Positions 1 to 64,000 of a DNA stretch of 64,000 nt are shown one piece after another. This stretch comes from Ignavibacteriota bacterium (lineage in GTDB: Bacteria > Bacteroidota > Ignavibacteria > UBA10030). The translations under genes and the position numbers were made by a program. The first letter of the stretch is position 1, and each line of letters begins with the position of its first letter. Location of the stretch: the NCBI GenBank assembly GCA_003142475.1, contig PLMK01000006.1:10225-74224 (forward strand). Direction: 5' to 3'. A model generated the notes under the pieces. It was not told the origin of the DNA and made no database searches. It saw only the letters and a program-made list of their open reading frames with translations.

Positions 1-473
1 TTGCATACTGCCGCAATTCCGCCAATCCTATTGGAAGATTGCTCTTGCTGCTACTCAACTATCGCAGTGAAACAATGATGCATCTTTCGGATTCCATCTG
101 CACGGCATTGCAATTAACAAACTTTTGGCAGGATGTTTCAGAGGATTTACAGAAAGGTCGTATTTATTTTCCTTTAGAAGAATTGGAAGAATTCGGTTAT
201 TCCGAACAAGATTTGTTCAATCAAAAAGTTAATGATCACTTTTGTAATTTAGTGGCGTTTCAAGTACGGCGCACGGCGGAGCTTTTTGTAGAAGGAAAAC
301 CGTTATTGACTATGGTTGGTAAGGATTTATCGATGGAATTGAGACTTACGTGGAACGGCGGCATGAAAATATTACAAAAGATCCATAAACAGAATTATGA
401 CGTATTGACGAAACGCCCAGCACTTTCGAAGCTGGACAAACTGGGACTTCTCTTTCGTTCATTTTTATCGTAA
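1..473 (+). CDS. squalene/phytoene synthase family protein (HpnC-like), 5' end beyond window edge
   Basis: Frame stays open back to nt 3 and reads ...AYCRNSANPIGRLLLLL..., the conserved YCRxSAxPVG block of head-to-head isoprenoid synthases. C-terminal part resembles squalene synthase. It is followed immediately by a second family member. Confidence 0.6.
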   Translation, partial: AYCRNSANPIGRLLLLLLNYRSETMMHLSDSICTALQLTNFWQDVSEDLQKGRIYFPLEELEEFGYSEQDLFNQKVNDHFCNLVAFQVRRTAELFVEGKPLLTMVGKDLSMELRLTWNGGMKILQKIHKQNYDVLTKRPALSKLDKLGLLFRSFLS

Positions 474-482
474 CTTATAACC

Positions 483-1367
483 GTGCAAACAGCAGCATCG
501 GTCATACCGGATTTCTCACAGAATCGGAAGAGTAGTTTCTATTACTCATTCCTCATTTTGCCACGCCCGAAACGCGATGCCATCGAAACTATTTATGCCT
601 TTTGCAGATTTACCGACGACATTGTAGATGAAGTCGGAGACGAGAAAGAAAAATATGCGCTGCTTCTGCAGTGGACAGAAGAGTTGCGGCGCTCACTCTA
701 CGGAATCTCGCACTATTCATTACTAAACAAACTTTCCGCCATCATCAAACGATTCCATATTCCTATTGAACTTTTTTATGAGTTGATTAAGGGAATGGAA
801 ATGGATTTGTTAAACAAGCGCTATAATACATTTTCCGAATTAGAACAATACTGTTACCGCGCTGCTTCTACGGTAGGATTGATTTGTGCGGAAGTATTCG
901 GTTATACAAATGAGAAGACGAAACAATATGCTATCAACCTTGGCATCGCATTACAGTTGACAAATATATTACGAGATATTAAAACCGACGCCAAACGTGG
1001 ACGTATTTATTTGCCGCTCGAAGATTTGAGAAAGTTCGATTATTCTGAAGCTGATTTGTTGAATTCTACATACAACGAACGATTTGTTGAATTGATGAAG
1101 TTCGAGTGCGAACGCGCTCATGAATATTTCCACCGCGCTAAGGGATACCTCGCCGAAGAAGACAAGCCGCTCTTTACTGCAGCTCGCACAATGGGGAATA
1201 TATATTATCTGCTTCTACTTAGGATTGAGCGTGCACGATACGATGTATTTTCTAAGCGCATTCGTCTGTCATCACCGCTCAAGATTCTCATAGCAATGGT
1301 CTTGCAACTGCGTAAAAAGTTCCCCAAAAACTTTCACCGCTATGTGCACACAGAATTGCCTGCATAA
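483..1367 (+). CDS. squalene/phytoene synthase family protein (HpnD/CrtB-like)
   Basis: Carries YCYRAASTVGL, the Asp-rich FCRFTDDIVDE region, and RGRIYLPLEDL. GTG start sits 10 nt after the previous stop, so the tandem arrangement is like hpnC-hpnD. Confidence 0.6.
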   Translation: MQTAASVIPDFSQNRKSSFYYSFLILPRPKRDAIETIYAFCRFTDDIVDEVGDEKEKYALLLQWTEELRRSLYGISHYSLLNKLSAIIKRFHIPIELFYELIKGMEMDLLNKRYNTFSELEQYCYRAASTVGLICAEVFGYTNEKTKQYAINLGIALQLTNILRDIKTDAKRGRIYLPLEDLRKFDYSEADLLNSTYNERFVELMKFECERAHEYFHRAKGYLAEEDKPLFTAARTMGNIYYLLLLRIERARYDVFSKRIRLSSPLKILIAMVLQLRKKFPKNFHRYVHTELPA

Positions 1368-1498
1368 GTAGCAGTGCGAACATTTCCAAAATCCATTGAG
1401 ATTAGGTTTGAGATGACTTTCGTAAAGTCTCAAGATTGCAACTCAATGCAACATTTACTACTTTTCTATCGAACAACTGATTTATAAACGAGGCGTCA

Positions 1499-1882
1499 AT
1501 GAAAAGTACTAGCATCAAAAAACTTTACTATTCCATTAGCGAAGTCAGCAGGATTACAGGATTAGAGCAATATGTTTTACGCTATTGGGAAACTGAATTT
1601 CCTGAACTGAAGCCAGCGAAGAATCGAGCCGGAAACCGCATTTACACAAACAAAGACATTAAGCTTATAATGCACATCAAGCAATTGCTGCGGGATGAGA
1701 AATACACAATCGAAGGTGCCAAGCAGGTGATGAAAGAGTTCACGCCGGAACCAGATACTGGAGAGCAGCTCGAACTTCTCAACGTTCCACAAAAGAAAAA
1801 AATTCAAGACGACGAAATTAAAAAAGAAATGATAGAAGTAAAGGAATTTTTAGAAGAGGTATTAGTGAAGCTGGAAAAGTAA
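1499..1882 (+). CDS. MerR-family transcriptional regulator
   Basis: N-terminal HTH with YYSISEVSRITGLEQYVLRYWE, typical of the MerR family. Short coiled-coil C-terminus and no effector domain. Confidence 0.7.
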   Translation: MKSTSIKKLYYSISEVSRITGLEQYVLRYWETEFPELKPAKNRAGNRIYTNKDIKLIMHIKQLLRDEKYTIEGAKQVMKEFTPEPDTGEQLELLNVPQKKKIQDDEIKKEMIEVKEFLEEVLVKLEK

Positions 1883-1980
1883 CGGAGAATTGATCATCGG
1901 GAAGATTCAGATGCCTTTTATTTCGATGATATAATGTTATTGTTGTAATAGAAATAAAGAAATTTATTTTTAGAGAAGGA

Positions 1981-3270
1981 ATGAAGATGGGCAAAGTTGC
2001 GAAACTCGAATTGGATAACAAAGTATACGAATTTCCAGTTGTTGTAGGTTCAGAGGGTGAACATTCTCTTGATATCTCATCACTTCGGAGTAAAACCGGG
2101 TACATTACTCTTGACGAGGGATATGGAAACACCGGATCATGCCTCAGCAATATTACATTCATTGATGGCGAAAAAGGAATTCTCCGTTATCGCGGCATCC
2201 CTATCGAAGAGCTAGCAGAAAAGTCAACATTTGTGGAGACAGCGTACCTTCTTATTTACGGTAAATTACCAAACTCGCATGAGATGAAGATCTTTTCAAA
2301 CCTTCTCACAAAAAATGAGATGCTTCATGAGGATATGAAACTTCAATTCGAGGGATTCCCTACACATGCTCATCCCATGGCGATCCTTTCATCCATGATT
2401 AACGCTGCAGGTTGCTTTCTTCCCGAAGTATTAAATCCCGACGAGGTTTTTCTGATGCAGGCTGCACGCCTTATTTCTCAAGTGCGAACTATCGCTGCAT
2501 TTTCTTATCGAAAATCGTTAGGGTTGCCAATTATCTATCCAAAACCTCTTTATAAATACACAGCAAACTTTTTGCACATGATGTTCTCTGAACCATACGT
2601 AGACTATGAATTACAACCAGAAGTTGTAAATGCGCTTGATCTTATTTTTCTCTTGCATGCAGATCATGAACAGAATTGCTCTACTTCAACCGTGCGAATG
2701 GTCGCATCAAGTCAAGCTAACTTGTTTGCAAGTGCAGCAGCCGGTGTATGCGCTCTCTGGGGACATCTCCATGGCGGTGCGAATCAGGCTGTTATTGAAA
2801 TGCTTGAGAATATCCATAAATCAGGCGATAACGGATCGAAATTTATTGAAGCGGCAAAAGATAAAACATCTGGAAAACGTTTGATGGGATTTGGTCACCG
2901 GGTATATAAGAATTACGATCCGCGTGCACGAATTATTAAAAAGAAATGTGATGAGTTACTCGCGGTCTTAAAAAGAAACGACCCATTGCTCGATATTGCC
3001 AAACGCTTAGAAGAAGCTGCACTCAGTGATCCCTATTTTATTGAACGGAAACTATATCCTAATGTCGATTTTTATAGCGGTATTATTATGCGGGCGATAG
3101 GAATTCCATTGAGTATGTATACCGTTATGTTTGCCATCGGGCGGATGCCGGGATGGATTGCCAACTTTAAAGAAATCCATGAAGTAAAGGACGGCCGTAT
3201 TTATCGACCACGTCAGGTCTATACGGGACCAACATTGTCTCATTACACACCGTTTCGCGAGCGTCCATAA
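1981..3270 (+). CDS. gltA: citrate synthase
   Basis: [14 protein letters not shown] signature, 429 aa, full-length homology pattern of type II citrate synthase. Confidence 0.9.
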
Positions 3271-3524
3271 CATCTTTGTTTCTTTCTATGTATAGGCCTG
3301 AGAACTTTTCAACGTAAGTACCAGAGCCGGATAATGGAAAGCCACTTGAGTTACTGAATGGTCCCCATGAAACGGAAGATCCATAATAAAGAGATTAGGA
3401 GTGCATTGAAAAAAAGTAAGGGAATTCCTGCAAGAGATACTTGATAAACCTAAGAAGTAACGAACACTATACGATCTTCGAGGATGATAGGGATAACGCA
3501 TAGAAAATAGAAAGAGAAACGACT

Positions 3525-4025
3525 TTGCGATGTTTAATCTTTGTTGGAATTCTGGTAGTGTGTTCTTCGTTCGTAACACTTGCACAAAATGATATAGGTT
3601 CGCTTAAATGGCACGAGTGGGAGGAAGGTGTTAGAGAAGCGCACGATTCGGGAAAATTTCTTTTAGTATATGTGTATACAGCTGGACATGAATGGCTCAA
3701 ACGGATGGATCAATCCGTCTATATTCATCCACGCGTGCAGGAATTACTTGCTGCACAATTCGTTCCGACTAAACTTAACGCTGAATCAGAGACTATTATT
3801 GCAAACGGTGCCGATCACTACACTGAACGAGAGTGTGCAAAACTGTTGAATGTCAATTCCTGTCCTACGACACTCGTTTTTAATTCAAACTTTCAGCTTG
3901 TTGCAAGGTTAAACGGCAATAAGAATGCCGATACATTCATCCGTTTCTTGCACTATGTGAGCGGAAAGTACTATAAACGGTACACGTTCGATCAATACTT
4001 GACGCAGGTTCCACCGGAATATTAA
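3525..4025 (+). CDS. secreted thioredoxin-fold protein without CxxC
   Basis: Signal peptide. LLVYVYTAGHEWLKRM occupies the place where thioredoxin_7-like proteins carry WCGWC. Confidence 0.45.
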   Translation: MRCLIFVGILVVCSSFVTLAQNDIGSLKWHEWEEGVREAHDSGKFLLVYVYTAGHEWLKRMDQSVYIHPRVQELLAAQFVPTKLNAESETIIANGADHYTERECAKLLNVNSCPTTLVFNSNFQLVARLNGNKNADTFIRFLHYVSGKYYKRYTFDQYLTQVPPEY

Positions 4026-4061
4026 GACCTCCAATTAGTGTTTTCTGTATCCTACTAGAAC

Positions 4062-5735
4062 TTATTCCCGTGTCAGTCGCTTGTACTTTATTCTATGTGG
4101 CTGGTCGGCATCGATACCGAGTTGTTTCTTCCGATGTTCTTCATACTCAGAGTAATTTCCGTCAAACCATACAACACTGCTATCACCTTCAAACGCGAGA
4201 ATATGAGTTGCTACACGGTCGAGGAACCAGCGGTCGTGCGAAATAACAACAGCACAACCAACAAAATTACCAAGTGCTTCTTCCAGTGCACGCAATGTGT
4301 TCACATCAAGATCGTTAGTCGGTTCGTCAAGTAAAAGTACGTTTGCGCCATCCTTAAGTACTTTAGCAAGATGTACACGATTACGCTCTCCACCGGAGAG
4401 TTTCCCGACCGGCTTTTGCTGGTCAGTTCCGCTAAAATTAAATCTTGCAACGTAGCCGCGCGAGTTTACCTCGCGATTACCGAGCATAATAATATCTTCT
4501 CCGCCAGAAATTTCCTGCCAAATTGTTTTATCGGGTTCAAGCGGCCGCATTTGATCAACGTAGGCAAGTTTTACCGTATCGCCAATTTTGATACTGCCAG
4601 TGTCTGACTTTTCCTGACCGGTAATGAGTTTGAAAAGCGTAGTTTTGCCGGCACCGTTTGGACCAATGACACCAATGATACCGCCGGGTGGAAGAGCAAA
4701 TTCCATATTTTCAAATAGTAATCTCTCACCAAATGCTTTTGATACACCATGTGCTTCGATGACAACATCACCTAAACGTGGACCCGGTGGAATATAAATT
4801 TCCATTTCTTCGTCATGCTTATCAGTTTGTTCGGCAAGCATTTTTTCGTAAGATGCAATGCGTGCTTTGCTTTTATCGTGGCGACCTTTTGGATTTAAGC
4901 GTACCCATTCCAACTCACGTTGCAGTACGCGCTGACGCTTGGATTCCTGCTTTTCTTCCACTTCCAACCGACGTTTCTTTTGATCTAGCCACGAAGAATA
5001 GTTTCCTTCAAATGGAATACCTTCGCCACGGTCCAGTTCTAATATCCATCCTGCGACGTTGTCGAGGAAGTAGCGATCATGTGTAACTGCAATGACGGTT
5101 CCTTTATACAAACCCAAATGATGTTCTAACCATGCCACAGATTCCGCGTCGAGGTGGTTGGTTGGTTCGTCGAGCAATAATACGTCTGGTTCCTGCAATA
5201 ATAGACGACAAAGGGCCACGCGTCGTCGTTCACCACCAGAAAGAATATTCACCGGCGTTTCAGGCGGTGGACAACGCAATGCATCCATTGCTTGTTCCAG
5301 TTTGCTGTCTAAATCCCAAGCGTTGAGATGATCGATTTTTTCTTGAAGTTTGCTTTGTTTTTCCAGCAAAGTATCATAATCAGCATCCGGTTCCGCAAGC
5401 TGAAGATTTACAGTTTCATATTCTTTTACTAGATCGACAATTTCCTGTACTCCTTCTTCTACAATATTTTTAACTGTTTTGGTCGAATCAAGTTCTGGTT
5501 CTTGCGAAAGAAAACCAAATGTAATTCCTTTTTGTGTAGTGATCTCGCCAAGATAGTCTTTGTCGATTCCGGCGATAATGCGCAGGAGCGTACTCTTGCC
5601 GGCACCGTTCAATCCAAGCACACCGATCTTCGCGCCGTAGAAAAAGGAGAGATAAATGTCTTTTAAAATCTGGCGATTTGGTTTAATGACTTTTCCAACA
5701 CCGACCATAGAAAATATTATTTTATTTTCACTCAT
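4062..5735 (-). CDS. ettA: ABC-F ATPase EttA (energy-dependent translational throttle)
   Basis: 557 aa, two ABC cassettes. Near-collinear similarity to E. coli EttA (VGKVIKPNRQILKDIYLSFFYGAKIGVLGLNGAGKSTLLRI..., C-terminal ...KRIKYKRL). Confidence 0.9.
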   Translation of the reverse strand: MSENKIIFSMVGVGKVIKPNRQILKDIYLSFFYGAKIGVLGLNGAGKSTLLRIIAGIDKDYLGEITTQKGITFGFLSQEPELDSTKTVKNIVEEGVQEIVDLVKEYETVNLQLAEPDADYDTLLEKQSKLQEKIDHLNAWDLDSKLEQAMDALRCPPPETPVNILSGGERRRVALCRLLLQEPDVLLLDEPTNHLDAESVAWLEHHLGLYKGTVIAVTHDRYFLDNVAGWILELDRGEGIPFEGNYSSWLDQKKRRLEVEEKQESKRQRVLQRELEWVRLNPKGRHDKSKARIASYEKMLAEQTDKHDEEMEIYIPPGPRLGDVVIEAHGVSKAFGERLLFENMEFALPPGGIIGVIGPNGAGKTTLFKLITGQEKSDTGSIKIGDTVKLAYVDQMRPLEPDKTIWQEISGGEDIIMLGNREVNSRGYVARFNFSGTDQQKPVGKLSGGERNRVHLAKVLKDGANVLLLDEPTNDLDVNTLRALEEALGNFVGCAVVISHDRWFLDRVATHILAFEGDSSVVWFDGNYSEYEEHRKKQLGIDADQPHRIKYKRLTRE

Positions 5736-6142
5736 AATATTATCTTCAGAGAGGGTTTAGTATATATCTACACTTGCAATGTAATAGGAGCAAACTACGC
5801 CTCTGTGTATTTTATCATTATTATTTACTCAGAAATGACGATTGAATACGACATTTGTATAGATAATATACGAAATTCTGTAGAAGGTTATTTGGATGAG
5901 GTTGGAAATTTAAAAAGAAATATTTTCCTGTGTATTACCAATAGTTAACTGATAAGGTTAATATTACGTGTCATCATCTGTTATAAAAATTTGGATTACA
6001 GGTTGCAATGTATAAGGAAGTGTGGCGGATAAACAAGCAATTCAAGAGGGGGGTGATCGCTTGTTTGGATTCGATTAACTTGATGCCAAGTAATGCAAAT
6101 CTCCGCCAGTGACTTCCTAGCTATACAATTTAAAATTATTGG

Positions 6143-6207
6143 CACAGGGTGAGGTGAACCACATTCCTTTCTTCCACCAGAAAAGAAACGTGTTATACCC
6201 TGTGCCT
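6143..6207 (-). terminator. long hairpin downstream of the T9SS protein gene
   Basis: 10-bp inverted repeat ggcacagggt / accctgtgcc enclosing an internally pairing loop, followed on the minus strand by A/T-rich sequence. Confidence 0.4.
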
Positions 6208-6228
6208 ATTACTCATTAAGATGATTCC

Positions 6229-7839
6229 TTATTTTATCAGAACTAGTTTTTTTATGGTAATAAAATTGTCAGCGGTCATTTTATAAAAATATACGCCGCT
6301 TGAAATACCCGAGGCATTAAAAGTTAATGAAGACTGCCCTGCACTTCGTCTCTCGTTCACCAGTGTTGCAACACGTTCACCTACAATATTGAACACTTCT
6401 AAATTGACATAGCTCTTTTTTGGTAATTCAAAAGAAATAGTAGTCGTCGGGTTAAATGGATTTGGATAATTTTGATTGAGTTTATAACTAGTAGGTTGCT
6501 CATTCTCTTGTTGATCAACGGCAGTTGAACCTTTAGGAGCTAAAACACCACTATTTACTAAAGAATAAGTTTTTCCTCCAAGCGCACTATTTACAGAAAG
6601 AGTTGCATCATAATAGACATTGAAACCATTCCCTGTGATGTTGGTAATAGAGGTGCCGGAAATTCCGCTTACGTCACTCAATGTGGATAAGTACGAAGTC
6701 GCTGTAACAATCCATTTACTACTCGCATCGAGGGTCAGAGTTGCTGTATTGGCAATATTTGCTTTATTAATTGCGCCAGTAAATACAGAAGTATCTTGTA
6801 ACGTGATATATGCCTTACTATCAGCATCCACATGGATCAGACCAGACAAGATTTGATTCTTTGCAACAAAATTGGTGATACCTCCGCTTGAAGCCGAGGA
6901 ACCACCCCAGCTACCTTTGATGCATCTAATTAATGTATCGCAACTATTAACAAGAGATACGCCGTTCAATGTATAATGTGCTGTTGAATTGGTATTGTAA
7001 AACATACCACCCGCTGTACCAGTGTAAGTGAACGAACCGCCTGTCATCGTTAAATATCCATCAACTCCGGCAGCATCACCTGACATGCTTTGGTAAAGTA
7101 ATGATCCCCACTTGTTATAAGTACATTTTACAGTACAATTATTAAGTATTATTTTATTTGAGCCTTCTATTACAAGCGCTTCAGCTCCATTTGCTATTAA
7201 TGTTGCATCGGTACAAGTAATTATACCTGTTGAATAGATGGCCGCAGAATTATTTCCGTTTGAGGTATAAGATCCGCCATTGACCGTTATTGTACCTCCA
7301 CCCCTGTCTGTTGCTATGTTGCTCGAGCTGCCGCCAGAAGTTACAGCCGTATCATTATCGACCGTGATAGTTCCTCCGCCACTACACATGATAGCATGGG
7401 CTCCACCTCCTGTCATAGTATATTTATCATTTGTACTTGTGATACTGGCCGTTCCATAAGCAAAAACACCGTTTGCCCCTGAGCCGGTGGTTGTTATCGT
7501 ACAACCCGTAAGTGTAATTTGACCAGCAGAAGTTGCCAATGCACCAGCGTTAAGACCGTAAAAACTGCTGTTATCATTTGAGCTTGAGCTACCGCTTGTC
7601 GATATGGTGCAATTAGTTAAGGAAAGAATGCCGGAATTGAGAACATAAACTGCTGATTGATCGGTTGTAGAAGAAGTAATCGTTTCACCTGTTTTCGCGG
7701 CTGATCCACCATTCAATGTGTAAGTGCCTGCTAATGTATAACTCGTACTTCCACCTCCTGGCTGAGCCGGACTTTGAATTATGATTGCAACAGTTAGTAC
7801 CATCGCAATAACTATTGAACTTTTTAATTGTTTCATTGC
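6229..7839 (-). CDS. T9SS C-terminal-domain secreted protein with Gly/Ser/Thr-rich beta-helix repeats
   Basis: Ends in NYPNPFNPTTTISFELP...KKLVLIK (Por/T9SS sorting domain). The body is low-complexity G/S/T repeats typical of parallel beta-helix adhesins. Likely start is MKQLKSSIVIAMVL (signal peptide) at 7839; the track's longer ORF to 7974 would overlap the next gene. Confidence 0.7.
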   Translation of the reverse strand, partial: AMKQLKSSIVIAMVLTVAIIIQSPAQPGGGSTSYTLAGTYTLNGGSAAKTGETITSSTTDQSAVYVLNSGILSLTNCTISTSGSSSSNDNSSFYGLNAGALATSAGQITLTGCTITTTGSGANGVFAYGTASITSTNDKYTMTGGGAHAIMCSGGGTITVDNDTAVTSGGSSSNIATDRGGGTITVNGGSYTSNGNNSAAIYSTGIITCTDATLIANGAEALVIEGSNKIILNNCTVKCTYNKWGSLLYQSMSGDAAGVDGYLTMTGGSFTYTGTAGGMFYNTNSTAHYTLNGVSLVNSCDTLIRCIKGSWGGSSASSGGITNFVAKNQILSGLIHVDADSKAYITLQDTSVFTGAINKANIANTATLTLDASSKWIVTATSYLSTLSDVSGISGTSITNITGNGFNVYYDATLSVNSALGGKTYSLVNSGVLAPKGSTAVDQQENEQPTSYKLNQNYPNPFNPTTTISFELPKKSYVNLEVFNIVGERVATLVNERRSAGQSSLTFNASGISSGVYFYKMTADNFITIKKLVLIK

Positions 7840-7867
7840 TTTCCACCCTCCTGTAAAATATTTATCG

Positions 7868-8671
7868 TTATTCGTTCCTATCAGGACATTCTTCATGCAT
7901 CGGTCGATCTTGTTCATTCTCGGGTTTTGGCATGCGCGGCGGTCTTTGAGAATTTTTTTTTTGCAGTTCTTCATATTTCTTTTTCTGATTATCCGTTAGT
8001 ACAGCAGAGATTTTTGCATCGGTTTCCTTCCGCTGCTTTTCCATTTTCTCATGCATTGCTTCGCGTTCCTTCTTCATCTCTTCGCGCTTTGCCTCACGAT
8101 CTTTCTTTGCGGATTCGAACATCTTTTTCACTTCTTCACTTTGGGCCTCGAGGATTTTCTGAATTTTTGTTTCTTGATCGCTAGTAAAATTCAATTCTTT
8201 CTTTAACTCTTTCACAAATTCCTCGGGCGGCAGAGGCGGTTGATCCTCTGGCGGTATGTGTCCAAACATTGGCGGTTGACAATGAGTCTCTTCTTGGCGA
8301 CGATTAAATTTTTCACATTGCTTTTTCTGCATTTCTGTAAACGTTTCTTTTTGTTCTTTGGTTAACAAAGCGGTAATTTTTTCATCAGTTTCTTTTTTGA
8401 TTTTCATCATTGCTTCATGCGTTACTTTATATTCGTTTTCCGATGCTTTTGCTAACTTATCCATTTCGACCTTCTTTGCATCCATAATGGCCTTTATTTT
8501 TGCAATTTGTGCATCTGAAAGATTCAGATCTTTTTGAAGCTGTTCAATCCGATCTGGCTGATCTGCCGACGGCATGGGATGAGATTCCCGGGGTTGACCG
8601 TACACATACGTATAAACAATTAGGATGCAAACGACGAAAATCATTGATTTTAAAGCGACTGTATTTTTCAT
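7868..8671 (-). CDS. periplasmic LTXXQ-motif protein (CpxP/Spy-like), two repeats
   Basis: Signal peptide. Two LTXXQ repeats (LTKEQKETFTEMQKK and LTDNQKKKYEELQKK), highly charged helical repeats, and a Pro-rich linker. Confidence 0.65.
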   Translation of the reverse strand: MKNTVALKSMIFVVCILIVYTYVYGQPRESHPMPSADQPDRIEQLQKDLNLSDAQIAKIKAIMDAKKVEMDKLAKASENEYKVTHEAMMKIKKETDEKITALLTKEQKETFTEMQKKQCEKFNRRQEETHCQPPMFGHIPPEDQPPLPPEEFVKELKKELNFTSDQETKIQKILEAQSEEVKKMFESAKKDREAKREEMKKEREAMHEKMEKQRKETDAKISAVLTDNQKKKYEELQKKNSQRPPRMPKPENEQDRPMHEECPDRNE

Positions 8672-8736
8672 AGTTCACCTTTATTTATGTTTTATAGTTT
8701 CTTTGAAAATCATTTCTACTATTTCACAAATTTTTT

Positions 8737-8836
8737 TACAATTATCACTACTAACTTACAACTATCATCCTTCCAATGAGTTAAGAGCAGGATAAATCTT
8801 TGCTAAGAATGAAAAAAGATTGTTAAAATTGTTAAC
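8737..8836 (+). promoter_or_regulatory. conserved ~100-bp cis-element, copy A, upstream of the LTXXQ gene
   Basis: About 80-85% identical to 12988..13089. Core gagttaagagcaggataaatctttgctaagaatgaaaaaagattgttaaaattgttaa, with TGTTAA direct repeats 9 bp apart. Confidence 0.55.
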
Positions 8837-9101
8837 CCTTGTTTAGATAAATCATTGAGCAGCAATATGCTATTGAACTTTTTGTTTAGTTTTTTTTCTT
8901 TCATATTCATCGCTTCATATTCGGAAGAATAACAACCACCATATGCACCAAATGGGCCACAAATGGTTTCATACTAAACATCAAACTGTTTTTTCTACTG
9001 AATGGTTTCTATCGAGTGTAATTCTCACTTTACGATTCATCATTTCGGAATTATACCACACACCCTTTTTTACAGCTATTTTATCTTTCATTTCCAGATG
9101 C

Positions 9102-10085
9102 CTAATTATGAGCTAATGTTACTTGTGTCCATACTTCAATTGGTTCTGATGAATTAGAATCTTTTCCAGCACGACCGCCACCGGATCCTCCTGAACCACC
9201 ACCAGGAGGTGGTCCACCCTGTCCACCGCCAGAGCCACCTGATCCACCACCAGGAGGAGGTCCGCCTTGTCCACCGCCAGGACCGCCACCTCTAGGATCC
9301 ATTCCACTTGAAGAATTATCTTCTGTTTTAAATCCGATGCCAAGAACATTTTTCTTATCTGTAGGAGCAAGTGCCAACGGAAAATCACTTGTCTTATGTA
9401 GCGGTACTTGAAGTTCATACACAAAAACTTTTTGAGTTATCCCAATTTGCACCTTCATGGTTTTTAGCTCGATTGTGGTTTCTTGTTGTATGTCTTTTTC
9501 TTCTGGCCCAAGAAACTGTATTTCGCGTAAAGCACTGTTAAACATTGCCGACATTTTTCCATCATTGCTGCCTAAATTTGGCCTCGACATTATAGTATCC
9601 ATATTGCCGGGCATTGGAGGAGGCATACGGCTTTCATTTCTGTTGTTATCGGAATAATTATCCTCGTCACTATTAATCCCAGGCATTTGTGAAGAACTGC
9701 CATCTTTTTCCTTGTTCATTGGTTTGGTACCTTTAGGACGACCAACCGGAAATTTGATGCCGTACCGCTCATCCGTTCCTCCGGATGGGTCAAACCAGAC
9801 AGTAAATCCACCATCCATAATTTGGCGCCTTACACCTTGATCATAGGAAATGAAACATAGATAGATGTTCTCTGCGTCATTACGAACTCCGATAGTAACA
9901 TTGACTTTTTTCAAGTCATATAAACTTCCCTCCCATTCATTGAATTTACCGTCGATGACAATCTCGGACTTTTTCCAGTCACTGATCAATGGTACAGCAC
10001 TACTGCATCCCAACAATCCCAGCATGCTTATGAACATAAAATTGAGTAAGAATATTGCTGGTATTTGAAATATTCGTCTATTCAT
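9102..10085 (-). CDS. lipoprotein with C-terminal Gly/Pro-rich tandem repeats
   Basis: Probable start MNRRIFQ...LLGCSS (lipobox). C-terminal GGGQGGPPPGGGSGGSGGG occurs twice, encoded by a ~54-bp tandem DNA repeat. Confidence 0.55.
   Translation of the reverse strand: MNRRIFQIPAIFLLNFMFISMLGLLGCSSAVPLISDWKKSEIVIDGKFNEWEGSLYDLKKVNVTIGVRNDAENIYLCFISYDQGVRRQIMDGGFTVWFDPSGGTDERYGIKFPVGRPKGTKPMNKEKDGSSSQMPGINSDEDNYSDNNRNESRMPPPMPGNMDTIMSRPNLGSNDGKMSAMFNSALREIQFLGPEEKDIQQETTIELKTMKVQIGITQKVFVYELQVPLHKTSDFPLALAPTDKKNVLGIGFKTEDNSSSGMDPRGGGPGGGQGGPPPGGGSGGSGGGQGGPPPGGGSGGSGGGRAGKDSNSSEPIEVWTQVTLAHN
9180..9300 (-). repeat. ~54-bp tandem coding repeat (x2) for the Gly/Pro-rich segment
   Basis: Two near-identical units (cctga..ccaccaccaggagg.ggtcc.cc.tgtccaccgcc). 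Lies inside a CDS and has no spacers, so it is not CRISPR. Confidence 0.6.
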
Positions 10086-10145
10086 AATAACTCCTAAAGT
10101 AAGTGAGTGTTCTATTTTATTGTCCAACATTCAAAAGAACAATTA

Positions 10146-12959
10146 TCAAAAAGTCCCAGGACGTATTGTATAAGTTACTGTCAGCATTACGTAATTGGTC
10201 AATATTTTTGATCGCGTGTCTTCAATATATGCCGATGTCACTGTGTGCGATATAGAACTGTTCTGATGCAATACGTCAAAGGCGTTGAGGGCAATTTCAA
10301 GACTTTGATTCTTTAATAATTTTTTGGCAATACCGAGATTCCAGAGAATATAATGCTGGTCCTCCGATGTGCCTTCCGCATCGTATAATTGACGAGTCAA
10401 ATCACTTCGCATTATAATTCCATTCCACACATTAATGTTTGTTCTGAGGTTTGCATTGTGCTGATAATAATGCGTATTCAGACTGGATTCTTCGGTGTTT
10501 CTAGAATAGGTTAATGTATAATTATACATCAGCGTAAAATCGATATCCTCATTAATATTACTGGCTAGTACGACCCCCTGATTTAAACCATATGCTTGAG
10601 AATAATTCAAAACAGTATTAGTTACAGCTGGCATGCGTGCGTACGACAATCCAGTATTGATATTAAAATTGCATTGAATCCAATCAAGGGGGATACCATA
10701 GGAACACATAGAGTTTACGTTGTAATGACCATTCACATTGACCGGCATAGTTAATTGTGTCCCCTTGTTCAATATTGTGCCATTACTTAAAGTTGTATCG
10801 TGAGAAAAGAGATACGTCGAAGAAGCGATATAATGGTTAGTTGTGCGAACATTAAGCATAACAAAAAGGGAACTGCCATTTATGATATTGTTGAAAGAAT
10901 AATGCAGCATCAACTCGTGCGAGTAGCTTTGAGAAAGGCTTGGATTTCCGGATGTTAACATTGTGGATTTAGTATTATCCATTACATTTTGTAATTGACT
11001 GATAGAGGGTGACGCTGTCGAAGTCTTGTACATTAAATGGAATGAAATAGAAGAAGATGGCTTGTACATCATCAACACCATAGGCAAAATATTTGAATAA
11101 TCTCTGCTCAAAGAAAAAATTGCAGGGAATGTGTAATCGCCGCGCAAAGATGCTCGTTGAAAAGCGACATCTGCTATAAAATTCATTCTTTTCGTTTTCC
11201 CGCGATAGCCAAAACCAATTTGCTGTGTCACGTAGTCGCTGCTCAAGACATTTGACAACGAATCCTTTAAAAGGTTGTACTGCTGGTCATTTGGATCATA
11301 ATCATATACTTTTCTGTCAGACTCGTTCTTTGTTACCAACATATTATAGTTTAATTGAAATAAGTGATGTTCTCCAAATGGTTCTGTGTAGGAGATACTT
11401 GATCCTAGATTTCTCCCAGGAGAACAAGAAATAGTTTTTTGATTTGTTGAATCGCTTTTCGCGATTGTATTATCATAGTAAGTTGTAAGGGATTGTGTCA
11501 ATCCATCGGATTGTGTCCGGTCGGTGTTGAAACGCACTTGGGCTACCAATGTTCGCCCTTGAAGATTGAACAGATGTCTATAAAGTGCAGAGGTTTCAAG
11601 ATTATATCCCTTTGAATTGGTCGACGATTTTACTTGAGCATTATTGATCGGGCTCCCATCAGGCATATTCATATATGAAGAAGAACTGCTTGACGCATCA
11701 TTGGATTGAGTACTCAATCGCGGATCAACAATAATTGTATTGAGCGAATCGATTTTATACTCCACCCGCATTTGAAGGCGGTGGTTATAATTATTGTTAT
11801 CAGTGTTGCTTTTTTCGTGATAAAGTTGATTTCCATTCGAACCAATTCCAAACTGACGATCAATAGTAATATCGTTGTCGTTCTTAATGATATTGCCAAA
11901 ATAATTTCCTGTTGTATACACGTCTTTTGCTAACTGGTTGCCGTAATTTAACCCGAACGAATGCACAGTGTTATCGCCGCTTTGTTGTCCGATAGAGTTC
12001 GATCCTTCGCCCGGAGGTCTGCCGTTTTCCCCGCCGGGACTTCCGCCTGCCCCGTTATTCATTATACCTAACATATCCTGTACAGCAAAATTTTGTTGAT
12101 TAATATCATTACTCGAAGCGATGATGGAATATCGTTCATCACCGTTAAACACGTTAAACATGGTGCCAGCGAGATATTTATCACCGCCATACCCACCATA
12201 TATTTTTCCGAATTCTCCATGCCGACGATCTTCTTTTGTAACAACATTCATAGTTTTTGTCGATTGGCCGTCGTCAAATTTTGTTAATTCTGCCTGATCG
12301 CTCAATTTGTTGTACACCTGAATATTGTCCACCATATCTGCCGGAAGATTACGCAGTGCAATCATTGGGTCACTTCCAAAAAACTCTTTCCCATCCACAA
12401 ACACTTGTTTGATTTCCTCTCCCTGCACTTTCACTGTTTTATCTTCCACGGTAATACCTGGAAGCTTTTTCACCAAATCTTCAATTGTTGCGTCAGGATT
12501 TGTTCGGAATGCTCCTGCATTAAATTGGATCGTGTCGTGGTGCTGTTCTACAGTCGGTAATTGTGCCACAACATCAACGCTTTGCATGAGGACAGGCTGC
12601 TGGATGAGTACAATTGTTCCAACATGTTCATGGGCACTTTGTACGGGAATATCTATTTTTGATTCACGAAATCCAACGCATGAAACTTTAAGGAGATATC
12701 GTGCATACGGTATATTGTTAAACTGAAAATATCCCTGTTCGTTAGTGGCAGTACTATAGCGAACATCAGAAGTATTATTACGCATTAAAAGAACGGTAAC
12801 ATGTTCTAACGGAGCACGGTTAATAGTGTCAATAACAATTCCTGTTAACGATGCTTCTTGTGCAACGAGGAAAACCGGCAGGAATACTAATCCTATGACA
12901 CATATCGCTACATTGTTTTTTCGAACACCTTGATAATTTCTTTTTGATGCTGGTATCAT
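10146..12959 (-). CDS. outer-membrane beta-barrel protein, TonB-dependent-receptor-like, with N-terminal carboxypeptidase-regulatory-like domain
   Basis: 937 aa with a signal peptide. The CarbopepD_reg-like N-terminus (GIVIDTINRAPLEHVTVLL...GYFQFNNIPYARYLLKVSCVGF) is the Bacteroidetes SusC/TBDR architecture. C-terminus ...RPGTF ends in an aromatic residue. Confidence 0.65.
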   Translation of the reverse strand: MIPASKRNYQGVRKNNVAICVIGLVFLPVFLVAQEASLTGIVIDTINRAPLEHVTVLLMRNNTSDVRYSTATNEQGYFQFNNIPYARYLLKVSCVGFRESKIDIPVQSAHEHVGTIVLIQQPVLMQSVDVVAQLPTVEQHHDTIQFNAGAFRTNPDATIEDLVKKLPGITVEDKTVKVQGEEIKQVFVDGKEFFGSDPMIALRNLPADMVDNIQVYNKLSDQAELTKFDDGQSTKTMNVVTKEDRRHGEFGKIYGGYGGDKYLAGTMFNVFNGDERYSIIASSNDINQQNFAVQDMLGIMNNGAGGSPGGENGRPPGEGSNSIGQQSGDNTVHSFGLNYGNQLAKDVYTTGNYFGNIIKNDNDITIDRQFGIGSNGNQLYHEKSNTDNNNYNHRLQMRVEYKIDSLNTIIVDPRLSTQSNDASSSSSSYMNMPDGSPINNAQVKSSTNSKGYNLETSALYRHLFNLQGRTLVAQVRFNTDRTQSDGLTQSLTTYYDNTIAKSDSTNQKTISCSPGRNLGSSISYTEPFGEHHLFQLNYNMLVTKNESDRKVYDYDPNDQQYNLLKDSLSNVLSSDYVTQQIGFGYRGKTKRMNFIADVAFQRASLRGDYTFPAIFSLSRDYSNILPMVLMMYKPSSSISFHLMYKTSTASPSISQLQNVMDNTKSTMLTSGNPSLSQSYSHELMLHYSFNNIINGSSLFVMLNVRTTNHYIASSTYLFSHDTTLSNGTILNKGTQLTMPVNVNGHYNVNSMCSYGIPLDWIQCNFNINTGLSYARMPAVTNTVLNYSQAYGLNQGVVLASNINEDIDFTLMYNYTLTYSRNTEESSLNTHYYQHNANLRTNINVWNGIIMRSDLTRQLYDAEGTSEDQHYILWNLGIAKKLLKNQSLEIALNAFDVLHQNSSISHTVTSAYIEDTRSKILTNYVMLTVTYTIRPGTF

Positions 12960-12987
12960 TATTCAATGATATTTGTGATGAAATAAT

Positions 12988-13089
12988 TACAGTATCTCGA
13001 CTACAGTAATGTAAAGTATTCTTGAAATGTTGAGTTAAAATGAGGATAAATATTTGCTAAAGATGAAAAGAGTTTGTTAAGAGTGTTAA
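12988..13089 (+). promoter_or_regulatory. conserved ~100-bp cis-element, copy B, between the outer-membrane barrel gene and the histidine-kinase gene
   Basis: Same orientation and same distance (~75-110 bp) from a minus-strand gene start as copy A. Core gagttaaaatgaggataaatatttgctaaagatgaaaagagtttgttaagagtgttaa. Confidence 0.55.
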
Positions 13090-13130
13090 AAAACAATGAA
13101 GAAGAATAAATGGATGTGTATATTTGAATT

Positions 13131-14837
13131 ATGAAACTCCTGCAAACATACGGTAGTGCAGTTATCATTGTTGTCATTGCCATGGTGATCATACTTCCGC
13201 TTCTCGCTTATTTACAATACACATGGCTTGGTCAAATAAGCGAACAAGAATATGAACGGATGAAACAAAATTTGCAGACTACTGCATTTCATTGTTCCAT
13301 GGATTTCAGCCGTGAAATAACAGACTTAATGAAATCCCTTGGTGGAACACTTATCGGCTCCGACGATGACGTAGAAAAGACATTGCACGAGAGAATTATA
13401 AAGTGGCAAACAATATCCACATATCCTGCGATTGTTTCCACAGAAATCAAGATCGGTTCTTCGCCTTCTCCTGAACAGACTGTTCAGATCAAAGCGGACG
13501 AAGAATCAATGCTTTTTCTATTTAAAGATTTATCCGCAATGGCTATACCAATTAAGAACCGATCTCATGAAGTTGTCTTAGTACCATTAAATCTTGAATA
13601 TATTTCATCTTCAATTCTGCCAAAGATTATAAAAACAAATTTTTCATCGATTACTAGATCTGAATATGATATCGTTATCATCAATGACAAAGGAAATCAT
13701 ATTTACAATTCAGTTGATACAACGAAGCATGATATTCTTCAGAAAGCCGATCTTGTTATTCCATTTTTAACCTTCCCGCAAGTGCCGCCGCTTTCTTCGA
13801 TGCCGCCCGATCGACCGATTCTTAATCGAATGCATCTATACCGAGAGAATCCGCCTGAACCATTTGAACGAAATCCGAGAGAACTCGAGCGCAGATATGA
13901 CCTTCCTCCCCCACAAGGAAATATGATGCCAAGGGAAGAGGAAAGAAGATTGAGAGAACGTGGATTATTCGAGATGCAGTTGAAACATCGTGAGGGTTCT
14001 TTAGAAATAGCAGTAAATAAAAATCGACTGCGAAATTTCGGAATTAGTTTCGGTGTTTTGATTTTACTCGGAGCAAGCATTGTCTTTCTTCTTCTTTCTA
14101 CAAATAGAGCACGGCGTCTTGCGCAACAGCAATTGGAATTCGTTGCCGGCATCTCACACGAACTGCGAACACCTCTCGCTGTTCTGAAATCAGCAGGCGA
14201 GAATCTTGCAGACGGCGTCATTCAGGAAAAAGACCGCACACGGAAATATGGAGAGCTTATTAAAAATGAAGTTATTCGTCTTTCCGATATGGTCGAAAAG
14301 GCATTAGCATATGCCGGTATCCACTCTGGAAAACAAAACTATGAACTGCGTTCTATCGATATTACACCTATCATTACAGAAGCGATACAAAATGCAAAAA
14401 AACTCTTGCCATCGTATAATTTTAAGGCCGATACAGTTATTGATCTAAATCTTCCACAAGTGCTTGGAGATGCAACTGCATTACAATCAGCAATAGAGAA
14501 CCTAATCGTCAACGGGATAAAATATAGCTTAGAAAAGAAGTGGATCAATATCGAAGCACATCAAGTGAAAAACTCAAATGGATCGTTTGTAGAAATCAAA
14601 GTTATAGATCGCGGTATCGGTATTGCAGCGGCAGATTTTTCCCACATTTTCAAACCTTTTTATCGAGGCCAAAATGCAATAGAAGGACAAATACAGGGCA
14701 GTGGCCTTGGATTGAGTATAACAAGACATATTATTGAATTGCATGGAGGAACAATTTCTATAAAAAGTTCGCCTAATGAAGGAAGTGTATTTACAATTCT
14801 CCTTCCTTCAATAATACAGGATGAAGAAAGTAAATGA
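13131..14837 (+). CDS. sensor histidine kinase (two transmembrane helices, periplasmic sensor domain)
   Basis: HisKA H-box AGISHELRTPLAVLK and HATPase_c motifs (NLIVNGIKYS, GSGLGLSI). The periplasmic part has a Pro/Arg/Glu-rich low-complexity stretch before the second transmembrane helix. Confidence 0.85.
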   Translation: MKLLQTYGSAVIIVVIAMVIILPLLAYLQYTWLGQISEQEYERMKQNLQTTAFHCSMDFSREITDLMKSLGGTLIGSDDDVEKTLHERIIKWQTISTYPAIVSTEIKIGSSPSPEQTVQIKADEESMLFLFKDLSAMAIPIKNRSHEVVLVPLNLEYISSSILPKIIKTNFSSITRSEYDIVIINDKGNHIYNSVDTTKHDILQKADLVIPFLTFPQVPPLSSMPPDRPILNRMHLYRENPPEPFERNPRELERRYDLPPPQGNMMPREEERRLRERGLFEMQLKHREGSLEIAVNKNRLRNFGISFGVLILLGASIVFLLLSTNRARRLAQQQLEFVAGISHELRTPLAVLKSAGENLADGVIQEKDRTRKYGELIKNEVIRLSDMVEKALAYAGIHSGKQNYELRSIDITPIITEAIQNAKKLLPSYNFKADTVIDLNLPQVLGDATALQSAIENLIVNGIKYSLEKKWINIEAHQVKNSNGSFVEIKVIDRGIGIAAADFSHIFKPFYRGQNAIEGQIQGSGLGLSITRHIIELHGGTISIKSSPNEGSVFTILLPSIIQDEESK

Positions 14838-15535
14838 TCTCAGGCCAAAAGAGAATTCTTTTAGTAGAAGATGAAACCGGCTTAGTGTTGACATTGACAG
14901 ATAGACTTTCAAGCGAAGGATATGCAGTTACACATGCTGGTGATGGAGAAAAAGGTGAGAAGCTCGCATCCGAAGGACATTTTGATGTAATTCTTCTTGA
15001 TGTGATGCTGCCGAAAAAGAACGGATTTGATATTATCAGGGATCTGCGTAAGCGAGGAGTCACCACGCCAGTTTTGATGCTAACCGCTCGGGGGCAACTA
15101 AACGAAAAGGTTGTCGGGTTGAAACTTGGTGCTGATGATTATCTCACGAAACCTTTCGAAACGCTTGAACTGCTTGCACGAATAGAATCACTCTTGCGGC
15201 GGCATGCACCGGTAATTATTCCTATCTTGGAACTTGCGTCATATTCTTTTGGATTATTTAAAATTGATTTTATAAAGATGGAAATAAAGCGCAAAGGCAA
15301 ACTGATCGAACTCTCAGCACGCGAATTTCTGCTACTTCGATACTTCATCGAACATCGCGGCAGTGTCTTATCCCGCGAAACTATTCTTAACGATGTGTGG
15401 GGTTATGATGCAATGCCCACCACAAGAACTATCGACACTCACATTACTTGGCTTCGGCAAAAATTAGAAGAGAATCCAAAATTTCCTAAGTACATTCTCA
15501 CAGTTCATGGATTCGGATACAAGTTTGTTGGATAA
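14834..15535 (+). CDS. OmpR/PhoB-family response regulator
   Basis: Receiver domain (ILLVEDE...DVILLDVMLP) plus winged-helix trans_reg_C (LSAREFLLLRYFIEHRGSVLSRETILNDVWG). Its ATG overlaps the histidine-kinase stop (ATGA). Confidence 0.9.
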   Translation: MISGQKRILLVEDETGLVLTLTDRLSSEGYAVTHAGDGEKGEKLASEGHFDVILLDVMLPKKNGFDIIRDLRKRGVTTPVLMLTARGQLNEKVVGLKLGADDYLTKPFETLELLARIESLLRRHAPVIIPILELASYSFGLFKIDFIKMEIKRKGKLIELSAREFLLLRYFIEHRGSVLSRETILNDVWGYDAMPTTRTIDTHITWLRQKLEENPKFPKYILTVHGFGYKFVG

Positions 15536-15754
15536 TCCCCAATCCAAACTAGTACAATAAAAACATACAAGGAGTTTTTTCGATACGTTTGGCTTAGTAC
15601 TATTGATTTGCAGGTTTAAATCAAAGGTTCATCAGTCCACAACAATCAGAAGTGGCATTTGCGATGACAATATACGAAATTGTATTAATCAGTAACTAAA
15701 ACGAGATTCATCATTCAAAGAAAAATTCATATTGTAACACTCGTTGCAACCTTT

Positions 15755-17260
15755 TTGTTGTTATTTGTCCAATGTTCCTTGTCTGCACAGCAACAAAAGA
15801 AGCCACAGGCGTTCCGGAGCACAGACGTTGAATCAATACCACTCGTTCTTCCCTCCACTCTTGATCTCCAGTTACTCGAAGAATTCGTTCTAATGCAGAA
15901 AGCAAATGCTGGCGAATCACCAGCACAGCATGAATTGGGATTACGCTATTTATTCGGTAAAGGATTTCCAGCCGATACCGCAAAAGCATCTTATTGGATT
16001 CAAAAAGCTGCAGATCAACACCTGCCGCCTGCGCAATTTAACCTGGGTATTTTACTAATGAATGGTCGCGGAGTTGAGTGGAATCCTTTTGAGGCATTCA
16101 AACAGTTTCGTGCCGCCGCCGAACAAGATATACCAGAAGCGCTTTATGTGACGGGACTAATGTACACTGAAGAACTTATTGTACCGCGGAGCTGGCCAAA
16201 AGCTTACGGCTTTTTTAAAAAGGCATCTGAACTCGGATCAGATGCCGCAAAGGTTACAAAGAAAGAAATGGAACGACGTGGGCTGGATAAGATAGACACT
16301 TTGGATATTATGGCGCCCAGAAAGGAACATCCGAAGAACAATACGACTCGGTCGATGCCAATCGATACAGGATCCAGTCTTTTGTTCATTGATTTCCACA
16401 CCGACACAACTTCAACTATTGAAGATACAACTCTTATTCGTGAAGCGTACCAAGGAATTGATACTCTCTCTCAATCGACAACCACTGAAAAGAACACGAC
16501 AGCAAGTCTGGACCCTAGCATTCAATCGTTATTGTCAAAAGTAGCAAAGTCTGGAAATCCGGAAGCACTTTGTCTGCTTGGACGTTGTTATGAACGTGGA
16601 CTAAATGTTCGCAAGGATATTATTCTTGCAGGTGTGTATTACTTGCGTGCTTTTATTCTTAACTCATATCGAGCACCGGCGTTGCTTTGGAAGTTGATGA
16701 ATACAGTAGAATTTGCCCGTGAACTTGAATTACGATCCTCAAAAAACGACCCAGATGCACTTTATCTGTGGTCTGGGATAACATCTATCGGTTTCAGTAA
16801 GCTGTTGAATGAGAAACAGGCATTCGATCTTCTCCAACGTGCGGCGGCGGCGGGACAATTGCCCGCGATGGTAGAATTAGGATCGTGTTACCTCACTGGA
16901 CGATGGGTTCAACAGGATCGTGATAAAGCAATTGAGTTATGGAATCGCGCCTCTCGATTAGGCAGTGTTGAGGCAGATATTCGTCTTGCGGGAGCAAATC
17001 TATTAGGCCAAATTCATACGGAAGAAATAGATTCTGCGTTGTTTGTTCTCCGAGTTACATCTCAAAATGGTTCATTGCTTTCGGATTTGACGCTAGCACA
17101 TTGCTATGAAAAAGGAATTGGATTGACACAGAACAAAGGTGAGGCGTACCGCATCTTTCATAAATCAATGCTGAGAGGAAGTGAGACAGCATTTCGTGCT
17201 CTTCGCAGTATGCATGATGAAATACGTCCCTCTACACAAGAATTTCAAATGCCAGACTGA
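15755..17260 (+). CDS. Sel1-repeat (TPR-like) secreted protein
   Basis: Repeated Sel1 motifs (A...LG..Y..G.GV..D...A..W..KAA.QG). TTG start; an alternative TTG lies at 15743. Confidence 0.6.
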   Translation: MLLFVQCSLSAQQQKKPQAFRSTDVESIPLVLPSTLDLQLLEEFVLMQKANAGESPAQHELGLRYLFGKGFPADTAKASYWIQKAADQHLPPAQFNLGILLMNGRGVEWNPFEAFKQFRAAAEQDIPEALYVTGLMYTEELIVPRSWPKAYGFFKKASELGSDAAKVTKKEMERRGLDKIDTLDIMAPRKEHPKNNTTRSMPIDTGSSLLFIDFHTDTTSTIEDTTLIREAYQGIDTLSQSTTTEKNTTASLDPSIQSLLSKVAKSGNPEALCLLGRCYERGLNVRKDIILAGVYYLRAFILNSYRAPALLWKLMNTVEFARELELRSSKNDPDALYLWSGITSIGFSKLLNEKQAFDLLQRAAAAGQLPAMVELGSCYLTGRWVQQDRDKAIELWNRASRLGSVEADIRLAGANLLGQIHTEEIDSALFVLRVTSQNGSLLSDLTLAHCYEKGIGLTQNKGEAYRIFHKSMLRGSETAFRALRSMHDEIRPSTQEFQMPD

Positions 17261-17333
17261 AACTGAATAAAGACTGAGAAGAAAGAACTCTTGAAGGAAC
17301 CCTGTAAGGATATCACACCTCAATCTCCGCTAA

Positions 17334-17429
17334 TAGATCTACCGAAGGAATAAAATTCCAACTCCGGCAACTGCCGTACACGCTCCAATGATAGCACGCC
17401 AAGAGAGCTTCTCGTGAAATAGAATCCAT
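17334..17429. repeat. 96-bp direct repeat, copy 1 (relic 3' ends of sensor and EamA paralogues)
   Basis: About 90% identical to 20309..20404. Retains in-frame codons ...DLPKE* (sensor-like) and, on the opposite strand, ...LFHEKLSWRAIIGACTAVAGVGILFLR* (EamA-like). Confidence 0.8.
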
Positions 17430-17503
17430 ACATTGATTCTTGTTCACCGTTATATTAGATTAATACTTAGTGTGATTCATTTCATTCATTAATAAATACG
17501 GCT

Positions 17504-20326
17504 ATGCAAAAAATTAATGTGATAGTAATGAGAATAGCGCTTCTATTTCTTGCGTCATTATTTACTATTTTTAGCACAATTGCCCAAACTGAGAAAATGG
17601 CATTTAAAAGCCTGACTACAAGCATGGGTTTGTCTCATGGAGATGTGTTGTGCTTTTATCAGGACCATGACGGTTATATTTGGATCGGTACGACGGATGG
17701 TTTAAACAAATATGATGGTGTCGGATTTACTGTATACAAAAATAATCAAAAAGATTCCACTTCTTTAATAAGTAGTTACATTAACTGTATATATGAAGAC
17801 AAACAAAATAATCTCTGGATTGGATTACAAGACGGTTTATGCAGATATGACCGGGATAAAAATAATTTCGAGAGAATATCCTTCATTGATATTCACGATA
17901 ACAAATTTGGTAATTCTGTAAATCAAATATTTGAAGACAATAGTAAGGGGTTGTGGGTTGGATGCAGTGAAGGAGTATATTTATTTAACAGGGAAAATAA
18001 AAGATTTACTGCCTGCTTTAAGGATTCTTCCAACATAAATACTTTAATGAATTGTTCCGGTATATGCCAGGATAAAGACGGGATGCTTTGGTTCTCTTTT
18101 ACGCATGCTCCTAACCTTGGTATCATACAATACAATGCGGTAACAAATACGGCAATCCAATATAGCACACAAAATCCTCTATATAAATTAAGGGAAAATT
18201 CTGTCAATTGCTTAATGGTTGATAACCAAAATAATATTTGGGTTGGTCATATTTCAAGCGGCATTGAGGTAATCAATTTACGAACAAAAACAATTACCAG
18301 CTATCAGACTATTGTCAATAATCATAATTCTTTAAGCAATAACAATATTTTTTCGATGGCACAGAATAAGGATGGGAAAATACTTATCGGTACGAATGGA
18401 GGAGGTATAAGTGTTTTCGATCCCAGCACAAAATTATTCTGCCAATACACTGCATCGGAATCCGATCGGTCATTATTAAGTAATGTCATTCAAAGAATAT
18501 ACATTAGTCGCGATGGTATGGTGTGGATTGGATGTTGGGGGGCCGGCGTAAGCATTTATGATAAGCGCTTTGAACGGTTTGCACTATATAGACAAAATAA
18601 AGAAGACATAAATTCTTTAGATGGTAGCTCGGTTACGTGTTTTACACAAGATTTAAATGGAAATATATGGATAGCGACAGATGGCGGCGGAATTAATTCA
18701 TTTAATCCGTCTACAGGAAACTTCACAAGACACAGAAGCGATAGTAAAAATCCTCTGACGTTAACCAACAACAAGGTTTTGGCGCTCAATAAAGATAATA
18801 AGGGCGGTTTGTGGGCAGGTATGTGGCAGGGCGGATTAAACTATTTTAAAATAGACGGTGATAAACTTATTTTAAAGAAGAAATACAATTTTGTTGATGA
18901 AAACGATTTGACCAGTAATAGTATTTTTAATATTTATTTTAATAAAGACAATGAACTCTGGGTAGGAAATTATTTAAGCGGGGCATATAAATATGATCCC
19001 TCTACTGAAAAATTTAAATCCATAAAATTTATTTCAGGAGCAATTACGTACATTTCAATAAGGGATATTTTATGTGATTCCTACAACGACGTATGGTTTG
19101 CCTCTGATACTTATGGTTTAACAAGGATGAACCGTGAATCCGGAGAAATTGACAGATTTATGCATGACGAAAAAGATAGCACCAGCTTGATTAAAAACTC
19201 AATAAATGTTGTTTTTGAAGACAGCAAAAAACGTTTATGGGTTAGTGGTGATGGAGATGGATTGAATCTTTTTAACCGTAAAACTAAATCTTTTACACAT
19301 TATACTACTGAACAGGGATTGCCTGATAATTCACTTGTGGGGATATTGGAAGATGAACATGGTAATCTATGGATTAGCAGCCATAATGGTATTTCAAAGG
19401 CAACCATCGATTCAACAAATTCAATAAATGGAAAACTAGATCTTACATTCAGGAATTATACGGTTCAGGATGGATTACAAGGTAAAGTTTTTAATCGCTG
19501 GGCTTATTATAAAAGCAGAACAGGTGAAATGTATTTTGGCGGGCTTAATGGTTTCAACGTGTTTCATCCGGATAGTATAAAAGATAATAGTTATATACCC
19601 CCGGTCCATATTACTGATTTTTTACTGTTCAATAAACCAGTGATCATTGGAGCAAAAGGCTCGCCCCTGCAAAAGCATATTTCGCAAACAAAAAAATTGG
19701 TGTTAAATTATGACCAAACCAACTTTACATTTAAGTTTATTGCATTAAATTATATTTTCAGCGAAAAGAACCAATATGCTTATATAATGGAAGGTTTTGA
19801 GAAAGACTGGAATTATGTAGGAAATAAGAAAGAGGCTGTTTACACGAACCTTGACCCGGGTGAATATACATTCAGAGTCAAGGCTTCCAACAACGATGGT
19901 ATCTGGAACGAAGAAGGGACTTCAATCAAAATCATTATTCTGCCTCCGTGGTGGAACACCTGGTGGTTCTATAGCTTTATACTGGTTGTGATGATAGGAT
20001 TCGTGTTTGGTCTGTACCGATGGCGTGTTTGGCAACTCTTAGCAAGAGAAAAAATGTTAAAAGCCAATGTTAAAGAAGCCGTGGCAAAAATCAAAGTGCT
20101 AAACGGTCTTATCCCCATTTGTGCAAGCTGCAAGAAAATACGCGATGACAAAGGATATTGGGATCAGTTAGAAGGATATATCCAGAGTCACTCAGAAGCT
20201 AAATTTAGTCATGGTGTTTGTCCGGAGTGTGCTGAAAAGTTATATGGTGACTTTTATAAAAAAATGAAAAATCAACAAGATGTGACTTCCGCAATATCAC
20301 TGCCGCCAGATCTACCTAAGGAATAA
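17504..20326 (+). CDS. membrane sensor protein: periplasmic two-component-regulator beta-propeller/Y_Y_Y repeats, one transmembrane helix, cytoplasmic coiled coil and Cys-rich C-terminal domain (no kinase)
   Basis: Repeated WIGT..GL..YD units and the Y_Y_Y-like region are typical of Bacteroidetes hybrid sensors. Transmembrane helix WWFYSFILVVMIGFVFGLY. Instead of HisKA/HATPase it ends in IPICASCKKIRDDKGYWDQLEGYIQSHSEAKFSHGVCPECAEK. Confidence 0.75.
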   Translation: MQKINVIVMRIALLFLASLFTIFSTIAQTEKMAFKSLTTSMGLSHGDVLCFYQDHDGYIWIGTTDGLNKYDGVGFTVYKNNQKDSTSLISSYINCIYEDKQNNLWIGLQDGLCRYDRDKNNFERISFIDIHDNKFGNSVNQIFEDNSKGLWVGCSEGVYLFNRENKRFTACFKDSSNINTLMNCSGICQDKDGMLWFSFTHAPNLGIIQYNAVTNTAIQYSTQNPLYKLRENSVNCLMVDNQNNIWVGHISSGIEVINLRTKTITSYQTIVNNHNSLSNNNIFSMAQNKDGKILIGTNGGGISVFDPSTKLFCQYTASESDRSLLSNVIQRIYISRDGMVWIGCWGAGVSIYDKRFERFALYRQNKEDINSLDGSSVTCFTQDLNGNIWIATDGGGINSFNPSTGNFTRHRSDSKNPLTLTNNKVLALNKDNKGGLWAGMWQGGLNYFKIDGDKLILKKKYNFVDENDLTSNSIFNIYFNKDNELWVGNYLSGAYKYDPSTEKFKSIKFISGAITYISIRDILCDSYNDVWFASDTYGLTRMNRESGEIDRFMHDEKDSTSLIKNSINVVFEDSKKRLWVSGDGDGLNLFNRKTKSFTHYTTEQGLPDNSLVGILEDEHGNLWISSHNGISKATIDSTNSINGKLDLTFRNYTVQDGLQGKVFNRWAYYKSRTGEMYFGGLNGFNVFHPDSIKDNSYIPPVHITDFLLFNKPVIIGAKGSPLQKHISQTKKLVLNYDQTNFTFKFIALNYIFSEKNQYAYIMEGFEKDWNYVGNKKEAVYTNLDPGEYTFRVKASNNDGIWNEEGTSIKIIILPPWWNTWWFYSFILVVMIGFVFGLYRWRVWQLLAREKMLKANVKEAVAKIKVLNGLIPICASCKKIRDDKGYWDQLEGYIQSHSEAKFSHGVCPECAEKLYGDFYKKMKNQQDVTSAISLPPDLPKE

Positions 20327-20404
20327 AATCCCAACTCCAGCGACTGCTACACATGCTCCAATGATAGCACGCCAAGAGAGCTTCTCGTGAAATAGAATCC
20401 ATAC
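20309..20404. repeat. 96-bp direct repeat, copy 2 (functional convergent 3' ends of the sensor and EamA genes)
   Basis: See copy 1. Covers the 15-bp convergent overlap of 17504..20326 and 20312..21202. Confidence 0.8.
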
Positions 20405-21202
20405 AGTCGGAAGCATAAGAATAGGAACTGTTGCCATAATCGTTGCTGCAACAGCGACAGTTGTTGATGAAATGGCAATGAGGCTGAATGTTACACCAAG
20501 ATATGGGCCAAGGAACGCACCCAGCATTGTGAAATTGAATGCTTTCTGGTCATCTCTGAATACTATAAAAGGGTGTGTAAATCGTCCCGCATAATAATTC
20601 AACGGCAGCAGTACGATGGTAGCGGCAACAGCTCGAATAAAAGTCGCAATAAATCCATTAATTTCTCCTAACGCAAAAGCCTTTTTTGCCAATATAAGTC
20701 CACCAGCCTGACCCGCCGCACCAAGGAGAGCGTACCATAAACCAGTCATAGATATCGGAGTATGATGTGAAGATGGTTCTCTTCGTTCTAGGATAACAAG
20801 AGCAATACCGCCAAGAGTGATGATCATTCCAAGAATAGCTGTGGACGAAAGTGTTTCTTGAAGAAAAAAATACGCAAATACCGCAGTGATAGCGGGTGCC
20901 GTTGACATTATGAGCATACTAATTCGCGCATCGTTATATTCGTACGATTTAAAAAGAAACGTATCGCCGAAAACAAACCCAATTAAACCACTAATGGAAA
21001 GAAACATCACCTGTACAGCAGATACATTCACCTTAATATCGCAAACGACGATAGTCGCAAATAAGAAAACAACCGCCGCAATAAGCCGCACAACATTTAC
21101 GTACACAGAACCGACACGCGTAGTTCCTGCAGCAAAAGCAAGCGCGCTTCCTGTCCACATCACGGCTGTTATAAGAGCGCTTAATTCCCCGGTGTATGAC
21201 AT
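20312..21202 (-). CDS. EamA/DMT-family transporter
   Basis: Ten predicted transmembrane helices with two EamA-like halves. 296 aa. Confidence 0.8.
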   Translation of the reverse strand: MSYTGELSALITAVMWTGSALAFAAGTTRVGSVYVNVVRLIAAVVFLFATIVVCDIKVNVSAVQVMFLSISGLIGFVFGDTFLFKSYEYNDARISMLIMSTAPAITAVFAYFFLQETLSSTAILGMIITLGGIALVILERREPSSHHTPISMTGLWYALLGAAGQAGGLILAKKAFALGEINGFIATFIRAVAATIVLLPLNYYAGRFTHPFIVFRDDQKAFNFTMLGAFLGPYLGVTFSLIAISSTTVAVAATIMATVPILMLPTVWILFHEKLSWRAIIGACVAVAGVGILFLR

Positions 21203-21357
21203 ACGATTAAAAATTTGTTTTCAAGTGGCATTGATTAAAAAGTGCATGCAAGGTAGGAAATTCTCCAACGAAAAGCAGGTAATCACAAATCAACCTGCTT
21301 TGAGAATTCGATGTAATCATTTTTTCTGGTTGCAGACTTCCTTACAGATAACGTTCT

Positions 21358-22149
21358 TCAAGTTTTTCTCTTTTGTTGAACTTTTTTTACTAGCTTCCCA
21401 GGGAATGATCGCGGCAAAAATCGGACTACTTGAGTACCAAGCCAATTTTTCCATCCTGAAATAACAAGCGGCTTTCCTTTCATCAACCCTTTATACCCGT
21501 CAAGCGCAACCTCTTGAGAATCCATCGACAACATACCGCCCATAAGTATTTCATTTGTAAAACCAGCTCTCTTTCCAAATCCTGTAGCTGTCGGGCCGGG
21601 ACAAAGCGTTGTAACTGTTATGCCTGTTCCTCGCAATTCTTCCGACAATGCCTCTGAGAAGCTTAGCACATAAGCTTTTGATGCATAGTATATAGCCATC
21701 AGCGGACCGGGTTGAAACGCGGCTGTCGATGCAACATTTAATATTTTTCCGCGCTTTCGTTCAATCATTCCTGGCAATAAGAGCCGTGTGAGATGTGTAA
21801 GCGCTATAATGTTCACTTGAATCATTTCCAAAGCATTAGTAAGTTCCATTTGTGCAAACTCACCGCGCCAACCAAAACCAGCATTGTTGACAAGTACATC
21901 AATGTTAATCATCTCACTTTTAAGTGATCGGACAATTTCATCTGATGCGGATGAAACAGATAAATCTTTAGAATAATATTTTACTTGTATGTTATATGTT
22001 TTTTCTAATTCATCAGCAATAGTTTTCAATTTATCATAACTGCGTGCAATAAGAACAAGATTGTACCCGTCACGCGCAAAAAGTTTTACCAACTCCAAGC
22101 CAATCCCGCCTGAGGCACCTGTAATGAGCGCAATAGGTTTTATATTCAT
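21358..22149 (-). CDS. SDR-family short-chain dehydrogenase/reductase
   Basis: TGASGGIGLELV Rossmann motif and YYASKAYVLSFSEAL catalytic YxxxK. Confidence 0.85.
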   Translation of the reverse strand: MNIKPIALITGASGGIGLELVKLFARDGYNLVLIARSYDKLKTIADELEKTYNIQVKYYSKDLSVSSASDEIVRSLKSEMINIDVLVNNAGFGWRGEFAQMELTNALEMIQVNIIALTHLTRLLLPGMIERKRGKILNVASTAAFQPGPLMAIYYASKAYVLSFSEALSEELRGTGITVTTLCPGPTATGFGKRAGFTNEILMGGMLSMDSQEVALDGYKGLMKGKPLVISGWKNWLGTQVVRFLPRSFPGKLVKKVQQKRKT

Positions 22150-22181
22150 AATAATTCCTTATTAATTACGTGTCAATTTCG

Positions 22182-23609
22182 TTACTTCACATACATCTCG
22201 ATCATCCGTTCAATAGCTGCGGCACAGACAGGATCAAAGTCCACCGGGTTCAAAGCAAACATCTTGCAGTCTATAGCAGGACGATACATGTCTTTCGACG
22301 TGTATCCTGAACCTTCAAATGCGCCGACGATTCCATTCCATTGAGGATTTTTTAGAATTTCGTTTGAACTTTTTAATAATCCTTCACGCTTCTCATAGTA
22401 ATCGGAAGCAAGACGGTCTAAATTACCTCTCAATGTCTCAATGCTATCGTACTTTGTTTTTTGCCAAGGTGTTGGAACTGGTGTGTCCAATGAAATAAAG
22501 TTGTGCCATTTTAAATTTTCTTTTGTATTCGTGCGCGTTACATTGGGTTCCCACGGTTCAACACCCTTCGGATAGAAGTCAACATATGAAACCTGCGAGC
22601 TGTAATATTCGTCGCCTAATCCGCCAAAGCAATGGCCAAATTCATGTACATAGACATAGTCCATTTCCGATTCTTGTCCGGCCTTTACAGGTTTCGTAAA
22701 GCAGGTTGTGTAGAGATTGAAGATTCCACCACCGCCATAACGGTTATCGTTCACAAGAATCGTAATAAAATCGTAAGGCGCTACATCAGCGATATCACGT
22801 AACACTCGATTTTCTTCCGTTAAAACGTACCGTGCAGAACCAAATGTGTTGTACATCGTGCCAAGTGCTGTATGTTTCCAAACATTTTGATCCGGTTTAT
22901 CGATGCCGGAATCGTCCGAGATCACTTCCATTGCACGAACGTTGAAATCATTTTTGTGTTTTTTAAATGGCTGGTACGAAAAAAGTTGTTCGGTAAAATG
23001 CTTCGCGTCCTTCCTGAATTTCTCAATGTCTCCTTTTGCATAGCCATCACCGAGGACAAGGATATCCACTTTCTTTTCAATCGAACCGTTGATCATGACA
23101 TCAAATATTTTATACGGGCTCTGCCTTTTTTCCCGATTAATTGCGGTTGGTGAATTTGGATCAACGATGAACGATGCAACTTCTCGGAACGTCATCATCT
23201 CGCCGACCGCTACAAATTTATCGCGTCTGAAAAAGCTGATAATAACTTTTTGTTTCGGAAATGGTAACCGAACAGTTTCATGAAATGTCCGCCACGATCC
23301 GCTCAACGCTTCTTCCGTGGTTTGCCATTCACCAAATACTGTTGAATAACCGCGTGAATAAAGAAGCAAATTAGTTTGAAGATCGCTTACCTTCACAAAA
23401 CAATCGCCGAGATTGAGTGTATCGAGCAAATTCACTTTGCTGCCGGGCCAGTCGCTTTCTTCGTACACACGATCCAGTGTGATTTGTTCTTGTCCTTTTG
23501 TGCCGATGTGATAGTAATCCACACGCATAGTGGAATTGGTAAAATATTTATCGTAGTTCTGAGCGAAGGAAAGGGAAATTGTGAAGAAAAGAAGGAATAA
23601 CATTTTCAT
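22182..23609 (-). CDS. secreted zinc metallopeptidase, M64 (IgA-peptidase-like) family
   Basis: Signal peptide and a HEFGHCFGGLGDEYY HExxH block like M64 peptidases. Size ~475 aa. Confidence 0.5.
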   Translation of the reverse strand: MKMLFLLFFTISLSFAQNYDKYFTNSTMRVDYYHIGTKGQEQITLDRVYEESDWPGSKVNLLDTLNLGDCFVKVSDLQTNLLLYSRGYSTVFGEWQTTEEALSGSWRTFHETVRLPFPKQKVIISFFRRDKFVAVGEMMTFREVASFIVDPNSPTAINREKRQSPYKIFDVMINGSIEKKVDILVLGDGYAKGDIEKFRKDAKHFTEQLFSYQPFKKHKNDFNVRAMEVISDDSGIDKPDQNVWKHTALGTMYNTFGSARYVLTEENRVLRDIADVAPYDFITILVNDNRYGGGGIFNLYTTCFTKPVKAGQESEMDYVYVHEFGHCFGGLGDEYYSSQVSYVDFYPKGVEPWEPNVTRTNTKENLKWHNFISLDTPVPTPWQKTKYDSIETLRGNLDRLASDYYEKREGLLKSSNEILKNPQWNGIVGAFEGSGYTSKDMYRPAIDCKMFALNPVDFDPVCAAAIERMIEMYVK

Positions 23610-23773
23610 ATCTAAATCCCTATTATATAAAATTAGGCAATCATATACTTAACAACCCTTGGGATATAAAGTATATGATTACCGCAAAACCGAGGTAATT
23701 ATGAAAACTCTTCAAGAAATCTCAATAACTGAGATATGGGCAAATACAACAGGCGTATGTAAACCTTCTACTG

Positions 23774-23998
23774 CTAACGCTCTAAGGCTAATAAGCCAAC
23801 GTATTTCGCGAACTCGATATCCTCGATTTCCAAGTAAGCTTTTGTGGCGAATGCGTCGACAGAGTTTATTGAAGGAATTGCATTCGATTTTACAAGCAGA
23901 GTTTCAAGTGCAAGATTCCGCGCCTTTAACTGAATCAAAGCCTTGATTACAAAATCCATTTCAGGAGAATTTGTTTTTGACATAAGACCTCCAACCAT
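23774..23998 (-). CDS. hypothetical small protein
   Basis: ORF only. Helical-looking composition. Overlaps an opposite-strand ORF of similar length. Confidence 0.2.
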   Translation of the reverse strand: MVGGLMSKTNSPEMDFVIKALIQLKARNLALETLLVKSNAIPSINSVDAFATKAYLEIEDIEFAKYVGLLALER

Positions 23999-24187
23999 TG
24001 GTTAAAAAGGATAGTTAATTTATGGGTAATTCTACAACAAAATCCAAGACTTTGATTAAATCAAATGAACGCATAATCAAAGCGATAAGTTTATTAAACA
24101 AGGCGTTAATTCAAAAAAGTATGTTCCTTAGTACATTCTCATTTGACGGAACAACATCAGATGATGGAGGTGTGAAGATAGAAGCCA

Positions 24188-24379
24188 CTATTTGGATTTT
24201 GTCAGACGGTCATAAATTGTCCGATAAACATTAAACACCTTGTCTAACGGACTTTCTACATTGCCAAGCTTTTTTCTCATGTCTTCTGCTATCGCAGATT
24301 GTGGCGTTCGTTCTGGTTTAATAGAAAGGTAAGCAATGGTAAGATTGCTGGCAACGATAGCACGAGTATTTTCATCCAT
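24188..24379 (-). CDS. hypothetical small protein
   Basis: ORF only. Confidence 0.2.
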   Translation of the reverse strand: MDENTRAIVASNLTIAYLSIKPERTPQSAIAEDMRKKLGNVESPLDKVFNVYRTIYDRLTKSK

Positions 24380-24406
24380 AGGGTCTCCTTTGGGTATATT
24401 ATTTAG

Positions 24407-24754
24407 TCATCTATTATTTTGGGAAATAATTTCTCTGAGATTCTCGTTAATTTCGATCAGAACAAATATAGAACCACATGATAATGTTGCGATTATAAAT
24501 CCGCATATAATACCAAGAATAGCACCCGGAAGACCGTTAAAATATGATCCGCCTGCAATGGCACAGAAAAGAATCATAATCCAATATAGGAAGAGCATCA
24601 TAGTATGAAGAGATTCTACAATAAATTTAGCCATGAGAGAGGCCTCTTTGATGGAGTTTGGAAGACAGTGGATTGCGGTAAATATCCATAGAAACAACAG
24701 TAAAATCAAACTAAAAAAAGATAAAATAAATACATTAGGCACTTGACAACCCAT
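24407..24754 (-). CDS. small integral membrane protein (3 transmembrane helices)
   Basis: Hydrophobic helices. Probable start MGCQVP... The longer ORF would abut the transposase start codon. Confidence 0.35.
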   Translation of the reverse strand: MGCQVPNVFILSFFSLILLLFLWIFTAIHCLPNSIKEASLMAKFIVESLHTMMLFLYWIMILFCAIAGGSYFNGLPGAILGIICGFIIATLSCGSIFVLIEINENLREIISQNNR

Positions 24755-24759
24755 AAAAT

Positions 24760-25730
24760 ATGTTGTATATTTTAGGTAGTTAAATAACCTAAGGAACATT
24801 ATGAAAACCGTTGCAAAACATACCGAACCGAAAATACAAAGCTTATTAGATGTTGAAAAAGTATTCCCAGATGAAAAAACATGTATTGAATATATGATTC
24901 AAAAGCGTTGGAACGGTAAGCCAAGATGCCCACACTGTGATAGTGAAAAAGTATATCGCTATTCAGACAACAAGCGGTTCAAGTGCCCCGCTTGTGCTAA
25001 ACAGTTCACAATAAAAATTGGTACCATCTTTGAAGATTCACCTCTTTCATTGCAAAAATGGTTCTTTGCAATATTCTTACTTACAGCACACAAAAAAGGA
25101 ATTTCATCTTGTCAATTGGCAAGAGATATTCATGTAACACAAAAATCAGCATGGTTTATGACTCAAAGAATTCGTGAATTGATGAAAACAAATTCCTTTG
25201 AAAAGAAATTAAACGGAATAGTTGAAGCAGATGAAACTTACGTCGGCGGAAAGAAACATAGTGGCAAACGTGGACGCGGTTCTGAGAACAAAACGCCAGT
25301 ATTCGGAATGGTAGCAAGACAGGGCGACGTAAGGACTATGCCAGTTGAAAGAGTGAACGGCGAAACCTTAAAAGGACTTATCCGAAAGAACGTAGACCTT
25401 AACGCCGTAGTAATGACAGACGAATGGACTGCGTATAATAATCTTTCCAATGAATTCAAACATGAAGTAATCAACCACAGTTCAAAAGAATATGTGAGAG
25501 GCAATATTCACACAAACAACATTGAAAACTTTTGGAGTTTGCTTAAACGCGGTATAGTAGGAATTTATCATCATGTTGATCCTAAACATTTACATCGCTA
25601 TACCGATGAATTTCAGTATCGTTATAATTCAAGAAAAATTACCGACGCAGATAGATTCACGCAAATTTTAAGTCAATGCGAAGGACGCTTGACATATGCA
25701 ACGCTTATTAATAAATAGGTGTTATTATGA
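24760..25730 (+). mobile_element. IS1595-family insertion sequence (ends not resolved)
   Basis: Contains a single IS1595-type transposase gene. Terminal inverted repeats could not be identified by eye, so boundaries are approximate. Confidence 0.5.
24801..25718 (+). CDS. IS1595-family transposase
   Basis: N-terminal zinc-ribbon (CPHCDSEKVYRY...KCPACAKQF), then ...SLQKWFFAIFLLTAHKKGISSCQLARDIHVTQKSAWFMTQRIRE... and a DDE core (VEADETYVGG...MTDEW). 305 aa. Confidence 0.85.
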   Translation: MKTVAKHTEPKIQSLLDVEKVFPDEKTCIEYMIQKRWNGKPRCPHCDSEKVYRYSDNKRFKCPACAKQFTIKIGTIFEDSPLSLQKWFFAIFLLTAHKKGISSCQLARDIHVTQKSAWFMTQRIRELMKTNSFEKKLNGIVEADETYVGGKKHSGKRGRGSENKTPVFGMVARQGDVRTMPVERVNGETLKGLIRKNVDLNAVVMTDEWTAYNNLSNEFKHEVINHSSKEYVRGNIHTNNIENFWSLLKRGIVGIYHHVDPKHLHRYTDEFQYRYNSRKITDADRFTQILSQCEGRLTYATLINK

Positions 25731-26230
25731 AACATCAAAAAACAAACGAAGAGAAATTCCCTTCTGTAAAATACGCTTATGAACTTTCGCTTCAATCTTA
25801 TGATTGGGCGATTAAACGGTTAGATGCGATAGATAATACTATTGCAAGTTTCACAGGATGGATAACGACAATAAATCTTGCTTTAATTACATTGGTGTCG
25901 TCGAGATTTGTTCAAAGTGCGACACAATATTCACCTTTTAAATCCTGTTTATTTTACACCGCGATGGAATTGTTGTTCGTAACGATTATCTATGCTATAA
26001 TTGTGAAAGCAAGAGGATATTTAATCTTAATTACACCAAAACAGCTTTATAATAAATCCCTTCGTTTTTCGGAATGGGAGTTTAAAAGGACGGTAATTGA
26101 AAATGCTAAGAATCATTTTGAGCGAAACAAAGCACTGGTGAATCGTAAGAGTGTTCATCTTACCGTAATCACTCTTTTATTTTTTATAGAAATAATATTA
26201 CTGGTGTTATGGATTGTCCAGATCGGGTAA
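25727..26230 (+). CDS. hypothetical membrane protein (possible IS passenger)
   Basis: Three transmembrane helices. Starts 9 nt after the transposase stop. Confidence 0.4.
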   Translation: MKHQKTNEEKFPSVKYAYELSLQSYDWAIKRLDAIDNTIASFTGWITTINLALITLVSSRFVQSATQYSPFKSCLFYTAMELLFVTIIYAIIVKARGYLILITPKQLYNKSLRFSEWEFKRTVIENAKNHFERNKALVNRKSVHLTVITLLFFIEIILLVLWIVQIG

Positions 26231-26592
26231 ATCATCTATATTGGCAGAGAGACTTTTTATCACTTCGCCTAATTCAACGTGATTTTCAGGAGGAGATTTT
26301 TCCTCTTGAACGGATTCTTCGGGAATATCTTTTGAATCATCATCACTCATAATAACCTCAAGGATATATGAAAAAAGTTAAACGAAATAAAAAACAAACT
26401 AAGAAGCGGAACAAAGAATACCAAAAGCCGCTTCATATAGATATGCCCTTTGAAGAGGCATTATCTGTAATAGTAAAAGCAAAGCCGACTAAGAAATGAT
26501 TGAAAAGCATATTATAATGCAACAATATAGCTCTAATCCTAAGGGTAGTCAAGTATATGATTGCCTAAATATTTATCTCGTAGAGAAACAAT

Positions 26593-26616
26593 AACGCCCT
26601 CTCTCAAGAGGGCGTT
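26593..26616. terminator. stem-loop terminator
   Basis: aacgccctct-ctca-agagggcgtt: perfect 10-bp stem with 4-nt loop. Confidence 0.5.
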
Positions 26617-26705
26617 AGAAATTCGTTATTAGGAGGCTCACCCGGCCTATCTCCAAATATTTTTCGCTTTTTCCTTTTCACTTAATATCTTATACTTGAA
26701 TTATT

Positions 26706-28127
26706 ATGGGACCAATAAAGACAGATGTGATCGTTATCGGCGAAGGCATTACCGGACTTTGTATTGCTTACTGGTTGAAGAAACGCGGCATCAATGTTAC
26801 CGTGCTCGCAAAAGATAGTGAAGTGGGTGGAACAATGAAGTCGGTGCAGGAGCAGGGTTTTCTGTATGAAACTGGGGCAAACACCGCGCTGGAAACAACG
26901 TCTCATTTCAAAGAACTTGTTTCCGACTTGAAGTTGGAATCGGAATTTATCTACGCCAACCCGGAAGGCAAGAATCGTTATATACTTCGTGATAATGTTT
27001 TACACTCGATGCCGTTAGGCCCCGGTTCTTTTTTCTTTACCAGACTTTTTTCCACTGCCGCAAAATTTCGTGTGATGAAAGAACCATTCATTGGCCGCGC
27101 AGAGAACGAAGAAAGTATTGCCGAGTTTGTTGAACGAAGATTGGGACGCGAATTTCTCGACTATGCCATCGATCCGTTCGTGGCAGGTGTTTTTGCCGGC
27201 AAGACAGAACAATTAAGCGTACGATCTGCTTTTCCCAAACTGTATGCGCTGGAAGAAAAGTACGGCGGATTGGTAAAGGGTATGATCAAAGGCGCGCAGG
27301 AAAGAAAACAACGGGCAGAGAAAGCAAAAGATCGAGCTGAAATTTTTTCATTCGTTAGCGGAATGCAAACATTACCGCAAGCTATAGGTAATTCACTTGG
27401 CAAGGTGATTTTTTTTAACGCAAAAGTAACCGGTATTCGTAACCTGACTACTGAACGTAATGAACCATCTGATGATCCAGATGCGCGGCGTTATCTTGTT
27501 GAGTACCTCTACAATGGCAAAGAGGAAGAAATAGAAGCAAACGTTGTCATCTTTGCCATTCCAGCATACGATGCTGCACCTATCATCAAATCATTATCGG
27601 TGGAAACAGCGAATGTGTTGTCGTCCATTTATTACTCTCCGGTTATCTCTGTATTCTTGGGTGTGAAGCGAGAAGATGTTCGACATAAGTTGGATGGTTT
27701 TGGATTTCTTATCCCATCAAAGGAAAAGCGAAATATCCTTGGTTGTTTGTGGAATTCGTGTTTATTCGGCAATCGTGCGCCTGCTGGAATGGCTGCGTTA
27801 AATGTTTTCGTTGGTGGTGCTCGACAGCCAGAATTGACCGGTTTGAACGATGGACAAATTATTCAAGAAACGCTTGATGAACTAAAATCTATTATGCAAT
27901 TTTCAGGAAAACCCGTATATTTGAATATAACGCGCTGGCAAAAATCTATTCCACAATACGAAATAGGTTACCAGCGGAAAATGGATATGCTCGCTAAATT
28001 TGAAGAATCCAACCAAGGTGTTTTGCTGGCTGGAAACTATCGAGGCGGCATTTCGGTTGGCGATTGTGTGAAAAATGCATTTGAGATTGCAGAGGACGTT
28101 TCCTCGCAGGTACTCTCAACACGTTAG
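26706..28127 (+). CDS. hemY: FAD-dependent protoporphyrinogen oxidase (HemY/PgoX family)
   Basis: N-terminal dinucleotide-binding VIVIGEGITGLCIAYWL, ~470 aa, C-terminal ...WQKSIPQYEIGY... block typical of protoporphyrinogen oxidase (PPOX). Confidence 0.65.
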   Translation: MGPIKTDVIVIGEGITGLCIAYWLKKRGINVTVLAKDSEVGGTMKSVQEQGFLYETGANTALETTSHFKELVSDLKLESEFIYANPEGKNRYILRDNVLHSMPLGPGSFFFTRLFSTAAKFRVMKEPFIGRAENEESIAEFVERRLGREFLDYAIDPFVAGVFAGKTEQLSVRSAFPKLYALEEKYGGLVKGMIKGAQERKQRAEKAKDRAEIFSFVSGMQTLPQAIGNSLGKVIFFNAKVTGIRNLTTERNEPSDDPDARRYLVEYLYNGKEEEIEANVVIFAIPAYDAAPIIKSLSVETANVLSSIYYSPVISVFLGVKREDVRHKLDGFGFLIPSKEKRNILGCLWNSCLFGNRAPAGMAALNVFVGGARQPELTGLNDGQIIQETLDELKSIMQFSGKPVYLNITRWQKSIPQYEIGYQRKMDMLAKFEESNQGVLLAGNYRGGISVGDCVKNAFEIAEDVSSQVLSTR

Positions 28128-28161
28128 ACTTTGTTTGATGTTATCCTTGAAAGGATTAAAT

Positions 28162-28866
28162 ATGAAAAAAAATATCGCACTTTTCGTTTCATTGTTTAGT
28201 TTTATTACCACCGCAACACTAATGGCGCAGGTACCACAGCCGGTGTATCAAGATGAAGATACTCCACCTGAATCATTCACAATCCTTCTGAAAGATGAAT
28301 GGGCCTACTTGCGTGACGCCGTTGCCCAATTAAAAAAGGAAACAGAAGTAAGAGACGAATTTGAAACGACACCGGAATTTCAAGCACGTGCGGTTCGTTC
28401 TCGTGATTCCCTTCAAAGTAAACTGGATAAGCACCTCCAAGAGACAAAGTTAGATCACAGAATTTTTGGTTTGTGGTTTAAAGCAACACTCGTATCATAC
28501 AACGCGGACGCGGGAATATATTCTGTGAAATGTACGGCGACTGTCGAAGCACCTTACAGCATTCCAAGCGTGGATTGTATTGTTCCATCTAATCCGTATG
28601 TTGATTTAGCAGACAGTATTCGAGGCGGTTATCGGTCATCGAGCATCTTTATGAAGTTTAATCCGGATTTTGAGTGGAAAGTTGGAAGAGGTGAAGCGCG
28701 ATCAGCAAAAGGAAACGAAGCCAACATATTTTTTAAAATTCATTTTATCGTAGGCTTGACGCAGGAAAGATCTGCCAATCATGGACAATTGAAAATAATC
28801 CCCAAAGATATTTCATTGATGAATCGAAGCAATAATTATGTGTATTGGAAAGAAGAAATAAGGTAG
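28162..28866 (+). CDS. hypothetical secreted protein
   Basis: Signal peptide MKKNIALFVSLFSFITTATLMAQ. The track ORF extends to 28075, but the signal-peptide Met is more plausible. Confidence 0.45.
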   Translation: MKKNIALFVSLFSFITTATLMAQVPQPVYQDEDTPPESFTILLKDEWAYLRDAVAQLKKETEVRDEFETTPEFQARAVRSRDSLQSKLDKHLQETKLDHRIFGLWFKATLVSYNADAGIYSVKCTATVEAPYSIPSVDCIVPSNPYVDLADSIRGGYRSSSIFMKFNPDFEWKVGRGEARSAKGNEANIFFKIHFIVGLTQERSANHGQLKIIPKDISLMNRSNNYVYWKEEIR

Positions 28867-28889
28867 GGACGAAGAAAGTAATTGAATAG

Positions 28890-28924
28890 AATACAATGGG
28901 CGGCTTCAAGCCGCCCATTGTATT
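28890..28924. terminator. bidirectional rho-independent terminator (perfect 15-bp palindrome)
   Basis: aatacaatgggcggc-ttcaa-gccgcccattgtatt followed by tttc. Sits between convergent genes. Confidence 0.75.
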
Positions 28925-28972
28925 TTCAAAAAGATGATCTGCAAAATTCTCTAATCTAAAACGGGAAAGTTT

Positions 28973-31222
28973 TTAAATATTATTTTGATTCATTCGACGC
29001 ATCATTGCTATTGTTAAACCGCTAATAATCATCACGGAAGCAATCCACACGAGACTCATAAACGGCTTCACACTAATCTCAGCAATAAGAGTTTCAGGTT
29101 TTTGTATTCCCGTATGCATCATCCCTTTGACGTCAACCACATTAATTTGTACCTGTGACTTCTTTGTACCAGATGCCACGTTCATTGCCACAAGTTGAAA
29201 TCCAAGATGTCCATTCTTGAGATATGCTGTCTTCATCTCAAGATTTCCCTGTGTAGTATATGTTGTTGTTGGTACAATTTCCTGAACATCCTTTTCAGTT
29301 TTGATTTGAAGCACTGCGCCAATGGTGATAGAATTCTCTCCGCCCATCATGCCGCCTTTGCCATGCGCTCCCATATCAAATCTTTGGAAAGTAAGGGTAA
29401 TAGCACCGTAAATCTGTGGTTCATTTTTAACCAGAACAATCAGGTTCTGTTGATTTGTTTCTCCCTGCTCAATGGAAAGCGGCTCAAGATAGAAATCACC
29501 AGCCCACGAACTTACATAGTCTGGAATCCGCATCAGACTATTGTTGTAATTACTTTCGAACATTATTGGCTCGAGGAGTGAGAATTTACCATTGTATTCA
29601 ACGTTGATTGCATACTTTGTCTTCCCATCCTGCGCAGGTTTTGCACCGGTAAAATTCATTTGATAACCAAATGCAGACTTCGGCTGATTCAGTGGAAGCG
29701 CGATAGATTGTTTTTGTCCGTACCTGCCAGATGCGATGATGCCCAAAAATAGAATTGCCAATCCGACATGTGCGAGCGCTCCGCCGATAAAACGTGGTTG
29801 TTCCTTTGCAATTTGGTAACCATGACTGACACTGACAAAGAATGCGAAGAGCGATGTTAGTATGAGCAATGCAGCAAGAATATCATGCAAACCCATTATT
29901 ATGAAAATACCGAGAACGACAAAGGATAAGATGCCGGGAATAATAAGTTTTTTCATAAATAACGGTAGTTCTTCTTTGTTCCATTTTGTACGTAGACTGA
30001 GTCCGAGAAGTAACGTCATTAACACAGCAAGCGGAAGATTGGTACGATCGTAGAACGATGACTCAACCATAGAAGAATAAAAGAGCGGTTTGCTAGTTCC
30101 AAAAAGAATAACTGCTGCGCAGACTCCCATCACAATTGTGGCAATAGTGAGCATAGATTCGCGGTTGAACCATGCACTATGAGGGGTTGCGATTTTCAGT
30201 TCCTTCCACCGTAGAATAGTCATTCCAAATCCACAGAAGGCAATCACTCCTAACCATACGATAAGCAATGAATATGCAAACGTGCCGGGATCCACAAATG
30301 AGTGCACTGAAGCATTTGCAAGAATTCCACTGCGTGTTAAGAACGTACTATAAATAACAAGGAGATATGCCAGTACAGCAAGAATAAAGTTTGTGCGTGC
30401 AAGCTTGCCGGTGAACATCTGAATGAGCATTGTATGAATTAACATAATAGCAACCATCCAGGGAATGAGCGATGAATTCTCCACTGGATCCCAGCCCCAC
30501 CAACCACCCCAGCCCAGCACACCGTACGCCCAATAACCGCCGAGTATAAGACCGACACCAAGCGACATCGCACTGAAAAGTACCCAAGGCAAAGCATTAT
30601 GTAGCCACTTTTCGTACTTTTTCTGCCAGAGAGCGGCAATAGCGAGAACAAATGGAACTGCAAGTGAAGCAAATCCTAAAAACAATATTGGGGGATGGAT
30701 TATCATCCAAAAATTTTGCAATAATGGATTAAGTCCTTTGCCTTCCTGAGGAATAAATCCGGTTGGAACATTGTTCGCTGCTACATCCCAGATTAATTGA
30801 AACGGTGATTTAATTGCAATGAGCAGAAGAAGAAATGAAAGCACAAGCGAGTACGCCGCCATCGCCTCACTTTCTATACGTTCATGCAAGACAGTGCGCT
30901 GCAAAACAAATCCTATAACTGCGGCAAAAAACGCCCAGAGCAAAAAACTGCCTTCTTGTCCGGCCCAGAATGTCGTAATCAATAATTGTATGGGAAGATC
31001 GCGAGAGCTATAGTTTGCAATGTAATTGTACTCAAATCGATGCTGAAGAATGTATACCATAAGCAGTGCAGAAGCTGCGAAGACACCTATGAGGGAAATA
31101 AAAAAGCTTCCGCGCGCAACCAACAACAGCTTCTTTTTTGCTGTCGATATATAATAGAAGTAAGTTGATGCAAGCGTTGCTGCGAACGTAATCCAAATAA
31201 TAACCGAGCCTATCATTTTCAA
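28973..31222 (-). CDS. ccsBA: cytochrome c biogenesis system II protein, fused CcsBA-type (ResB/CcsA)
   Basis: Polytopic membrane protein carrying the CcsA tryptophan-rich WWD motif GWGGWWGWDPVENSSLIPW and conserved His residues. 749 aa with a large C-terminal periplasmic domain. Confidence 0.75.
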   Translation of the reverse strand: MKMIGSVIIWITFAATLASTYFYYISTAKKKLLLVARGSFFISLIGVFAASALLMVYILQHRFEYNYIANYSSRDLPIQLLITTFWAGQEGSFLLWAFFAAVIGFVLQRTVLHERIESEAMAAYSLVLSFLLLLIAIKSPFQLIWDVAANNVPTGFIPQEGKGLNPLLQNFWMIIHPPILFLGFASLAVPFVLAIAALWQKKYEKWLHNALPWVLFSAMSLGVGLILGGYWAYGVLGWGGWWGWDPVENSSLIPWMVAIMLIHTMLIQMFTGKLARTNFILAVLAYLLVIYSTFLTRSGILANASVHSFVDPGTFAYSLLIVWLGVIAFCGFGMTILRWKELKIATPHSAWFNRESMLTIATIVMGVCAAVILFGTSKPLFYSSMVESSFYDRTNLPLAVLMTLLLGLSLRTKWNKEELPLFMKKLIIPGILSFVVLGIFIIMGLHDILAALLILTSLFAFFVSVSHGYQIAKEQPRFIGGALAHVGLAILFLGIIASGRYGQKQSIALPLNQPKSAFGYQMNFTGAKPAQDGKTKYAINVEYNGKFSLLEPIMFESNYNNSLMRIPDYVSSWAGDFYLEPLSIEQGETNQQNLIVLVKNEPQIYGAITLTFQRFDMGAHGKGGMMGGENSITIGAVLQIKTEKDVQEIVPTTTYTTQGNLEMKTAYLKNGHLGFQLVAMNVASGTKKSQVQINVVDVKGMMHTGIQKPETLIAEISVKPFMSLVWIASVMIISGLTIAMMRRMNQNNI

Positions 31223-31386
31223 TCCTTCAATAGAGAGTTATCAATCACTGTTGGTTTACAACAAAAGAGAATACTCAAAGGTTTCATCACAAGGAATAGA
31301 CGGAATAAAACAACAGTGCGGGAGTTCTGGCTCCCGCACTTGTTAAGACAATGGATAATAACGCTTGGGTATTGTTACACCTGCAT

Positions 31387-32670
31387 TTACTTGTTGAGAT
31401 CTGCAATAGAATTATCCAAAAGAGCTTTAACATATTTATAGTTATGAATACCATGACTCTTTTCATATTGAATCTGTTGCAGGTTCCACAATGCACTAGC
31501 CTTGGAAGCCGGAAAAATTACTAACGGTTGTAAGGATGACGCATTAGCGGACCACGTGGAATCACCTGTGACCGCGCTGGCCGTCAGCGTTACCCATGGA
31601 ACAGCTTTTCCACTTTGTGGAAGCGACCACTTCTTCGTTATCGTTGTATCCATCATCATGCTAGCCAATTGTGATGTCTTTGCAATGATTTCATTGCGAA
31701 CCTGTGCCCAATGTGGATCGCTGGCATTGCTTGTTGAAACAGGACTAGAAGAATGACACCCGGTCACATTGCAGCCGTTTACATTGTACGATGGGCTTGT
31801 TGATCCAGAAGCAAGATATCTGACCCAGAATGTATGTCCGCCGTTTTGATTGCTGCTATTAACGGTCGCCATATGGCAATCCTCGCAACCGAGAGTACGC
31901 ATGCCGACCAATGTAGTATGATAGGAATTGTTGTACGGAGTAGGACCTGGAATTTCAACTCCGCCAAAACCTAAAAGAGTTTGTGTCGGTTCACCTGATA
32001 CGTGGTTATTCCATCTGGACGTATAGATCTTTGCTGTATCAGTAGTATTCGTCTTTGATGGATCGGGCTGCCACGATGCTGGTGTCGTGCCGGACTTCCA
32101 CATAAACGTGGAAGTCATACGTGGTTGATGGCACTTCACACATAGATTGGATGCATTACTACTATTCCATTGTTTCGTTGTTTGTCCTGCAACAAGTGTA
32201 AAAATATTCACTACACTGGAGTCACGCACAGTAAAATTAGCACGGCTATGTGGTGAATGGCAAGTAAAACAACCGGGAGGCGAAGCATTAGGATAACCTT
32301 GGTTACAAATTGGTCCGGATGGAGCAATTGGATTGAATGTTTCATTCGTAAAACCTTTGCTATAGCGTTCTAAGAAACCTTCATTCGTATGACAGCCAGC
32401 GCAATCAAATGAATTGCGAGCGAAATTACCGCCCTCAAAATGACTGGAGGCTTCATATTGAACTTCTTTAGTAAGTACACGATATGTTGTATCCAGATCT
32501 GGATTGTGGCAGGTCGCGCATTTAATACCGGGCGCAAAACCCTCGAGGGTGCTCTCTGAAGCATCTTTACCAGCAGGACCAGTAGGACCTTCTTTACAGC
32601 CAGACATAGCCGCAATTACAAAGATACCTATCCCCAAGATAGTAATACCCCAAAATATTTTTTTCACCAT
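31387..32670 (-). CDS. multiheme c-type cytochrome lipoprotein (5 CxxCH + 1 CX4CH)
   Basis: Lipobox AAMSGC. CATCH, CAGCH, CFTCH, CVKCH, CEDCH and CNVTGCH. Ser/Thr/Asn-rich linker regions. Confidence 0.8.
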   Translation of the reverse strand: MVKKIFWGITILGIGIFVIAAMSGCKEGPTGPAGKDASESTLEGFAPGIKCATCHNPDLDTTYRVLTKEVQYEASSHFEGGNFARNSFDCAGCHTNEGFLERYSKGFTNETFNPIAPSGPICNQGYPNASPPGCFTCHSPHSRANFTVRDSSVVNIFTLVAGQTTKQWNSSNASNLCVKCHQPRMTSTFMWKSGTTPASWQPDPSKTNTTDTAKIYTSRWNNHVSGEPTQTLLGFGGVEIPGPTPYNNSYHTTLVGMRTLGCEDCHMATVNSSNQNGGHTFWVRYLASGSTSPSYNVNGCNVTGCHSSSPVSTSNASDPHWAQVRNEIIAKTSQLASMMMDTTITKKWSLPQSGKAVPWVTLTASAVTGDSTWSANASSLQPLVIFPASKASALWNLQQIQYEKSHGIHNYKYVKALLDNSIADLNK

Positions 32671-32765
32671 AAAAACGCCTTTAGGCTAAAGTAAATAGTT
32701 AATTTTAGTAATTTTTATATTTTTGGGTTTTCGTTTTAAATATCTTATGAATTCTTTCAGTTTTA

Positions 32766-33656
32766 TTATCGAAAATTAAGCACTACTCCACCGGCAAGAT
32801 CAATTTTTCCGTTTATATGCTTTGCTTTGTTTTTAATATTGCCTGAAGCATCCATCACATCTCCATGACATGTATAACATATCGTCAAAGCGGAAGGTTT
32901 ATGACCATTCGGTGGCAAAGTATGACAAGTGGTCGTACTGCCGCAACTTTTTTCTACTGGACCACCATTCCAGCGAGGTGCATAACTAGCACCGGTCATT
33001 ATACTAGTGGTAAACATCGTGGTATCAGGCGAACCTACTTTTGGAAGACGCCACGCTCCATGGCAGAATGTATTCGTGCATGTCATAGAACTTGGATCAT
33101 ATGTCGGGGTAGGTGTTATACCACTGCTTGTGAGATTAGCCAAGGGATCATTCAGAATAACTTCTGCACGTCCATCTGCACTGATATGAGCTGGATCATA
33201 AATACTCGTCGGCATGTGATGGCACGCATCGCATAACATACTATGGGATGAATAGGTCCCGTTGCCGATAAAATGGATTTGATGAGCTCCTACACCATGG
33301 GCTGTATATGAAGTGCTTCCATCGAGAGCCGGTGCGGGGGGCATGCCATGACAGGTTGCACAATTTTGCGGACCACCAGGTGCTGTATGGCAAATATTGC
33401 ATGATTTTCCTGATATCCCTCCAGTATAGTCAGCACCATGACAAGATTGGCAGACGTGCATATCCCAATTATTATTTTGGATCGCTTTGCCATGAAAATT
33501 GGCAGAAGTAGTATCCGTCCACCCTTGTACATGAATTTGCAACTCATCACTCTCTTCTGTCGGCAAATCCTTCTTCAAATCGCTGCATGAGCTAAGGAAA
33601 AGAATAAGCACAAGAGTTGTAAAAATCGAGATTATATAGTGTCTCTTCATATTCAA
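32766..33656 (-). CDS. multiheme c-type cytochrome lipoprotein (5 CxxCH + CX4CH/CX5CH)
   Basis: Lipobox FLSSCS. CQSCH, CNICH, CATCH, CDACH, CYTCH, CTNTFCH and CGSTTTCH. Confidence 0.8.
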   Translation of the reverse strand: MNMKRHYIISIFTTLVLILFLSSCSDLKKDLPTEESDELQIHVQGWTDTTSANFHGKAIQNNNWDMHVCQSCHGADYTGGISGKSCNICHTAPGGPQNCATCHGMPPAPALDGSTSYTAHGVGAHQIHFIGNGTYSSHSMLCDACHHMPTSIYDPAHISADGRAEVILNDPLANLTSSGITPTPTYDPSSMTCTNTFCHGAWRLPKVGSPDTTMFTTSIMTGASYAPRWNGGPVEKSCGSTTTCHTLPPNGHKPSALTICYTCHGDVMDASGNIKNKAKHINGKIDLAGGVVLNFR

Positions 33657-33665
33657 TTCGCTCTA

Positions 33666-34877
33666 TTATCGGTGTTGATGGCAATAACCGCAAAATTTTT
33701 GTCCTCTAACACCACTTGGCCGCGCATTGGAATCTGTATGGCACATATAGCATGTCGCACCAGGATCATCATGCCAGCTCCCATGATTACCGGACATAAA
33801 TCCGGGGTCATGAGTTTTTGGATCTGTACCTTTGATGCCGTCAGGATCGTTATGACACGTGATGCATACCGGATCGGTGCCTTCTGAGCCATGACATGCT
33901 GCACACGACTCAATGTCACGTCTTGCCAAGCGGGCATGTTCACCGCCGCCGCTTCCAACTCCTAGCGTTGTAAATCCAGCTACTGCATGTGATGCCGGCT
34001 TGAATGCACTTTGATTTATATTGCCTCCGGCTTCATGACATGTTGAACAATATTTTTCTGAGCTGTGGCAAGTTTGACATTCCAATGCCTTACCCTTTGC
34101 GGCAATACCATGTGTGAAGCGGAAATTCAAATCGTGTATTTTTGTCAAACGCATTTCTTGTCCTCGATCGATTGCTGTGAGACGCGGCGATCGTTGTGAT
34201 GTAAGATTGCGTCCCGGCACATCTACTTTTATTAATTCCGATCCGTTGTGACAATCGATACAGGTTTCTTGCGAGTGGCAAACGCCGCACTTGGCATCAC
34301 CAAGCCGCGCTAATCGTTTATGTTCATGGATAAAATTTGTACGATTGTGCTCTACAGGACGCAGCGACGCAAAATTGGTATGGCACTTCTCACATGCACC
34401 TGTTGCTTTCGTATCGTTGTGGCAGGAGTTGCATGTTGCCATTGCAGGTACAAGTTCTCCGGTTGCAACACCGGCTTTATCGAGAACAGTATGACATGTT
34501 TCGCATGTTACTTTTTGATCTTCCACATGCTGTTGATGTGAGAACATCAGTTCGCGTATAGGATTTAGTGTCGCTGTATATATTGTAGAATCCGAATTCA
34601 GATGACAATAAGTGCAATTATTCTTCAATGGTTCTTCATGGCAGCTCTTGCAAGCTTCCATCTTCGCAAGAAGATTATCGGATGCTTTTGTGCTCTTTGA
34701 TGCGTCGGTATGGCAATCTATACAGGCGACGCCGGCTTCGCTCACATGGAATTGATGCGAAAATTTTACACCCTTCTGATGTTTATCACCATCGGTTTGT
34801 TCATGTGGTACCAATGCACCGGTGAAGGTAAAAAGCAATGTCAGCACTACGCTGATGAGAAGAAATCCATGCTTCAT
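33666..34877 (-). CDS. periplasmic multiheme c-type cytochrome with 14 CxxCH motifs
   Basis: Signal peptide. 14 CxxCH in 403 aa (about one per 29 aa), a density typical of c7/c3-type poly-triheme cytochromes. Starts 10 nt downstream of the preceding gene. Confidence 0.85.
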   Translation of the reverse strand: MKHGFLLISVVLTLLFTFTGALVPHEQTDGDKHQKGVKFSHQFHVSEAGVACIDCHTDASKSTKASDNLLAKMEACKSCHEEPLKNNCTYCHLNSDSTIYTATLNPIRELMFSHQQHVEDQKVTCETCHTVLDKAGVATGELVPAMATCNSCHNDTKATGACEKCHTNFASLRPVEHNRTNFIHEHKRLARLGDAKCGVCHSQETCIDCHNGSELIKVDVPGRNLTSQRSPRLTAIDRGQEMRLTKIHDLNFRFTHGIAAKGKALECQTCHSSEKYCSTCHEAGGNINQSAFKPASHAVAGFTTLGVGSGGGEHARLARRDIESCAACHGSEGTDPVCITCHNDPDGIKGTDPKTHDPGFMSGNHGSWHDDPGATCYMCHTDSNARPSGVRGQKFCGYCHQHR

Positions 34878-34917
34878 AATAATTGACGTGTTCTTTCGAT
34901 TTGTTGGTATGGTAATC

Positions 34918-36216
34918 TCAGAAAATGTTCAAACGTTCGCCTAAATAATAACTGCCTCGTAAAAAGAGGCGCACATCATTGTTATAAATTTTATTTTGGA
35001 TCCACTGTACCTGCGCATCCAGCGAAAGGGCCGGAATTGGGCGGTACACCGCTCCGACAGCACCGCTTAGAGCATCTGTTATTGGTGCATTGCTGTTTAA
35101 TTTATAGTGTGCATACCCCGCTACAATAGTCGGTGTAAGTTTATTATCAAATAATGGATAACCCGCATTCATAGAAAACGCTGCTAATTCTCCGCCATAA
35201 CCGGTGTTCCAGCTAAAACTTGCCGAGGCGTACTTTATATTGCAGCCAAGTGTAACTTGATTGGAATTGTCATCACCGTATGAAACGGCACCGAACTTCC
35301 CAAATACTTGCCAGTCCTTGCAGATTGCGTATTCGGCGCCAAGTTCATATTCGCTTATCGTGTTATAAGCAAATACCCAGAATATGGAATTATATGAAAG
35401 ATGCGGTTCGCGGTGGATATATTCACCTGTAAGCGAAAACGGTTCCGTTACCCTTACTCGTGTAAAGAATTGAATTCGTGAAAATATTTCCTGATTTAAA
35501 TCGAAATCGCTTCGAGCATATGCAGAGATCATGTCGTAGTCAATGCTGATGTCTCCGCTAATATATTGTTCGGCCGTCGCACTTGGAGATATCTCTGTTA
35601 TAACGGGATTGAAAAGGGAGTCTTTTCTGAGCGCCCAGTACGTTTCAGGTTTAATATTTTTCTGCATATAGCTCAATGATACACGTGCAAAGTCCATCGG
35701 CATACCAATCAACTGTGCGCCGAACATATTATTATTTTTCTGATCACTAATCATCTCAAATTTTTGTCCGGGAGATGGCAGAGCACCATAATAACCGAAC
35801 ACCTTCAATCTTGAATCAAGCAATCGGATTGAAGCGATGCCGCCATCGATTGTGCCGTTACCAACGCCTGCAAAGATCGCTTGACGACCGAGACTGATAT
35901 CGACCATTTCAAATAAGTTTGCGTAATTCAAATAAAAATTATAGAACCGAATTGTACCTTCATTTTTTAACGGACCGGCAAAATCGTTAAACCCTTGCAG
36001 ATACGTATGAAACGAAAGATGCTCACCTGCCAACGCGAGCTGTACTGTCTGGTATCCGAACAGGTGGTTGGATGATTGACCTACTGTATCTTGTTGCTGC
36101 CACGCAGAGGCGGAAGAGACAAGTCGCAATTGAAAAAATTGAGCCGATGTTTCACAGAAAAGAAAAATGAACATCGCCAACATCATTAAAATGCTGCGCT
36201 GCATTGGATGTTTCAT
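34918..36216 (-). CDS. outer-membrane beta-barrel (porin-like) protein within the cytochrome cluster
   Basis: Signal peptide, alternating amphipathic beta-strand pattern, and C-terminus ...LGERLNIF ending in Phe (outer-membrane beta-signal). 432 aa. Confidence 0.65.
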   Translation of the reverse strand: MKHPMQRSILMMLAMFIFLFCETSAQFFQLRLVSSASAWQQQDTVGQSSNHLFGYQTVQLALAGEHLSFHTYLQGFNDFAGPLKNEGTIRFYNFYLNYANLFEMVDISLGRQAIFAGVGNGTIDGGIASIRLLDSRLKVFGYYGALPSPGQKFEMISDQKNNNMFGAQLIGMPMDFARVSLSYMQKNIKPETYWALRKDSLFNPVITEISPSATAEQYISGDISIDYDMISAYARSDFDLNQEIFSRIQFFTRVRVTEPFSLTGEYIHREPHLSYNSIFWVFAYNTISEYELGAEYAICKDWQVFGKFGAVSYGDDNSNQVTLGCNIKYASASFSWNTGYGGELAAFSMNAGYPLFDNKLTPTIVAGYAHYKLNSNAPITDALSGAVGAVYRPIPALSLDAQVQWIQNKIYNNDVRLFLRGSYYLGERLNIF

Positions 36217-36326
36217 TGGTCGTCTATTATATGTGGTCGTGAATATACAAAACGCAAATAATTGAGCGCCTCAGTCTATTATTTCCAAGACGCCCGACCA
36301 AACAATTGGAATATTTATTCCAGCTA

Positions 36327-36845
36327 TTATCCTTTGGGAATTGGATGCTTAATCTTTGCCCACATTTCATCAAATTTAAAGGGCTTATAGGATGGACTTT
36401 TCTCGTTGTGGCATGTCTTGCATTTTTTTTCAATCGCTCCCTTATCTTTGAATTCCATTAAGCCCGCAGTAATTGCTTTTGCGTTATCTTTCATAATTGA
36501 AAAAGCCTTGTATGCTGAACCCGCACCGTGGCAAGTTTCGCATTGCACTCCATCGGCAGTGAGCTTAGTATCAGCTGTAATGGCATGGCACTCGAGGCAT
36601 TCAGGTGATTCATTTGCCGCCTTTTTCAATCCCCTTGCCTTAGTAATTTCGGCTGCTTTAGTCTCAGTTAAAGTTTTATAAGCTTCGGCGTGTTTGCTCT
36701 TCTGCCAAATTTCGAATTGTGCACCTTTCTTTTCGCCTTTATGGCACATACCACACATTTTAGCTCCAATATACTTGTTCTGGGCAAATGTGGAAAGTGA
36801 AAGCAGGAACAAAGTCGCAAGAAGAAATGTAATCGCCTTCTGCAT
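36327..36845 (-). CDS. periplasmic tetraheme c-type cytochrome
   Basis: Signal peptide. CGMCH, CLECH, CETCH, CKTCH. 172 aa, Lys-rich. Confidence 0.8.
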   Translation of the reverse strand: MQKAITFLLATLFLLSLSTFAQNKYIGAKMCGMCHKGEKKGAQFEIWQKSKHAEAYKTLTETKAAEITKARGLKKAANESPECLECHAITADTKLTADGVQCETCHGAGSAYKAFSIMKDNAKAITAGLMEFKDKGAIEKKCKTCHNEKSPSYKPFKFDEMWAKIKHPIPKG

Positions 36846-37074
36846 ATGAGACTCTCCTTTTATTTAATTCTTAATTAATAATAATATTTGCTAATGATGA
36901 CAGGAATTGTTTTTTCTACGTTCAGCCGGCGTGCATATACGTATAAATATGGTAAAAATAAATGTAGAAAACACCAACTTAAAATCCGTAAATTTGCCAT
37001 AACCTAATATACATATTAGTTTCTCTTCGATCACAATCTTCCCTAATTATTATCGTTTATAAAACCAAATTTAA

Positions 37075-38583
37075 CTACTCTTCTGCGTTATGGCAGTCGC
37101 TACAATTTATTTCTTTCCATGAATCTCCGATGTCTACAGGATGTTGGTATTGGACACCATCCAGCGAAACACTGTTTTCTCCTTTTCCAAAACTCTGAGC
37201 AAGAATTGTATGACAAACAGAACATTCGTTCGTGAGGATTTTCCCATCTTCTCTAATATGTTTATTATCATGGCATCGGAAACAACCTTTATAAAAAAGG
37301 TGACCAATATTGTTTGGAAAATGTCGCCATGTGACAGCCATTGTTGGAAAGTAATTTCGCGCATAAAACTTTTGGACTGTTGAAACCATCTGGCTAATTG
37401 CTGCGCTTTTTTCTGAAGCAACCTGAGGATAATTCGTTTTGTAATATCCTTCAATCGCAAGCCGGATACTATCCTGTGCGACATTTGAAGAAGAATATGT
37501 TTGATCAAGTGCCTTGACAGCAATGCTTTTTGCATATGGTAACTTTGAATCTATCAATCCGGCTGATATAACATGATCTACCGTCGGTACCGGGGGATGA
37601 TAGATGTGCGAGGGACGATTATGACAATCGATGCAATCCATCGTGCGTTTTTCTAACAATGCTAACGAATCTTCGGTGATAGGATTTTCGAGGTTGCGAT
37701 AGATATGTTCAGTTCCGTCTTTTTTACTTTTTACTTTAATCCATGGAATAATTTGACGCTGCCTATCTGCCGGTGCGTACGTAATTGCATTTGCAATATT
37801 CATGTTCCAATGAATACCTCCCGAAAGTCCGGTTTCTTCGTTTCCCCCGCCAACTTTGATAAGTAAATCCAAATTCCATCGTGTATTGGTTTCATCAGAG
37901 AGAAAATACGATTTCGATACACGCATTTCGCTAAAGAAATGCTTCGGCCAATGACATTGCTCGCATGTTTCTTGTGCTGGTCGAAGATTCTCGATTGGTG
38001 TGGCAATAGGGCGTGAATATTTATTGAAGATAGTGGAATACACCTGATATGCGCCGGAGAGCTTAGAGCGTACAAACCATCCAGCACCGGGACCTATGTG
38101 GCATTTTGCACAACCGACATGCGCATGTGGCGAACTGTTATAAGCTGTATATTCCGGCTCCATAACTTTATGGCACATAGTTCCACAGAATTCATCGGAA
38201 TCAGTATACTCGTAAGCTTTGAAACTGCCGAAGGCTGAGAAAATTAAGAGCAGCAATGCACCAAATGAAAACCAAAAGAACGCATTCCGTTGCTTTGGAT
38301 CATTTAAATCAATACGTGGTAATTTGAGATCTTGCGGCAGTCCTTGTTTCTCACGTCTGTGCTCACGCCAAATACCATAGAACACAAGTATAAGTCCAAA
38401 GAGAACGAATATTGGAAGAATAATAAATGTAAGAATGCCTATGTAGGGTTTCTGCTCTCCTTCAAACAGATCAAGGACAGTCAAGAAGAGCACAAGTCCG
38501 AAACTCACCGATGCAATTGCCGCACCGATCAGTGTCCGCAAATTATAAAATGCCGGCGGGAAAATGCGCTTCATATATTTCAT
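37075..38583 (-). CDS. inner-membrane multiheme c-type cytochrome (7 haem motifs), ImcH/NapC-NirT-like putative quinol dehydrogenase
   Basis: Two N-terminal transmembrane helices, then CGTMCH (CX3CH) plus CAKCH, CEQCH, CIDCH, CFRCH, CSVCH, CSDCH. About 500 aa. Confidence 0.6.
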   Translation of the reverse strand: MKYMKRIFPPAFYNLRTLIGAAIASVSFGLVLFLTVLDLFEGEQKPYIGILTFIILPIFVLFGLILVFYGIWREHRREKQGLPQDLKLPRIDLNDPKQRNAFFWFSFGALLLLIFSAFGSFKAYEYTDSDEFCGTMCHKVMEPEYTAYNSSPHAHVGCAKCHIGPGAGWFVRSKLSGAYQVYSTIFNKYSRPIATPIENLRPAQETCEQCHWPKHFFSEMRVSKSYFLSDETNTRWNLDLLIKVGGGNEETGLSGGIHWNMNIANAITYAPADRQRQIIPWIKVKSKKDGTEHIYRNLENPITEDSLALLEKRTMDCIDCHNRPSHIYHPPVPTVDHVISAGLIDSKLPYAKSIAVKALDQTYSSSNVAQDSIRLAIEGYYKTNYPQVASEKSAAISQMVSTVQKFYARNYFPTMAVTWRHFPNNIGHLFYKGCFRCHDNKHIREDGKILTNECSVCHTILAQSFGKGENSVSLDGVQYQHPVDIGDSWKEINCSDCHNAEE

Positions 38584-38784
38584 CCTCTATTCGATGCACG
38601 ATGATAAGCATATTTTTCTGATTGCTTGTTGGTGATATTTCATTTTGTATTCTTTTCAGAATCTACGCTGATCATCACGTTACTTTCTTTTAGCTTCTTA
38701 CACTTTATTGTCTCCAACTCCGATAAATATTTGTCTACTATTTCAGCTACGAGGATTGTGACTTTGAGCCAAACAGATAGATAT

Positions 38785-40092
38785 CTAACACTTAGGATTT
38801 TGTAAATATTCTTCAAGCATCTGACGAAACGAAGGGTGCGCTATCGCAATGAGTGCTTCCGCACGCTGGTGCAGATTTTTTCCATGAAGAGAGGCTACAC
38901 CATATTCCGTCACTACATAATGTACATCTGCCCGTGAAGTAACTACTCCGGCGCCGGACTGTAGCTGGGGTACGATGCGAGATACTGTTCCCTTCTTCGT
39001 AGTTGAGGACAAGGCAATGATCGGTTTGCCTCCTTTTGAATGAGCAGCTCCGCGCACAAAATCCACTTGTCCGCCGAAACCACTATAAATTTTAGTGCCG
39101 ATAGAATCAGCACATACCTGCCCCGTAATATCCACCTCGATACAGGAATTTATCGCAACCATTTTATCGTTTTGCGCTATAATAAAAGGATTGTTTGTAT
39201 AATCGCAAGGATGTATTTCGAACAGTGGATTGTTGTGAACATAGTCGTACAATTTTTTAGTGCCCATAACAAAGGTTGCAACAACCTTGCCCGAATGAAT
39301 CGTTTTTTTCTGACTTGTGATAATGCCTTTTTCAATTGCTTCTACTACGCCGTCGGAAATCATTTCTGTGTGAATACCCAAATGCTGTTTGCCTTCGATA
39401 CGTGCAAGCACAGCATCCGGAATGCCGCCGATACCCAATTGAAGCGTTGCTCCATCTTCAATAATTGGAGTAATAAAATCTGCAATTTTTGCTTCGATAT
39501 CTGAAGCTGTCGTCGGTTTTAATTCCATAATGGGAATAGAACATTCAACAATTTTATGAACTCGTGAAACGTGTATGAATACATCGCCTAAAGTACGCGG
39601 CATGCACTCATTCACTTGTGCTATAACAATCTTCGCATTTTCTGCCGCTGCTTTCGAAGCAGCGCATTCAACACCAAAACTCATAAAACCATGTGCATCG
39701 GGCGGCGAAACATGAATGAACGCAACATCGAGAGGTATGTATTCATCACAAAATAATGACGGGACCTGCGAAAGATGAATTGGTACATAATCAGAAATTC
39801 CATCAGCAATAGATTGACGGTCACCGGGACCAACAAAAAACGAGTTGTGCCGGAAATGGTTATTCATGTCCGGCTTGGAAAGCGGGTCGCCTCCAAATAA
39901 TAAAATATGATTGACTTCAACGTTTGAAAGTTCCTGCGCACGTTTTGCCAGCGCTTCTGTCAATAGAAGAGGCGTTGCCGCGTTGCCGCTGAGAAAAATC
40001 CGGTCATTCGATTTGACAACCTTGACCGCTTCCTCAACTGTCACAACTTTCGACTTGTATTGATCAAGCCAATTCATAATTATTCCTATCAA
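38785..40092 (-). CDS. acetyl-CoA hydrolase/transferase family protein (4-hydroxybutyrate/succinyl-CoA:acetate CoA-transferase-like)
   Basis: Full-length family similarity (GGQVDFVRGA..., ...SGFGGQ...). 435 aa. Confidence 0.7.
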   Translation of the reverse strand: MIGIIMNWLDQYKSKVVTVEEAVKVVKSNDRIFLSGNAATPLLLTEALAKRAQELSNVEVNHILLFGGDPLSKPDMNNHFRHNSFFVGPGDRQSIADGISDYVPIHLSQVPSLFCDEYIPLDVAFIHVSPPDAHGFMSFGVECAASKAAAENAKIVIAQVNECMPRTLGDVFIHVSRVHKIVECSIPIMELKPTTASDIEAKIADFITPIIEDGATLQLGIGGIPDAVLARIEGKQHLGIHTEMISDGVVEAIEKGIITSQKKTIHSGKVVATFVMGTKKLYDYVHNNPLFEIHPCDYTNNPFIIAQNDKMVAINSCIEVDITGQVCADSIGTKIYSGFGGQVDFVRGAAHSKGGKPIIALSSTTKKGTVSRIVPQLQSGAGVVTSRADVHYVVTEYGVASLHGKNLHQRAEALIAIAHPSFRQMLEEYLQNPKC

Positions 40093-41225
40093 GCTTTATT
40101 GAGCGGAGAGTTGAGTAATGTTTGAATGTCTTCTGCTTTTAAATCGAATGCCTTGGCGGAAGCGTTGTTCGTACAACATCCGCGGAATGTGCATACTCCC
40201 TTAGAAAGTCCGACATCAGCACGAAGCACTTGTTCCATTCCAAGTTCAGTCGCTTCTCTCAAGAACGGAAGAAGAACATTTGTCCATCCAACAGTTGCAG
40301 TGCGCGGGACTAATGCAGGTGTATTGGGAACACAATAATGCACTATGCCATGAGTAATATAAACAGGATCGGTTATTGTCGTTGGACGGCTCGTTTCAAT
40401 ACAACCGCCTTGATCAATGGAAATATCAACAATAACAGAACCGGGTTTCATCTGTTTCACTAAATCTTCAGAAACTAAGTGTGGCGTCTTTTCCCCTTTT
40501 AATAGAACAGCTCCAATAAGCGCATCTGCTTCCCGCACTGCACACTCAATATTATATTGATCAGAAACGGCAGTGGCAATTCTCCACTGAAACAAATTCT
40601 CCACTTCGCGCAGGCGGCCGATGTTCTTGTCAATAATCATCACTTTCGCCCCAAGTCCGAGTGCAACACGCGCAGCGGTGCGTCCCACAGTTCCAGCGCC
40701 AAGAATGAGCACATCGGCGGCAGGTACACCGGGAACACTTCCCAAGAGTACACCGCGTCCGCCTTGGCGTGCTTGCAAATAGTGCGCAGCTACTTGAATC
40801 GAAATTTGCCCGGCAATTTCTGCCATGGTCTGAACTATCGGTAGTTCACAATGTTCATTTTCTATCAATTCATATCCGATTGCAGTGATTTTTTTTTCTA
40901 GAAATGTTTCTATTGTTTTACGTTTGGAAATGGCGAGGTGCAATGCTGAAAAAAAGGTCTGTCCTTCGTGCAAAAGTTTTAGTTCCGAATCAGCTGGCGG
41001 TGCAATTTTCAAAACTATATCTGAACGATTAATAACTTCTTCCGGACTGTACACAATGACGGCGCCTGCATTGCTGTATTCATCGTCCGTAAAGAAACTA
41101 AGTGCTCCAGCATTCCGTTCTACATACACAATAGCGCCCAAGCTCACTAATGTTTGCACGCCACCTGGCGTCAGTGCTACGCGTCGTTCCGATGGAGCTA
41201 TTTCTTTCAGTATGCCGATGTTCAT
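40089..41225 (-). CDS. alanine dehydrogenase/PNT-family NAD(P)-dependent dehydrogenase
   Basis: N-terminal KEIAPSERRVALTPGGV and Rossmann LILGAGTVGRTAARVALGLGAKV. ATGA overlap with the downstream CoA-transferase. Confidence 0.65.
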   Translation of the reverse strand: MNIGILKEIAPSERRVALTPGGVQTLVSLGAIVYVERNAGALSFFTDDEYSNAGAVIVYSPEEVINRSDIVLKIAPPADSELKLLHEGQTFFSALHLAISKRKTIETFLEKKITAIGYELIENEHCELPIVQTMAEIAGQISIQVAAHYLQARQGGRGVLLGSVPGVPAADVLILGAGTVGRTAARVALGLGAKVMIIDKNIGRLREVENLFQWRIATAVSDQYNIECAVREADALIGAVLLKGEKTPHLVSEDLVKQMKPGSVIVDISIDQGGCIETSRPTTITDPVYITHGIVHYCVPNTPALVPRTATVGWTNVLLPFLREATELGMEQVLRADVGLSKGVCTFRGCCTNNASAKAFDLKAEDIQTLLNSPLNKA

Positions 41226-41462
41226 GCCGATAATCCTTCCTATAATATATTTCTTGCCGTACCTTAGAAAATGATTATGTGAAGTGCAAGATGCATTCTC
41301 AGTTTGCTATGATTCTATTTTATAATGGTACTGTGAAGGAAAAAAGGTAATAATATTTAAGGTTGACACGTTGAAGTTCTTTGGTCTTCATACCAGAACC
41401 TCCGTTCAAAATTCATAGGAATAATATTTCTAAATAAGAATATGCTCTTTGTTTAAGCAGTC

Positions 41463-41786
41463 TTACAAGAATTCAGGATTGCATTCAGAGATGACGCCAT
41501 TACTTACTTGACCGCAGGCGCGGATTTCATTCAGTTTCTGATTAATGTGCAGCACAATGCGACTCTTTTCTTCTAAAAGTTCACGTACAAAAGAATTCAC
41601 AGCCGGATAATCGCATTCCGTCATAATTGTCTCATAGAATTGGATCATCTCTGCTTCTTTTCGCATTGCCTCAGTCAACATTTTACATGTGATACGACAG
41701 TCATGGTTGCATTTCGCATTACCAGACTCAATTGCATGTTCACTCCATGCTTGAATTGCGGATTGTGTGTTTTCTATCTGCTTCAT
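41463..41786 (-). CDS. hypothetical small Cys-containing protein
   Basis: ORF is translationally coupled (4-nt overlap) to the OFOR gamma subunit. Six Cys in 107 aa. Confidence 0.35.
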   Translation of the reverse strand: MKQIENTQSAIQAWSEHAIESGNAKCNHDCRITCKMLTEAMRKEAEMIQFYETIMTECDYPAVNSFVRELLEEKSRIVLHINQKLNEIRACGQVSNGVISECNPEFL

Positions 41787-42358
41787 CGTACCACCATTTC
41801 AGTTGCCACTTGTATTGCTAATTCTTTACCTCGTGCTAAAGCTTGCTCATTGAGAGGAATCAAATGTTGTCTATGCGGAGGCAGGACACTGTGTAGAGCA
41901 CTTATTACATGTTCCAACTTTACAATAGGACGCATCTCAAGGAAAGCGCCGAGTAAAATCATGTTTGCCACTTGTTTACTCTTGAGTTTTTGAGCTTCTT
42001 CTAATCCGGGAATGGCAAGAACCTCAATGTCTTTTCTCGACGGCGGACGAAGTATCGTGGATTTTTCATAGATCAAAATGCCACCCGGTTTCACAGCATT
42101 TTCAAATTTTTCAATCGACGGCTGATTTAATACAATTGCAGTATCAAACTTCGTGATAATAGGAGAACTGATGCGTGAATCAGAAACTATTACAGTGCAA
42201 TTCGCTGTGCCGCCGCGCATCTCAGGGCCGTACGAAGGCATCCAACTCACTTCTTTCTTTCCTTCCATTGCAGCGTATGCAATGATTTGTCCCATTGAAA
42301 GAACGCCCTGACCGCCAAAGCCGGCAATAATTATTTCTTGAGTCATGCTCATATTCAT
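41783..42358 (-). CDS. 2-oxoacid:ferredoxin oxidoreductase, gamma subunit
   Basis: IIIAGFGGQGVLSMGQIIAYAAM...GPEMRGG, typical of PorG/KorC. Confidence 0.85.
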   Translation of the reverse strand: MNMSMTQEIIIAGFGGQGVLSMGQIIAYAAMEGKKEVSWMPSYGPEMRGGTANCTVIVSDSRISSPIITKFDTAIVLNQPSIEKFENAVKPGGILIYEKSTILRPPSRKDIEVLAIPGLEEAQKLKSKQVANMILLGAFLEMRPIVKLEHVISALHSVLPPHRQHLIPLNEQALARGKELAIQVATEMVVR

Positions 42359-42422
42359 AATCGCTTTATTATCTAAGAATTTATTGTTTCACCATCTTTA
42401 CAGATTTCTATGATATTCCAAA

Positions 42423-43232
42423 TTAACTCTTTGGCACTTTAATATCACCAAGTGGATAAATTGGAAACATGTTTTTCTCTAGCCACTCGTTGGATTCTAC
42501 TGGTGTCATTTTCCAACCGGACGGACAATTAGAGACAATCTCAATAAAACAAGTTCCTTTTTTTTCTTTTTGGTATTTGAATGACGTAGAAATTGCTTTT
42601 TTCAACTTACGTACGGCTGCCGTATTGTGTACCGAGTGCCGTGAGACGTAGTACGCACCGGGAAGCTGTGCAAGCATTTCTGTAATCTTCAATGGATTGC
42701 CCATTGTCGCTACTTCGCGTCCAAATGGTGATGTTGTTGTTTTCATGCCCAATATTGATGTCGGAGCCATTTGACCACCAGTCATTCCGTATATACCGTT
42801 ATTGATGAAGAGCATGAGAATATTTTCACCGCGGTTAACTGTATGAATTGTTTCACCAGTACCAATTGCCGCAAGATCGCCGTCGCCTTGATAAGAAAAA
42901 ACATATTTATCGGGAAGGACACGCTTGACTCCTGTCGCTACAGCACTTGCGCGTCCGTGTGCCGCTTCCTGCATGTCGATGTTCATATAATCGTACGCAA
43001 AGACAGCGCATCCGACCGGCGCAACGCCGATAGTTTCTTCCTGAATATTCATTTCCTCAATAACTTCCATCAGAATTTTATGCACTACACCATGTCCGCA
43101 TCCCGGGCAATAGTGTGTCGGCGTGTCGGTAAGCGTTTTAGGCTTTGCATAAACGACTTCTAATCCGTCAATATTCGTTGCTGTTTCCATTTCTTCCATC
43201 CTATGCATGCGCCGTTTGAAATTCTTTGGCAA
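42423..43232 (-). CDS. 2-oxoacid:ferredoxin oxidoreductase, beta subunit (TPP-binding)
   Basis: CPGCGHG motif and GDG...N TPP-binding block. Confidence 0.85.
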   Translation of the reverse strand: MPKNFKRRMHRMEEMETATNIDGLEVVYAKPKTLTDTPTHYCPGCGHGVVHKILMEVIEEMNIQEETIGVAPVGCAVFAYDYMNIDMQEAAHGRASAVATGVKRVLPDKYVFSYQGDGDLAAIGTGETIHTVNRGENILMLFINNGIYGMTGGQMAPTSILGMKTTTSPFGREVATMGNPLKITEMLAQLPGAYYVSRHSVHNTAAVRKLKKAISTSFKYQKEKKGTCFIEIVSNCPSGWKMTPVESNEWLEKNMFPIYPLGDIKVPKS

Positions 43233-44304
43233 TTGATTCCACTTTTATCAGTACTTCTTCCGGTGATGGAATCATTCCGCCCATCCGTCCGTAAAAATGT
43301 ACCGGGCATTTGCCATTAATTGCAAGCCGCACATCTTCCACCATTTGTCCCGCATTCATCTCAACCGTCAGAAATACTTTTGCATGCTTCGCTAACTTTG
43401 CAAGCGCATTTGTTGGAAATGGATACAGGGTGATGGGACGAAGCAATCCAACCTTTAATCCTTTTTCGCGTGCCAAGTTCATTGTCTTATCACAAATGCG
43501 GGATGTTAATCCGAATGCGACAAGAACAATTTCTGCATCTTCGGTCTGGTATTCTTCCCAGCGAACTTCCTTCTGCAATTGATTGTATTTTTCTTGCAGG
43601 ACTAAATTCAATTTCTCCATTCGCTCCGGTTGGATGAAAAGAGAAGTAATAATATTTCGTTCGCGCGAATTCGGTTTGCCTATCGTCGCCCAAGGGGCAT
43701 TCGTTTTTGGCAAAGAACCAGCCACAGGTAATGTAACCTTTTCCATCATCTGACCGAGAGCACCGTCGGCAAGAATCATCGCCGGATTACGGTACTTCTC
43801 CGTTAAACGAAACGCATCGAATATAAAATCTACCATTTCCTGCACAGACGATGGTGCAAGGACGATAAGATGATAATCACCATGACCGCCACCTTTTACT
43901 GCCTGAAAATAATCTGCTTGTGAAGGCTGAATAGTGCCAAGACCGGGTCCGCCTCGCTGAACATTTACAATTACTGCCGGCAATTGCGCTGACGCCATAT
44001 ACGAAAGACACTCCTGCATTAAACTAATACCGGGGCTGGAAGATGAAATCATTACCCGCGCACCAACACCGGAAGCACCATGCACCATATTAATAGCCGC
44101 AATTTCGCTCTCTGCTTGCAGTATCACAACACCCGGATAATTTGGTGCCTGAATTGAAAGATACTCCATTACTTCTGTTTGCGGTGTAATTGGATATCCA
44201 AAGTATGCCTGCATACCCGCACGCAAAGCGGCCTCTGCAAGAGCTTCGTTGCCTTTCATTAATCGAGTGTTAGATTTTCCGTTTCCACTTGCCATGTTTT
44301 TCAC
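43201..44304 (-). CDS. 2-oxoacid:ferredoxin oxidoreductase, alpha subunit
   Basis: LMKGNEALAEAALRAG...YFGYPITPQTEV N-terminus typical of PorA/KorA. Confidence 0.85.
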   Translation of the reverse strand: MKNMASGNGKSNTRLMKGNEALAEAALRAGMQAYFGYPITPQTEVMEYLSIQAPNYPGVVILQAESEIAAINMVHGASGVGARVMISSSSPGISLMQECLSYMASAQLPAVIVNVQRGGPGLGTIQPSQADYFQAVKGGGHGDYHLIVLAPSSVQEMVDFIFDAFRLTEKYRNPAMILADGALGQMMEKVTLPVAGSLPKTNAPWATIGKPNSRERNIITSLFIQPERMEKLNLVLQEKYNQLQKEVRWEEYQTEDAEIVLVAFGLTSRICDKTMNLAREKGLKVGLLRPITLYPFPTNALAKLAKHAKVFLTVEMNAGQMVEDVRLAINGKCPVHFYGRMGGMIPSPEEVLIKVESIAKEFQTAHA

Positions 44305-44365
44305 ATTTCTTAATCTAGTAATTTATTTTAGAGTGCTTCCTGCGATTTTTTTGTCCTGTTGTTAT

Positions 44366-44611
44366 TTATGAAATTTTTTGCGTTGCTGACTTGATCTCTT
44401 TTTTTTGACGGTACACTGTAATAGCACTATCAGGACAAACGATAGCGCAGTTGATGCATCCTGTACAAGAATCATTCTTCAATTGTGCGTAGCGGTAACC
44501 CTTCGAATTCAATTGGGCTGATAACTCCAAACAATCCTGCGGACAAGCTGTAACGCACAACTCGCACGCTTTACAAATTTCTATTGAAACGATTATCGTA
44601 CCTCGAATCAT
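44366..44611 (-). CDS. 2-oxoacid:ferredoxin oxidoreductase, delta subunit (2x[4Fe-4S] ferredoxin)
   Basis: Two CxxCxxCxxxCP motifs in 81 aa. Confidence 0.8.
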   Translation of the reverse strand: MIRGTIIVSIEICKACELCVTACPQDCLELSAQLNSKGYRYAQLKNDSCTGCINCAIVCPDSAITVYRQKKEIKSATQKIS

Positions 44612-45088
44612 TTAATACTCCGGCGGATTTGTTTTTCGCTAACGATTAACTATAGAAGAAATCACATATTAGTCTATAACGCTCAAGTAGTGTGCCACAT
44701 TGCATATTATTTGAGAGAACAGCTTAAACGCTATATTTCAAAGGAAATAAAGCGAGCTTGGCACTTTTAGGAAGATTCCAAAATAGCTTTCCCGAAAGCG
44801 ATAAGTAATAAAATAAACGAATTGAAGCATTATTGCAATATAGTTACATCCTCAATGCAACTCACTGTTTTTTACTTTGCTATTTGTCAATGCATCCAAA
44901 ACCTATAAAAAGGGATAACATTTACAATATGCGATGTTTCTGAAATTGCGATCTCGTACATGGAATCATTTCCTTATTAAATCTATTGAAAGGTATATAT
45001 ACTGTTATCCTTCCATTGCTTGATTATGGAAGGAAAAAAAACTAAAGTGATTCTATTATTCAAACAATACTTAATATAGGAGAATGTT

Positions 45089-46543
45089 ATGCAAAATTTC
45101 GATTTTACACTTAATAATTTGAATAATTTCTTTCCAGAGAATTTTAGCGAAGAGCAAAAAGCAAAAGCGAAAACCTTTTTTTTAAAAGAACTTTCGCTTT
45201 TATGTCATAAATTTTACAGAGGAAAGATAGCTACAATACCAAAGGCGGGAATTTATGGATTCAACTGGTTTAATGTCTGGTATACGCCGGGTGTTTCAAA
45301 AATCTCTACGACGATTCGCGATAACAACGACACTTCGTTCGACCTATCAAATCGAGGAAATTTAGTTGCCGTCGTGTCTGATTCAACCCGTGTTCTCGGT
45401 GATGGTGATTGCACGCCTCCCGGTGGATTAGGTGTCATGGAGGGAAAAGGACTTCTCATGAAATACCTTGGCGGTGTCGATGCTGTTGCGCTTTGCATCA
45501 ACTCAATCAATGCAAAAGGAGAACATGATCCAGACAAAATTATCGAATTTGTTAAAATGCTGGAACCTAGCTTCGGAGCTGTAAATCTCGAAGACATTTC
45601 TCAGCCCAATTGTTTTAAAGTACTTGATACACTGCGTGAGGAATGCAATATTCCTGTGTGGCATGACGATGCTCAAGGGACGGGCAGCGTGACACTTGCA
45701 GGATTGATCAATGCTCTTCGTGTTGTTGGTAAAGACATGAAGAATGTGAAGATCGTATTCTTTGGCGCAGGAGCATCAAACACTACAATTGCCCGATTGA
45801 TATTAAAGGCTGGCGTCGATCCGTATAAAGTGATTATGTTCGATACAAAGAGTGCACTTCACAGAAATCGTAAGGATATTGAGGTAGATAAAGCATTTTA
45901 CCGTAAGTGGGAAATCTGCCAGACAACAAATCCATCATGCATCGAAGACATTGAAACTGCAGTAACTGATGCTGATGTTCTCATTGCGTTAAGTAAACCT
46001 GGTCCCGATGTTATTAAACGAACATGGATACAGAAAATGGCTAAGAAGTCTATCGTTTTTGCTTGTGCAAATCCGGTTCCTGAAATTTATCCGTATGCCG
46101 CTAAAGAAGCCGGTGCTTACATTGTTGCGACCGGACGTGGTGATTTCCCTAATCAAGTGAACAACTCGATGGGCTTCCCCGGTATTCTCAAAGGTGCTCT
46201 TATGGTGCGTGCAAGAAAAATTACAGATGAAATGGCAATTACCGCAGCATATTCCATGGCAAATTTCGCAATGAAAAAAGGTCTCAATCCTGATTATATC
46301 ATGCCCACAATGGAAGAAACTGAATTATTTGCTCAAGAAGCCGCTGATGTTGGCACGCAGGCGATTAAGCAAGGTGTTGCGCGAATTCAACTCAGTCATC
46401 AAGAAATTTACGATACAACACTTCGCGATATAAAAGAGGCTCGCAGTATATTAGATTTGTTAATGAAAGAAAATTTTATAAAAAAACCCGATATTGCATT
46501 TATCGAAGAAGCAGTGAAAAAGGCAATTGAATCAGTTACATAA
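45089..46543 (+). CDS. NAD(P)-dependent malic enzyme
   Basis: VVSDSTRVLGDGDCTPPGGLGVMEGKGLLMKYLGG malic-enzyme signature and GAGASN NAD-binding motif. Confidence 0.8.
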   Translation: MQNFDFTLNNLNNFFPENFSEEQKAKAKTFFLKELSLLCHKFYRGKIATIPKAGIYGFNWFNVWYTPGVSKISTTIRDNNDTSFDLSNRGNLVAVVSDSTRVLGDGDCTPPGGLGVMEGKGLLMKYLGGVDAVALCINSINAKGEHDPDKIIEFVKMLEPSFGAVNLEDISQPNCFKVLDTLREECNIPVWHDDAQGTGSVTLAGLINALRVVGKDMKNVKIVFFGAGASNTTIARLILKAGVDPYKVIMFDTKSALHRNRKDIEVDKAFYRKWEICQTTNPSCIEDIETAVTDADVLIALSKPGPDVIKRTWIQKMAKKSIVFACANPVPEIYPYAAKEAGAYIVATGRGDFPNQVNNSMGFPGILKGALMVRARKITDEMAITAAYSMANFAMKKGLNPDYIMPTMEETELFAQEAADVGTQAIKQGVARIQLSHQEIYDTTLRDIKEARSILDLLMKENFIKKPDIAFIEEAVKKAIESVT

Positions 46544-46657
46544 ATCTATAATAATGCATAGAAAATCGTTTTCTACATTGAAACAAAACTGAAAACGATA
46601 CGATTAATTATTCGTATTTGAAATACGAAGTGTCTTAGTAATAAGACGAGGTGTAAT

Positions 46658-48886
46658 ATGAAGAAGATAATTATTAAGATATTTTTCCCAATTATTGGAT
46701 TGATATCACTTATCTGGTTTTTATTTCGTGTCGTTCCCAAACCAAGTCGTGCCACGTATCCCTGCATGCGTGTTGCCTATCCTATAGCCTCTTCTTTTGT
46801 AATCTACTTTCTTGGATTGGTTACTTCTGCTTTTGCTTTTGGCAAAATGAAAGAGCATTGGAAATATTCACACTATTGGACTATGATCGGCTTTTTGGTG
46901 ATTGCACTAATAACAGGATTTTTCTCTTTTCAGGCAGATCAACCTCCAGTATATGCTAATACAAGCAATCTTGGTGCAGCTAACGCACCTATTGGCGAAG
47001 CAAAAGGAATATACCCGGGAAGAGTGGTTTGGGTGCATGATTCTGCCGCTACAAATCAAAATTGTGTCCCCGGTTCTTACGGTCATGGATGGTTTTTGCC
47101 TGAGAACAATAATCAGACAGTTGTAGACGGGATGGTTTCTTCTGCTGTTCAAAAACTGACAGGACAGATTACAGATAGTGCTGCTTGGAGGGCGATATTT
47201 GAATATCATAATACGACACGCGGCAAGGGGGCTGTCAATTACGCAGCCGGAGAAAAAATCCTCATAAAAATAAACGCTACAAGCGGCTGGAGTGGAAACT
47301 ATAATACATCGGATCTATCAAAGGTATACAATTCAAATTACGGTATCTCCGAAACTTCCCCGGCGATTGTGCTGTCGGTACTGCGTCACCTCGTGAACAA
47401 GGTGCGTGTTTCACAGACCGATATCTATATCGGCGATCCGATGAAGCACATCTACAAACACTGCTACGACCTCTGGCATGCGGAATTTCCGAACGTCCAC
47501 TATCTCGATAACAGCTACTCCACGCTGGGAAGAGAAAAAGCAACCGCAAGCACTACAGCAAAAATATATTATTCCGATCACGGAGCCGTGTTGCGCGCGA
47601 ACGTTTGGGACCCGGGGAGACCCGGGGGAAGTCCTATCTATAATGATTATCTTTACACAATATTATCAACCACGGAATATGTTATCAACCTGCCGATGTT
47701 AAAAGGACACCAGCGGGCGGGCATAACGGCTTTTGCTAAGAATAATTTCGGTTCACAAACCAGAGCAGATGCGTCACAGCTACATGACGGTCTTGTGGCT
47801 CCGATGCAAATGGAGAATGGCATAACAAGACCTGGATACGGTTTATATCGCGTTCAGGTCGATTTCATGACACATTCACTCACCGGAAAAAAGAACCTAT
47901 TTTACTTGATGGATGCCCTGTGGGCGACCGACTACGAAGCGGACGTTCCTTTAAAATGGCAAATGGCTCCGTTCAATAACGACTGGATGTCTTCGGTATT
48001 CGCATCATTCGATCCTGTCGCTATCGAATCTGTTGGGTACGATTTTCTCCGTTCTGAATTTACTGCCGCGCGCGGCAACTGCTCTACTGTTGTTCAAATG
48101 GATGGAGTTGATGATTATTTACATCAGGCAGCGGATTCATTGAATTGGGCAAGCGGTATTAAGTATGATCCTGATAGTAATGGGGTACATATTAAAAGCC
48201 TTGGAACGCATGAACACTGGAATAATGCGACTGAAAAACAATACACAAGGAATCTCGGAACTGGTCAAGGAATTGAATTAATCTCTATTGATAATTCTTC
48301 CCTTCTCGTCCAACTCGTTTCTTTTGGTGTTATGCTTAAAGAAACTCAAATATTGCTTGTATGGAAAACTGCATCAGAAGAGAATAACTATGGATTTGAA
48401 GTGGAGAGAAGAGCAATTGTCAGTGATCAGTCATCGATGACCAATACGTGGCAGAAAATTGGGTTTGTTGCCGGTAACGGTTCCAGCAATATTACGCATG
48501 AGTATTCTTTCAGCGATCTCAAGCTTACGGTAGGCAGATATGTCTATCGTTTGAAACAGATTGATAATGATGGGACGTTTACATATTCAACAAGTGTAGA
48601 AGTGAAGATTGGAGCAGCGCCGGCTGTTTTCTCTTTGTCTCAAAATTATCCTAATCCATTCAATCCATCTACGGTTATTAAGTATCAAATAAAAAGTTTC
48701 TGCAATGTTCACTTGGAGGTGTTCGATATGCTGGGAAGAGAAGTAAAAAAATTAGTACACGATGAACAAGATGCAGGTTTTTACTCAGTAACTTTCGATG
48801 CAAACAATTTACCCAGTGGAACATATCTCTATAGATTACATGCAGGAAATTTTGTTGAGACGAAAAAGCTAATTTTACTGAAATGA
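46658..48886 (+). CDS. T9SS C-terminal-domain protein with N-terminal hydrophobic segments
   Basis: Ends NYPNPFNPSTVIKYQ...YLYRLHAGNFVETKKLILLK (T9SS CTD). Three N-terminal hydrophobic stretches. Confidence 0.6.
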   Translation: MKKIIIKIFFPIIGLISLIWFLFRVVPKPSRATYPCMRVAYPIASSFVIYFLGLVTSAFAFGKMKEHWKYSHYWTMIGFLVIALITGFFSFQADQPPVYANTSNLGAANAPIGEAKGIYPGRVVWVHDSAATNQNCVPGSYGHGWFLPENNNQTVVDGMVSSAVQKLTGQITDSAAWRAIFEYHNTTRGKGAVNYAAGEKILIKINATSGWSGNYNTSDLSKVYNSNYGISETSPAIVLSVLRHLVNKVRVSQTDIYIGDPMKHIYKHCYDLWHAEFPNVHYLDNSYSTLGREKATASTTAKIYYSDHGAVLRANVWDPGRPGGSPIYNDYLYTILSTTEYVINLPMLKGHQRAGITAFAKNNFGSQTRADASQLHDGLVAPMQMENGITRPGYGLYRVQVDFMTHSLTGKKNLFYLMDALWATDYEADVPLKWQMAPFNNDWMSSVFASFDPVAIESVGYDFLRSEFTAARGNCSTVVQMDGVDDYLHQAADSLNWASGIKYDPDSNGVHIKSLGTHEHWNNATEKQYTRNLGTGQGIELISIDNSSLLVQLVSFGVMLKETQILLVWKTASEENNYGFEVERRAIVSDQSSMTNTWQKIGFVAGNGSSNITHEYSFSDLKLTVGRYVYRLKQIDNDGTFTYSTSVEVKIGAAPAVFSLSQNYPNPFNPSTVIKYQIKSFCNVHLEVFDMLGREVKKLVHDEQDAGFYSVTFDANNLPSGTYLYRLHAGNFVETKKLILLK

Positions 48887-48960
48887 GACAATTGTAAAAG
48901 ACAACAAAAACAATATCATCGCTTATACGCATATTAAGAATCATTGTCTAAAAAAATTAA

Positions 48961-48998
48961 AAGCTTGACTCTATTATCTCAGAATCAAGCTTTTTTAT
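48961..48998 (+). terminator. rho-independent terminator
   Basis: aagcttgactct...agaatcaagctt stem followed by ttttttatttt. Confidence 0.6.
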
Positions 48999-49018
48999 TT
49001 TCAGTATAAAATGTTCTC

Positions 49019-51268
49019 TTACTTTGTCGTCATCACAAAGACACCGTTCCATTCAACCGGCGGCGGAGTAATTTGATACAAGTTTGCACGTTCTGTGTAA
49101 ATCTGTGCGACATAACAGGACTCGTCCAATGAATGTGCTTGCTGCATATACGCAATCGCTTCTTCCCATTTCCTTGAGCGGTAGAATTTCAATCCTTCGT
49201 GGTACATCTCAAGTGCCTGTCGCTGATTCTCAGTCATTTCCATTTCTGCAGTGCCGAGCAATTCGTACACCTTCACCGGTTCTGTCTTGCCTTTCACTTG
49301 AATCAAATCAAGTTCCCGTACTATAACTTTGTTTTTCACATGCGTATATGTAAAATCACTGATCATAATACTTGATTGGTATTGTTTGTTAGCGCCTTCA
49401 AGCCGCGAAGCAAGGTTTACACTATCACCGATAACCGTGTAATCAAACCTATCTTTTCCTCCTATATTACCGACAATCATAATGCCAGTATTGATACCCA
49501 TTCGTACTGAAATTACAGGCTTGCTTTCCTTTGCCCATTTTTGCCTGAGTACACGCAAGCGTTTCTGCATCTCCAGCGCTGCAAGACATGTCCGTAGTGC
49601 ATGATCCTTTTGCGGAAGCGGTGCGCCCCAGAATGCCATAATTGCGTCGCCTTCGTATTTATCTAATGTTCCTTCACATTTAAGTACAATATGTGTCATT
49701 TCATTTAAGTATTCATTGAGCAGCGCAACCAATACCTCCGGTTTGCTGTGGTACTGTTCCGAAATACTAGTGAAGTTGGCTATATCAGAGAAAAATACTG
49801 TCAGTTCGCGGCGATCTCCACCAAGCTTTGCTTTCTCCGGATTCAAAACCAGTTCATTTACGACCGTACGATTAATATAATGGCCGAACATATTTTTTAT
49901 GATTGCTTTTTGCTGTCGCTCGGTCAAATACTGATAAACAGTTGTACCGAAATAAGCCAATACAATTGCAAGACACGGGTTAACAACATTCATCAAAATA
50001 TTATTGTTGCTAAACACAATAATAGAAACTTCGAATACAGCGCCAATAAAAATAATGGTTAAAAGAAATGCTCCGATCTCCAGTAGCCACATATGTCGTA
50101 TGTGAACCTGCTTTAGCGCCAATAGACCAAGGAAGCAGATGAGCGAGAGAAGAATTATAACAATTCCTTCGATCAATGGATCCACTGTTGTGATAAAGTG
50201 TTTGTCGATAACATTCTGAATGGCTGTGGCATGAATTTCTACGCCATTCATCGCGTAGTTTCTTTTCCCACCTTCTTCTTTGTAAAGAGGCACATTGTGA
50301 TAATCGCGTTCTTCTGCCATAATGGAACCGATAATGACGATTTTGTCTTTAAAAAGTTTCATTGTGGTCGTATCAAAGGCATTGATCTGTTCACCTAATT
50401 CCAATTCGTCTTTGGTCTGGAAAGTCGAATCATCAATAACTTGAGAAAATGGAACATAGCGAAACGTTCTGTCCGGACCGTAAAAGTTCAACATAAAGGT
50501 GCTGCCATTTCGCGGAATCTTTCGATCTTTGTAGATAAAGAATTGCTCGTTTCTCCAGTCAACGGTTGTCCCTGGTCTGAGTCTGAAGTACTTGTTTAGG
50601 GCAGCAAATCCGAGTGTTGGCGTTTCCCAGCCTTTAACATCTAACAGTGGAAAATAGGAACGGCAGACATTATCTCGATCCTTAAGGATGTTGGTTATGC
50701 CAATATTCTTATCGACGTCATAAAAAATATTATCATAGGTTGGTTCTGTCGCACGTATCTCCGCTTTTTCGTTCGACGATCCCGTTCCTACTGTTGCTGC
50801 AAGTATAACATTGTTGTATTTAGTTAGCGTTGCACGTAATGTACTGTCTCCTTGAACATTTTTTCCGGGCGATTGCAATGTTATATCAAACACTATGGCC
50901 TTTGCACCAGCTTCATTTAAGTTCTCGATGACATGAGCATAATATGACCTAGGAAACGGAAACGGTTCTTGGAGCGCCTTTAGATCCTCCTCATCCGATA
51001 TGCTCACAATAACGATATCACAATTTTTAAGATCTCGTGTCTGCTCGGTTCGTTCATATCTACTTTGGTAACGCAGGTCAATCGTCAATAAATCGATATT
51101 CTTTAGAAAGCTCAGTTCGAAGAGCCATCCTTGTCCGATGATAATGACGAAGATGCCTATGCTCAGACCGATTGACAGCTTAATAAGCATCGGCATTATT
51201 TTTCTTTTGAATTCATAGGAAGGCATAATTCTGATTCCTTTTACGATCAATCGGAGGAATAATCCCAC
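49019..51268 (-). CDS. CHASE2-domain sensor adenylate/guanylate cyclase (class III) with C-terminal TPR-like region
   Basis: N-terminal CHASE2-like extracytoplasmic domain, transmembrane helices, cyclase core (FFSDIANFTSISE..., FDYTVIGDSVNLASRLE). Confidence 0.75.
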   Translation of the reverse strand: MGLFLRLIVKGIRIMPSYEFKRKIMPMLIKLSIGLSIGIFVIIIGQGWLFELSFLKNIDLLTIDLRYQSRYERTEQTRDLKNCDIVIVSISDEEDLKALQEPFPFPRSYYAHVIENLNEAGAKAIVFDITLQSPGKNVQGDSTLRATLTKYNNVILAATVGTGSSNEKAEIRATEPTYDNIFYDVDKNIGITNILKDRDNVCRSYFPLLDVKGWETPTLGFAALNKYFRLRPGTTVDWRNEQFFIYKDRKIPRNGSTFMLNFYGPDRTFRYVPFSQVIDDSTFQTKDELELGEQINAFDTTTMKLFKDKIVIIGSIMAEERDYHNVPLYKEEGGKRNYAMNGVEIHATAIQNVIDKHFITTVDPLIEGIVIILLSLICFLGLLALKQVHIRHMWLLEIGAFLLTIIFIGAVFEVSIIVFSNNNILMNVVNPCLAIVLAYFGTTVYQYLTERQQKAIIKNMFGHYINRTVVNELVLNPEKAKLGGDRRELTVFFSDIANFTSISEQYHSKPEVLVALLNEYLNEMTHIVLKCEGTLDKYEGDAIMAFWGAPLPQKDHALRTCLAALEMQKRLRVLRQKWAKESKPVISVRMGINTGIMIVGNIGGKDRFDYTVIGDSVNLASRLEGANKQYQSSIMISDFTYTHVKNKVIVRELDLIQVKGKTEPVKVYELLGTAEMEMTENQRQALEMYHEGLKFYRSRKWEEAIAYMQQAHSLDESCYVAQIYTERANLYQITPPPVEWNGVFVMTTK

Positions 51269-51319
51269 TTCCTTTTTGCGACGAAGAGAATTGGGAATTT
51301 ATATGTAAAAAATAATTTG

Positions 51320-53857
51320 TTAGAATGTGAAACGATAAATGATACTTGCAATAACATCGTTTCTTATATCCGGGTTCTGAATGAAATCAAGCTGGCCAAC
51401 AATAAACTGATTGTTTATTACTTGATAATCGATACCAGCTTGCACCAAGAACCGTTTGAAATCGCCGAAAGAAGGTGCCAAAGTTGTGAACACATTGAGG
51501 CGATCATTATACATCCGGTAACGTGCAGTAATTGAAAGAGTTTGATAATCAAACGCCTGTTTATTTGTGATGCTAGAATATTGTTTCTTTGCAGTATCTT
51601 CCAATGCAGAATATGTGGCATTATGACTGACAATAATTGCTATAGTTGTTTGCAGTGGAATTTTATAGAGTGTTGTTAACGCTGCAGAAATACTGACATT
51701 GTTCTGATCGTTCTTGTAAAATGTGTCATCTTTTTTGTTTGCGATAGTGACAGACATTGTTGCTGTTTGGCGCGCAAGAAAATTAAAATTATAATTTGTT
51801 GAAAGAAAAAAACGGTTTGTAATTTCATCTGCACAATTCACCGAATCCAATGCCGTAGAGGGGAAAATTGTGTCTGCGGCAGCCGTTACAATAGGATTCA
51901 GATGAAGTTCTATAGGATTTTTACGTGTATTCATGCCGTACCCAACGGTGAAAGAAGGCAGTTCTACACCCGGAAACACCGTTATGTTTGTATTCAGTGT
52001 GTTATATGTTGTTGTCGGAGTATTTACATCGTTCTGTGTATTATTACGTTTTGTTTCGTAGGACACGCTTGCCATCAATTTGTTATCCAATAGCCGAATG
52101 CGGTCAGAGACGTTAATGCCTTCAATATCGGTTTGAATAAAATCATTACCGAATGATTTATAAGCAATGCCGCGCCGGAAGACCAAAGCATGAATATAAT
52201 TATTGAAATAATTCAGCGAAAGATCTGATTCATATGCTAACGATGGTAACGAAGAATTTACAGGATTGAGTGGCCAGAGTTGGCTGTTCACTGTAATAAA
52301 GTTACGGCCGATTTTGGCGGTATTTATATAGTCATTTACCGTTTGGGCAGAATCAGATTTTCCTATTCCAAATTGTCTAAATTCATCGTCTGTCATACTG
52401 CCGCCGGTGATATCATTATTTGTCATACTCATTGCCGCTTGGCTTGCCCACCGGACTTTCTGATTATCAAATGCAATCAGTAGATCTGCACCGGCAACAA
52501 TATTTTCCTGCGGATAAGTACCATATGTAATAGAATTAATGTCGTCTTTTGATTGCATATAGGTAATGCCTAATTGGAAATGTTCTCCGCTTCCAAAACT
52601 AGGACGAATGGCAAAAAAATTACGGGCAAATGTGCCGGAAGTGTACATTCGATAGAAAAGAGTATCCATTGTTGTGGCATATGCAGGATTTTGTCCACCG
52701 AATCTTTCGAATATTGTTTCTTTTGAACGCGCAGATGCCGAAGAAGAATCAGCAAAAAGTGTATCCCCAATTATTGTTCCTTCAATAGCACGGTCTGTTT
52801 TTCCGTATGAGACATCAACATTGAAATAACCAAATGTGAGTGAACCTGTAATACCCCGTACACGTTTTCCGCTTACCACTAGCGATGGTAGAATTGGATA
52901 TGCATCACCGATTTGCACCTTTGCATATTCACCTGCTTGCAATGTTCCAAGAAATCGATCTTGTGGTTGACGATCTGGTTTTTCTTCATTTGTCAAGTGG
53001 ACATCGCCGCCAAACATCAAAAATTTGTATGTTCCGTTCACATGAAGATCTCCGCGTACGTATGTTGTGTTTGCGGAGTCAATCTTCTCATTCCGTAATT
53101 CCAATTGACCGTTACCCTCGTATTGAAGTAAACTTTTTTCTTCTTCGATAGCAGTGGTAGTAGAAAGATTGAAATCTGTGCGTTTTGTGAAGTACAGATT
53201 TCCTAATGTATCACGTAATTCAATTTTAATAGAGTGCACACCAAGTGTAAGTGGCTTATCAAAATTTTTCGGACTGTATAGAATCACATCATCTGAAAGC
53301 AAAGCTTCCTTTGTTACATCAGCTTCGTCAAGATAAACATGTGTACGACGTTTATCGACAGCATCAGATGCGTACATGAGCGATACAGCAACTGCCAAAT
53401 CTTCTGCTGCCAAAGTTTCTCCCTGTTCAGGGCTGAGAAAACGGACCTCCATATCTTTTGGATCCACCCCTTTCACTGAAATCTTTATCGGATTGATTTC
53501 TGGATTTTCTGATGGGAATGTCGCTTGTACGTTATTGCCGAGTCGCATTTCAATATAATATTCAATGTAAGGCGGCGTCATTGATTTTGCCGGGATTGTA
53601 GCAACTGCTGTGCGGCCGGAAAGCAACATATCCATTGCTTTATATTCCGTTACTCCAAATTCGCGATAGTGAAGCAAAACTCTTTGAATTTTAGTATTTT
53701 GAGTCAATTTGACGCTTACAGAAAGTGATGATTGTTCGGAGGCAGGCGGCACTTTTACCTCAATAACGTATTGACTGACTTGCCCATACATCATAGGGAA
53801 TAAGAAAACAAAGAAGAAAAGAAAGGATAGCACGGCAGTGTAGCGAATCCGATTCAT
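51320..53857 (-). CDS. large hypothetical outer-membrane beta-barrel protein
   Basis: Signal peptide (MNRIRYTAVLSFLFFFVFLFPMMYGQ). C-terminus ...IYRFTF with terminal Phe. Last gene of a three-gene secreted/outer-membrane operon. Confidence 0.5.
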   Translation of the reverse strand: MNRIRYTAVLSFLFFFVFLFPMMYGQVSQYVIEVKVPPASEQSSLSVSVKLTQNTKIQRVLLHYREFGVTEYKAMDMLLSGRTAVATIPAKSMTPPYIEYYIEMRLGNNVQATFPSENPEINPIKISVKGVDPKDMEVRFLSPEQGETLAAEDLAVAVSLMYASDAVDKRRTHVYLDEADVTKEALLSDDVILYSPKNFDKPLTLGVHSIKIELRDTLGNLYFTKRTDFNLSTTTAIEEEKSLLQYEGNGQLELRNEKIDSANTTYVRGDLHVNGTYKFLMFGGDVHLTNEEKPDRQPQDRFLGTLQAGEYAKVQIGDAYPILPSLVVSGKRVRGITGSLTFGYFNVDVSYGKTDRAIEGTIIGDTLFADSSSASARSKETIFERFGGQNPAYATTMDTLFYRMYTSGTFARNFFAIRPSFGSGEHFQLGITYMQSKDDINSITYGTYPQENIVAGADLLIAFDNQKVRWASQAAMSMTNNDITGGSMTDDEFRQFGIGKSDSAQTVNDYINTAKIGRNFITVNSQLWPLNPVNSSLPSLAYESDLSLNYFNNYIHALVFRRGIAYKSFGNDFIQTDIEGINVSDRIRLLDNKLMASVSYETKRNNTQNDVNTPTTTYNTLNTNITVFPGVELPSFTVGYGMNTRKNPIELHLNPIVTAAADTIFPSTALDSVNCADEITNRFFLSTNYNFNFLARQTATMSVTIANKKDDTFYKNDQNNVSISAALTTLYKIPLQTTIAIIVSHNATYSALEDTAKKQYSSITNKQAFDYQTLSITARYRMYNDRLNVFTTLAPSFGDFKRFLVQAGIDYQVINNQFIVGQLDFIQNPDIRNDVIASIIYRFTF

Positions 53858-53998
53858 ATCAATTCCTTTAAAAATGTAAGTTAAAATTCTGATGAATAAC
53901 AATGGCAAAGAAGGAAACGGCGGGTTGCCTAATACCCGCCGTTCAAGTTATTAAAAGCATTTATATGAAGCAAGACTACGACGTATGCCAGGATCAGT

Positions 53999-55036
53999 TT
54001 AATCATTCCATTTCAGGATAAGTACTTTTTCCTGCAGTGTGCCGGTTTGACCGGGGATTATCAGCACATGTTGAACCGACTCTACCGGTACTGTGGCAGG
54101 TTTTAGTGATCCGTTAGGCGGTACTATCGTCAAAGAACCATCATTCAATTTTATTGAGAGATAATATTCAAGCTGTGGATATCTTACTTTATCTGCGGAC
54201 AACTGGCCTTGAGCAGTTTGCCCAATAATGGTTAATGGAAGTTCGGTGAATGCCTGTTCATTCTGTTTTCGATAGAATAAAGTTGCGGCTACTGCTCCTC
54301 CTTGAAACGATGACAAATTAACGCGAACAAAGCCAGCAATTCTTGATTTGAGATGGCCGAAATCTGCACCGAGATTATTATAATTGTTTAAAGTAGAATC
54401 CTTGCTATTATCTTCGCCAATATTCTGCCCATTTATTATATTATTAAGAGCTTCCCTGCCAGCTTGGTGTATATTTAACTTGCCACTGCTATCGGCGACA
54501 CCAGTATTCCCAGTACCAACATGTGCGGTTCTACCTGATAGTGAATTTGTGAAGTCAGCAAGGCCTTCGGCAATCGTTAAAGAATCTGCCTTGCCACCAG
54601 CAACATAACCTCCCTGCGTTCCACGAATGGAGGCGACAGAAATTGGAGATGAGAATCGAAATTGCTCTGTCTCAGCTTTTTTAACATTGAAAATCATGTC
54701 TCCCCGATCCATATGAACACTTCGGCTGAGAATTTCCTTTCCCCGCACCTCACCCTTGATGGTTACAATGGATTTTTCACGAAGAATCAATTTTGATTGA
54801 TCGGCAAAAAGAATCATTGCAAGGGATCCTTTATCGGTTTGCACTTCATATCCGGATTTTAGAGTGCTCAACGGAATCGCTTTATGCCATCCAGTGGCAG
54901 GTGATTTCATATTGACGTCTCGGATAACTTTTACAATGTATGCGGAAATATCTTTTTTGTCTTGCTTCCCTTTTTGTCCCAGCGAAAGCACAACAAGGAG
55001 TACCAATACACCTACGATGAGAATTTTCTTTATCAT
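53999..55036 (-). CDS. secreted FecR-domain-like protein
   Basis: Signal/transmembrane anchor, then a FecR-like beta-sandwich region (...ILREKSIVTIKGEVRGKEILSRSVHMDRGDMIFNV...RGTQG). Confidence 0.4.
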   Translation of the reverse strand: MIKKILIVGVLVLLVVLSLGQKGKQDKKDISAYIVKVIRDVNMKSPATGWHKAIPLSTLKSGYEVQTDKGSLAMILFADQSKLILREKSIVTIKGEVRGKEILSRSVHMDRGDMIFNVKKAETEQFRFSSPISVASIRGTQGGYVAGGKADSLTIAEGLADFTNSLSGRTAHVGTGNTGVADSSGKLNIHQAGREALNNIINGQNIGEDNSKDSTLNNYNNLGADFGHLKSRIAGFVRVNLSSFQGGAVAATLFYRKQNEQAFTELPLTIIGQTAQGQLSADKVRYPQLEYYLSIKLNDGSLTIVPPNGSLKPATVPVESVQHVLIIPGQTGTLQEKVLILKWND

Positions 55037-55054
55037 GGTTTTCTCCTTAAGCGC

Positions 55055-56188
55055 TTATTGGTTTTGAACACTTAGTTGTAGATTTACATTAGGATTGCCA
55101 GTGAGATCACGAATAAGATTTTGCAAGTCGGTCTCGGTTAATATACTGCCATCAAGTGTCATCGTGCCATATGCCTGCCAAGCAACCCAATTGCTTGGTT
55201 CTGCTCGAAGCGATGAAAAAATTCCGGATGCACTGCCGGCAGACGTACTCAAGAAATTATCAAGCATTTTCCCAACATTGTCATTGGTAATGCGGAACAC
55301 AACCGGAAGGCTGGCGTTTCCTATTTCACCGCGATTGGTTAACACTTCTGCTTCGACTTGAAGAACGTACGCCTTATTTTCTTGAAGCTGGCGGCTTGCA
55401 TCTTGCGGATATGTGAGTGACGTAGTACCAGTTAATTCTTTTACAAGGTACGGATTTCCGCCTTTCAATGCGTCCTGCGGTGACCGTTGATTCGACCCGG
55501 CTTCATATACAGAAACTTTGACTGTGCTCGCATTCGTTGTCCAACTAAATGTTGGTGCAAGATTCATAAAGTAACTTCCATTCTTCGGATCGTTGATTTC
55601 TACAAAGGCTTCATCCGTTGTGGCATATGGAACGACAATACTCTTTGAAACTCCTCCATAGGTGACTGCATTTGAACTCCACGAATTTGCCTGCAGCACT
55701 TTCGCTGTGATTTGATATTTTCCAGGCGGAGCCGTCGGAGTTGTCAGCGCGAAATCTGTTATTTTCTTTTTCAAACTTGCATTCATATAATAAGTAGAAG
55801 GTTTAAGCAGTGCGACTCCAGATCCGTTTATTGCAAAGTCATTCGCAGTGAGTGTTCGGCTGCCATTAATGATGAAATCTTTTGAAATCCCACTTACCAA
55901 TACTGCAGGTCGAGGATCTCCACGAAGTTGAACTTGAATTTCCAAGTAAATACAAACTTTAATATTTCCACCTGGGGGAGTTACTACTGTCAAATCCAGC
56001 GAGATTCCTGATATGGAAGAATTTACCATTTGGGTTTTAGTATCAATAAAATCTATAAGGTAAATGACATCGTAATCAGTGAAGTTAAGATTTGCTTGGA
56101 CTTGCTGTGCCTTGGCAGTTGTGAAGCACAATTCTAATATGATCACGGCAAATATAAGCAGTAACAATTTCATTTGGATGCTTTTCAT
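55055..56188 (-). CDS. hypothetical secreted protein
   Basis: Signal peptide and Ser/Thr/Asn-rich beta-rich composition. 18 nt upstream of the FecR-like gene. Confidence 0.45.
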   Translation of the reverse strand: MKSIQMKLLLLIFAVIILELCFTTAKAQQVQANLNFTDYDVIYLIDFIDTKTQMVNSSISGISLDLTVVTPPGGNIKVCIYLEIQVQLRGDPRPAVLVSGISKDFIINGSRTLTANDFAINGSGVALLKPSTYYMNASLKKKITDFALTTPTAPPGKYQITAKVLQANSWSSNAVTYGGVSKSIVVPYATTDEAFVEINDPKNGSYFMNLAPTFSWTTNASTVKVSVYEAGSNQRSPQDALKGGNPYLVKELTGTTSLTYPQDASRQLQENKAYVLQVEAEVLTNRGEIGNASLPVVFRITNDNVGKMLDNFLSTSAGSASGIFSSLRAEPSNWVAWQAYGTMTLDGSILTETDLQNLIRDLTGNPNVNLQLSVQNQ

Positions 56189-56279
56189 AACATAAAGCTC
56201 CTTTGGTTCGTTAATTTATATGTCTATATATAGCAGATGGAGTAATAAAACACGTTGACAACTATCACGCAGGCAGGGT

Positions 56280-57641
56280 TTAAAAATTCACGACATCATT
56301 ATAAAGAACGAACGCCATAAAAACAAGCAATAAGATAAATCCCGCTTGCTGAAGAGCAATTTTGATTTTGGCAGGTACTTCCCTTCTAAAGACAGCTTCA
56401 TAGACGAGAAAAACAAGATGTCCGCCGTCAAGCGCCGGGAACGGAAGTATATTCAGTAATGCAAGACTGATACTTAATATGCTGATGAAACCGAAGAACT
56501 CCAAAACGCCGTCTTCGGCAGATCGTTTTGCCATTTGGGCAATTTTCACCGGCCCGCCGACTGATTTACTCAGCGAAGCTTTTCCCGTTACAATTTGGTA
56601 GAGATTGGTGAGAATAAGAACACTTGTCGTTTTCAATTCTCCGACACCAATCGGAAGGGCTTCGAACAGGGAATATTGTTTATGAATTACCGGACCTTGA
56701 TATGCACCGGAGAGAGAAATCCCGATGCGTCCTTCTGCGGTTGGTCTTACATGCGCATTCATTCTCTGATTTCCGCGCGCCCAGGACAATAAAATTTCTT
56801 TCCCGGCATTCATCCGAATTGCTTCCTGCAACGAACCAAAGCCTACCGGTACTTCGTTCACTGCAAGCAATGTATCACCCGACTGCAAACCAATTTGTTC
56901 AGCCGGCTTTCCGCGGTCCACAAGCTCAACTACGGGGACAATACCGGTCGGGAACATGCCAAACCCTTCTTTCATAAAATCCGGCAGCTCCGAACGGCGA
57001 ATGGAAAGAGTATGGACCGCACCGGAACGTTGTATCTGTATCGTTAAATCATTTGTCACCGATTCAGTATACAACGTGCTTTCAATTTCATCCCACTGTT
57101 TCACAGGATGATTATTGATGGAAATAATTTTATCGCCGCTCTGCATTCCGGCTTTTGCTGCAACACTGTTCGATGTTACATAACCGATTTCCGTCACCGG
57201 ACGGATCGTCTTACCCTGGTGAAAAATTATCCCCCAAAAAATAAAAACGGCAAGAAGAAGATTCATCATGACGCCGGCGGAAATAACGATCATCCGCTTC
57301 CAAATAGGCTTGGAACGGAACTCCCACGGCTGCGGTTCTTTATTTAAAAACTCTGTATCGAGGCTTTCGTCGATCATCCCTGCAATTTTTACATACCCGC
57401 CGATGGGAAAAGCAGCAACGCGGTAATCGGTATTCCCCTGCAGATCCAAATCTTCTTTCAATGAACCAAAGGTAAATTTGCTGACCTTGTTCCAGCCAAA
57501 AACGCGGTTGCCCATTCCCAGTGCAAATACTTCGGCGCGCATTCCGCAAGCGATCGCCGCAAGAAAGTGTCCTGACTCATGCACCAGCACAAGGATGCCG
57601 ATGGTGATGATAAAATAGAATAACGTACTTACTATCGCCAT
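56280..57641 (-). CDS. rseP: RIP metalloprotease RseP (site-2 protease)
   Basis: HESGHFLAA (HExxH in transmembrane helix 1), PDZ domains, and LDGGH motif in the C-terminal membrane region. Confidence 0.9.
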   Translation of the reverse strand: MAIVSTLFYFIITIGILVLVHESGHFLAAIACGMRAEVFALGMGNRVFGWNKVSKFTFGSLKEDLDLQGNTDYRVAAFPIGGYVKIAGMIDESLDTEFLNKEPQPWEFRSKPIWKRMIVISAGVMMNLLLAVFIFWGIIFHQGKTIRPVTEIGYVTSNSVAAKAGMQSGDKIISINNHPVKQWDEIESTLYTESVTNDLTIQIQRSGAVHTLSIRRSELPDFMKEGFGMFPTGIVPVVELVDRGKPAEQIGLQSGDTLLAVNEVPVGFGSLQEAIRMNAGKEILLSWARGNQRMNAHVRPTAEGRIGISLSGAYQGPVIHKQYSLFEALPIGVGELKTTSVLILTNLYQIVTGKASLSKSVGGPVKIAQMAKRSAEDGVLEFFGFISILSISLALLNILPFPALDGGHLVFLVYEAVFRREVPAKIKIALQQAGFILLLVFMAFVLYNDVVNF

Positions 57642-57694
57642 AAGTTTAATTCATTTTTGTTCTATTATGGAAGGTTAATGTTCAACACTGCAGG

Positions 57695-58849
57695 TTACAA
57701 TAAAGTTCGGACATACTCCCGTGTTTTATGGTCGCTTTGAAACGTGTGTTCAAGATCGGGCGAAACGTGGTTTTTTTGTTTGGCCAAGGCTTGTTCAATT
57801 AATTCGGGTATTCTCTGGAATGGAATTTTCTTTTCTAAAAAAGCCTGCACTGCCACTTCGTTGGCAGCATTCATAATGGCGGGAGCGGTTCCGCCCAAGG
57901 CCATTGCGTCGTACGCCAATTGCAGGCATGGGAATTTTTTGCGGTCCGGTGCAAAGAATGTCATTGACTGCAACTTTGGAAAATCCACGTGACTTCCGTT
58001 CATCGGACATCGTTCAGGATATGTTAATGCGTATTGAATCGGAAGTTTCATGTCTGGCATGCCAAGCTGCGCTTTTATGGAACCGTCTACGAACTCTACC
58101 ATCGAATGAATAATAGATTGCGGATGAATCACAACATCAATACGTTCTGTTGGTAGGCCGAATAGCCAGCGTGCTTCAATCACTTCCAGACCCTTGTTCA
58201 TCAAGGTGGCTGAGTCGATTGTAATCTTATTTCCCATTTTCCAATTAGGGTGATTCAGCGCTTGTTCAACGGTAATAGATGCGAATGCATCTTCAGGCGT
58301 GTTCAGTAGCGGTCCACCGGATGCTGTAAGGATAATCCTACTCGCACTATTCCAATCTTCGCCGACAAGACATTGCAAAATAGCACTGTGCTCACTATCA
58401 ATCGGAACTAAATGAACACTATATTCCTTTACTAACGAAGTAACAAGTTCTCCGGCAACAACAAGTGTTTCTTTGTTCGCAAGAGCAATGTGTTTTCGAT
58501 GTTTGATTGCCTCGACGGTCGGTTTCAATCCGGCAAACCCGACAATTGAATTGATGACGAGATCGACATCATCCCGGCGAACAACTTCCAGCAATCCTTC
58601 TCGTCCGGTAAGTACTTCCACCGAATCACCAAACATTGACTGCAACGCCGCAGCTTTGGTTTCGTCTAATACTACAACACCGTGTGGGTGAAAATGCTCG
58701 ATCTGGTTTTGCAGTAGTTCGATGTTGGTATTAGTTGTAAGGTAGGTAATACTGAATCTGTCTTTAAGATTATGAATAACCGAAAGGCAGTTCCGGCCAA
58801 TAGAGCCGGTCGAACCAAGGATAGCAATATGCTTTGGATTCTGACTCAT
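57695..58849 (-). CDS. dxr: 1-deoxy-D-xylulose 5-phosphate reductoisomerase
   Basis: ILGSTGSIGRNCLSVI NADPH motif and full-length DXR pattern. Conserved dxr-rseP neighbourhood. Confidence 0.9.
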   Translation of the reverse strand: MSQNPKHIAILGSTGSIGRNCLSVIHNLKDRFSITYLTTNTNIELLQNQIEHFHPHGVVVLDETKAAALQSMFGDSVEVLTGREGLLEVVRRDDVDLVINSIVGFAGLKPTVEAIKHRKHIALANKETLVVAGELVTSLVKEYSVHLVPIDSEHSAILQCLVGEDWNSASRIILTASGGPLLNTPEDAFASITVEQALNHPNWKMGNKITIDSATLMNKGLEVIEARWLFGLPTERIDVVIHPQSIIHSMVEFVDGSIKAQLGMPDMKLPIQYALTYPERCPMNGSHVDFPKLQSMTFFAPDRKKFPCLQLAYDAMALGGTAPAIMNAANEVAVQAFLEKKIPFQRIPELIEQALAKQKNHVSPDLEHTFQSDHKTREYVRTLL

Positions 58850-58985
58850 ACTGTATTATCAAGGTAATCAAATTCGCAAGGCATGTCAAGGAAGGCAATC
58901 TTCACAATTCGTCATCGCAAATCGAAATTGCTTTTTGTATATTGACGCAAAGATTAATTCATAATCATAAATTATTAATGAAAAA

Positions 58986-60821
58986 ATGATAAAGGTATTT
59001 GGACATAAAGCGCTCTTGTTCATTTTAAACTTTACACTTTGTACTTTTACTCTTGCCCAAGATACTGATAAGCTTGCAAAACTTCGTCTGGCACAGGGAT
59101 TTGAAGAAGCTGGTGAGTGGGAACGTGCAGCAGCTCTCTACGAAGATCTCAGCACCTTAGAGCCGAATAATTTTTTATTCCTCGATGGACTTCAGCGTAG
59201 TTACACGCAAATCAAAGAGTATGGCAAAGCTATCAACGTTATTCGCCGATGGCTGATTTTTCAACCGCAAGATATGAATAAGATGACTACACTCGGCGGA
59301 CTCTATTATGATTCTGGCAACGAAGTAGCTGCCGACTCTGTTTGGAAATCAGTCATTGCCACTAATCCGCATAATTTACAAATTTACCGCGTTGTCGCCA
59401 ATGAAATGTTGCAGCATCGGATGTACGACCAATGTATCCGCATTTATCTTGCGGGGCGTTCGATGACCAAGAGCGACGCAACGTTTGCAGATGAATTAGG
59501 AAATCTTTACGCTGCGCTTCAGCAGTACGCATCTGCATCAAAAGAATATCTCCGTCTCATCAACACAGCGCCGGAACAATTGTCTTTTGTTCAATTGCGT
59601 CTCAGTGCATTTACTACAAAACCGGAAGGCATCAGCGCCGCATCTAAGACCGTTAAGGATGAAATAAGAAACTCACCGGACAATATCGCACTGCATCGAT
59701 TGTATACGTGGCTATTATCAGAGGAACGACGCTACGATGAAGCGTTAGAGCAATATCGCATCATCGATCGTCTCTCTAATGCGAACGGTAACGAACTCTA
59801 CAACTTCGCCCAGAGGCTTCAGCAAGAACGCGCATACAAAACCTCTGCGGAAGCATTTAAAGAAATTATCAATGAACATAAAAATTTGCCTCTTCTCCCA
59901 TATGCACATTTTGGATATGCAAGAGCACTTGAGGAACTGATTGCTCAGACGGATTCGGTGGTATTGTCATCAGAATCGCAGCCAACGTACAATAAACCAA
60001 TTCAATTGTACGAATCGCTCGTCGCCGAATATGCGAATCCAGATCTCACTGCTCAATCATTGTATCGTATTGGCGTTATAAAATTTGACAAACTTTTCGA
60101 CCTCGATGGTGCTCTTAATGCATTCAACCGAATGAATAACGTACCGTCAACATCAAATATTTCCAATGATGCTGTGCTAAAGATAGGTGATATACAGATC
60201 GCGCGGAACGATCTTGCCGAAGCACGGAAAGAATATAACCGGCTTAGCAAGATTTCGCCAGCGATGTATCAAGATCAAGCGGCATTCAAATTAGCGGAAT
60301 TAAATTACTTCGAAGCGAAATTCGATTCAGCGCTATCAATTCTGAAATGGTTTAATACGAATCTCAATACAGACTTGACGAACGATGCGTTGCATCTGCA
60401 ATTCTTTATTCAGGAAAACAATACTTCTGCACCTCAGGCATTAACGGAATTTGCCAAAGCTGACTTGCTGATACGTCAGCATAAATACTCAGAGTCACTT
60501 GTGCAGTTTCAAGATATTGCCAAACATTATTCAACAGCCTTGTTGATGGATGACGCGATGATGAAGATTGGTGAACTGTATCTTTTATTAAAACATCCCA
60601 ACGAAGCAATTGCGGCATTCCACTTTATTGCCGACTCGATTCAGTTGAGCATTCTCAAAGACCGGGCACAGTTTAGAATTGCAGAAATTTATCAAACGAT
60701 ATTAAACAAGAAGACACAAGCGATTGAAGCGTACGAGAAACTGCTGGCACAATTTCCGAATTCTCTTTATGCGGAAGAATCTAGGAAGCGCATACGGTTA
60801 TTGAGGGGAGATAATCTGTAA
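58986..60821 (+). CDS. secreted tetratricopeptide-repeat protein
   Basis: Signal peptide and many TPR-like helical repeats. Confidence 0.6.
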   Translation: MIKVFGHKALLFILNFTLCTFTLAQDTDKLAKLRLAQGFEEAGEWERAAALYEDLSTLEPNNFLFLDGLQRSYTQIKEYGKAINVIRRWLIFQPQDMNKMTTLGGLYYDSGNEVAADSVWKSVIATNPHNLQIYRVVANEMLQHRMYDQCIRIYLAGRSMTKSDATFADELGNLYAALQQYASASKEYLRLINTAPEQLSFVQLRLSAFTTKPEGISAASKTVKDEIRNSPDNIALHRLYTWLLSEERRYDEALEQYRIIDRLSNANGNELYNFAQRLQQERAYKTSAEAFKEIINEHKNLPLLPYAHFGYARALEELIAQTDSVVLSSESQPTYNKPIQLYESLVAEYANPDLTAQSLYRIGVIKFDKLFDLDGALNAFNRMNNVPSTSNISNDAVLKIGDIQIARNDLAEARKEYNRLSKISPAMYQDQAAFKLAELNYFEAKFDSALSILKWFNTNLNTDLTNDALHLQFFIQENNTSAPQALTEFAKADLLIRQHKYSESLVQFQDIAKHYSTALLMDDAMMKIGELYLLLKHPNEAIAAFHFIADSIQLSILKDRAQFRIAEIYQTILNKKTQAIEAYEKLLAQFPNSLYAEESRKRIRLLRGDNL

Positions 60822-60834
60822 TATCTGAAAGACT

Positions 60835-60888
60835 TGTAGGGACATTCAATTTTTGCCGCCAATCTTTATGGCAGGAAACGTCCCTACA
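60835..60888. terminator. hairpin between convergent genes
   Basis: tgtagggac ... gtccctaca 9-bp stem with a structured loop, followed by ttgttatttc. Confidence 0.45.
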
Positions 60889-60903
60889 TTGTTATTTCAA
60901 TTA

Positions 60904-62730
60904 TTACGCATGTTCAGTTTCTTTCTTTTTCTTCTTCGCTTCACCGTTTGATTTCCATACAAACAGTCCGCGCTTCTCATATGTCGTGTGTAGAAGATGA
61001 TGGGAAATATGTCCCAGCGGCTCCTTTAAGAATTCTTTATATAATGCCACAACTTCCGGGTTTTCATGTGATTTACGAATCAGTTTATGAGCATCTTCTG
61101 CATAAATGGATTCTGCGCGTTTCTTTCTTATATCCCATGTAGTAGGAATCGGCTGGCCGCCACCGCCAAGGCATCCACCCGGACATGTCATCACTTCAAT
61201 GAATGCATACGGCGATTCACCTTTTTCTATTTGCTCTAAAAGCTTCCGCGCATTGCCCAAGGTGTGTGCGACGGCTACTTTTACTTTTGTGCCGTTCATA
61301 TCAATTTCCGCTTCTTTTATTCCTTCCATTCCACGGACAGAGGTCAAATTGATATTCGCGAGCGGCTTTCCTGTTACGACTTCATATACTGTTCGTAAGG
61401 CAGCTTCCATAACTCCTCCAGTCGCACCGAAGATCACTGCTGCACCGGTGGATTCGCCGATCGGACTGTCAAATTCCTCAGCAGGAAGTCCCGAAAATTG
61501 AATGCCGGATTCTTTGAACATCCGAGCAAGCTCTCTTGTCGTCAAGACATAGTCGACATCATAGAACGCGTCATCATTAGACCATCCTTTTTTATCTTTC
61601 CAATGCTCGAACGCACTCATCATCTCGGGGCGCTTTGCTTCATATTTCTTCGCTGTGCATGGCATAATTGAAACGACGACCATCTTCCGCGGATCGATTC
61701 CCATTTTTGCTGCATAATATGTTTTCGCTACTGATCCGAACATCTGCTGCGGTGATTTGCATGTGGAAAGATAATCAAGGGAATTCGGAAAGAAATGTTC
61801 TGCAAACTTGATCCATCCCGGAGAACATGAGGTAATCATTGGCAGAGTACCTTTATTCGAAAGACGTTTAAGTAATTCATGCCCTTCTTCCATAATGGTA
61901 AGATCGGCAGCAAACTGCGTATCGAAGACTTTATTGAAGCCGAGTCTGCGTAAACCGGCGACCATCTGGCCTGTCACAAGAGCACCGGAATTCATTCCCA
62001 TTGCTTCACCGATACCGACACGAATTGCGGGAGCAGTTTGCACGACAACAACTTTATCCGGATTCATGATATCTTCAAACACTTCATCTGTGTCATCCCG
62101 TTCAACAATAGCTCCGGTGGGACAAACTAACGCACACTGTCCGCAATTAGTACAGGCAACATTCCCAAGCCCTTTTTCCATATAAGTTGAAATCTTCGTT
62201 CTGATACCGCGCCCAGAAAGACCGATCGCATATACTGTTTGAACATTGCCGCAGACGGCAATACATCTGCCGCACAGGATGCACTTGTTCGGATCTCTGA
62301 TGATGGAGGGTGAGGTCTCATCACAGAGTTGTTCTTTTTTGGTTCGGATAAATCGATCTTCTTTCACACCCAAATCAGAAGCGATCGCTTGCAATTCGCA
62401 ATTCTGATTGCGCAAACATGAAAGACAATCTTTTGGGTGATTGGCAAGGATCAATTCGACGTTCGTTTTTCTTGCATCACGGATGCGCGCTGAGTTTGTC
62501 ATAATCTCTGTTCCTTCATGCACACAAGCAGTACAGGAGCGAACAAGCGACCGTGCACCTTTCACTTCAACAACGCAAACTCCGCATGAAGAATTTCTAG
62601 AAACATCTTCGAGATAACAGAGTGTCGGTATTTCAATTCCAGCGCGTTTACAGGCATCGAGGATTGTTATACCATCGGGAGCCTGATAATCGTTACCGTT
62701 AATTTTAATATTGATCATCTTCGTTTCCAT
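60904..62730 (-). CDS. [FeFe]-hydrogenase-like protein (2Fe-2S and 2x[4Fe-4S] N-terminus, H-cluster domain) with variant L1 motif
   Basis: NuoG/HydA-type N-terminus (plant-type 2Fe-2S, then CxxCxxC ferredoxin motifs). H-cluster motifs P2 MPCTAKKYE and P3 EVMTCPGGCLGGGGQP are present. P1 reads TSCSPGW rather than TSCCPGW. Confidence 0.75.
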   Translation of the reverse strand: METKMINIKINGNDYQAPDGITILDACKRAGIEIPTLCYLEDVSRNSSCGVCVVEVKGARSLVRSCTACVHEGTEIMTNSARIRDARKTNVELILANHPKDCLSCLRNQNCELQAIASDLGVKEDRFIRTKKEQLCDETSPSIIRDPNKCILCGRCIAVCGNVQTVYAIGLSGRGIRTKISTYMEKGLGNVACTNCGQCALVCPTGAIVERDDTDEVFEDIMNPDKVVVVQTAPAIRVGIGEAMGMNSGALVTGQMVAGLRRLGFNKVFDTQFAADLTIMEEGHELLKRLSNKGTLPMITSCSPGWIKFAEHFFPNSLDYLSTCKSPQQMFGSVAKTYYAAKMGIDPRKMVVVSIMPCTAKKYEAKRPEMMSAFEHWKDKKGWSNDDAFYDVDYVLTTRELARMFKESGIQFSGLPAEEFDSPIGESTGAAVIFGATGGVMEAALRTVYEVVTGKPLANINLTSVRGMEGIKEAEIDMNGTKVKVAVAHTLGNARKLLEQIEKGESPYAFIEVMTCPGGCLGGGGQPIPTTWDIRKKRAESIYAEDAHKLIRKSHENPEVVALYKEFLKEPLGHISHHLLHTTYEKRGLFVWKSNGEAKKKKKETEHA

Positions 62731-62739
62731 GGTATCCTC

Positions 62740-64000
62740 TCAATTATCCTGTTCTTCGTGGCATTTGACATCACATCGCAGACAGCGAGCCGCTTCCTGC
62801 AATGCTTCTTCTCCGGAATATCCGGCGAGAACTTCCTGGAAACTTGAAATTCGTTCCTTGATAGGAAGTTTTTTCGGATTGATTTTTTTGCCGCCTTCGG
62901 GTTCAGGAATCACTTCATCTTTATATTTGAAATCCCTGAATAACCGATGAAATCGTTTCTCCTTCATCAAATCAATATCGATTGCTTCTGCTGCTTGGCG
63001 GGCAAGTCCCATGGCTTCAGATACCGTTGCCGGACCGGTCACCGCATCGCCGCCAGCATAGACCTTCGGCAAGTTGGTACGGCAGTTTGGCTGCTGTACC
63101 TTAATCGAGCCGTTCTTCCGGAGTTCCAGGCCGATTTCCTTTGCGGGTTCAAATTCAACTTTCTCACCAACGGAAAGAATAATCGTGTTACATTCCAGAA
63201 TTGCCGTCTCACCAGTTTCTATAGGTTTCTTTCTTCCGGTATTATCGAAGCCGTCAAATCTCATTTTGTGAATTTCAAGACCTGTCACTCTTCCTTTTAT
63301 ATCACCGATGACTTGATGGGGCGCTGACAAAAACATAAATCGGATATTTTCGTCTATGGCATCTTTAATTTCGTGTGCATTCGCCGGCATTTCGTCTTTA
63401 TCGCGGCGATAGACGATTGTTACATCGGCACCGAGCCGCAGACATGAACGTGCTGCATCGATTGCCACATTTCCGGCACCGACTACGACCACCTTCTTTC
63501 CAAGGTGAAGCTTCTTGCCGCTGGCAAATTCCTCAAGAAATTCATAGCCTTGAATAACTCCGGCAAGTTGTCGGCCCGGAATATTAAGATCAATATCTTT
63601 TTGAGCACCAATAGCTATGAAGACAGCATCGTTCTGCTTTTGCAGGTTTTTGAAGGAAAGTTCTTTGCCAATACGCGTGTTGAAAACAAATTTCACTCCC
63701 AGCTTTTTGAATAGTTCGAGTTCCTTATTAAGACCATCCTTTGGCAGACGATATGCCGGAATTCCGTATTGCAGAATTCCACCAGCCTTTGCATGATTAT
63801 CATAGATTGTAACGCTGTGACCAAGACGAACAAGAAAATATGCTGCTGTCAATCCGGCCGGTCCCGCGCCAACAATAGCAACTTTCTTCCCTGTAGGTGA
63901 TAGTTTTTCTTTTATCAGCCGCTGATAAATTTCTCGTTCCTTGCCCATCTTGTACATCGTATCTGCAAGGTAGCGGTGAATATCGCCTTGTGAAACCGGA
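62740..64000 (-). CDS. GltD-like FAD/NAD(P)H oxidoreductase (glutamate synthase small-subunit family), N-terminus beyond window edge
   Basis: GKKVAIVGAGPAGL dinucleotide motif. The frame stays open upstream of the annotated ATG to the window edge, and ...GDIHRYLADTMYKMG aligns with the GltD region GNIERYINDKAFEMGW, so the N-terminal Fe-S domain probably lies outside the window. Confidence 0.65.
   Translation of the reverse strand, partial: PVSQGDIHRYLADTMYKMGKEREIYQRLIKEKLSPTGKKVAIVGAGPAGLTAAYFLVRLGHSVTIYDNHAKAGGILQYGIPAYRLPKDGLNKELELFKKLGVKFVFNTRIGKELSFKNLQKQNDAVFIAIGAQKDIDLNIPGRQLAGVIQGYEFLEEFASGKKLHLGKKVVVVGAGNVAIDAARSCLRLGADVTIVYRRDKDEMPANAHEIKDAIDENIRFMFLSAPHQVIGDIKGRVTGLEIHKMRFDGFDNTGRKKPIETGETAILECNTIILSVGEKVEFEPAKEIGLELRKNGSIKVQQPNCRTNLPKVYAGGDAVTGPATVSEAMGLARQAAEAIDIDLMKEKRFHRLFRDFKYKDEVIPEPEGGKKINPKKLPIKERISSFQEVLAGYSGEEALQEAARCLRCDVKCHEEQDN

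Follow-up and report, generated by a model that had tools for sequence, protein, structure and literature searches.

The cpxP gene of Enterobacteria and Vibrio, a member of the LTXXQ family, is transcribed divergently from cpxRA, a two-component operon of the OmpR family (PMC6737893). The regulator CpxR recognizes a box of the form GTAAA-N5-GTAAA, and its tandem direct-repeat boxes function in either orientation (PMC5063474). The Spy/CpxP-like periplasmic protein gene zraP is likewise divergent from zraSR, and the spacer that they share is the main target of ZraR, serving both autoregulation and induction of the chaperone (PMC8249747). Arrays of several direct repeats are documented for regulators of the OmpR/PhoB family. 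The F1-F2-F3 and C1-C2-C3 regions of ompF and ompC each consist of three contiguous OmpR sites of about 20 bp, every site having two sub-sites of about 10 bp, so that the roughly 60 bp immediately ahead of the -35 region contain six regulator-binding units (PMC3050692). Between two and five direct repeats make up an ArcA site, at a spacing that is usually 11 bp and sometimes 22 bp (PMC3798270).

The window (the whole 64-kb stretch of DNA that was analysed) contains two copies of a conserved element, designated A and B, both on the plus strand and both intergenic. In an ungapped local alignment these regions match best over 8777-8835 in copy A and 13031-13089 in copy B, with 49 of 59 positions identical (83%). 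The match scores 34, and 1000 dinucleotide shuffles give 9.3 ± 1.2 with a maximum of 15 (z = 21). The preliminary description had proposed a repeat of about 100 bp with 80-85% identity in one orientation. The repeat and its orientation are borne out, but the identity over 8737-8836 and 12988-13089 is 73%, and the 5' 40 nt or so of the two copies show little similarity (29 of 47 aligned columns match), so that the real unit is a 59-bp core together with one short conserved hexamer situated 16-17 nt upstream of it. A profile search of the window with nhmmer finds the two cores (E = 1.1e-15 for A and 1.6e-13 for B) and no others, and the exact sequence TGTTAA-N3-TGTTAA occurs in the window at 8821-8835 and 13075-13089 only.

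Core B ends 41 nt before the ATG (13131) of a sensor histidine kinase gene (13131..14837, plus strand; Pfam HisKA and HATPase_c) and thus lies directly upstream of the kinase/regulator operon, as first described. The N-terminal sensor region of the kinase is lineage-specific, having only 41 relatives among 5.8 billion proteins, and its identity falls to 35% across loci. The response regulator (14834..15535, plus strand) has a receiver domain (Response_reg, 5.7e-27) and a winged-helix domain (Trans_reg_C, 1.7e-27), which confirms its assignment to the OmpR/PhoB family. Its full-length relatives in the PDB include RpaA, RegX3, PhoP and KdpE, its NCBIfam matches all fall under the equivalog cut-offs, and it is 73-92% identical across loci.

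On the minus strand, core A is situated 106-164 bp upstream of the ATG (8671) of an LTXXQ gene and core B 72-130 bp upstream of the ATG (12959) of a barrel-protein gene. Copy A is proposed to act on the LTXXQ gene (7868..8671; Pfam LTXXQ, 5e-12), whose product is a periplasmic protein resembling Spy and CpxP, with weak matches to the models of both. Downstream of it is the gene of a T9SS-sorted secreted protein (6229..7974, minus strand; Por_Secre_tail), which probably belongs to the same transcription unit and probably has its true start internally; the same gene order is found in L019, L021, L042, L080 and L095. Next to copy B on its divergent side is the gene of an outer-membrane barrel protein (10146..12959, minus strand; Pfam CarboxypepD_reg and OMP_b-brl_3). 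It is followed by the gene of a 342-residue lipoprotein (9102..10130, minus strand) with an LLGCSS lipobox, which has homologues in relatives and matched no Pfam or NCBIfam family. Between copy A and the lipoprotein gene, a degenerate copy of a minus-strand ORF of about 80 residues (8855..9091), carrying a frameshift and a stop but intact in relatives, accounts for the conservation of that stretch. The region is rearranged among relatives: L011 and L098 have the barrel gene, L001 and L076 have a remnant of it or none, and L043 and L087 lack it.

Copies of the element in relatives were gathered by a context-blind metagenome scan and by protein-anchored look-ups, giving 27 copies with 24 distinct cores. 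Immediately upstream of orthologues of the kinase/regulator operon are 19 of the 27; six more precede an LTXXQ gene that is separated there from the kinase by other genes, and two are elsewhere, away from any kinase (L001 3762-3820 and L050 814-872). All six loci fetched by the kinase protein alone, using no DNA pattern and at kinase identities of 35-68%, carry the element, which accompanies orthologues of the operon across kinase identities of 35-100%. The kinase/regulator operon is thus the most constant partner of the element, implying autoregulation. Most relatives have a single copy between the two divergent transcription units. In seven loci (L019, L021, L042, L080, L084, L093 and L095) the LTXXQ gene is directly divergent from the kinase, and the layout is LTXXQ gene, one element, kinase/regulator. 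In the window the LTXXQ gene is displaced from the kinase by 4.3 kb and has its own copy; L098 has the gene order of the window and also two copies. Homologues of the lipoprotein adjoin the element in L043, L076, L087, L094, L096 and L097, and in the most distant relatives the lipoprotein gene is the divergent neighbour of the kinase. Efflux adaptor or HlyD-like adaptor genes are also found in this position. Whether further copies cluster upstream of genes for envelope or secreted proteins had been named as a check, and the divergent partners are all envelope proteins (LTXXQ, lipoprotein, barrel and HlyD-like adaptor).

The core can be segmented into six half-sites of the form nGnnAA, mostly TGTTAA-like, at core positions 4, 15, 26, 35, 46 and 55. 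The successive steps are 11, 11, 9, 11 and 9 bp. The half-sites are S1, AGTTAA (8779-8784 in copy A and 13033-13038 in copy B); S2, GGATAA (8790-8795 and 13044-13049); S3, TGCTAA (8801-8806 and 13055-13060); S4, TGAAAA (8810-8815 and 13064-13069); S5, TGTTAA (8821-8826 and 13075-13080); and S6, TGTTAA (8830-8835 and 13084-13089), where the assignment of S2 and S4 is our own reading. They are direct and not inverted, and are phased with the DNA helix, the mean step of 10.2 bp placing them on one face. The TGTTAA direct repeats in a 9-bp register and the upstream GTTAA (8780-8784 and 13034-13038) reported earlier are present in both copies. The direct repeats thus stand, but the two or three half-sites then recognized under-describe an array of six. 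In each of the 24 distinct cores every one of the six half-sites ends in AA, and the G at position 2 is nearly invariant; the search pattern itself dictated the 3' half of 16 metagenome copies, and for this half only the seven protein-anchored copies are unbiased. The autocorrelation of the information content peaks at lags of 10-11 bp (r = 0.37-0.43). Half-sites of the OmpR/PhoB family are usually spaced by 10-11 bp, and the 9-bp steps, S3-S4 and S5-S6, are atypically short.

Four of the six half-sites in L096 carry a T-to-C change at the same position of the unit (GTTAA to GTCAA type), and the regulator of L096 is the sole one with Thr205Asn in the recognition helix. This co-variation of protein and DNA, an indirect hint of specific binding, is that of one lineage. 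The regulator of L090 has Thr205Ala, yet its element is unchanged.

The core is flanked by hexamers at fixed distances. A TAnnTT hexamer is found 16-17 nt from one edge of the core in 27 of 27 copies, whereas TATAWT, 28-29 nt after the core, is present in every one of the 19 copies next to a kinase and in none of the eight others. Judged by these hexamers and distances, TAAGTT (8753..8758, minus strand, 17 nt from core A) would be the -10-type hexamer of the LTXXQ promoter, TACATT (13008..13013, minus strand, 16 nt from core B) that of the barrel/lipoprotein operon, and TATATT (13119..13124, plus strand, 29 nt after core B) that of the kinase/regulator operon. TATATT precedes the kinase ATG by 5-6 nt in most loci and by 6 nt in the window, and the kinase mRNA is therefore predicted to be leaderless or nearly so. 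Relative to the kinase promoter, these distances would have the array span about -98 to -42; relative to the antisense promoter, it would run from about -33 upward.

These observations suggest, with a probability of roughly 0.75, that the core is the operator of the adjacent regulator (14834-15535), shared by divergent promoters and serving both autoregulation and the control of envelope genes. The linkage to the operon, the direct repeats, the fixed hexamers and the small number of copies all support the original proposal of a cis-regulatory element tied to this OmpR/PhoB-type system. The regulator would bind the array, in which six half-sites on one face of the helix leave room for about three regulator dimers, and binding would presumably activate transcription rather than repress it. 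On the sense side, transcription directed by TATATT, 29 nt past the last half-site, would give a kinase/regulator mRNA that begins at or beside its ATG; the array would then lie at about -98 to -42, a position that implies autoregulation. On the antisense side, TAnnTT, 16-17 nt past the first half-site, would put that half-site over the -35 region of a promoter serving the LTXXQ chaperone-like protein, the lipoprotein and the barrel protein, and in relatives the efflux adaptors. The signal is probably envelope stress. In most relatives one copy of the array would serve both promoters. In the window the LTXXQ gene is separated from the kinase by the barrel, lipoprotein and small-ORF genes, and, on the best reading, the array was duplicated when the barrel and lipoprotein genes were inserted, so that each outward-facing transcription unit would keep its own copy.

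The stand-alone copies retain the half-sites that point away from their target gene. A shared operator accounts for this only if the array is required in its entirety. An obligate six-subunit docking platform, in which the 11/11/9/11/9 geometry fires two divergent promoters from one assembly of the regulator, would explain why all six half-sites are kept, and it is a tentative, rather doubtful extension of the model. Neither a 9-bp head-to-tail step nor a bidirectional hexameric assembly of OmpR/PhoB regulators is described in PMC3798270 or PMC3050692.

An unlikely alternative is that the core is conserved as a promoter and not as an array of binding sites. A sigma-70-like pair of -35 and extended -10 hexamers can be read on the plus strand within core A (TTGCTA, an 18-nt spacer and TGtTAAAAT), as can a promoter in the Bacteroidota style (TTTG, 21 nt and then TAAAATTG), with the start just after the core. 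The first pair is reported in copy A by a consensus scan, with 9 of 12 matches and a TG before the second hexamer, and AAT between S5 and S6 creates TAAAAT in most copies. However, the scan gives no more sites than shuffled sequence (2 versus 2.9 ± 1.7) and none in copy B. The S5-S6 spacer varies (AAT, GAG, GAT, GGT, ATT, AAA, AGA and ACT), which breaks the -10 hexamer in copy B of the window and in L084, L018, L033, L094 and L096. A promoter would also leave S1-S2 and the fixed outer hexamers unexplained, and the stand-alone copies would yield only antisense of the small ORF.

That the core is a genuine operator but of some other DNA-binding protein, such as a global regulator or nucleoid protein for which the operon is merely one target, is quite unlikely. 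The two copies away from any kinase would suit such a protein, as would the central block GATAAAT-N-TTTGCTAA, which is longer than a simple half-site. Nevertheless, 25 of the 27 copies adjoin the operon or the genes divergent from it in relatives, and L050 supplied the one copy that the context-blind metagenome scan turned up in an unrelated context. Most global regulators bind palindromes, whereas the direct-repeat symmetry seen here suits winged-helix response regulators. Moreover, it is the regulator that is conserved alongside the element, while the sensor region of the kinase diverges.

It is very improbable that the element plays no regulatory part and is either a MITE-like repeat, small and mobile or dispersed, or a neutral remnant of a recent segmental duplication. 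Two occurrences in one orientation within 4.3 kb, in a region where the barrel gene comes and goes among relatives, could be explained in this way. A dispersed repeat had been named as the alternative to check, and the copies proved to be few, with 25 of 27 tied to one set of genes: the 64 kb contain two, and no related locus, of up to 22 kb, has more than two full copies. The element is without terminal inverted repeats, its ends being direct (AGTTAA ... TGTTAA). Copies of both the A and the B type are kept in L011 and L098, the kinases of which are 54-58% identical, and cores in relatives remain 65-88% identical to copy B where the adjacent 60 nt have decayed to 25-43%. It is scarcely credible that the stretch acts as RNA, either as the 5' leader of the kinase mRNA or as a small RNA from the stand-alone copy. 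Close relatives do conserve the region from core to kinase ATG well, and some loci have a 12-codon upstream ORF overlapping that ATG. However, RNAalifold gives an energy of 0.0 and no consensus structure for either strand, and Rfam gives no match at the gathering score. The variation lies between half-sites and shows no compensatory changes, L019, L090, L001 and L011 have a broken upstream ORF, and the conservation downstream of copy A is that of the minus-strand small ORF.

An operator of the adjacent regulator remains the preferred reading, and as such the array is analogous to cpxP/cpxRA, zraP/zraSR and the OmpR F1-F2-F3 sites and orthologous to none of them. The likeness to Cpx lies in the LTXXQ gene divergent from a two-component operon in seven related loci. 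However, the kinase here precedes the regulator, whereas the Cpx regulator precedes the kinase; the half-sites are GTTAA, GATAA, GCTAA and GAAAA with steps of 9 or 11 bp, and not GTAAA-N5-GTAAA; there are six of them instead of one or two boxes; and in the window the LTXXQ gene with its own element lies 4.3 kb away. The regulator scores 157.9 bits against the CpxR cut-off of 341, and the kinase 113.1 bits against the CpxA cut-off of 486. ZraR is an NtrC-type activator of sigma-54 promoters, unlike the OmpR-type regulator of this locus. BaeR of Escherichia coli (BaeSR-spy/mdt) induces spy and efflux pumps, resembling the LTXXQ protein and, in relatives, the efflux adaptor genes that are partners here; the regulator scores 149.4 bits against the BaeR equivalog cut-off of 380. 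ArcA, too, is an OmpR/PhoB-family regulator acting on direct-repeat arrays, and its half-site is also TGTTA-like, but it is a global, mostly repressing redox regulator, whereas the system here is local and two of its five steps are 9 bp. The score against the ArcA equivalog is 141.9 bits (cut-off 334). Like the OmpR sites, the array packs six phased half-sites into 59 bp, and its predicted position relative to the kinase promoter is about -98 to -42; the regulator and the motif are different and not orthologous, and the array is common to two divergent promoters. The array is likely to be an ordinary kind of bacterial control region, found here in an uncultured lineage.

The intergenic regions of the window at 8672-9101 and 12960-13130 share a single strong ungapped match on the same strand, between 8777-8835 (copy A) and 13031-13089 (copy B), matching at 49 of 59 bases. 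The score of 34 compares with 9.3 ± 1.2 (maximum 15) in 1000 dinucleotide-preserving shuffles, giving a z of 21; the G+C content of the window is 40.8%. The preliminary description had reported a repeat of about 100 bp at 80-85% identity. The repeat is real, but over the full ~100 bp the identity is 73%, the 5' 40 nt being loosely alike. The TGTTAA direct repeats described for both copies are exact, TGTTAA-N3-TGTTAA being found at 8821-8835 and 13075-13089 and nowhere else in the window. A profile built from 20 cores recovered just the two known copies from the 64-kb window (next match, E = 2.5), and relaxed patterns for weaker dimer sites gave chance-level matches only, situated inside the barrel gene.

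The initial account of the surrounding genes agrees with the gene and domain assignments. Copy A lies upstream of the gene for an LTXXQ protein (7868-8671, minus strand). Copy B lies between the gene for a barrel protein with CarboxypepD_reg and OMP_b-brl_3 domains (10146-12959, minus strand) and a divergent operon encoding a histidine kinase (13131-14837, plus strand) and an OmpR/PhoB-type response regulator (14834-15535, plus strand). The gene at 9102-10130 (minus strand) encodes a 342-aa protein that has a lipobox and is without a family match. A degenerate ORF of ~80 aa (8855-9091, minus strand; MKDK..VWYNSKM..KVRI..GG.SSEYE..NMIEKITGQKVQWHIAV), carrying a frameshift and an in-frame stop, is intact in three related loci (L011, L034 and L041) and has no family match. 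The longest ORF of a T9SS-sorted protein (6229-7974, minus strand) shares 107 nt with the 3' end of the LTXXQ gene; its true start is probably internal, as indicated by the signal-peptide-like MKQLKSSIVIAMVL further in. The regulator gene is followed by that of a Sel1-repeat protein in the window and its close relatives, where two more distant loci have an EF-hand calcium-binding protein gene (L093, 12522-13100; L094, 7208-7561). This difference may hint at the signal, or at accessory partners, of the system.

Beyond the operon, a 98-nt direct repeat (17335-17432 and 20308-20405) is 92% identical at a distance of 2973 bp. Its first copy is in the spacer before a Reg_prop/Y_Y_Y gene (17504-20326) and its second forms the 3' end of an EamA-family gene (20312-21202, minus strand). 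The arrangement resembles a remnant left by tandem duplication of ~3 kb; a related locus, L090, has two Reg_prop genes in tandem. Imperfect inverted repeats of 52 nt (23625-23676 and 26525-26576) enclose an IS1595-family transposase gene (24801-25718, plus strand; DDE_Tnp_IS1595, 1.4e-46) and a 167-aa ORF. The stretch 23625-26576 probably constitutes an insertion sequence or a small transposon.

Further copies of the element were gathered by two routes. A related MAG contig labelled 'uncultured Bacteroidetes bacterium' (L001), reached through its kinase, carries the element 41 nt upstream of its kinase ATG and has one more copy elsewhere; a "half copy" at 8132-8158 of the same contig was dropped (nhmmer E = 4.9; nearby LTXXQ-like match, E = 0.043). 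A metagenome collection was then scanned, without regard to gene context, for the element's 3' half (TGAAAA-N4-TTGTTAA-N3-TGTTAA), which yielded 82 loci. Their unconstrained 5' halves, scored against GAGTTAA-N5-GGATAAAT-N-TTTGCTAA, split cleanly: 16 instances reached 18-23 of 23 and all others 11 or less. Since the search pattern had fixed the 3' half of these matches, loci were also fetched through the protein alone. In a set of 5.8 billion proteins the kinase sensor region has just 41 relatives, of which one comes from an 'Ignavibacteriae bacterium' MAG. In all six of these loci for which DNA was available (L093-L098; sensor-region identity 35-68%) the element stands just upstream of the kinase, and L098, which has the gene order of the window, bears another copy in front of its LTXXQ gene.

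The 27 copies represent 24 distinct cores. Each core contains six nGnnAA hexamers (S1-S6) at core positions 4, 15, 26, 35, 46 and 55, that is, in steps of 11, 11, 9, 11 and 9 bp; in the window they read AGTTAA, GGATAA, TGCTAA, TGAAAA, TGTTAA and TGTTAA. The terminal AA is invariant across all half-sites of all 24 cores, the variable core positions fall between the hexamers, and the information content along the core autocorrelates at lags of 10-11 bp. In L096, the most G+C-rich relative, four of the six half-sites have undergone the identical T-to-C change (CGTCAA, TATCAA, TGCCAA, TGTCAA), as would be expected if one protein reads all half-sites. The L096 regulator alone among the loci has Thr205Asn in the predicted recognition helix (TRTIDTH-V-N-WLRQKL). 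The parallel changes, and their possible co-variation with the protein, are a lead from one lineage only.

The core is flanked by conserved promoter-like hexamers on both sides. On the antisense side, TAnnTT is present in all 27 copies, 16-17 nt from the core edge (variants include TAGATT, TAAGTT, TAAATT, TACATT, TAGGTT, TATGTT and TATATT); in the window, read on the minus strand, it occupies 8753-8758 and 13008-13013. A Fur-box-like palindrome (GATAATCTATCATTATC or a closely similar sequence; ~9874-9890 in L001 and L098, ~5546-5562 on the minus strand in L011) overlaps this -10-like hexamer at the kinase-side copy in the sub-lineage formed by L001, L011, L076 and L098; the palindrome is absent from the window. 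On the kinase side, TATATT occurs 28-29 nt past the last half-site in 19 of 19 kinase-adjacent copies and in none of the eight others. It ends 5-6 nt before the kinase ATG in most loci and 11-16 nt before it in L094. No Shine-Dalgarno-like sequence precedes this ATG, unlike the LTXXQ genes, which have GGTG or GGAGG. A conserved upstream ORF before the kinase (MKKNKWMCIFEL) was rejected, its start or frame being lost in L019, L090, L001 and L011. From these spacings, the kinase mRNA would begin at or beside the ATG (13131), placing the array at about -98 to -42, and antisense starts are predicted near 13001 and 8746, where S1 would cover the -35 region of each promoter.

A scan with the sigma-70 consensus found promoter-like sites no commoner than in shuffles, and no conserved outer hexamer met its -35 requirement. 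This outcome would fit activator-dependent promoters that have no -35, although it proves nothing. The same scan reported a TTGCTA-18-TGtTAAAAT pair in copy A, as if the core itself were a promoter. This is unlikely: the supposed -10 is lost from copy B and from several lineages, and S1-S2 and the outer hexamers would be left unexplained.

The gene contexts connect the array to the kinase/regulator operon, directly upstream of which stand 19 of the 27 copies. The divergent neighbour is the LTXXQ gene in seven loci (L019, L021, L042, L080, L084, L093, L095), a homologue of the 342-aa lipoprotein in six (L043, L076, L087, L094, L096, L097), barrel and lipoprotein together in L011, L098 and the window, and an adaptor resembling HlyD in L018; downstream of the lipoprotein gene, L094 and L096 encode efflux components. 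In L001 the barrel gene beside the element is reduced to its last ~86 codons (9357-9614) and the kinase frame (10001-11705) is split in two, reflecting either real decay or long-read homopolymer errors. Six copies stand alone upstream of an LTXXQ gene (window A, L011, L033, L034, L041, L098). This linkage, together with the direct-repeat form, makes it improbable that the array is bound by another regulator.

The remaining two copies, away from any kinase (L001, 3762-3820, minus strand; L050, 814-872, plus strand), have a Kelch-repeat and DUF4270 gene pair on one side. The other side has ~170 nt of non-coding sequence, ~95% conserved between the loci, with a hairpin CTGTCCGGTCGGACAG and no Rfam match; in L001 it is followed by TetR and outer-membrane efflux genes. 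This setting may represent a further regulon member.

The element forms a conserved family rather than a chance pair, with two copies in 64 kb and 25 of 27 lying upstream of kinase operons or LTXXQ genes. A mobile or neutral repeat has very little probability, being contradicted by this copy number and context and by the conserved cores (65-88% identity to copy B) against decayed flanks (25-43% in the adjoining 60 nt). Least probable is that the element acts as RNA: a consensus structure is absent on either strand, Rfam matches are lacking in the window, L001 and L050, and the conservation downstream of copy A, once considered as a small RNA or leader, is due to the minus-strand ~80-aa ORF.

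In the simplest history, a single element would have separated the LTXXQ gene from the kinase operon. The block of barrel, lipoprotein and small ORF would later have come between them and the element would have been duplicated, so that each outward-reading unit kept its own copy. Copies of both types are present in L011 and L098, whose kinases are 54-58% identical to that of the window, which indicates an old duplication and selection on both copies. On this history the locus offers a clean natural example of an operator duplicated when genes enter a divergent promoter region.

Within the reach of sequence analysis, the interpretation in the preliminary description is supported, and the element is the putative operator of a lineage-specific OmpR-type two-component system of Cpx/Zra-like layout. 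The phosphorylated regulator would fill the six half-sites as roughly three dimers, and one such platform would control both divergent promoters, of its own operon and of the envelope genes. Activation is favoured over repression, since the array appears to sit just upstream of weak or absent -35 regions. The predicted operator is precise and testable: its six half-sites are defined, and three start sites are predicted around it. The first predicted regulon comprises the system itself, the LTXXQ chaperone-like protein, the lipoprotein and the outer-membrane barrel, with efflux adaptors in relatives; the nature of these partner genes is the sole source of an envelope-stress or efflux theme. General concepts are unchanged. 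Only three points are unusual: the six-site array with two 9-bp steps, its proposed service to two divergent promoters, and a kinase mRNA predicted to be leaderless.

The system is uncharacterised and confined to an uncultured Ignavibacteria-like branch of Bacteroidota; a search for literature on LTXXQ, two-component systems and Bacteroidetes found no papers. The regulator is not a named orthologue (CpxR, BaeR, ArcA, PhoB, OmpR or RprY), all scores being under the NCBIfam equivalog cut-offs (bits/cut-off: CpxR 157.9/341, BaeR 149.4/380, ArcA 141.9/334, OmpR 183.5/331, PhoB 192.2/296). The LTXXQ protein matches Spy and CpxP weakly. BaeSR induces spy and efflux pumps, a mix of targets like that of the present locus. 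Arrays of ArcA contain between two and five repeats, most of them at 11-bp distances (PMC3798270), OmpR has three 20-bp sites of two 10-bp sub-sites each (PMC3050692), and CpxR boxes are reported to function in either orientation (PMC5063474). The divergent layout resembles that of cpxP, transcribed divergently from cpxRA (PMC6737893), and of zraP/zraSR, whose common spacer is the chief target of ZraR (PMC8249747). However, the kinase gene here precedes the regulator gene and the motif is unlike the CpxR box. The locus is not a member of cpxP/cpxRA, zraP/zraSR or BaeSR. It suggests that a layout known from Proteobacteria, in which a stress sensor stands divergent from a protein of Spy/CpxP type, arose or has persisted in a distant phylum, where regulator and motif are unrelated.

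Follow-up and report, generated by a model that had tools for sequence, protein, structure and literature searches.

Gene order and a repeated EamA 3' end

The DNA analysed here (the window, 64 000 nt in full length) comes from an uncultured Ignavibacteriota MAG. Pfam identifies a Sel1-repeat protein gene on the left flank (15755–17260, plus strand), then the gene for sensor ‘A’ (17504–20326, plus strand), and facing it an EamA/DMT transporter gene (20312–21202, minus strand). The 940-aa sensor combines Reg_prop beta-propeller and Y_Y_Y domains with a transmembrane segment and a Cys-rich C-terminal module, and by Pfam lacks a kinase domain. Its periplasmic-domain block (17467–19969, plus strand) is 83–84% identical in nucleotides to tandem histidine-kinase paralogues in L012 and L013, and from ∼17455 the upstream region is likewise homologous to those upstream of histidine-kinase paralogues. 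The output module and tail (19970–20326, plus strand; transmembrane, coiled and Cys-rich, CxxC...HGVCPEC) has no family match in Pfam or NCBIfam; it is of the same kind as in the resident sensors of relatives (41–53% aa identity). Another ORF of ∼940 aa (10146–12959), considered as a possible sensor paralogue, was rejected as an unrelated outer-membrane beta-barrel protein. The EamA gene and a neighbouring SDR gene form a block (20308–22200, minus strand) that is ∼90% identical in nucleotides to L014 and ∼65–80% identical to other relatives. In sliding windows, identity to L014 drops in the M64 gene past ∼22200, which marks a recombination breakpoint and makes the flank a mosaic.

The sensor gene is flanked by 98-nt direct repeats, R1 (17335–17432) and R2 (20308–20405), identical at 90 of 98 positions, sharply bounded at both ends and 2973 nt apart from start to start. 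A sequence-only reading had already placed them at 17334–17429 and 20309–20404 (∼96 bp, ∼90% identity), and the repeats are real at slightly greater length. R2 (minus strand) is the functional EamA 3' end and overlaps the five final codons and stop of the sensor; the ORF coordinates give a convergent overlap of 15 nt (20312–20326), as that reading held. R1 (minus strand), made up of 27 codons, the stop and 4 nt, is a displaced EamA 3' end that copies the final 83 nt of EamA. Its minus strand translates as VWILFHEKLSWRAIIGACTAVAGVGILFLR and a stop, the EamA C-terminus except for V→T, and on the plus strand the frame IKTEKKELLKEPCKDITPQSPLIDLPKE, also ending in a stop, lies 3' of the Sel1 stop; both translations had been read correctly before. 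The first 19 nt of R1, on the plus strand, double as the five final codons and stop of a fossil sensor, (D)LPKE.

Between the Sel1 stop and R1 lies a 74-nt scar (17261–17334, plus strand), which by end-anchored comparison is the fossil 3' tail of an earlier resident sensor; it reads ...EKKELLKEPCKDITPQSPLI, continuing into DLPKE and the stop. R1 itself is non-coding in the sensor-bearing haplotype and provides the working end of EamA in the sensor-less one described below. In annotation, neither R1 nor the scar should be called a gene. Downstream of R1, a novel junction and the upstream region that travels with the sensor, presumably including its promoter, occupy 17433–17503 (plus strand).

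R1 and R2 differ at eight nucleotides, five of them single synonymous changes and the other three within one codon (ACG versus GTA); the earlier count of five synonymous differences was right, and its total of seven was one too low. All eight fall within the 48 nt nearest the stop (p = 0.003), in the first part of R1 (17335–17382, minus strand). Read in the EamA frame, five of the six differing codons are synonymous (p = 0.0045), implying divergence of both copies while they were coding. The second part (17383–17432, minus strand) comprises 50 nt identical to 20356–20405, likely a tract of exchange or conversion and the stretch on which R1×R2 recombination would act; this core occurs in the window only in R1 and R2. 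More than 20 contigs from independent assemblies, among them L005, L006, L007 and L032–L037, have an identical R1–sensor–R2 structure, so no single assembly can have produced it as an artefact. An apparent 944-aa sensor variant in L007 and L034 was rejected: it is a scaffold gap of Ns.

The same locus in relatives and a sensor-less allele

Comparison with relatives shows Sel1 → sensor →← EamA to be the ancestral order in this Ignavibacteriota group. Sel1 orthologues (77–87% aa identity) adjoin the sensor/EamA slot in all relatives. Resident sensors overlap the EamA stop in this order in L017–L021, the final sensor codons being antisense to the final EamA codons. The sensor is gone from L001, L002, L016 and L022, which keep remnants of differing length, while L014 and L015 retain a live resident sensor together with a fossil adjoining EamA. 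L030 and L028 carry two to three sensors head to tail, each with an EamA-tail copy and with a fossil EamA tail between sensors, where the window has one sensor and the 74-nt scar. The fossil tail of L030 matches the live tail at 79 of 86 nt and reads ...SWRAVVGACVAVAEVGILFLR and a stop; duplicated tails range from ∼148 nt in L030 to ∼20 nt in older junctions. What is duplicated as a unit in the relatives is upstream region, sensor and EamA 3' end. Local alignment against shuffles for a remnant of the novel junction (R1|P) in L014, L015, L011 and L016 gave nothing significant, the best being a 15-nt match equalled in 7 of 300 shuffles and, under softer scoring, in 386 of 1000; there is thus no evidence that the junction predates the window's lineage.

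One contig, L031, consists of window positions 15752–17432 joined to 20406–21260, at 100% identity over 2536 nt with 0 mismatches. It has no sensor, its EamA gene is intact, and it is an exact R1×R2 recombinant; the EamA protein predicted for such a recombinant (V283T) was found in the protein collection, and its contig is L031. The repeat is present once at this and other empty sites (L031, from the same population with 100% identical flanks, and L022, L001 and L002). This one contig shows that the repeats permit precise homologous excision, removing the sensor and rebuilding an intact EamA gene with V283T. L031 is a singleton from a short-read metagenome assembly and could possibly be a misjoin through the 50-nt identical core, although its distinct, terminator-like contig end of 33 nt argues for a genuine second haplotype. 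Exact look-ups with the 455-aa and 501-aa forms of Sel1 and with the sensor retrieved no sensor-less contig besides L031.

Origin of the scar and sensor, and the proposed history

The scar is collinear with the Sel1–EamA spacer of L022 (47 of 60 nt, end-anchored) and identical in L031, and in both of these the orthologous spacer directly adjoins a functional EamA gene. In end-anchored, ungapped comparison it matches the live sensor tail of L018 at 16 of 30 nt (p < 0.001); unanchored local alignment with sensor tails gave no significant match. Against the live tail of the present sensor it matches at 16 of 60 nt end-anchored (∼25–27%), no better than shuffled sequence. Because R1 and R2 are nonetheless 92% identical, a single in situ tandem duplication followed by decay cannot yield both values. 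The scar resembles resident ‘B’ sensors, whose identity to the sensor of the window reaches only ∼30%. From these comparisons the scar appears to be the tail of an older resident sensor and not a copy of the present one. The sequence-only reading, which saw fossil 3' ends of paralogous sensor and EamA genes, thus holds for R1 as an EamA end and for the scar as a sensor tail (by the 16/30 match), but not for the present sensor as the source of that tail. A strict typing of fossil tails as ‘A’ or ‘B’ was dropped as fuzzy; all tails belong to one homologous family.

The present sensor shares ∼30% aa identity with the resident sensors of relatives. Its closest homologues are kinases that share only the first ∼88% of the protein, and its ∼84% nucleotide match to kinase paralogues extends into the upstream region. 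Over 17507–19533, L011 is 95.5% identical to it in nucleotides, while the Sel1 identity of L011 is only 65%. The present sensor is of a lineage distinct from the resident type and accordingly appears to be of foreign or chimeric origin. Its proposed membership in a duplicating, recombining family is borne out by the tandem kinase arrays of L012 and L013, by output-domain swaps and by the 95.5% copy in the distant L011. No donor with an ‘A’-type sensor adjoining EamA was found; the L011 contig stops within the sensor.

We consider it probable that the repeats are a recombination footprint and not a functional element, a ‘B’ sensor having been lost and an ‘A’ sensor having joined later with its own EamA end. 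Since the end of the sensor overlaps that of EamA, any sensor added without breaking EamA must carry an EamA 3' end. A resident ‘B’-type sensor would first have been deleted, leaving the 74-nt scar and R1 as a real, working EamA terminus. An ‘A’-type sensor, bringing 71 nt from upstream and an EamA 3' end of its own, would then have joined after 17432, displacing the old EamA end (R1) and supplying the present one (R2). The right-hand join would be homologous, within the EamA tail, with the 50 identical bases marking an exchange or conversion tract; the EamA tail is a plausible homologous anchor, the EamA–SDR block being ∼90% identical to that of L014. The eight mostly synonymous differences would distinguish two alleles of the EamA end, both once functional, the assignment of variants to different lineages resting on these 8 sites. 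The left-hand join (17432|17433) is a novel adjacency, and could have arisen by tandem duplication in the donor followed by homologous transfer, by Campbell-type single-crossover integration of circular DNA, or by homology-facilitated illegitimate recombination. Any gene conversion between the two repeats might obscure the order in which these events appear to have happened.

Alternatively, the present sensor and EamA tail may have been duplicated in situ and the upstream copy deleted except for its ∼24 final codons and the EamA tail, a history resembling the past duplication and deletion of a sensor–EamA unit proposed in the sequence-only reading. Intact tandem units do exist in L030 and L028, which bears out duplication of the unit as such, and the R1–sensor–R2 geometry is what duplication followed by deletion would leave. 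We nevertheless find this history unlikely: the scar is at the shuffled level against the live tail while the adjoining repeats remain 92% identical, it resembles a resident type so different from the present sensor, its orthologues in L022 and L031 adjoin a functional EamA gene without a sensor, and the synonymous codon differences imply that both copies diverged while coding. Also starting from the duplicating unit, but quite doubtful in our view, is the idea that upstream region, sensor and EamA 3' end form a recombinase-free gene cassette, looping out between EamA-tail repeats and re-entering by single crossover. The L031 allele, the 95.5% identical sensor beside a 65% identical Sel1, and the EamA-tail fossils of L028 and L030 are compatible with such a cassette; were it real, the EamA terminus would be a de facto attachment site shuttling periplasmic sensors among diverged Ignavibacteriota lineages.

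A direct repeat bounding an insert that is missing from an otherwise identical allele, with an IS1595 transposase gene 4.4 kb off (24801–25718), might also suggest that the 2.9-kb segment transposes or integrates site-specifically, the repeats being its target-site duplication or attachment sites. This is very improbable, as the only substantial ORF in 17433–20307 is the sensor (the few others, of 55–94 aa, are all contained within it and run on the opposite strand), no transposase or integrase is present, and terminal inverted repeats are absent among the reported repeat pairs. A short identical duplication (2–14 bp) would be expected, rather than 98 nt with eight codon-structured differences, and EamA-tail duplicates vary in length among lineages; to our knowledge, target duplications are all far shorter than 98 nt. 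That the repeat is a chance match, an assembly artefact or a conserved regulatory element unrelated to EamA is improbable in the extreme. Chance and artefact are refuted by the 50-nt core, unmatched in 100 shuffles, and by the recurrence of the structure in independent assemblies. A regulatory element could claim a small hairpin at 17412–17448 and nothing else, whereas R1 translates as the EamA C-terminus and the region folds with a z-score of only −1.85. Promoter-like and terminator-like sites in 17100–17700 were no commoner than in shuffles, with none in R1; these scans and RNA folding of 17255–17510 revealed no convincing function for R1, which has no ORF of at least 20 aa in the EamA frame.

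With the favoured history of ‘B’ loss and ‘A’ gain, the locus illustrates cleanly, from nature, how the turnover of genes is limited when their convergent ends overlap: no sensor can be added beside EamA unless it brings a spare EamA end, and that end in turn renders the addition reversible. Relatives and one peat-bog population between them display every stage: the intact ancestral order, tandem arrays, fossils of differing length, foreign replacement and a sensor-less allele. Among related bacteria, gain, duplication and loss of sensor genes have recurred at this site, which is usable as a marker of strain-level sensor variation.

Comparison with known systems

Tandem segmental duplications in bacteria are lost by RecA-dependent recombination between direct repeats. 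The window resembles them in that recombination between its direct repeats can excise the unit precisely, and a head-to-tail unit bounded by a novel junction is common to both, with intact multi-copy arrays in L030 and L028. In contrast to such duplications, the window duplicates only 98-nt ends, its copies differ in an allelic, codon-structured manner, and the enclosed gene appears foreign or chimeric; hence something other than a plain recent duplication took place. For bacterial duplication and amplification, compare PMC1428787.

For the sequential displacement that leaves orphan 3' ends at loci of polymorphic toxins (T6SS effector–immunity arrays and Rhs C-terminal displacement), an origin in homology-facilitated illegitimate recombination was proposed (PMC5361080). 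There too a new module arrives at a conserved anchor and the old 3' end is displaced and persists as a fossil, repeated events string up orphan ends, and lateral transfer brings modules. The window differs in that its modules are periplasmic sensors instead of toxins, they are anchored at the 3' end of the convergent EamA gene rather than in the 5' portion of one and the same gene, the pieces pushed aside are found upstream of the incoming gene, and no immunity-type selection is evident. Rhs, CDI and T6SS loci are marked by a conserved 5' body with orphan 3' ends downstream; here the fossils are upstream of the live sensor, and the likeness is an analogy only.

Campbell-type integration is a single homologous crossover of circular DNA. 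It predicts exactly the layout of the window, with the homology duplicated in direct repeats around the insert, hybrid repeat copies and reversal by the same crossover; yet neither a circular intermediate nor a replicon is known here or can be detected, and a 50-nt part identical in both copies needs either an identical donor sequence or conversion. The locus reveals no new mechanism; what it displays is ordinary recombination.

The direct repeat and the genes it joins

A repeat search of 15000-23000 yielded a sole long direct repeat, whose copies R1 (17335-17432) and R2 (20308-20405) are 98 nt each, start 2973 nt apart and are identical at 90/98 positions (92%), with sharp ends at either side of their pairwise alignment. 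The 50-nt core of the repeat has exactly two copies in the 64-kb window, and none of 100 shuffles contained it. The sequence-only reading had noticed this repeat, and its observation is borne out with slight corrections to coordinates and difference count. The copies flank a sensor gene (17504-20326, +) in whose product Pfam recognises Reg_prop repeats and a Y_Y_Y domain but no kinase domain. It lies between genes for a Sel1-repeat protein (15755-17260, +) and an EamA transporter (20312-21202, −), beyond which come a short-chain dehydrogenase (SDR; 21358-22149, −) and an M64 peptidase (22182-23609, −), all identified from ORFs and Pfam. Because the sensor and EamA ORFs overlap by 15 nt (20312-20326), R2 is the working convergent junction. 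The minus strand of R1 reads VWILFHEKLSWRAIIGACTAVAGVGILFLR and a stop, which is the EamA C-terminus except for V->T. The 8 differences between the copies comprise 5 synonymous single changes and 3 within one codon (ACG/GTA); synonymous changes account for 5/6 differing codons (p = 0.0045), and 8/8 differences fall in the stop-proximal 48 nt (p = 0.003), the other 50 nt being identical. Over 20 contigs, assembled independently from the same organism, carry the repeat-sensor-repeat structure base for base; the NCBI MAG contig PLNH01000215.1 (GCA_003142715.1) is among them. An imperfect hairpin (17412-17448, GTGAA-ATAGAATC ... GATTCT-TGTTCAC) spans the junction of R1 with the sensor's upstream region, where the last ~16 nt of R1 recur, for the most part, as their reverse complement in the first ~16 nt of the insert; the match may be accidental or may record how the joint formed.

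Related loci and mosaic flanks

An EamA-anchored scan of species-representative genomes returned two Ignavibacteriota MAGs (L001 and L002), with EamA proteins 76% identical to that of the window and the order M64 -> SDR -> EamA -><- Sel1 without a sensor. In the 230-nt spacer of L001, the sensor's Cys-rich C-terminal module survives as a frameshifted fossil that runs to SQSPSTDLPKK and a stop across the EamA stop; the remnant in L002 is down to ~30 nt. A metagenome scan added 10 further related loci. L017-L021 have the order Sel1 -> sensor -><- EamA with overlapping sensor and EamA stops, and their resident-type (B) sensors share the architecture of the window's (A) sensor at an identity of only ~30%. 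L014 (EamA 88% identical in aa to the window's) and L015 carry a live B sensor and, adjoining EamA, the fossil of a C-terminal module, and L016 and L022 carry fossils only. The ancestral state was therefore a sensor convergent on EamA, with sensors lost repeatedly. In L002 a frameshift close to the 3' end (10925-11200, ~aa 437 of the window protein) breaks the Sel1 orthologue in two, either because the gene is a pseudogene or through an error in long-read assembly.

Tandem B-family sensors, two in L028 and three in L030, converge on EamA in loci whose transporter is 80% identical to the window's. A fossil EamA tail separates sensors 1 and 2 of L030; it matches the live tail at 79/86 nt, carries an internal deletion and translates as ...SWRAVVGACVAVAEVGILFLR and a stop. 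Just ~20 nt of EamA tail are left at the older junctions of both loci. These arrays are the duplicated [sensor -><- EamA] unit, before deletion, that the earlier reading had proposed, and such duplication in the gene family is real. In L030 the duplication boundary inside EamA is ~148 nt upstream of the stop, against 83 nt in the window, and the two duplications are therefore independent.

EamA and SDR (20308 to ~22200) have ~90% nucleotide identity to L014 and ~65-80% to other relatives; within M64, identity to L014 drops to 61-87% and L001, L018, and L021 become closest. At the SDR/M64 boundary (~22200) the nearest relative changes sharply, which marks a breakpoint of recombination between lineages that had diverged. 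L001, L018, and L021 match the 5' half of M64 at 85-90%, L014 at only 61-77%. An IS1595-family transposase gene (24801-25718, +), with small ORFs to ~26573, lies between M64 and its neighbours; in L001 and L002 an Nramp gene directly adjoins M64. L008, from the same species, matches the window up to 26573 and continues with MgtE and Nramp, both missing there from the window, a further structural polymorphism beside the IS. On the Sel1 side, a ~9.2-kb block (~6065-15320) that includes a TonB-type outer-membrane barrel (10146-12959), a histidine kinase (13131-14837), and a response regulator (14834-15535) is missing from L001 and L002. The 3' end of the response regulator persists as a fossil in L001 (aa 160-233, 82% identical), and the kinase/regulator pair is present in L021; the block marks one more site of gene gain and loss beside Sel1.

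Origin of the present sensor

The present sensor belongs to a different, mobile lineage from the resident type. Its closest homologues, at 76-79% protein identity over only ~the first 88% of the protein, run on into HisKA/HATPase kinase domains and sit in tandem kinase arrays (L012 and L013). Window positions 17467-19969, including ~40 nt before the start codon, are 83-84% identical in nucleotides to these kinases, which are without the C-terminal module (19970-20326). The sensor of L011 has 95.5% nucleotide identity from 17507 on, whereas the Sel1 gene beside it is only 65% identical and the spacer upstream of it is unrelated; the contrast shows that the sensor has recently been exchanged laterally. 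With the kinase arrays and the L011 copy, the earlier suggestion of a recombining sensor family holds.

The C-terminal part (aa ~822-940) runs through a transmembrane segment into a ~75-aa Cys-rich module, ICASCKKIRDDKGYW...HSEAKFSHGVCPECAEKLYG, which all relatives conserve in their resident sensors. Matches to the Cys-rich module were sub-threshold in Pfam (best E = 0.027, DUF3039) and nil in NCBIfam, and no known output domain, kinase or other, was found in the window's sensor; the module may be an uncharacterised zinc-binding output domain. Several independent assemblies break or have a scaffold gap within the sensor at 18402-18430 (Ns in L007/L034; ends of L009, L010, and L036), likely at a k-mer common with sensor paralogues or at a strain-variable site.

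A probable sensor-less allele and a proposed history of the locus

We built the EamA protein predicted for R1xR2 recombination (V283T), looked it up by exact sequence, and found it in the protein collection (P0121). The 2569-nt contig L031 (= L038; ENA ERZ28654907) carries Sel1, the 74-nt scar that separates the Sel1 stop from R1 (17261-17334), one R1-type repeat, and the EamA body, joining window 15752-17432 to 20406-21260 at 100% identity over 2536 nt. Since this sensor-less arrangement is known from a single contig, an assembly misjoin through the 50-nt identical core is possible; against it, the contig's terminal 33 nt, which lie upstream of Sel1, depart from the window sequence (equivalent 15719-15751) and contain a strong terminator-like hairpin (AAAAGCCCG-ttagaaata-GCGGGCTTTTTT), suggesting that a second haplotype, with another left neighbour, really exists. 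L031 would be either a pre-insertion allele or, more simply, an R1xR2 recombination product.

The Sel1-EamA spacer of L022 is collinear with the window's Sel1 end, scar, and R1, and matches the scar at 47/60 nt (ungapped, anchored at the repeat start). In end-anchored comparison, the scar matches the live sensor tail of L018 at 16/30 nt (p < 0.001) and the L001 tail at 15/30 nt (p = 0.006); unanchored local alignment to sensor tails gave no significance. Given the end-anchored similarity and the L022 collinearity, the scar is a real sensor-tail fossil. By sequence comparison its source appears to be an older resident sensor, the same stretch abutting functional EamA in L022. The end-anchored match between fossil and live sensor tail in the window is 16/60 nt, no closer than shuffled sequence.

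One in-situ duplication followed by decay is strongly disfavoured by the contrast between R1/R2 at 92% and sensor tails at shuffled level, by the codon structure of the R1/R2 differences, and by their limitation to one repeat half. The sequence-only reading, which had a tandem duplication of the unit, or recombination between paralogous loci, followed by deletion, is partly supported: the fossil ends are real, but the fossil sensor is a different one and the order of events differs from the one it gave. We propose a history that fits these facts, in which R1 would once have been the working EamA end of a sensor-less, L022/L031-type locus, and R2, at least in its stop-proximal half, would then have come in with the foreign sensor as a second EamA end, the 50 identical bases being a putative homologous exchange or conversion tract. 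The left join, 17432|17433, is a novel adjacency. It may have arisen by tandem duplication in a donor, by integration of a circle through one crossover, or by illegitimate joining with EamA homology as the anchor. Local alignment to L014, L015, L011, and L016 found this junction in no relative, and no donor context was found.

The locus is a well-documented but ordinary recombination footprint. It does not resemble a transposon: the sensor is the insert's only substantial ORF, there are no terminal inverted repeats among the reported repeats, and the duplication is 98 nt with non-identical copies. Among the closest known kinds are tandem duplication with loss by recombination between direct repeats, and Campbell-type integration.

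Follow-up and report, generated by a model that had tools for sequence, protein, structure and literature searches.

The window, the 64,000-nucleotide stretch of an Ignavibacteriota contig analysed here, encodes a transmembrane sensor that ends in a helix-Cys4 cassette, at the place where near-identical sensors carry a histidine kinase. The cassette seems to represent a large class of signalling output that has so far gone unrecognised. There is about an even chance, in our judgement, that it is a phosphorelay-independent output, probably stabilised by zinc, that acts on a shared cellular partner encoded at an unlinked locus. The layout of the gene, in window coordinates, is as follows.

17504..20326, + strand: complete sensor gene from the ORF list (940 aa plus stop, ATG start)
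17504..17590, + strand: N-terminal hydrophobic segment, aa 1-29, by Kyte-Doolittle scan; probable signal peptide or anchor, with a presumed cleavage site
17591..19738, + strand: tandem beta-propeller region, aa ~30-745, periplasmic (Pfam PF07494, 12 Reg_prop repeats)
19748..19942, + strand: Y_Y_Y domain, aa 749-813, membrane-proximal (Pfam PF07495, E 9.4e-20)
19952..20032, + strand: transmembrane helix TM2, aa 817-843, by hydropathy; the mosaic break point
20033..20104, + strand: conserved amphipathic signalling helix, aa 844-867, RVWQLLAREKMLKANVKEAVAKIKVL (conservation across 220 carriers)
20105..20263, + strand: Cys4 module, aa 868-920, NGLIPICASCKKIRDDKGYWDQLEGYIQSHSEAKFSHGVCPECAEKLYGDFY (family alignments)
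20120..20230, + strand: invariant C-x2-C-x29-C-P-x-C core, C873 to C909, 37 residues
20264..20323, + strand: C-terminal tail, aa 921-940, with the subfamily motif ...LPPDLPKE

The order is thus signal or anchor segment, propellers, Y_Y_Y, one transmembrane helix, a short helix and the Cys4 module. Pfam places Reg_prop on 12 stretches (E 2.2e-51), and aa 30-815 align end to end with residues 27-782 of PDB 4A2L (E 1.2e-111), which bears out the initial annotation of a propeller/Y_Y_Y sensor of the HTCS type. The part outside the cell is the sugar-sensor half of a Bacteroides-type kinase. That annotation counted a single transmembrane helix. A hydropathy scan gives two hydrophobic segments, at aa ~1-29 and aa 817-843; the second is the one transmembrane helix, TM2, and the first is most likely a signal peptide. 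HisKA and HATPase_c are without a match in Pfam and NCBIfam at E<=1, as are Response_reg, HTH_18/AraC, GerE and any other HTH in Pfam, in agreement with the earlier statement that kinase and receiver domains are lacking. Beyond the transmembrane helix there are 97 residues, 31 of them after C909. The signalling helix is uninterrupted between TM2 and the Cys4 module. C873, C876, C906 and C909 are the only cytoplasmic cysteines, and H903 lies among them; the spacer from CASCKK to the histidine is 24 residues and not 22, as first given. The LPPDLPKE tail motif is common to P0372, P0003, P0002, P0005, L001 and the second sensor of L002. The same 940-aa product is called, 100% identical, on 17 public contigs, so neither truncation nor a frameshift accounts for the ORF. 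Its NCBI product name is 'ligand-binding sensor domain-containing protein' and nothing more.

The sensor gene is flanked by the following.

13131..15535, + strand: classical HisKA/HATPase kinase and OmpR-type response regulator pair, upstream (Pfam)
15755..17260, + strand: Sel1-repeat protein, upstream (Pfam Sel1, E 1.2e-41)
20312-21202, - strand: EamA-family transporter gene, convergent, the next gene (ORF list and Pfam)

The EamA-family gene is convergent, as had been reported, and overlaps the 3' end of the sensor gene by 15 bp, leaving no room for a downstream kinase; a search for a separately encoded or frameshifted kinase domain gave none. A Sel1 gene, 70% identical, precedes two tandem module-bearing sensors at locus L002, and the upstream Sel1-repeat protein is possibly associated with the sensor, the synteny being seen in two genomes only. 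No evidence links the upstream kinase/response regulator pair to the sensor. The neighbours as a whole (kinase/response regulator, Sel1, EamA, SDR, M64 peptidase) include no SusC/D and no glycoside hydrolases, and the surroundings of the sensor gene contain neither a PUL nor other target genes.

The nearest sequence relatives of the sensor, at 68-79% identity, are HTCS-type histidine kinases from other contigs and organisms. Compared to the kinase-bearing P0277 and P0278, the window protein is 78% identical in the propellers and 89-90% in Y_Y_Y (90% for P0277), and across the module region the figure is 17-23%, ie noise. With P0372 the values are 33% in the propellers and 85% in the module. 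Identity to the kinase-type relatives stops at the start of TM2 (LPPWWNTWWF). This collapse at the transmembrane helix places the cassette in the kinase slot of near-identical sensors, and by sequence comparison the window gene is a mosaic made by a swap of output cassettes. It had been suggested that the Cys-rich tail occupies the output position, which fits both the exchange of kinase for module on near-identical sensors and the finding that elsewhere the cassette ends proteins otherwise made of input domains only.

Since the closest sensors have kinases, the gene could be taken for a decayed or truncated hybrid kinase with a meaningless remnant as its tail, the more so as an in-frame stop interrupts the module of the close homologue L001 and frameshifts account for several of the short mini-proteins. 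Such decay is scarcely credible for an intact ORF found identical on 17 contigs. Strong purifying selection acts on the family of its tail, which numbers more than 24,000 clusters, and P0389 and P0394 share its TM-helix-module layout; conservation across the family refutes the idea of a remnant.

A survey of proteins with the same module did find a shared module, which turned out to be no peculiarity of one protein; it is a very large uncatalogued domain family. At E<=1e-3 the family numbers 24,176 cluster representatives, and 19,906 are left at E<=1e-10, with clusters counted at 50% identity; searches with the tail alone reach E-values as low as 1e-31, so the motif stands far above chance. 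At least 583 loci were confirmed in species-representative genomes, and the spread covers at least 12 phyla. Among the matches listed are Bacteroidota, Ignavibacteria, Desulfobacterota, Nitrospirota, Nitrospinae, Acidobacteria, Spirochaetes, PVC, Myxococcota, Gammaproteobacteria and others. Viral contigs gave 3 matches in 2.9 million, ie the cassette is essentially absent from them. On plasmids there was a single GAF-module gene, disrupted by IS21. A homologue search started from a divergent module sequence returned zero candidates. Stand-alone mini-proteins were considered as clean models of the module and rejected, P0003 and P0021 being frameshift fragments of longer genes; P0118 is probably another, and P0076 may be the only one of them that is free-standing.

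The cassette is always the last domain, with 7-48 aa beyond the last Cys in 79/79 ORFs. Two-module proteins are tandem duplications of an input-helix-module unit, and no Rosetta-stone fusions C-terminal to the module were found. The domains that precede it in 78 carriers are PAS (29), REC (16), HAMP (6) and Reg_prop/Y_Y_Y (5), together with MASE3, GAF, 7TM, SBP, Cache and CHASE; among the 25 families most commonly fused to the cassette none is an enzymatic or DNA-binding output. The REC-fused carriers are short (median 226 aa), retain the acceptor Asp and adjoin a kinase more often (4/11 vs 7/60). Their conserved Asp and kinase adjacency leave the module as the sole candidate output of these proteins. 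Signalling helices nearly always join two signalling domains (PMC1592074).

The tail has no significant match in Pfam (2025) or NCBIfam (June 2026), in PDB sequences by single-sequence and profile search, or in the PDB by Foldseek, so a match to a characterised domain, which was looked for alongside the missing kinase, is likewise absent. Sub-threshold Pfam matches are at the level of the knuckle: DUF3039 over 11 residues in 24/25 module sequences and zf-C4pol in 12/25. DUF7558 matches weakly, also below threshold, in 5/25. None of zf-HC2/ZAS, DksA/TraR, zinc ribbons or SEC-C rises above the Pfam gathering threshold. Literature searches by literal motif strings gave nothing relevant to the module, and concept searches gave only HalOD2 and BguR as analogues and no paper that describes the cassette. 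Proteins that end in it are presently labelled 'PAS domain S-box protein', 'response regulator' or 'ligand-binding sensor domain-containing protein'.

The conserved unit, earlier put at ~50 aa, is a cassette of ~80 aa, made up of a helix of ~25 residues and a rigid 37-residue Cys4 knot. The core spans exactly 37 aa, with zero indels, in 343/343 module sequences. Across 220 carriers the helix is hydrophobic at -20/-17/-13/-10/-7, with Gly at -5 in 97% and Pro at -2 in 100%, and it ends in a fixed register as ...V/I-K-x-L-x-G-L-L/I-P-I-C, to which the window protein conforms (AKIKVLNGLIPIC). Within the module the signature CKKIRDD-x-GYW, E, Y, F, SH-G-x-CP is invariant in three alignments, and the window protein again conforms (ICASCKKIRDDKGYWDQLEGYIQSHSEAKFSHGVCPEC). 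Modules from different phyla are 55-70% identical. An AF2 model from a 25-sequence alignment (pLDDT 62) was too weak for use; a model from 121 sequences, which reached pLDDT 80 in 1/5 models only, has a strand-helix-helix-strand-helix fold with both CxxC motifs at helix N-termini. The module His is dispensable, as H-to-E/Q variants occur there. These variants, together with the invariance of the cysteines, suggest that the four Cys bind one metal ion. It is most likely structural, and probably Zn2+.

A metal site raises the question of whether the module instead senses redox state or metal, through a rubredoxin-like Fe(Cys)4 site or a thiol/Zn redox switch, and serves as an extra input that gates dimerisation. 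The C-x2-C-x29-C-P-x-C ligand spacing is identical to that of the rubredoxin sequence compared, which we take to be that of Clostridium pasteurianum; the carriers among the matches listed are mostly anaerobes or microaerophiles (Desulfobacterota, Nitrospirota, Ignavibacteria, Spirochaetes, Syntrophales), and CxxC motifs at helix N-termini, as in the model, resemble those of thiol-redox proteins. Homology of the cassette to rubredoxin was nevertheless rejected: hhalign gave 3% probability and aligned only an 8-residue knuckle, Pfam Rubredoxin (PF00301) is unmatched even at E<=1, and the predicted secondary structure and fold are unlike those of rubredoxin. The ~15 non-Cys positions that are invariant or nearly so exceed the needs of a bare metal site, and a sensing role would leave the REC-module and PAS-module proteins without an output. 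We regard a redox or metal-sensing function as improbable.

BguR, SusR and ToxR are membrane-tethered one-component regulators, and the window protein could be another, regulating transcription or RNA, with the Cys4 knot as a nucleic-acid-binding zinc finger in place of the HTH. BguR wires the same sensor type straight to a DNA-binding domain, Cys4 modules frequently bind nucleic acid, the KKIR basic patch of the module is invariant, and DNA or RNA binding was suggested by Galperin for the loosely analogous HalOD2. Against this, the module carries a net negative charge (median -1, with pI ~6.0, over 342 modules; -2 in the window protein), and no HTH or known DNA-binding zinc-finger family scored above cutoff. 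Its polar surface is invariant between phyla and among paralogues within one genome, whereas the DNA-binding outputs of paralogous regulators normally diverge for different targets, and no gene is conserved beside the carriers as a common target. Direct regulation of transcription or RNA is unlikely.

Paralogues also occur side by side. Several different sensors within one array carry nearly identical modules (four at L089, two at L081 and two at L002). Apart from kinases and PAS/REC proteins, the carriers have no conserved neighbours or operon partners; an ECF sigma lead at L003 was rejected as a general link because that sigma family recurs at one other locus only (L022). Near-identical modules within arrays, combined with the lack of a conserved neighbouring family, suggest a partner that is shared and unlinked. 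The same arrays, the absence of a partner gene, the placing of the module after a dimerising helix, and a periplasmic domain 78-90% identical to that of kinase-bearing relatives could alternatively point to a homotypic assembly or clustering domain, by which different sensors co-assemble, or kinase-less sensors heterodimerise as decoys with kinase-type paralogues, and signal in mixed complexes instead of through a dedicated partner. However, no mixed array was seen: L087 and L088 are all-kinase, L089 and L081 all-module, and the kinase-type relatives come from other contigs and organisms. Clustering would moreover give the REC-module proteins no route to a cellular response, and we consider it quite improbable.

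In the preferred reading, that of an output acting on a shared partner, the window protein would be a dimeric transmembrane receptor. Its periplasmic half would be a tandem-propeller and Y_Y_Y ligand sensor of the Bacteroides HTCS kind, and its cytoplasmic half an amphipathic signalling helix continuous with the transmembrane helix, then a Gly/Pro break and the Cys4 knot. Ligand bound outside may alter how the two transmembrane and signalling helices pack, in the way suggested for the 4A2L sensor, and this would reposition the pair of Cys4 modules in which the paired helices end. The repositioned modules would then change their binding to a putative conserved cytoplasmic partner encoded elsewhere, the receptor itself presumably performing no phosphotransfer.

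A more far-reaching conclusion is offered tentatively, with the chances somewhat against it: that the cassette is a major new class of metal-stabilised transmitter by which many sensors per cell address a single conserved partner, while the receptor itself neither transfers phosphate nor makes a second messenger. If true, Desulfobacterota, Nitrospirota, Acidobacteria, Spirochaetes, FCB, PVC and other phyla would have a signalling route that runs alongside histidine kinases, cyclases and chemoreceptors. Censuses of bacterial signal transduction sort proteins by output domain, and those that end in the cassette presently count as output-less. Given its many clusters, its very strong conservation and its interchangeability with kinase cores, the module is probably the mark of a sizeable part of signalling in environmentally important anaerobes that is still unexplored. 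Once the partner is known, thousands of orphan sensors and response regulators would gain an output together, and it would become clear how a periplasmic HTCS-type sensor can signal without ATP. Being small, rigid and tolerant of swaps between sensors, the module could also serve receptor engineering.

Among known systems, the HTCS sensors (PDB 4A2L/4A2M) share with the window protein a signal peptide, two beta-propellers, Y_Y_Y and a single transmembrane helix. They differ in having HisKA, HATPase_c, REC and AraC domains, and in a cytoplasmic part of roughly 250-550 residues compared to 97. The histidine-kinase transmitter (DHp + CA) takes the same slot as the cassette, after the signalling helix and behind the same inputs, and the two are interchangeable on near-identical sensors; the cassette has neither ATP-binding domain nor H-box, and at ~80 aa cannot be a kinase. 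HalOD2, a haloarchaeal response-regulator domain proposed as an output by Galperin et al. 2018 and reported from only a few halobacteria (PMC5847659), resembles the REC-module carriers: the receiver is followed by a helical (HalX-like) segment and two CXXC motifs, a predicted zinc finger. Compared by description only, it has 20-25 residues between the CXXC pairs, whereas the cassette has an invariant 29. BguR, a propeller-Y_Y_Y-TM-linker-GerE protein, signals without a kinase (bioRxiv 10.64898/2026.01.10.698779). By coincidence both it and the window protein are 940 aa long. The output of BguR is a GerE HTH with a defined DNA motif beside a PUL. The window protein ends in an acidic Cys4 module, lacks an HTH and has no PUL in its vicinity. 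BguR and SusR nevertheless follow the same logic as the window protein, in which an HTCS-like sensor, one transmembrane segment and a helical linker lead, without phosphorelay, to a small output at the C-terminus.

The open reading frame at 17504-20326 (+) is present as the initial annotation described it, and its product has 940 amino acids. In Pfam it matched Reg_prop in twelve repeats (E 2.2e-51), with Y_Y_Y at aa 749-813 (E 9.4e-20), and, in agreement with the earlier claim that phosphorelay domains are missing, had no HisKA, HATPase_c or receiver. The sole addition from NCBIfam was a propeller similarity to PorZ, below threshold. Residues 27-782 of PDB 4A2L, a solved periplasmic sensor of a Bacteroides hybrid two-component system (HTCS), match aa 30-815 end to end (E 1.2e-111), and the periplasmic half is ordinary. 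Hydropathy gave two segments:

aa 1-29, N-terminal signal/anchor segment
aa 817-843, single transmembrane helix (TM2), followed by basic residues

The cytoplasmic part is 97 residues long, with the pattern C873-x2-C876-x29-C906-P-x-C909 and H903; the spacer from CASCKK to the histidine, previously put at 22 residues, counts 24. The 3' neighbour, an EamA transporter gene, is convergent as had been claimed and overlaps the end of the sensor gene by 15 bp, so that no kinase is concealed downstream. NCBI labels the protein 'ligand-binding sensor domain-containing protein', nothing more. Since 17 independent public contigs carry the identical 940-aa protein, the gene is intact and real. The alternative that it is a decayed remnant is effectively refuted.

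The most direct evidence for the C-terminal cassette (amphipathic helix plus Cys4 module, ~80 aa) as an output is an output swap, as judged from alignments. The closest relatives of the window sensor end in HisKA and HATPase_c or in a hybrid kinase, and kinase-type database proteins are 79% (P0277), 76% (P0278), 71% (P0282) and 68% (P0280) identical to it. By segment, P0277 and P0278 share 78% in the propellers, 89-90% in Y_Y_Y and 32-39% in TM2, followed by noise; the break point is LPPWWNTWWF, at the start of TM2. Another protein, P0372, gave the reverse pattern, with 33% in the propellers, 85% in the module and 60% in the tail. On these identities, which break at the start of TM2, the gene is a mosaic, with a TM-helix-Cys4 cassette in place of the TM-coil-kinase of its close relatives. 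Other outputs found on this sensor type are SpoIIE phosphatase, HisKA_3, HWE-type and AraC, and by such comparison the propeller/Y_Y_Y sensor is clearly a modular input. Sensors with the module straight after the TM helix carry a juxtamembrane motif, (Y/H)R(L/W)RVW(Q/C)(L/I/F)...:

window 19952-20060, juxtamembrane motif; also in the sensor of L001 (Bacteroidota MAG SPRUCE 214) and sensors 1 and 2 of L002 (an Ignavibacteriaceae MAG)

Kinase-type relatives lack this motif, so the cassette that was exchanged seems to take in the cytoplasmic end of the TM helix.

A tail-only query (63 residues) gave at least 499 matches, all significant, with E down to 1e-31. An exhaustive profile search over 1.84 billion cluster representatives (one protein per cluster at 50% identity) found 24,176 proteins with the module at E<=1e-3, 19,906 at E<=1e-10 and 4,965 at E<=1e-30. 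In a genome scan with one genome per species, at least 583 module loci were confirmed among at least 600 pattern matches. Going by record titles, Desulfobacterota dominate the matches listed, which also include Bacteroidota, Ignavibacteria, Nitrospirota, Nitrospinae, Acidobacteria, Spirochaetes, Leptospirales, Verrucomicrobia, Victivallales, Myxococcota, Gammaproteobacteria, Rifleibacteriota and Neomarinimicrobiota. The best-scoring of those listed, L001:3622-6342 (67% identity to the tail), has the layout of the window sensor. An in-frame stop falls inside its GYW motif, which is invariant in the family (DDKG*WNQLE), and marks either a pseudogene or a mistake in the assembly.

Identity within the module across phyla is 55-70%, about 20 positions are invariant (consensus LSGLLPICASCKKIRDDKGYWNQIExYIxxHSEAEFSHGICPECAxKLYP), and in all 343 sequences compared, none of which has an indel, the first and last Cys delimit a span of exactly 37 residues. 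The conserved unit reaches ~25 residues upstream into an amphipathic helix, EEREKLIxELQEALxKVKTLSG, in which hydrophobic residues recur in a heptad-like pattern; after it come Gly at -5 (97%) and Pro at -2 (100%). In the window sensor this helix starts right at the end of TM2. In a few members E or Q stands in for the His preceding CPxC, leaving the four Cys as the universal candidate ligands. They could belong to a nucleic-acid-binding zinc finger, but this is unlikely: the module carries a net negative charge (median -1, pI about 6; -2 in the window protein) and its surface is invariant among paralogues, two features that together speak against binding to specific DNA sequences. A redox or Fe centre serving as input is less likely again.

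The module is the last element in all 79 carrier ORFs (proteins with the module) of the genome scan, with 7-48 residues beyond the final Cys, and likewise in the best 150 of the 24,176 representatives, excepting tandem fusions in which input-helix-module occurs twice. The domains beside it in 78 carriers were PAS (29), receiver (16), HAMP (6) and Reg_prop with Y_Y_Y (5), with MASE3, GAF, 7TM, SBP_bac_3, dCache, sCache, CHASE, VUPS and MASE6 as further inputs; no kinase, cyclase, phosphodiesterase or HTH was among their 25 commonest families. Receiver-fused carriers (median length 226 aa) keep the phospho-acceptor Asp, and their phosphorylated receiver would have nothing to control other than the module. 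A histidine kinase lies within two genes of 4/11 of these, compared to 7/60 of other carriers.

Many 'stand-alone' module proteins of 62-111 aa in the protein database look like 3' fragments of frameshifted genes from error-prone assemblies, the parent genes being PAS-module or propeller-PAS-module (loci L081, L082, L083). Two of the four checked were clearly fragments and a third probably so; free-standing counts from such databases would be inflated. One mini-gene, L084:4951-5207, may be a truly free-standing helix-module. Its coiled-coil frame runs upstream past the called ATG to a GTG, and a ~24-bp element is duplicated within the 436-bp gap upstream (caaaccgtaatgtgatgacca...); the mini-gene may therefore be what an insertion left behind. 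The sole plasmid match (L086, Dongshaea marina plasmid NZ_CP028898.1, 31166-41303) is an unannotated remnant; an inserted IS21 transposase parts it from a GAF-domain gene, the two being pieces of one GAF-module gene that an IS element has interrupted.

When all ORFs of 80 loci were clustered, no neighbour family occurred in more than 4 loci, signalling proteins excepted. Among 127 families detected in 93 putative operon partners of carriers, HATPase_c occurred in 8 and PAS or REC in 5-7, the rest each in at most 2 proteins; a close same-strand neighbour was absent for 25/71 carriers. Tandem arrays of module-bearing sensors (4 in L089, 2 in L081, 2 in L002) have nearly identical modules and differing sensor parts. 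Kinase-type relatives form separate, all-kinase arrays (L087, L088); each of these propeller/Y_Y_Y arrays has 2-4 paralogues of one output type. Three L089 modules are almost identical, tail included, pointing to a recent duplication or to gene conversion. The invariant polar surface, the many sensors per genome and the lack of a linked partner suggest that the modules have a single conserved partner in common, with its gene elsewhere, or else that they co-assemble homotypically. That the module is a homotypic clustering or decoy domain is the least probable of the three alternative roles.

No PUL or other evident target lies near the sensor gene in the window, where other genes include:

6229-7974, T9SS sorting-tail protein
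13131-14837, histidine kinase in which an unusual low-complexity stretch rich in Pro, Arg and Glu (…PPLSSMPPDRPILNRMHLYRENPPEPFERNPRELERRYDLPPPQGNMMPREEERRLRERG…) separates the first TM segment from the second TM/HisKA region
15755-17260, Sel1-repeat gene directly upstream of the sensor
24801-25718, IS1595-family transposase (DDE_Tnp_IS1595 + Zn_ribbon_IS1595), ~4.5 kb downstream of the sensor gene
28973-34877 (-), CcmF-like cytochrome c assembly protein and two multihaem cytochromes (Cytochrome_C7, MtrC/MtrF-like)

The cytochrome cluster and the T9SS sorting-tail protein together suggest an Ignavibacteria-like member of the FCB group whose respiration uses multihaem cytochromes. A Sel1 homologue (L002:17-898) lies upstream of the two L002 sensors and is 70% identical to that in the window, compared to ~29% for the sensor propellers; the synteny is a lead resting on two genomes only. 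Module tails in the FCB group end in a common extra motif, PPxDxPKE, which a TPR/Sel1 protein could in principle bind.

Starting from what is observed, namely the domain order, the family and the kinase-for-cassette exchange, we propose that the receptor would be a dimer, like 4A2L-type sensors, in which periplasmic ligand binding would move the two TM helices relative to each other; for the 4A2L sensor, a scissor-like closing has reportedly been proposed. The change would run down the continuous TM and signalling helix to the pair of metal-stabilised Cys4 knots, whose rearrangement would alter how tightly they bind a cytoplasmic partner common to such receptors. We regard the mechanism as a whole as evenly balanced between right and wrong.

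The module has no model in Pfam-A (to 2025) or NCBIfam release 20 (June 2026); recurrent Pfam hits were sub-threshold and at zinc-knuckle level (DUF3039 over 11 residues, zf-C4pol). PDB searches with the single sequence and the profile gave no match. AF2 (121 sequences) predicted strand, CxxC-helix, long helix, strand and CPxC-helix, with pLDDT 80 in the best model and 60-66 in the remaining four. The Cys spacing is that of Clostridium pasteurianum rubredoxin, but rubredoxin homology was rejected (hhalign probability 3%). The literal motif strings were found in no paper of the searchable literature. The cassette is thus absent from Pfam, NCBIfam, PDB and that literature, and may be described beyond it. 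The window sensor belongs with the modular receptors of bacteria, and its output domain is undescribed. The new element is this output, which is compact, strongly conserved, exchangeable with kinase cores and shared by over 24,000 protein clusters. Tentatively, and with the balance somewhat against it, the cassette may be a major unrecognised output class.

A concept search of the literature gave only two loose analogues. HalOD2 of haloarchaeal response regulators has a helical part, then two CXXC motifs 20-25 residues apart (PMC5847659). BguR is a one-component regulator with the order propeller-Y_Y_Y-TM-linker-GerE (preprint 10.64898/2026.01.10.698779). Like the window sensor it is an HTCS-like sensor without phosphorelay, and is a recent precedent for the design of the whole protein.

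Follow-up and report, generated by a model that had tools for sequence, protein, structure and literature searches.

Gene content and haem motifs of the cluster

The window, that is, the whole stretch of DNA that was analysed, comprises 64,000 nucleotides from an uncultured Ignavibacteriota bacterium of peat (GCA_003142475.1, PLMK01000006.1:10225-74224). Seven co-oriented open reading frames lie within 9.6 kb of it (28973-38583), as had been proposed from the sequence alone; all are on the minus strand, and the intergenic gaps measure 9-229 nt. They encode an ImcH-like cytochrome (g1), a 4-haem cytochrome (g2), a beta-barrel (g3), a 14-haem cytochrome (g4), two lipoprotein cytochromes (g5 and g6) and a CcmF-like protein (g7). 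The sequence-only reading had placed the barrel after the 14-haem gene, whereas it is situated between the 4-haem and 14-haem genes. The surrounding genes include a 2-oxoacid:ferredoxin oxidoreductase and an acetyl-CoA hydrolase/transferase, and are of the type found in a fermentative or anaerobic heterotroph.

The number of haem motifs, estimated earlier at about 38 in five cytochromes, is 38 when atypical forms are included: 34 CXXCH, one CX3CH (in g1), two CX4CH (in g5 and g6) and one CX5CH (in g5). With the background composition of the window, approximately 0.004 CXXCH would be expected by chance per 1800 residues, and the 35 other large open reading frames of the window (15,717 residues) contain no CXXCH. 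The motif density of the five cytochromes is far above chance.

The first gene, g1 (37075-38583, minus strand), encodes a 502-aa protein with three N-terminal transmembrane (TM) helices, seen as hydropathy peaks at 18-36, 50-68 and 101-119, a NapC/NirT/NrfH-like region, and a CX3CH motif followed by six CXXCH. Its motifs are found at positions 133 (CGTMCH), 158, 207, 317, 434, 454 and 494. The ImcH protein GSU3259 is 507 aa long and has its motifs at 132, 156, 205, 311, 428, 448 and 486 and its TM segments at 13-35, 45-67 and 100-122 (Shi 2018 Table S3), and its first motif is also CXXXCH (Levar 2014, PMC4251993; likewise PMC6295460). The 25 orthologues of g1 all retain the pattern with CX3CH in first place. 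The Pfam family PF03264 is matched with E 8.7e-10 (39 bits, above the cut-off of 24.1) and the NrfH model TIGR03153 with E 2.7e-13, below its cut-off; the closest PDB match is NrfH (2j7a_C, E 1.5e-5). Judged from its predicted topology and motifs, g1 matches Geobacter ImcH in all architectural features, and its earlier naming as an ImcH-like 7-haem protein, here a putative inner-membrane quinol dehydrogenase, agrees with the TM segments, the motif positions and the NapC/NirT region. Published ImcH homologues share 31-49% identity with the Geobacter group. The accessions of six close homologues of g1 had no match in the list of Shi 2018 Table S3.

The gene that follows, g2 (36327-36845, minus strand), encodes a c554-like tetrahaem cytochrome of 172 aa with a signal peptide, predicted to be periplasmic, which is the positional counterpart of IALB_1840 of Ignavibacterium album. 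It matches the Cytochrome_C554 family (PF13435, E 1.4e-14, Pfam), and its four CXXCH motifs are present in 32 of 32 orthologues.

At the other end of the cluster, g7 (28973-31222, minus strand; 747-749 aa) had been taken for a fused CcsBA. This identity was rejected, since there is no ResB match, and TIGR03144, which aligns just with the WWD region that the two families share, scores 38.5 bits where its cut-off is 187.6. The 749-aa protein instead belongs to the CcmF/NrfE family of System I cytochrome c haem lyases. It has both domains of the family (PF01578, E 1.7e-27, and PF16327 CcmF_C, E 1.1e-19, both above the Pfam cut-offs), the WWD motif WGGWWGWDPVENSSL at position 238, and four conserved His residues, two flanking the WWD motif and two in TM helices. 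These residues (176, 263, 307 and 485) are presumably equivalent to H173, H261, H303 and H491 of E. coli CcmF. Both subfamily models, TIGR03145 (E 1.8e-77) and TIGR00353 (E 3e-72), score below their NCBIfam cut-offs, so that g7 is a divergent CcmF/NrfE member. In 30 loci g7 is syntenic with the cluster, and it is probably the general System I lyase of the cell, not a dedicated one. The interval between g6 and g7 contains a terminator-like hairpin (31315-31340, minus strand), a match to the consensus only, with a 10-bp stem including seven GC pairs and a T-rich tail. It sets g7 apart from the cytochrome genes and was counted against the reading of the cluster as a complete electron-transfer pathway.

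The barrel and its 14-haem neighbour

An outer-membrane beta-barrel of about 430 aa had been expected, and the 432-aa product of g3 (34918-36216, minus strand; counterpart of IALB_1839) does model as one. The model is confident, with 24 strand elements, a barrel over residues 27-428 and no globular domain. For the 22-24 strands of such a barrel, a C-alpha diameter of approximately 39-45 A was computed from geometry. A barrel with fewer than 16 strands, or a plugged one, had been named beforehand as counting against a role in a cytochrome conduit; the predicted barrel is larger than this and unplugged. Pfam searches gave no Plug or TonB_dep_Rec match and no family assignment above cut-off. A TonB-dependent transporter was rejected as an identity for g3, since neither Pfam nor the model has a plug domain.

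Separated from g3 by 40 nt, g4 (33666-34877, minus strand; counterpart of IALB_1838) encodes a cytochrome of 403 aa with 14 CXXCH motifs, or 28.8 aa per haem, in c7/c3-like units. All 14 motifs are kept in 30 of 34 orthologues; 12 His outside the motifs and two Met are also conserved. The protein matches PF14522 (E 1e-18, Pfam), and in the PDB it is related to c7-like domain proteins and to the ActA subunit of ACIII. Weak Pfam matches to domains II/IV of MtrC/MtrF were obtained for both g4 and g6. It is proposed that g4 is a haem wire across the outer membrane and g3 the sheath around it.

In 35 genome loci most of the cluster is preserved in synteny, over a range of 49-87% identity of the barrel; in the Ignavibacterium sp. 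MAG L035 the orthologues occur in the same order at 52-64% identity. The barrel and 14-haem genes adjoin in 34 of the 35 Ignavibacteriota loci, where about 40-150 nt separate them. The pair is also encountered in Fidelibacterota and Handelsmanbacteria, where the barrel has 24-26% and the 14-haem protein 37-38% identity, and where the 14-haem homologues carry 13-14 CXXCH and are encoded beside or near the barrel homologues. This persistent pairing, which reaches other phyla, makes it very improbable that g3 is a general porin or transporter which has nothing to do with the cytochromes and stands among their genes incidentally. Such a protein would fit with the missing family assignment and with the structural matches of g3, which are to generic large barrels only and include substrate porins and TonB-receptor barrels; one distant homologue also bears the UniRef label 'alginate export domain'. 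Against it stands, besides the pairing, that no plug or TonB box domain was detected in g3.

The lipoprotein cytochromes

Two lipoprotein cytochromes had been predicted, and lipoboxes are found in both g5 (LSSC) and g6 (MSGC) and are conserved in their orthologues. The first, g5 (32766-33656, minus strand; 294-296 aa), is the counterpart of IALB_1837 and has five CXXCH, one CX4CH and one CX5CH motif. Its lipobox is followed by a conserved C-S-(D/E)-L-K, and the CxxxxCH/CxxCH domain TIGR01904 is matched at 36.8 bits (cut-off 27). Orthologues of g5 have 31-61% identity and 4-11 CXXCH. The second, g6 (31387-32670, minus strand), is a hexahaem cytochrome of 427 aa with a predicted NrfA/OcwA-type fold and, behind the lipid-anchor Cys, a collagen-like GPxGPxG linker. 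From these features g5 is proposed as an outer-membrane or surface cytochrome, and g6 as a terminal surface reductase. The two genes are the most variable of the set, as would be expected of outward-facing components. Their lipoprotein export signals agree only in part with the Bacteroidetes LES K-(D/E)2, so their surface exposure is regarded as putative.

The best structural matches of g6 are OcwA of Thermincola potens (6i5b) and the S-layer undecahaem cytochrome of Carboxydothermus ferrireducens (6qvm), at 14-19% identity and a TM-score of about 0.38. Both are multihaem cytochromes with the NrfA fold and serve as terminal reductases at the cell surface (PMC6703420). They differ from g6 in having Gram-positive hosts, 9 and 11 haems in place of six, and no lipid anchor. 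Two haems of OcwA are five-coordinate, whereas in the g6 family all six haem motifs and six further invariant His are found; this fits with bis-His electron-transfer haems and is enough for all six. The fold nevertheless belongs to a family of catalytic enzymes, and OcwA does reduce nitrite, albeit slowly (PMC6703420), so that a soluble substrate for g6 is conceivable.

An identity of g6 as NrfA itself was rejected. A motif scan found no CXXCK anywhere in the five cytochromes, in line with the earlier statement that the NrfA-type motif is absent, and the motif aligned to the catalytic haem of NrfA is CAGCH. In profile alignments two catalytic residues of NrfA, the His of RHPEY and the Tyr that follows haem 3 (CH-V-(E/T)-Y), stand opposite non-conserved or different residues of the g6 family, and PRK11125 gives g6 only 11.7 bits, its cut-off being 595. 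Only the fold is NrfA-like.

The wider set does recall the NrfHA/NrfE system, with the likeness of g1 to NrfH, the NrfA fold of g6 and NrfE as the closest match of g7. One could thus imagine a periplasmic reductase for nitrite, hydroxylamine, sulfite or tetrathionate, in which g1 feeds g6, g7 matures g6 and the barrel is merely a porin for the substrate. This appears improbable given the absent CXXCK, the unmatched catalytic residues and the invariant His of g6. All three Nrf-type scores are far below their equivalog cut-offs (50 against 134 and 261 against 927 bits, besides that of PRK11125). In addition, g6 is missing from 13 of the 35 loci, most of which retain the barrel, g4 and g5. Nrf systems have no counterpart to the barrel, the 14-haem protein or the lipid anchors, and the pairing of a 14-haem protein with an unplugged 22-24-strand barrel would be left unexplained. 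Profile searches did not assign the set to a soluble-substrate reductase, as the sequence-only reading had anticipated, the NrfA fold of g6 being common to OcwA and the Carboxydothermus cytochrome; no catalytic subunit for a soluble substrate was found in those Ignavibacteriota loci that were examined in detail.

Proposed electron flow and relation to known conduits

With a probability of roughly three in four, the locus encodes a complete outward Pcc-type extracellular electron-transfer pathway, a reading that the sequence supports well. Menaquinol would be oxidised in the inner membrane by g1, and g2 would shuttle the electrons through the periplasm to g4, which, inside the g3 barrel, would carry them across the outer membrane. 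There, or at the cell surface, g5 (7 motifs) and g6 (6 haems) would take up the electrons and reduce insoluble or macromolecular acceptors, for example Fe(III) minerals or the humic substances of peat. Haem would be attached to the cytochrome apoproteins by g7. The earlier porin-cytochrome interpretation gains from the large unplugged barrel, its conserved pairing with the 14-haem protein and the ImcH architecture of g1.

Electrons might also flow inward, by electron uptake or by oxidation of Fe(II) or reduced humics as in MtoAB/PioAB, and feed the quinone pool or periplasmic oxidases. Porin-cytochrome modules are described as bidirectional in other bacteria (PMC6295460), and in most relatives the locus has a Rieske/cytochrome b complex that includes a multihaem c subunit and is able to run either way. 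The same source reports ImcH homologues so far only in Fe(III) reducers and treats them as quinol oxidases. Moreover, a pair of lipoprotein cytochromes of the surface type is characteristic of reducing systems and usually absent from Mto/Pio clusters (PMC4245776), and the neighbouring genes point to a fermentative or anaerobic heterotroph. Inward flow is therefore considered unlikely, if somewhat less so than a Nrf-like reductase.

An outward pathway of this kind has close parallels. In the Pcc definition of Shi 2014 a barrel gene stands beside a multihaem gene, as g3 does beside g4, and is accompanied by lipoprotein multihaem genes, which g5 and g6 are by their predicted lipoboxes. The Pcc clusters of Geobacter sulfurreducens (OmbB-OmaB-OmcB, ExtABCD and others) likewise have a porin-like barrel gene beside genes for periplasmic multihaem and lipoprotein outer-membrane cytochromes. 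Unlike in the window, the periplasmic partner OmaB has 8 haems instead of 14, and Geobacter imcH is monocistronic and unlinked to conduit genes (Levar 2014, PMC4251993). Shewanella MtrCAB (PDB 6r2q) follows the same principle: its multihaem cytochrome runs through a large barrel, and a lipoprotein cytochrome sits on the outer side. An identity of the cluster as MtrAB(C), which has an MtrB-homologous barrel and a decahaem partner of the MtrA/DmsE family, was rejected; g3 has no detectable sequence homology to MtrB.

The nearest published case is IALB_1840-1837 of I. album, classed as a pcc cluster by Shi, Fredrickson & Zachara 2014 (PMC4245776). [quoted passage not shown] The orthology with the present cluster is based on this published description and on L035. 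The cluster type has thus been in print since 2014, and the present cluster is a further member. Reduction of solid Fe(III) is not known from I. album itself (PMC4245776). Two further papers (PMC6137239, PMC7399161) describe Pcc-like clusters in MAGs of Ignavibacteriales, which come from Fe(III)-reducing sediment and from anode biofilms, and OmbB-like porins in Ignavibacteria.

What the cluster adds is modest: the physical linkage of imcH to the conduit, a putative surface lipoprotein with an OcwA-like fold, and the loss of a Rieske/cytochrome b module. The 2014 account of the I. album cluster has no linked imcH-like gene, second lipoprotein cytochrome or ccmF-like gene. In relatives, the locus also houses CbcL-like, Rieske/cytochrome b/multihaem and NrfCD-like quinol modules; the Rieske/cytochrome b module, found in L035 and most relatives, is absent from the window and was lost in its lineage.

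A more tentative proposal, for which the odds are rather against than for, is that g3/g4 represent a distinct class of outer-membrane electron conduit in the FCB phyla Ignavibacteriota and Fidelibacterota, with further members in Handelsmanbacteria. This class would have no sequence relationship with MtrAB and would lie outside the Geobacter Pcc groups, as the porin (IALB_1839) and cytochrome of I. album do (Shi 2014, PMC4245776), with a lone 14-haem poly-c7 wire serving exchangeable surface lipoproteins of the NrfA/OcwA fold. Levar et al. 2014 (PMC4251993) posed the downstream partners of ImcH as an open question. If the proposal is true, the linkage of imcH would be the first genomic pointer to these partners, here the c554-like tetrahaem cytochrome g2.

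A probable outward-directed conduit and its relatives

Seven minus-strand open reading frames, g1 to g7 in order of transcription, occupy positions 28973-38583 of the window, separated by gaps of 9-229 nt. This cluster is real. Independent metagenome assemblies contain an identical locus in which the genes are called in the same way. The best explanation for it is the porin-cytochrome one: judged from sequence, there is a probability of roughly three in four that these genes encode an outward-directed conduit for extracellular electron transfer. The set opens with g1 (37075-38583, 502 aa), an ImcH-like protein with seven haem motifs, followed by g2 (36327-36845, 172 aa), with four CXXCH motifs, and g3 (34918-36216, 432 aa), a predicted barrel that lacks haem motifs. 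Next are g4 (33666-34877, 403 aa), with 14 CXXCH, g5 (32766-33656, 296 aa) and g6 (31387-32670, 427 aa), with lipoboxes LSSC and MSGC, respectively, and finally g7 (28973-31222, 749 aa), a CcmF-like lyase. The sequence-only reading had put the barrel after both the 4-haem and the 14-haem genes; it actually lies between them. Its figure of about 38 haem motifs holds, as the five cytochromes contain 34 CXXCH, one CX3CH (g1), two CX4CH (g5 and g6) and one CX5CH (g5). The chance rate, calculated with the composition of the window's 35 other large ORFs, is approximately 0.004 CXXCH per 1800 residues, and none of those 35 ORFs contains this motif. A sigma-70 promoter scan, which is ill-suited to Bacteroidota-type promoters, gave no enrichment (25 found versus 27 expected).

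[quoted passage not shown] 2014; PMC4245776). In the literature searched, the IALB locus tags occur in the 2014 paper only, and no experimental follow-up seems to exist there. Clusters of the pcc or OmbB-like type have also been reported from Ignavibacteriales MAGs of Fe(III)-reducing sediments and anode biofilms (Fortney et al. 2018; PMC7399161). The likeness to the I. album cluster, the ImcH-like character of g1 and a linkage of the barrel and 14-haem genes that is kept as far as other phyla all speak for the conduit that was originally proposed.

The basic claim has thus been in print since 2014, the cluster belongs to a known, bioinformatically defined kind, and the advance is incremental. 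It consists of the assignment of the lyase to CcmF, the linkage of imcH to the conduit, the barrel and 14-haem core, the OcwA/NrfA fold modelled for a surface lipoprotein, and the apparent lineage-specific loss of a Rieske/cytochrome b module. Peat, fens, aquifers and anode biofilms commonly harbour Ignavibacteriota, and in such settings methanogenesis faces competition from extracellular respiration that uses iron minerals or humic substances. A compact and self-contained locus with an inner-membrane oxidase, shuttle, conduit, surface cytochromes and haem lyase is a convenient marker for the capacity for extracellular respiration, and is also tractable for heterologous reconstitution.

The barrel protein matched 35 genome loci, all from Ignavibacteriota (49-87% identity); the loci belong to MAGs labelled 'Bacteroidota/Ignavibacteriae' that were recovered from peat, fen, groundwater and lakes. 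In tblastn searches with all seven proteins, the order g1...g2-g3-g4-g5-(g6)-g7 is kept throughout. The number of haem motifs is constant in g1 (25/25 orthologues) and g2 (32/32), while g4 has 14 CXXCH in 30 of 34 orthologues and 9-13 in the other four. Orthologues of g5 are variable, with 4-11 CXXCH and 1-2 CX4CH. The g6 gene was not detected in 13 loci; eight of these have the region intact, and in those eight g5 is longer. The lowest conservation in the set is that of g5 (31-61% identity) and g6 (33-80%), which would suit outward-facing parts that contact the substrate.

The barrel and the 14-haem cytochrome

The AlphaFold2 model of g3, built from an alignment with 61 homologues (pLDDT 83.6, pTM 0.71), begins with a signal helix, after which come 24 strand elements. 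Because two of the elements are short and may belong to a loop hairpin, the barrel is given as 22-24 strands. A small or plugged barrel had been named as evidence against a conduit; the predicted barrel is of this large size, and the model contains no plug or other extra domain. Compared with PDB sequences, the g3 family profile returned only noise (calreticulin at E 0.17).

The barrel family is small, with only 406 members in a profile search of 1.84 billion representatives, and Fidelibacterota and Handelsmanbacteria account for the distant members that carry a name. These barrels are merely 24-26% identical to g3. The Fidelibacterota barrel gene shares 4 nt with the beginning of a gene whose product is a 382-aa cytochrome with 13 CXXCH, one atypical motif and, along its entire length, 38% identity to g4. 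In Handelsmanbacteria, the gene two positions downstream of the barrel encodes a 14-haem protein of 393 aa that shares 37% identity with g4. The persistence of this linkage at such a distance argues strongly that the barrel and the 14-haem cytochrome are physical partners. As a conserved core, the pair extends over three phyla. The g4 protein itself is composed of c7/c3-like units, with 28.8 residues per haem, and its conserved non-motif residues include 12 His and 2 Met, which would provide a sixth ligand for about all 14 haems.

The Fidelibacterota pair (MAG contig JBHIEY010000017.1, locus L040, 1-10779) is located directly downstream of genes for a molybdopterin oxidoreductase, a 4Fe-4S protein and NrfD. 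Additional cytochromes and a protein with an EB_dh domain are encoded there as well. In this locus the same conduit is served by another inner-membrane/periplasmic front end.

Quinol-level entry and the haem lyase

The defining features of ImcH are three TM helices, a stretch of NapC/NirT homology and a series of seven haem motifs that opens with CXXXCH (Levar et al. 2014; PMC4251993). The Geobacter protein, GSU3259, has 507 aa, motifs at 132, 156, 205, 311, 428, 448 and 486, and TM helices at 13-35, 45-67 and 100-122; Ignavibacteria homologues of 496-498 aa share this pattern (Shi et al. 2018, Table S3; PMC6295460). The motifs of g1 are at 133 (CX3CH), 158, 207, 317, 434, 454 and 494, and its TM helices span 18-36, 50-68 and 101-119, close to the GSU3259 layout. 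PF03264 is present, and the sole PDB relative is NrfH. The assignment rests on architecture because the accessions of six clusters of g1 homologues have none in common with the ImcH table of Shi et al. (2018). By this standard, g1 is predicted to be ImcH-like, as the sequence-only reading had it. Shi et al. (2018) list ImcH homologues in Ignavibacteriae and describe imcH as often adjoining cytochrome genes, with no mtrAB/mtoAB reported beside it.

Most relatives have additional modules at the quinol level within this locus. A Rieske protein, a cytochrome b and a 516-aa multihaem c lie between g1 and g2 in 24-27 of the 35 loci, a CbcL-type 765-aa fusion of multihaem c and cytochrome b is clear upstream of g1 in about 12, and two loci have a c7-like cytochrome with a 4Fe-4S protein and NrfD. 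All of them are missing from the 64-kb window, where 36846-37074 and 38584-38784 were compared with two related loci (L003 2274-9103 and L008 3012-8821). The locus is thus a reduced form, with ImcH its sole quinol-level entry. The same reduced layout is found in one relative (L006) and partly in another (L013), and the absence of the Rieske/cytochrome b module suggests a reduction specific to the lineage.

The lyase g7, initially read as a fused CcsBA, instead carries Cytochrom_C_asm and CcmF_C domains. Against the NrfE and CcmF/NrfE models it gives E 1.8e-77 and 3e-72, respectively, both matches falling under the trusted cut-offs, and it has the WWD motif WGGWWGWDPVENSSL and conserved His at 176, 263, 307 and 485, the counterparts of the functional His of E. 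coli CcmF. From these features, g7 is assigned to the CcmF-type lyases. No further ccm genes are found within the 64 kb. A dedicated role for g7 in the atypical CX3-5CH motifs was considered and is not favoured. System I is known to handle CX3CH and CX4CH. In M. roseus, CcmF is expressed, and rises, under aerobic growth (PMC5492636), which suggests that System I is in general use in Ignavibacteria and that g7 is not necessarily dedicated to the cluster. A strong terminator-like hairpin (31315-31340, minus strand; 10-bp stem with 7 GC pairs, T-rich tail) separates g6 from g7, so that g7 may be transcribed apart from the cytochrome genes.

Lipoprotein cytochromes and flanking genes

In g5, a Geobacter-type CxxxxCH/CxxCH domain scores above the cut-off. 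The AlphaFold2 model of g6 (pLDDT 82.4, pTM 0.82) has as its best Foldseek matches Thermincola OcwA and the S-layer undecahaem cytochrome of Carboxydothermus, and so shows, at the level of a prediction, a surface-type lipoprotein with an OcwA/NrfA fold. OcwA is a cell-surface terminal reductase with an NrfA fold (PMC6703420), and the fold of g6 is therefore no argument against an extracellular role.

The fold, together with a weak pass against the Pfam NrfA model (29.6 versus 24.1 bits), raises the alternative of a nitrite-reductase-type site in g6. Across 81 g6 homologues, no variation is seen in the six motifs, in six other His or in M267. A count of six non-motif His fits bis-His ligation of every haem as well as five ligands and a catalytic His; the question of a catalytic haem was therefore judged by profile alignment to NrfA rather than by His count. 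In this alignment, the catalytic CXXCK haem of NrfA is matched with CAGCH, and the catalytic His (RHPEY) and the Tyr after haem 3 are aligned with residues that differ or are not conserved ('efagy' and 'CHQPR'). With this His count and the catalytic residues missing, such a site is unlikely. The cluster contains no CXXCK at all, in keeping with the earlier view that it is not a nitrite reductase operon, and an extracellular conduit is preferred.

The Bacteroidetes lipoprotein export signal, K-(D/E)2, is matched only in part by both lipoproteins (CSDLKKD in g5, CKEGP in g6). Directly after its lipid-anchor Cys, g6 has a collagen-like GPTGPAGK linker (residues 25-36; 32560-32600, minus strand), which may be a flexible tether; the family keeps it as GPxGPxG, and one homologue is annotated 'collagen-like protein'. 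The seventh motif of g5, CGSTTTCH (CX5CH; 32932-32955, minus strand), is a three-residue insertion within a predicted haem-binding motif. Orthologues have CG(S/T)CH there, or CX3CH in two loci, and the gene length is the same in four independent assemblies.

Downstream of the cluster are a HemY-type (Amino_oxidase family) protoporphyrinogen/coproporphyrinogen oxidase-like gene (26706-28127, plus strand) and a convergent gene for a secreted protein of 234-263 aa that lacks a Pfam match (28075-28866, plus strand), both syntenic with the cluster in most relatives. A shared demand may explain why a haem-synthesis gene lies beside the lyase gene and a set of 38 haem sites. An IS1595-family transposase (Zn_ribbon_IS1595 and DDE_Tnp_IS1595; 24801-25718, plus strand) lies about 3 kb downstream of the cluster. 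Directly upstream and co-oriented (38785-44304, minus strand) are genes for an acetyl-CoA hydrolase/transferase, alanine dehydrogenase and 2-oxoacid:ferredoxin oxidoreductase subunits. In many relatives, the acetyl-CoA hydrolase/transferase and alanine dehydrogenase genes keep their synteny with the cluster.
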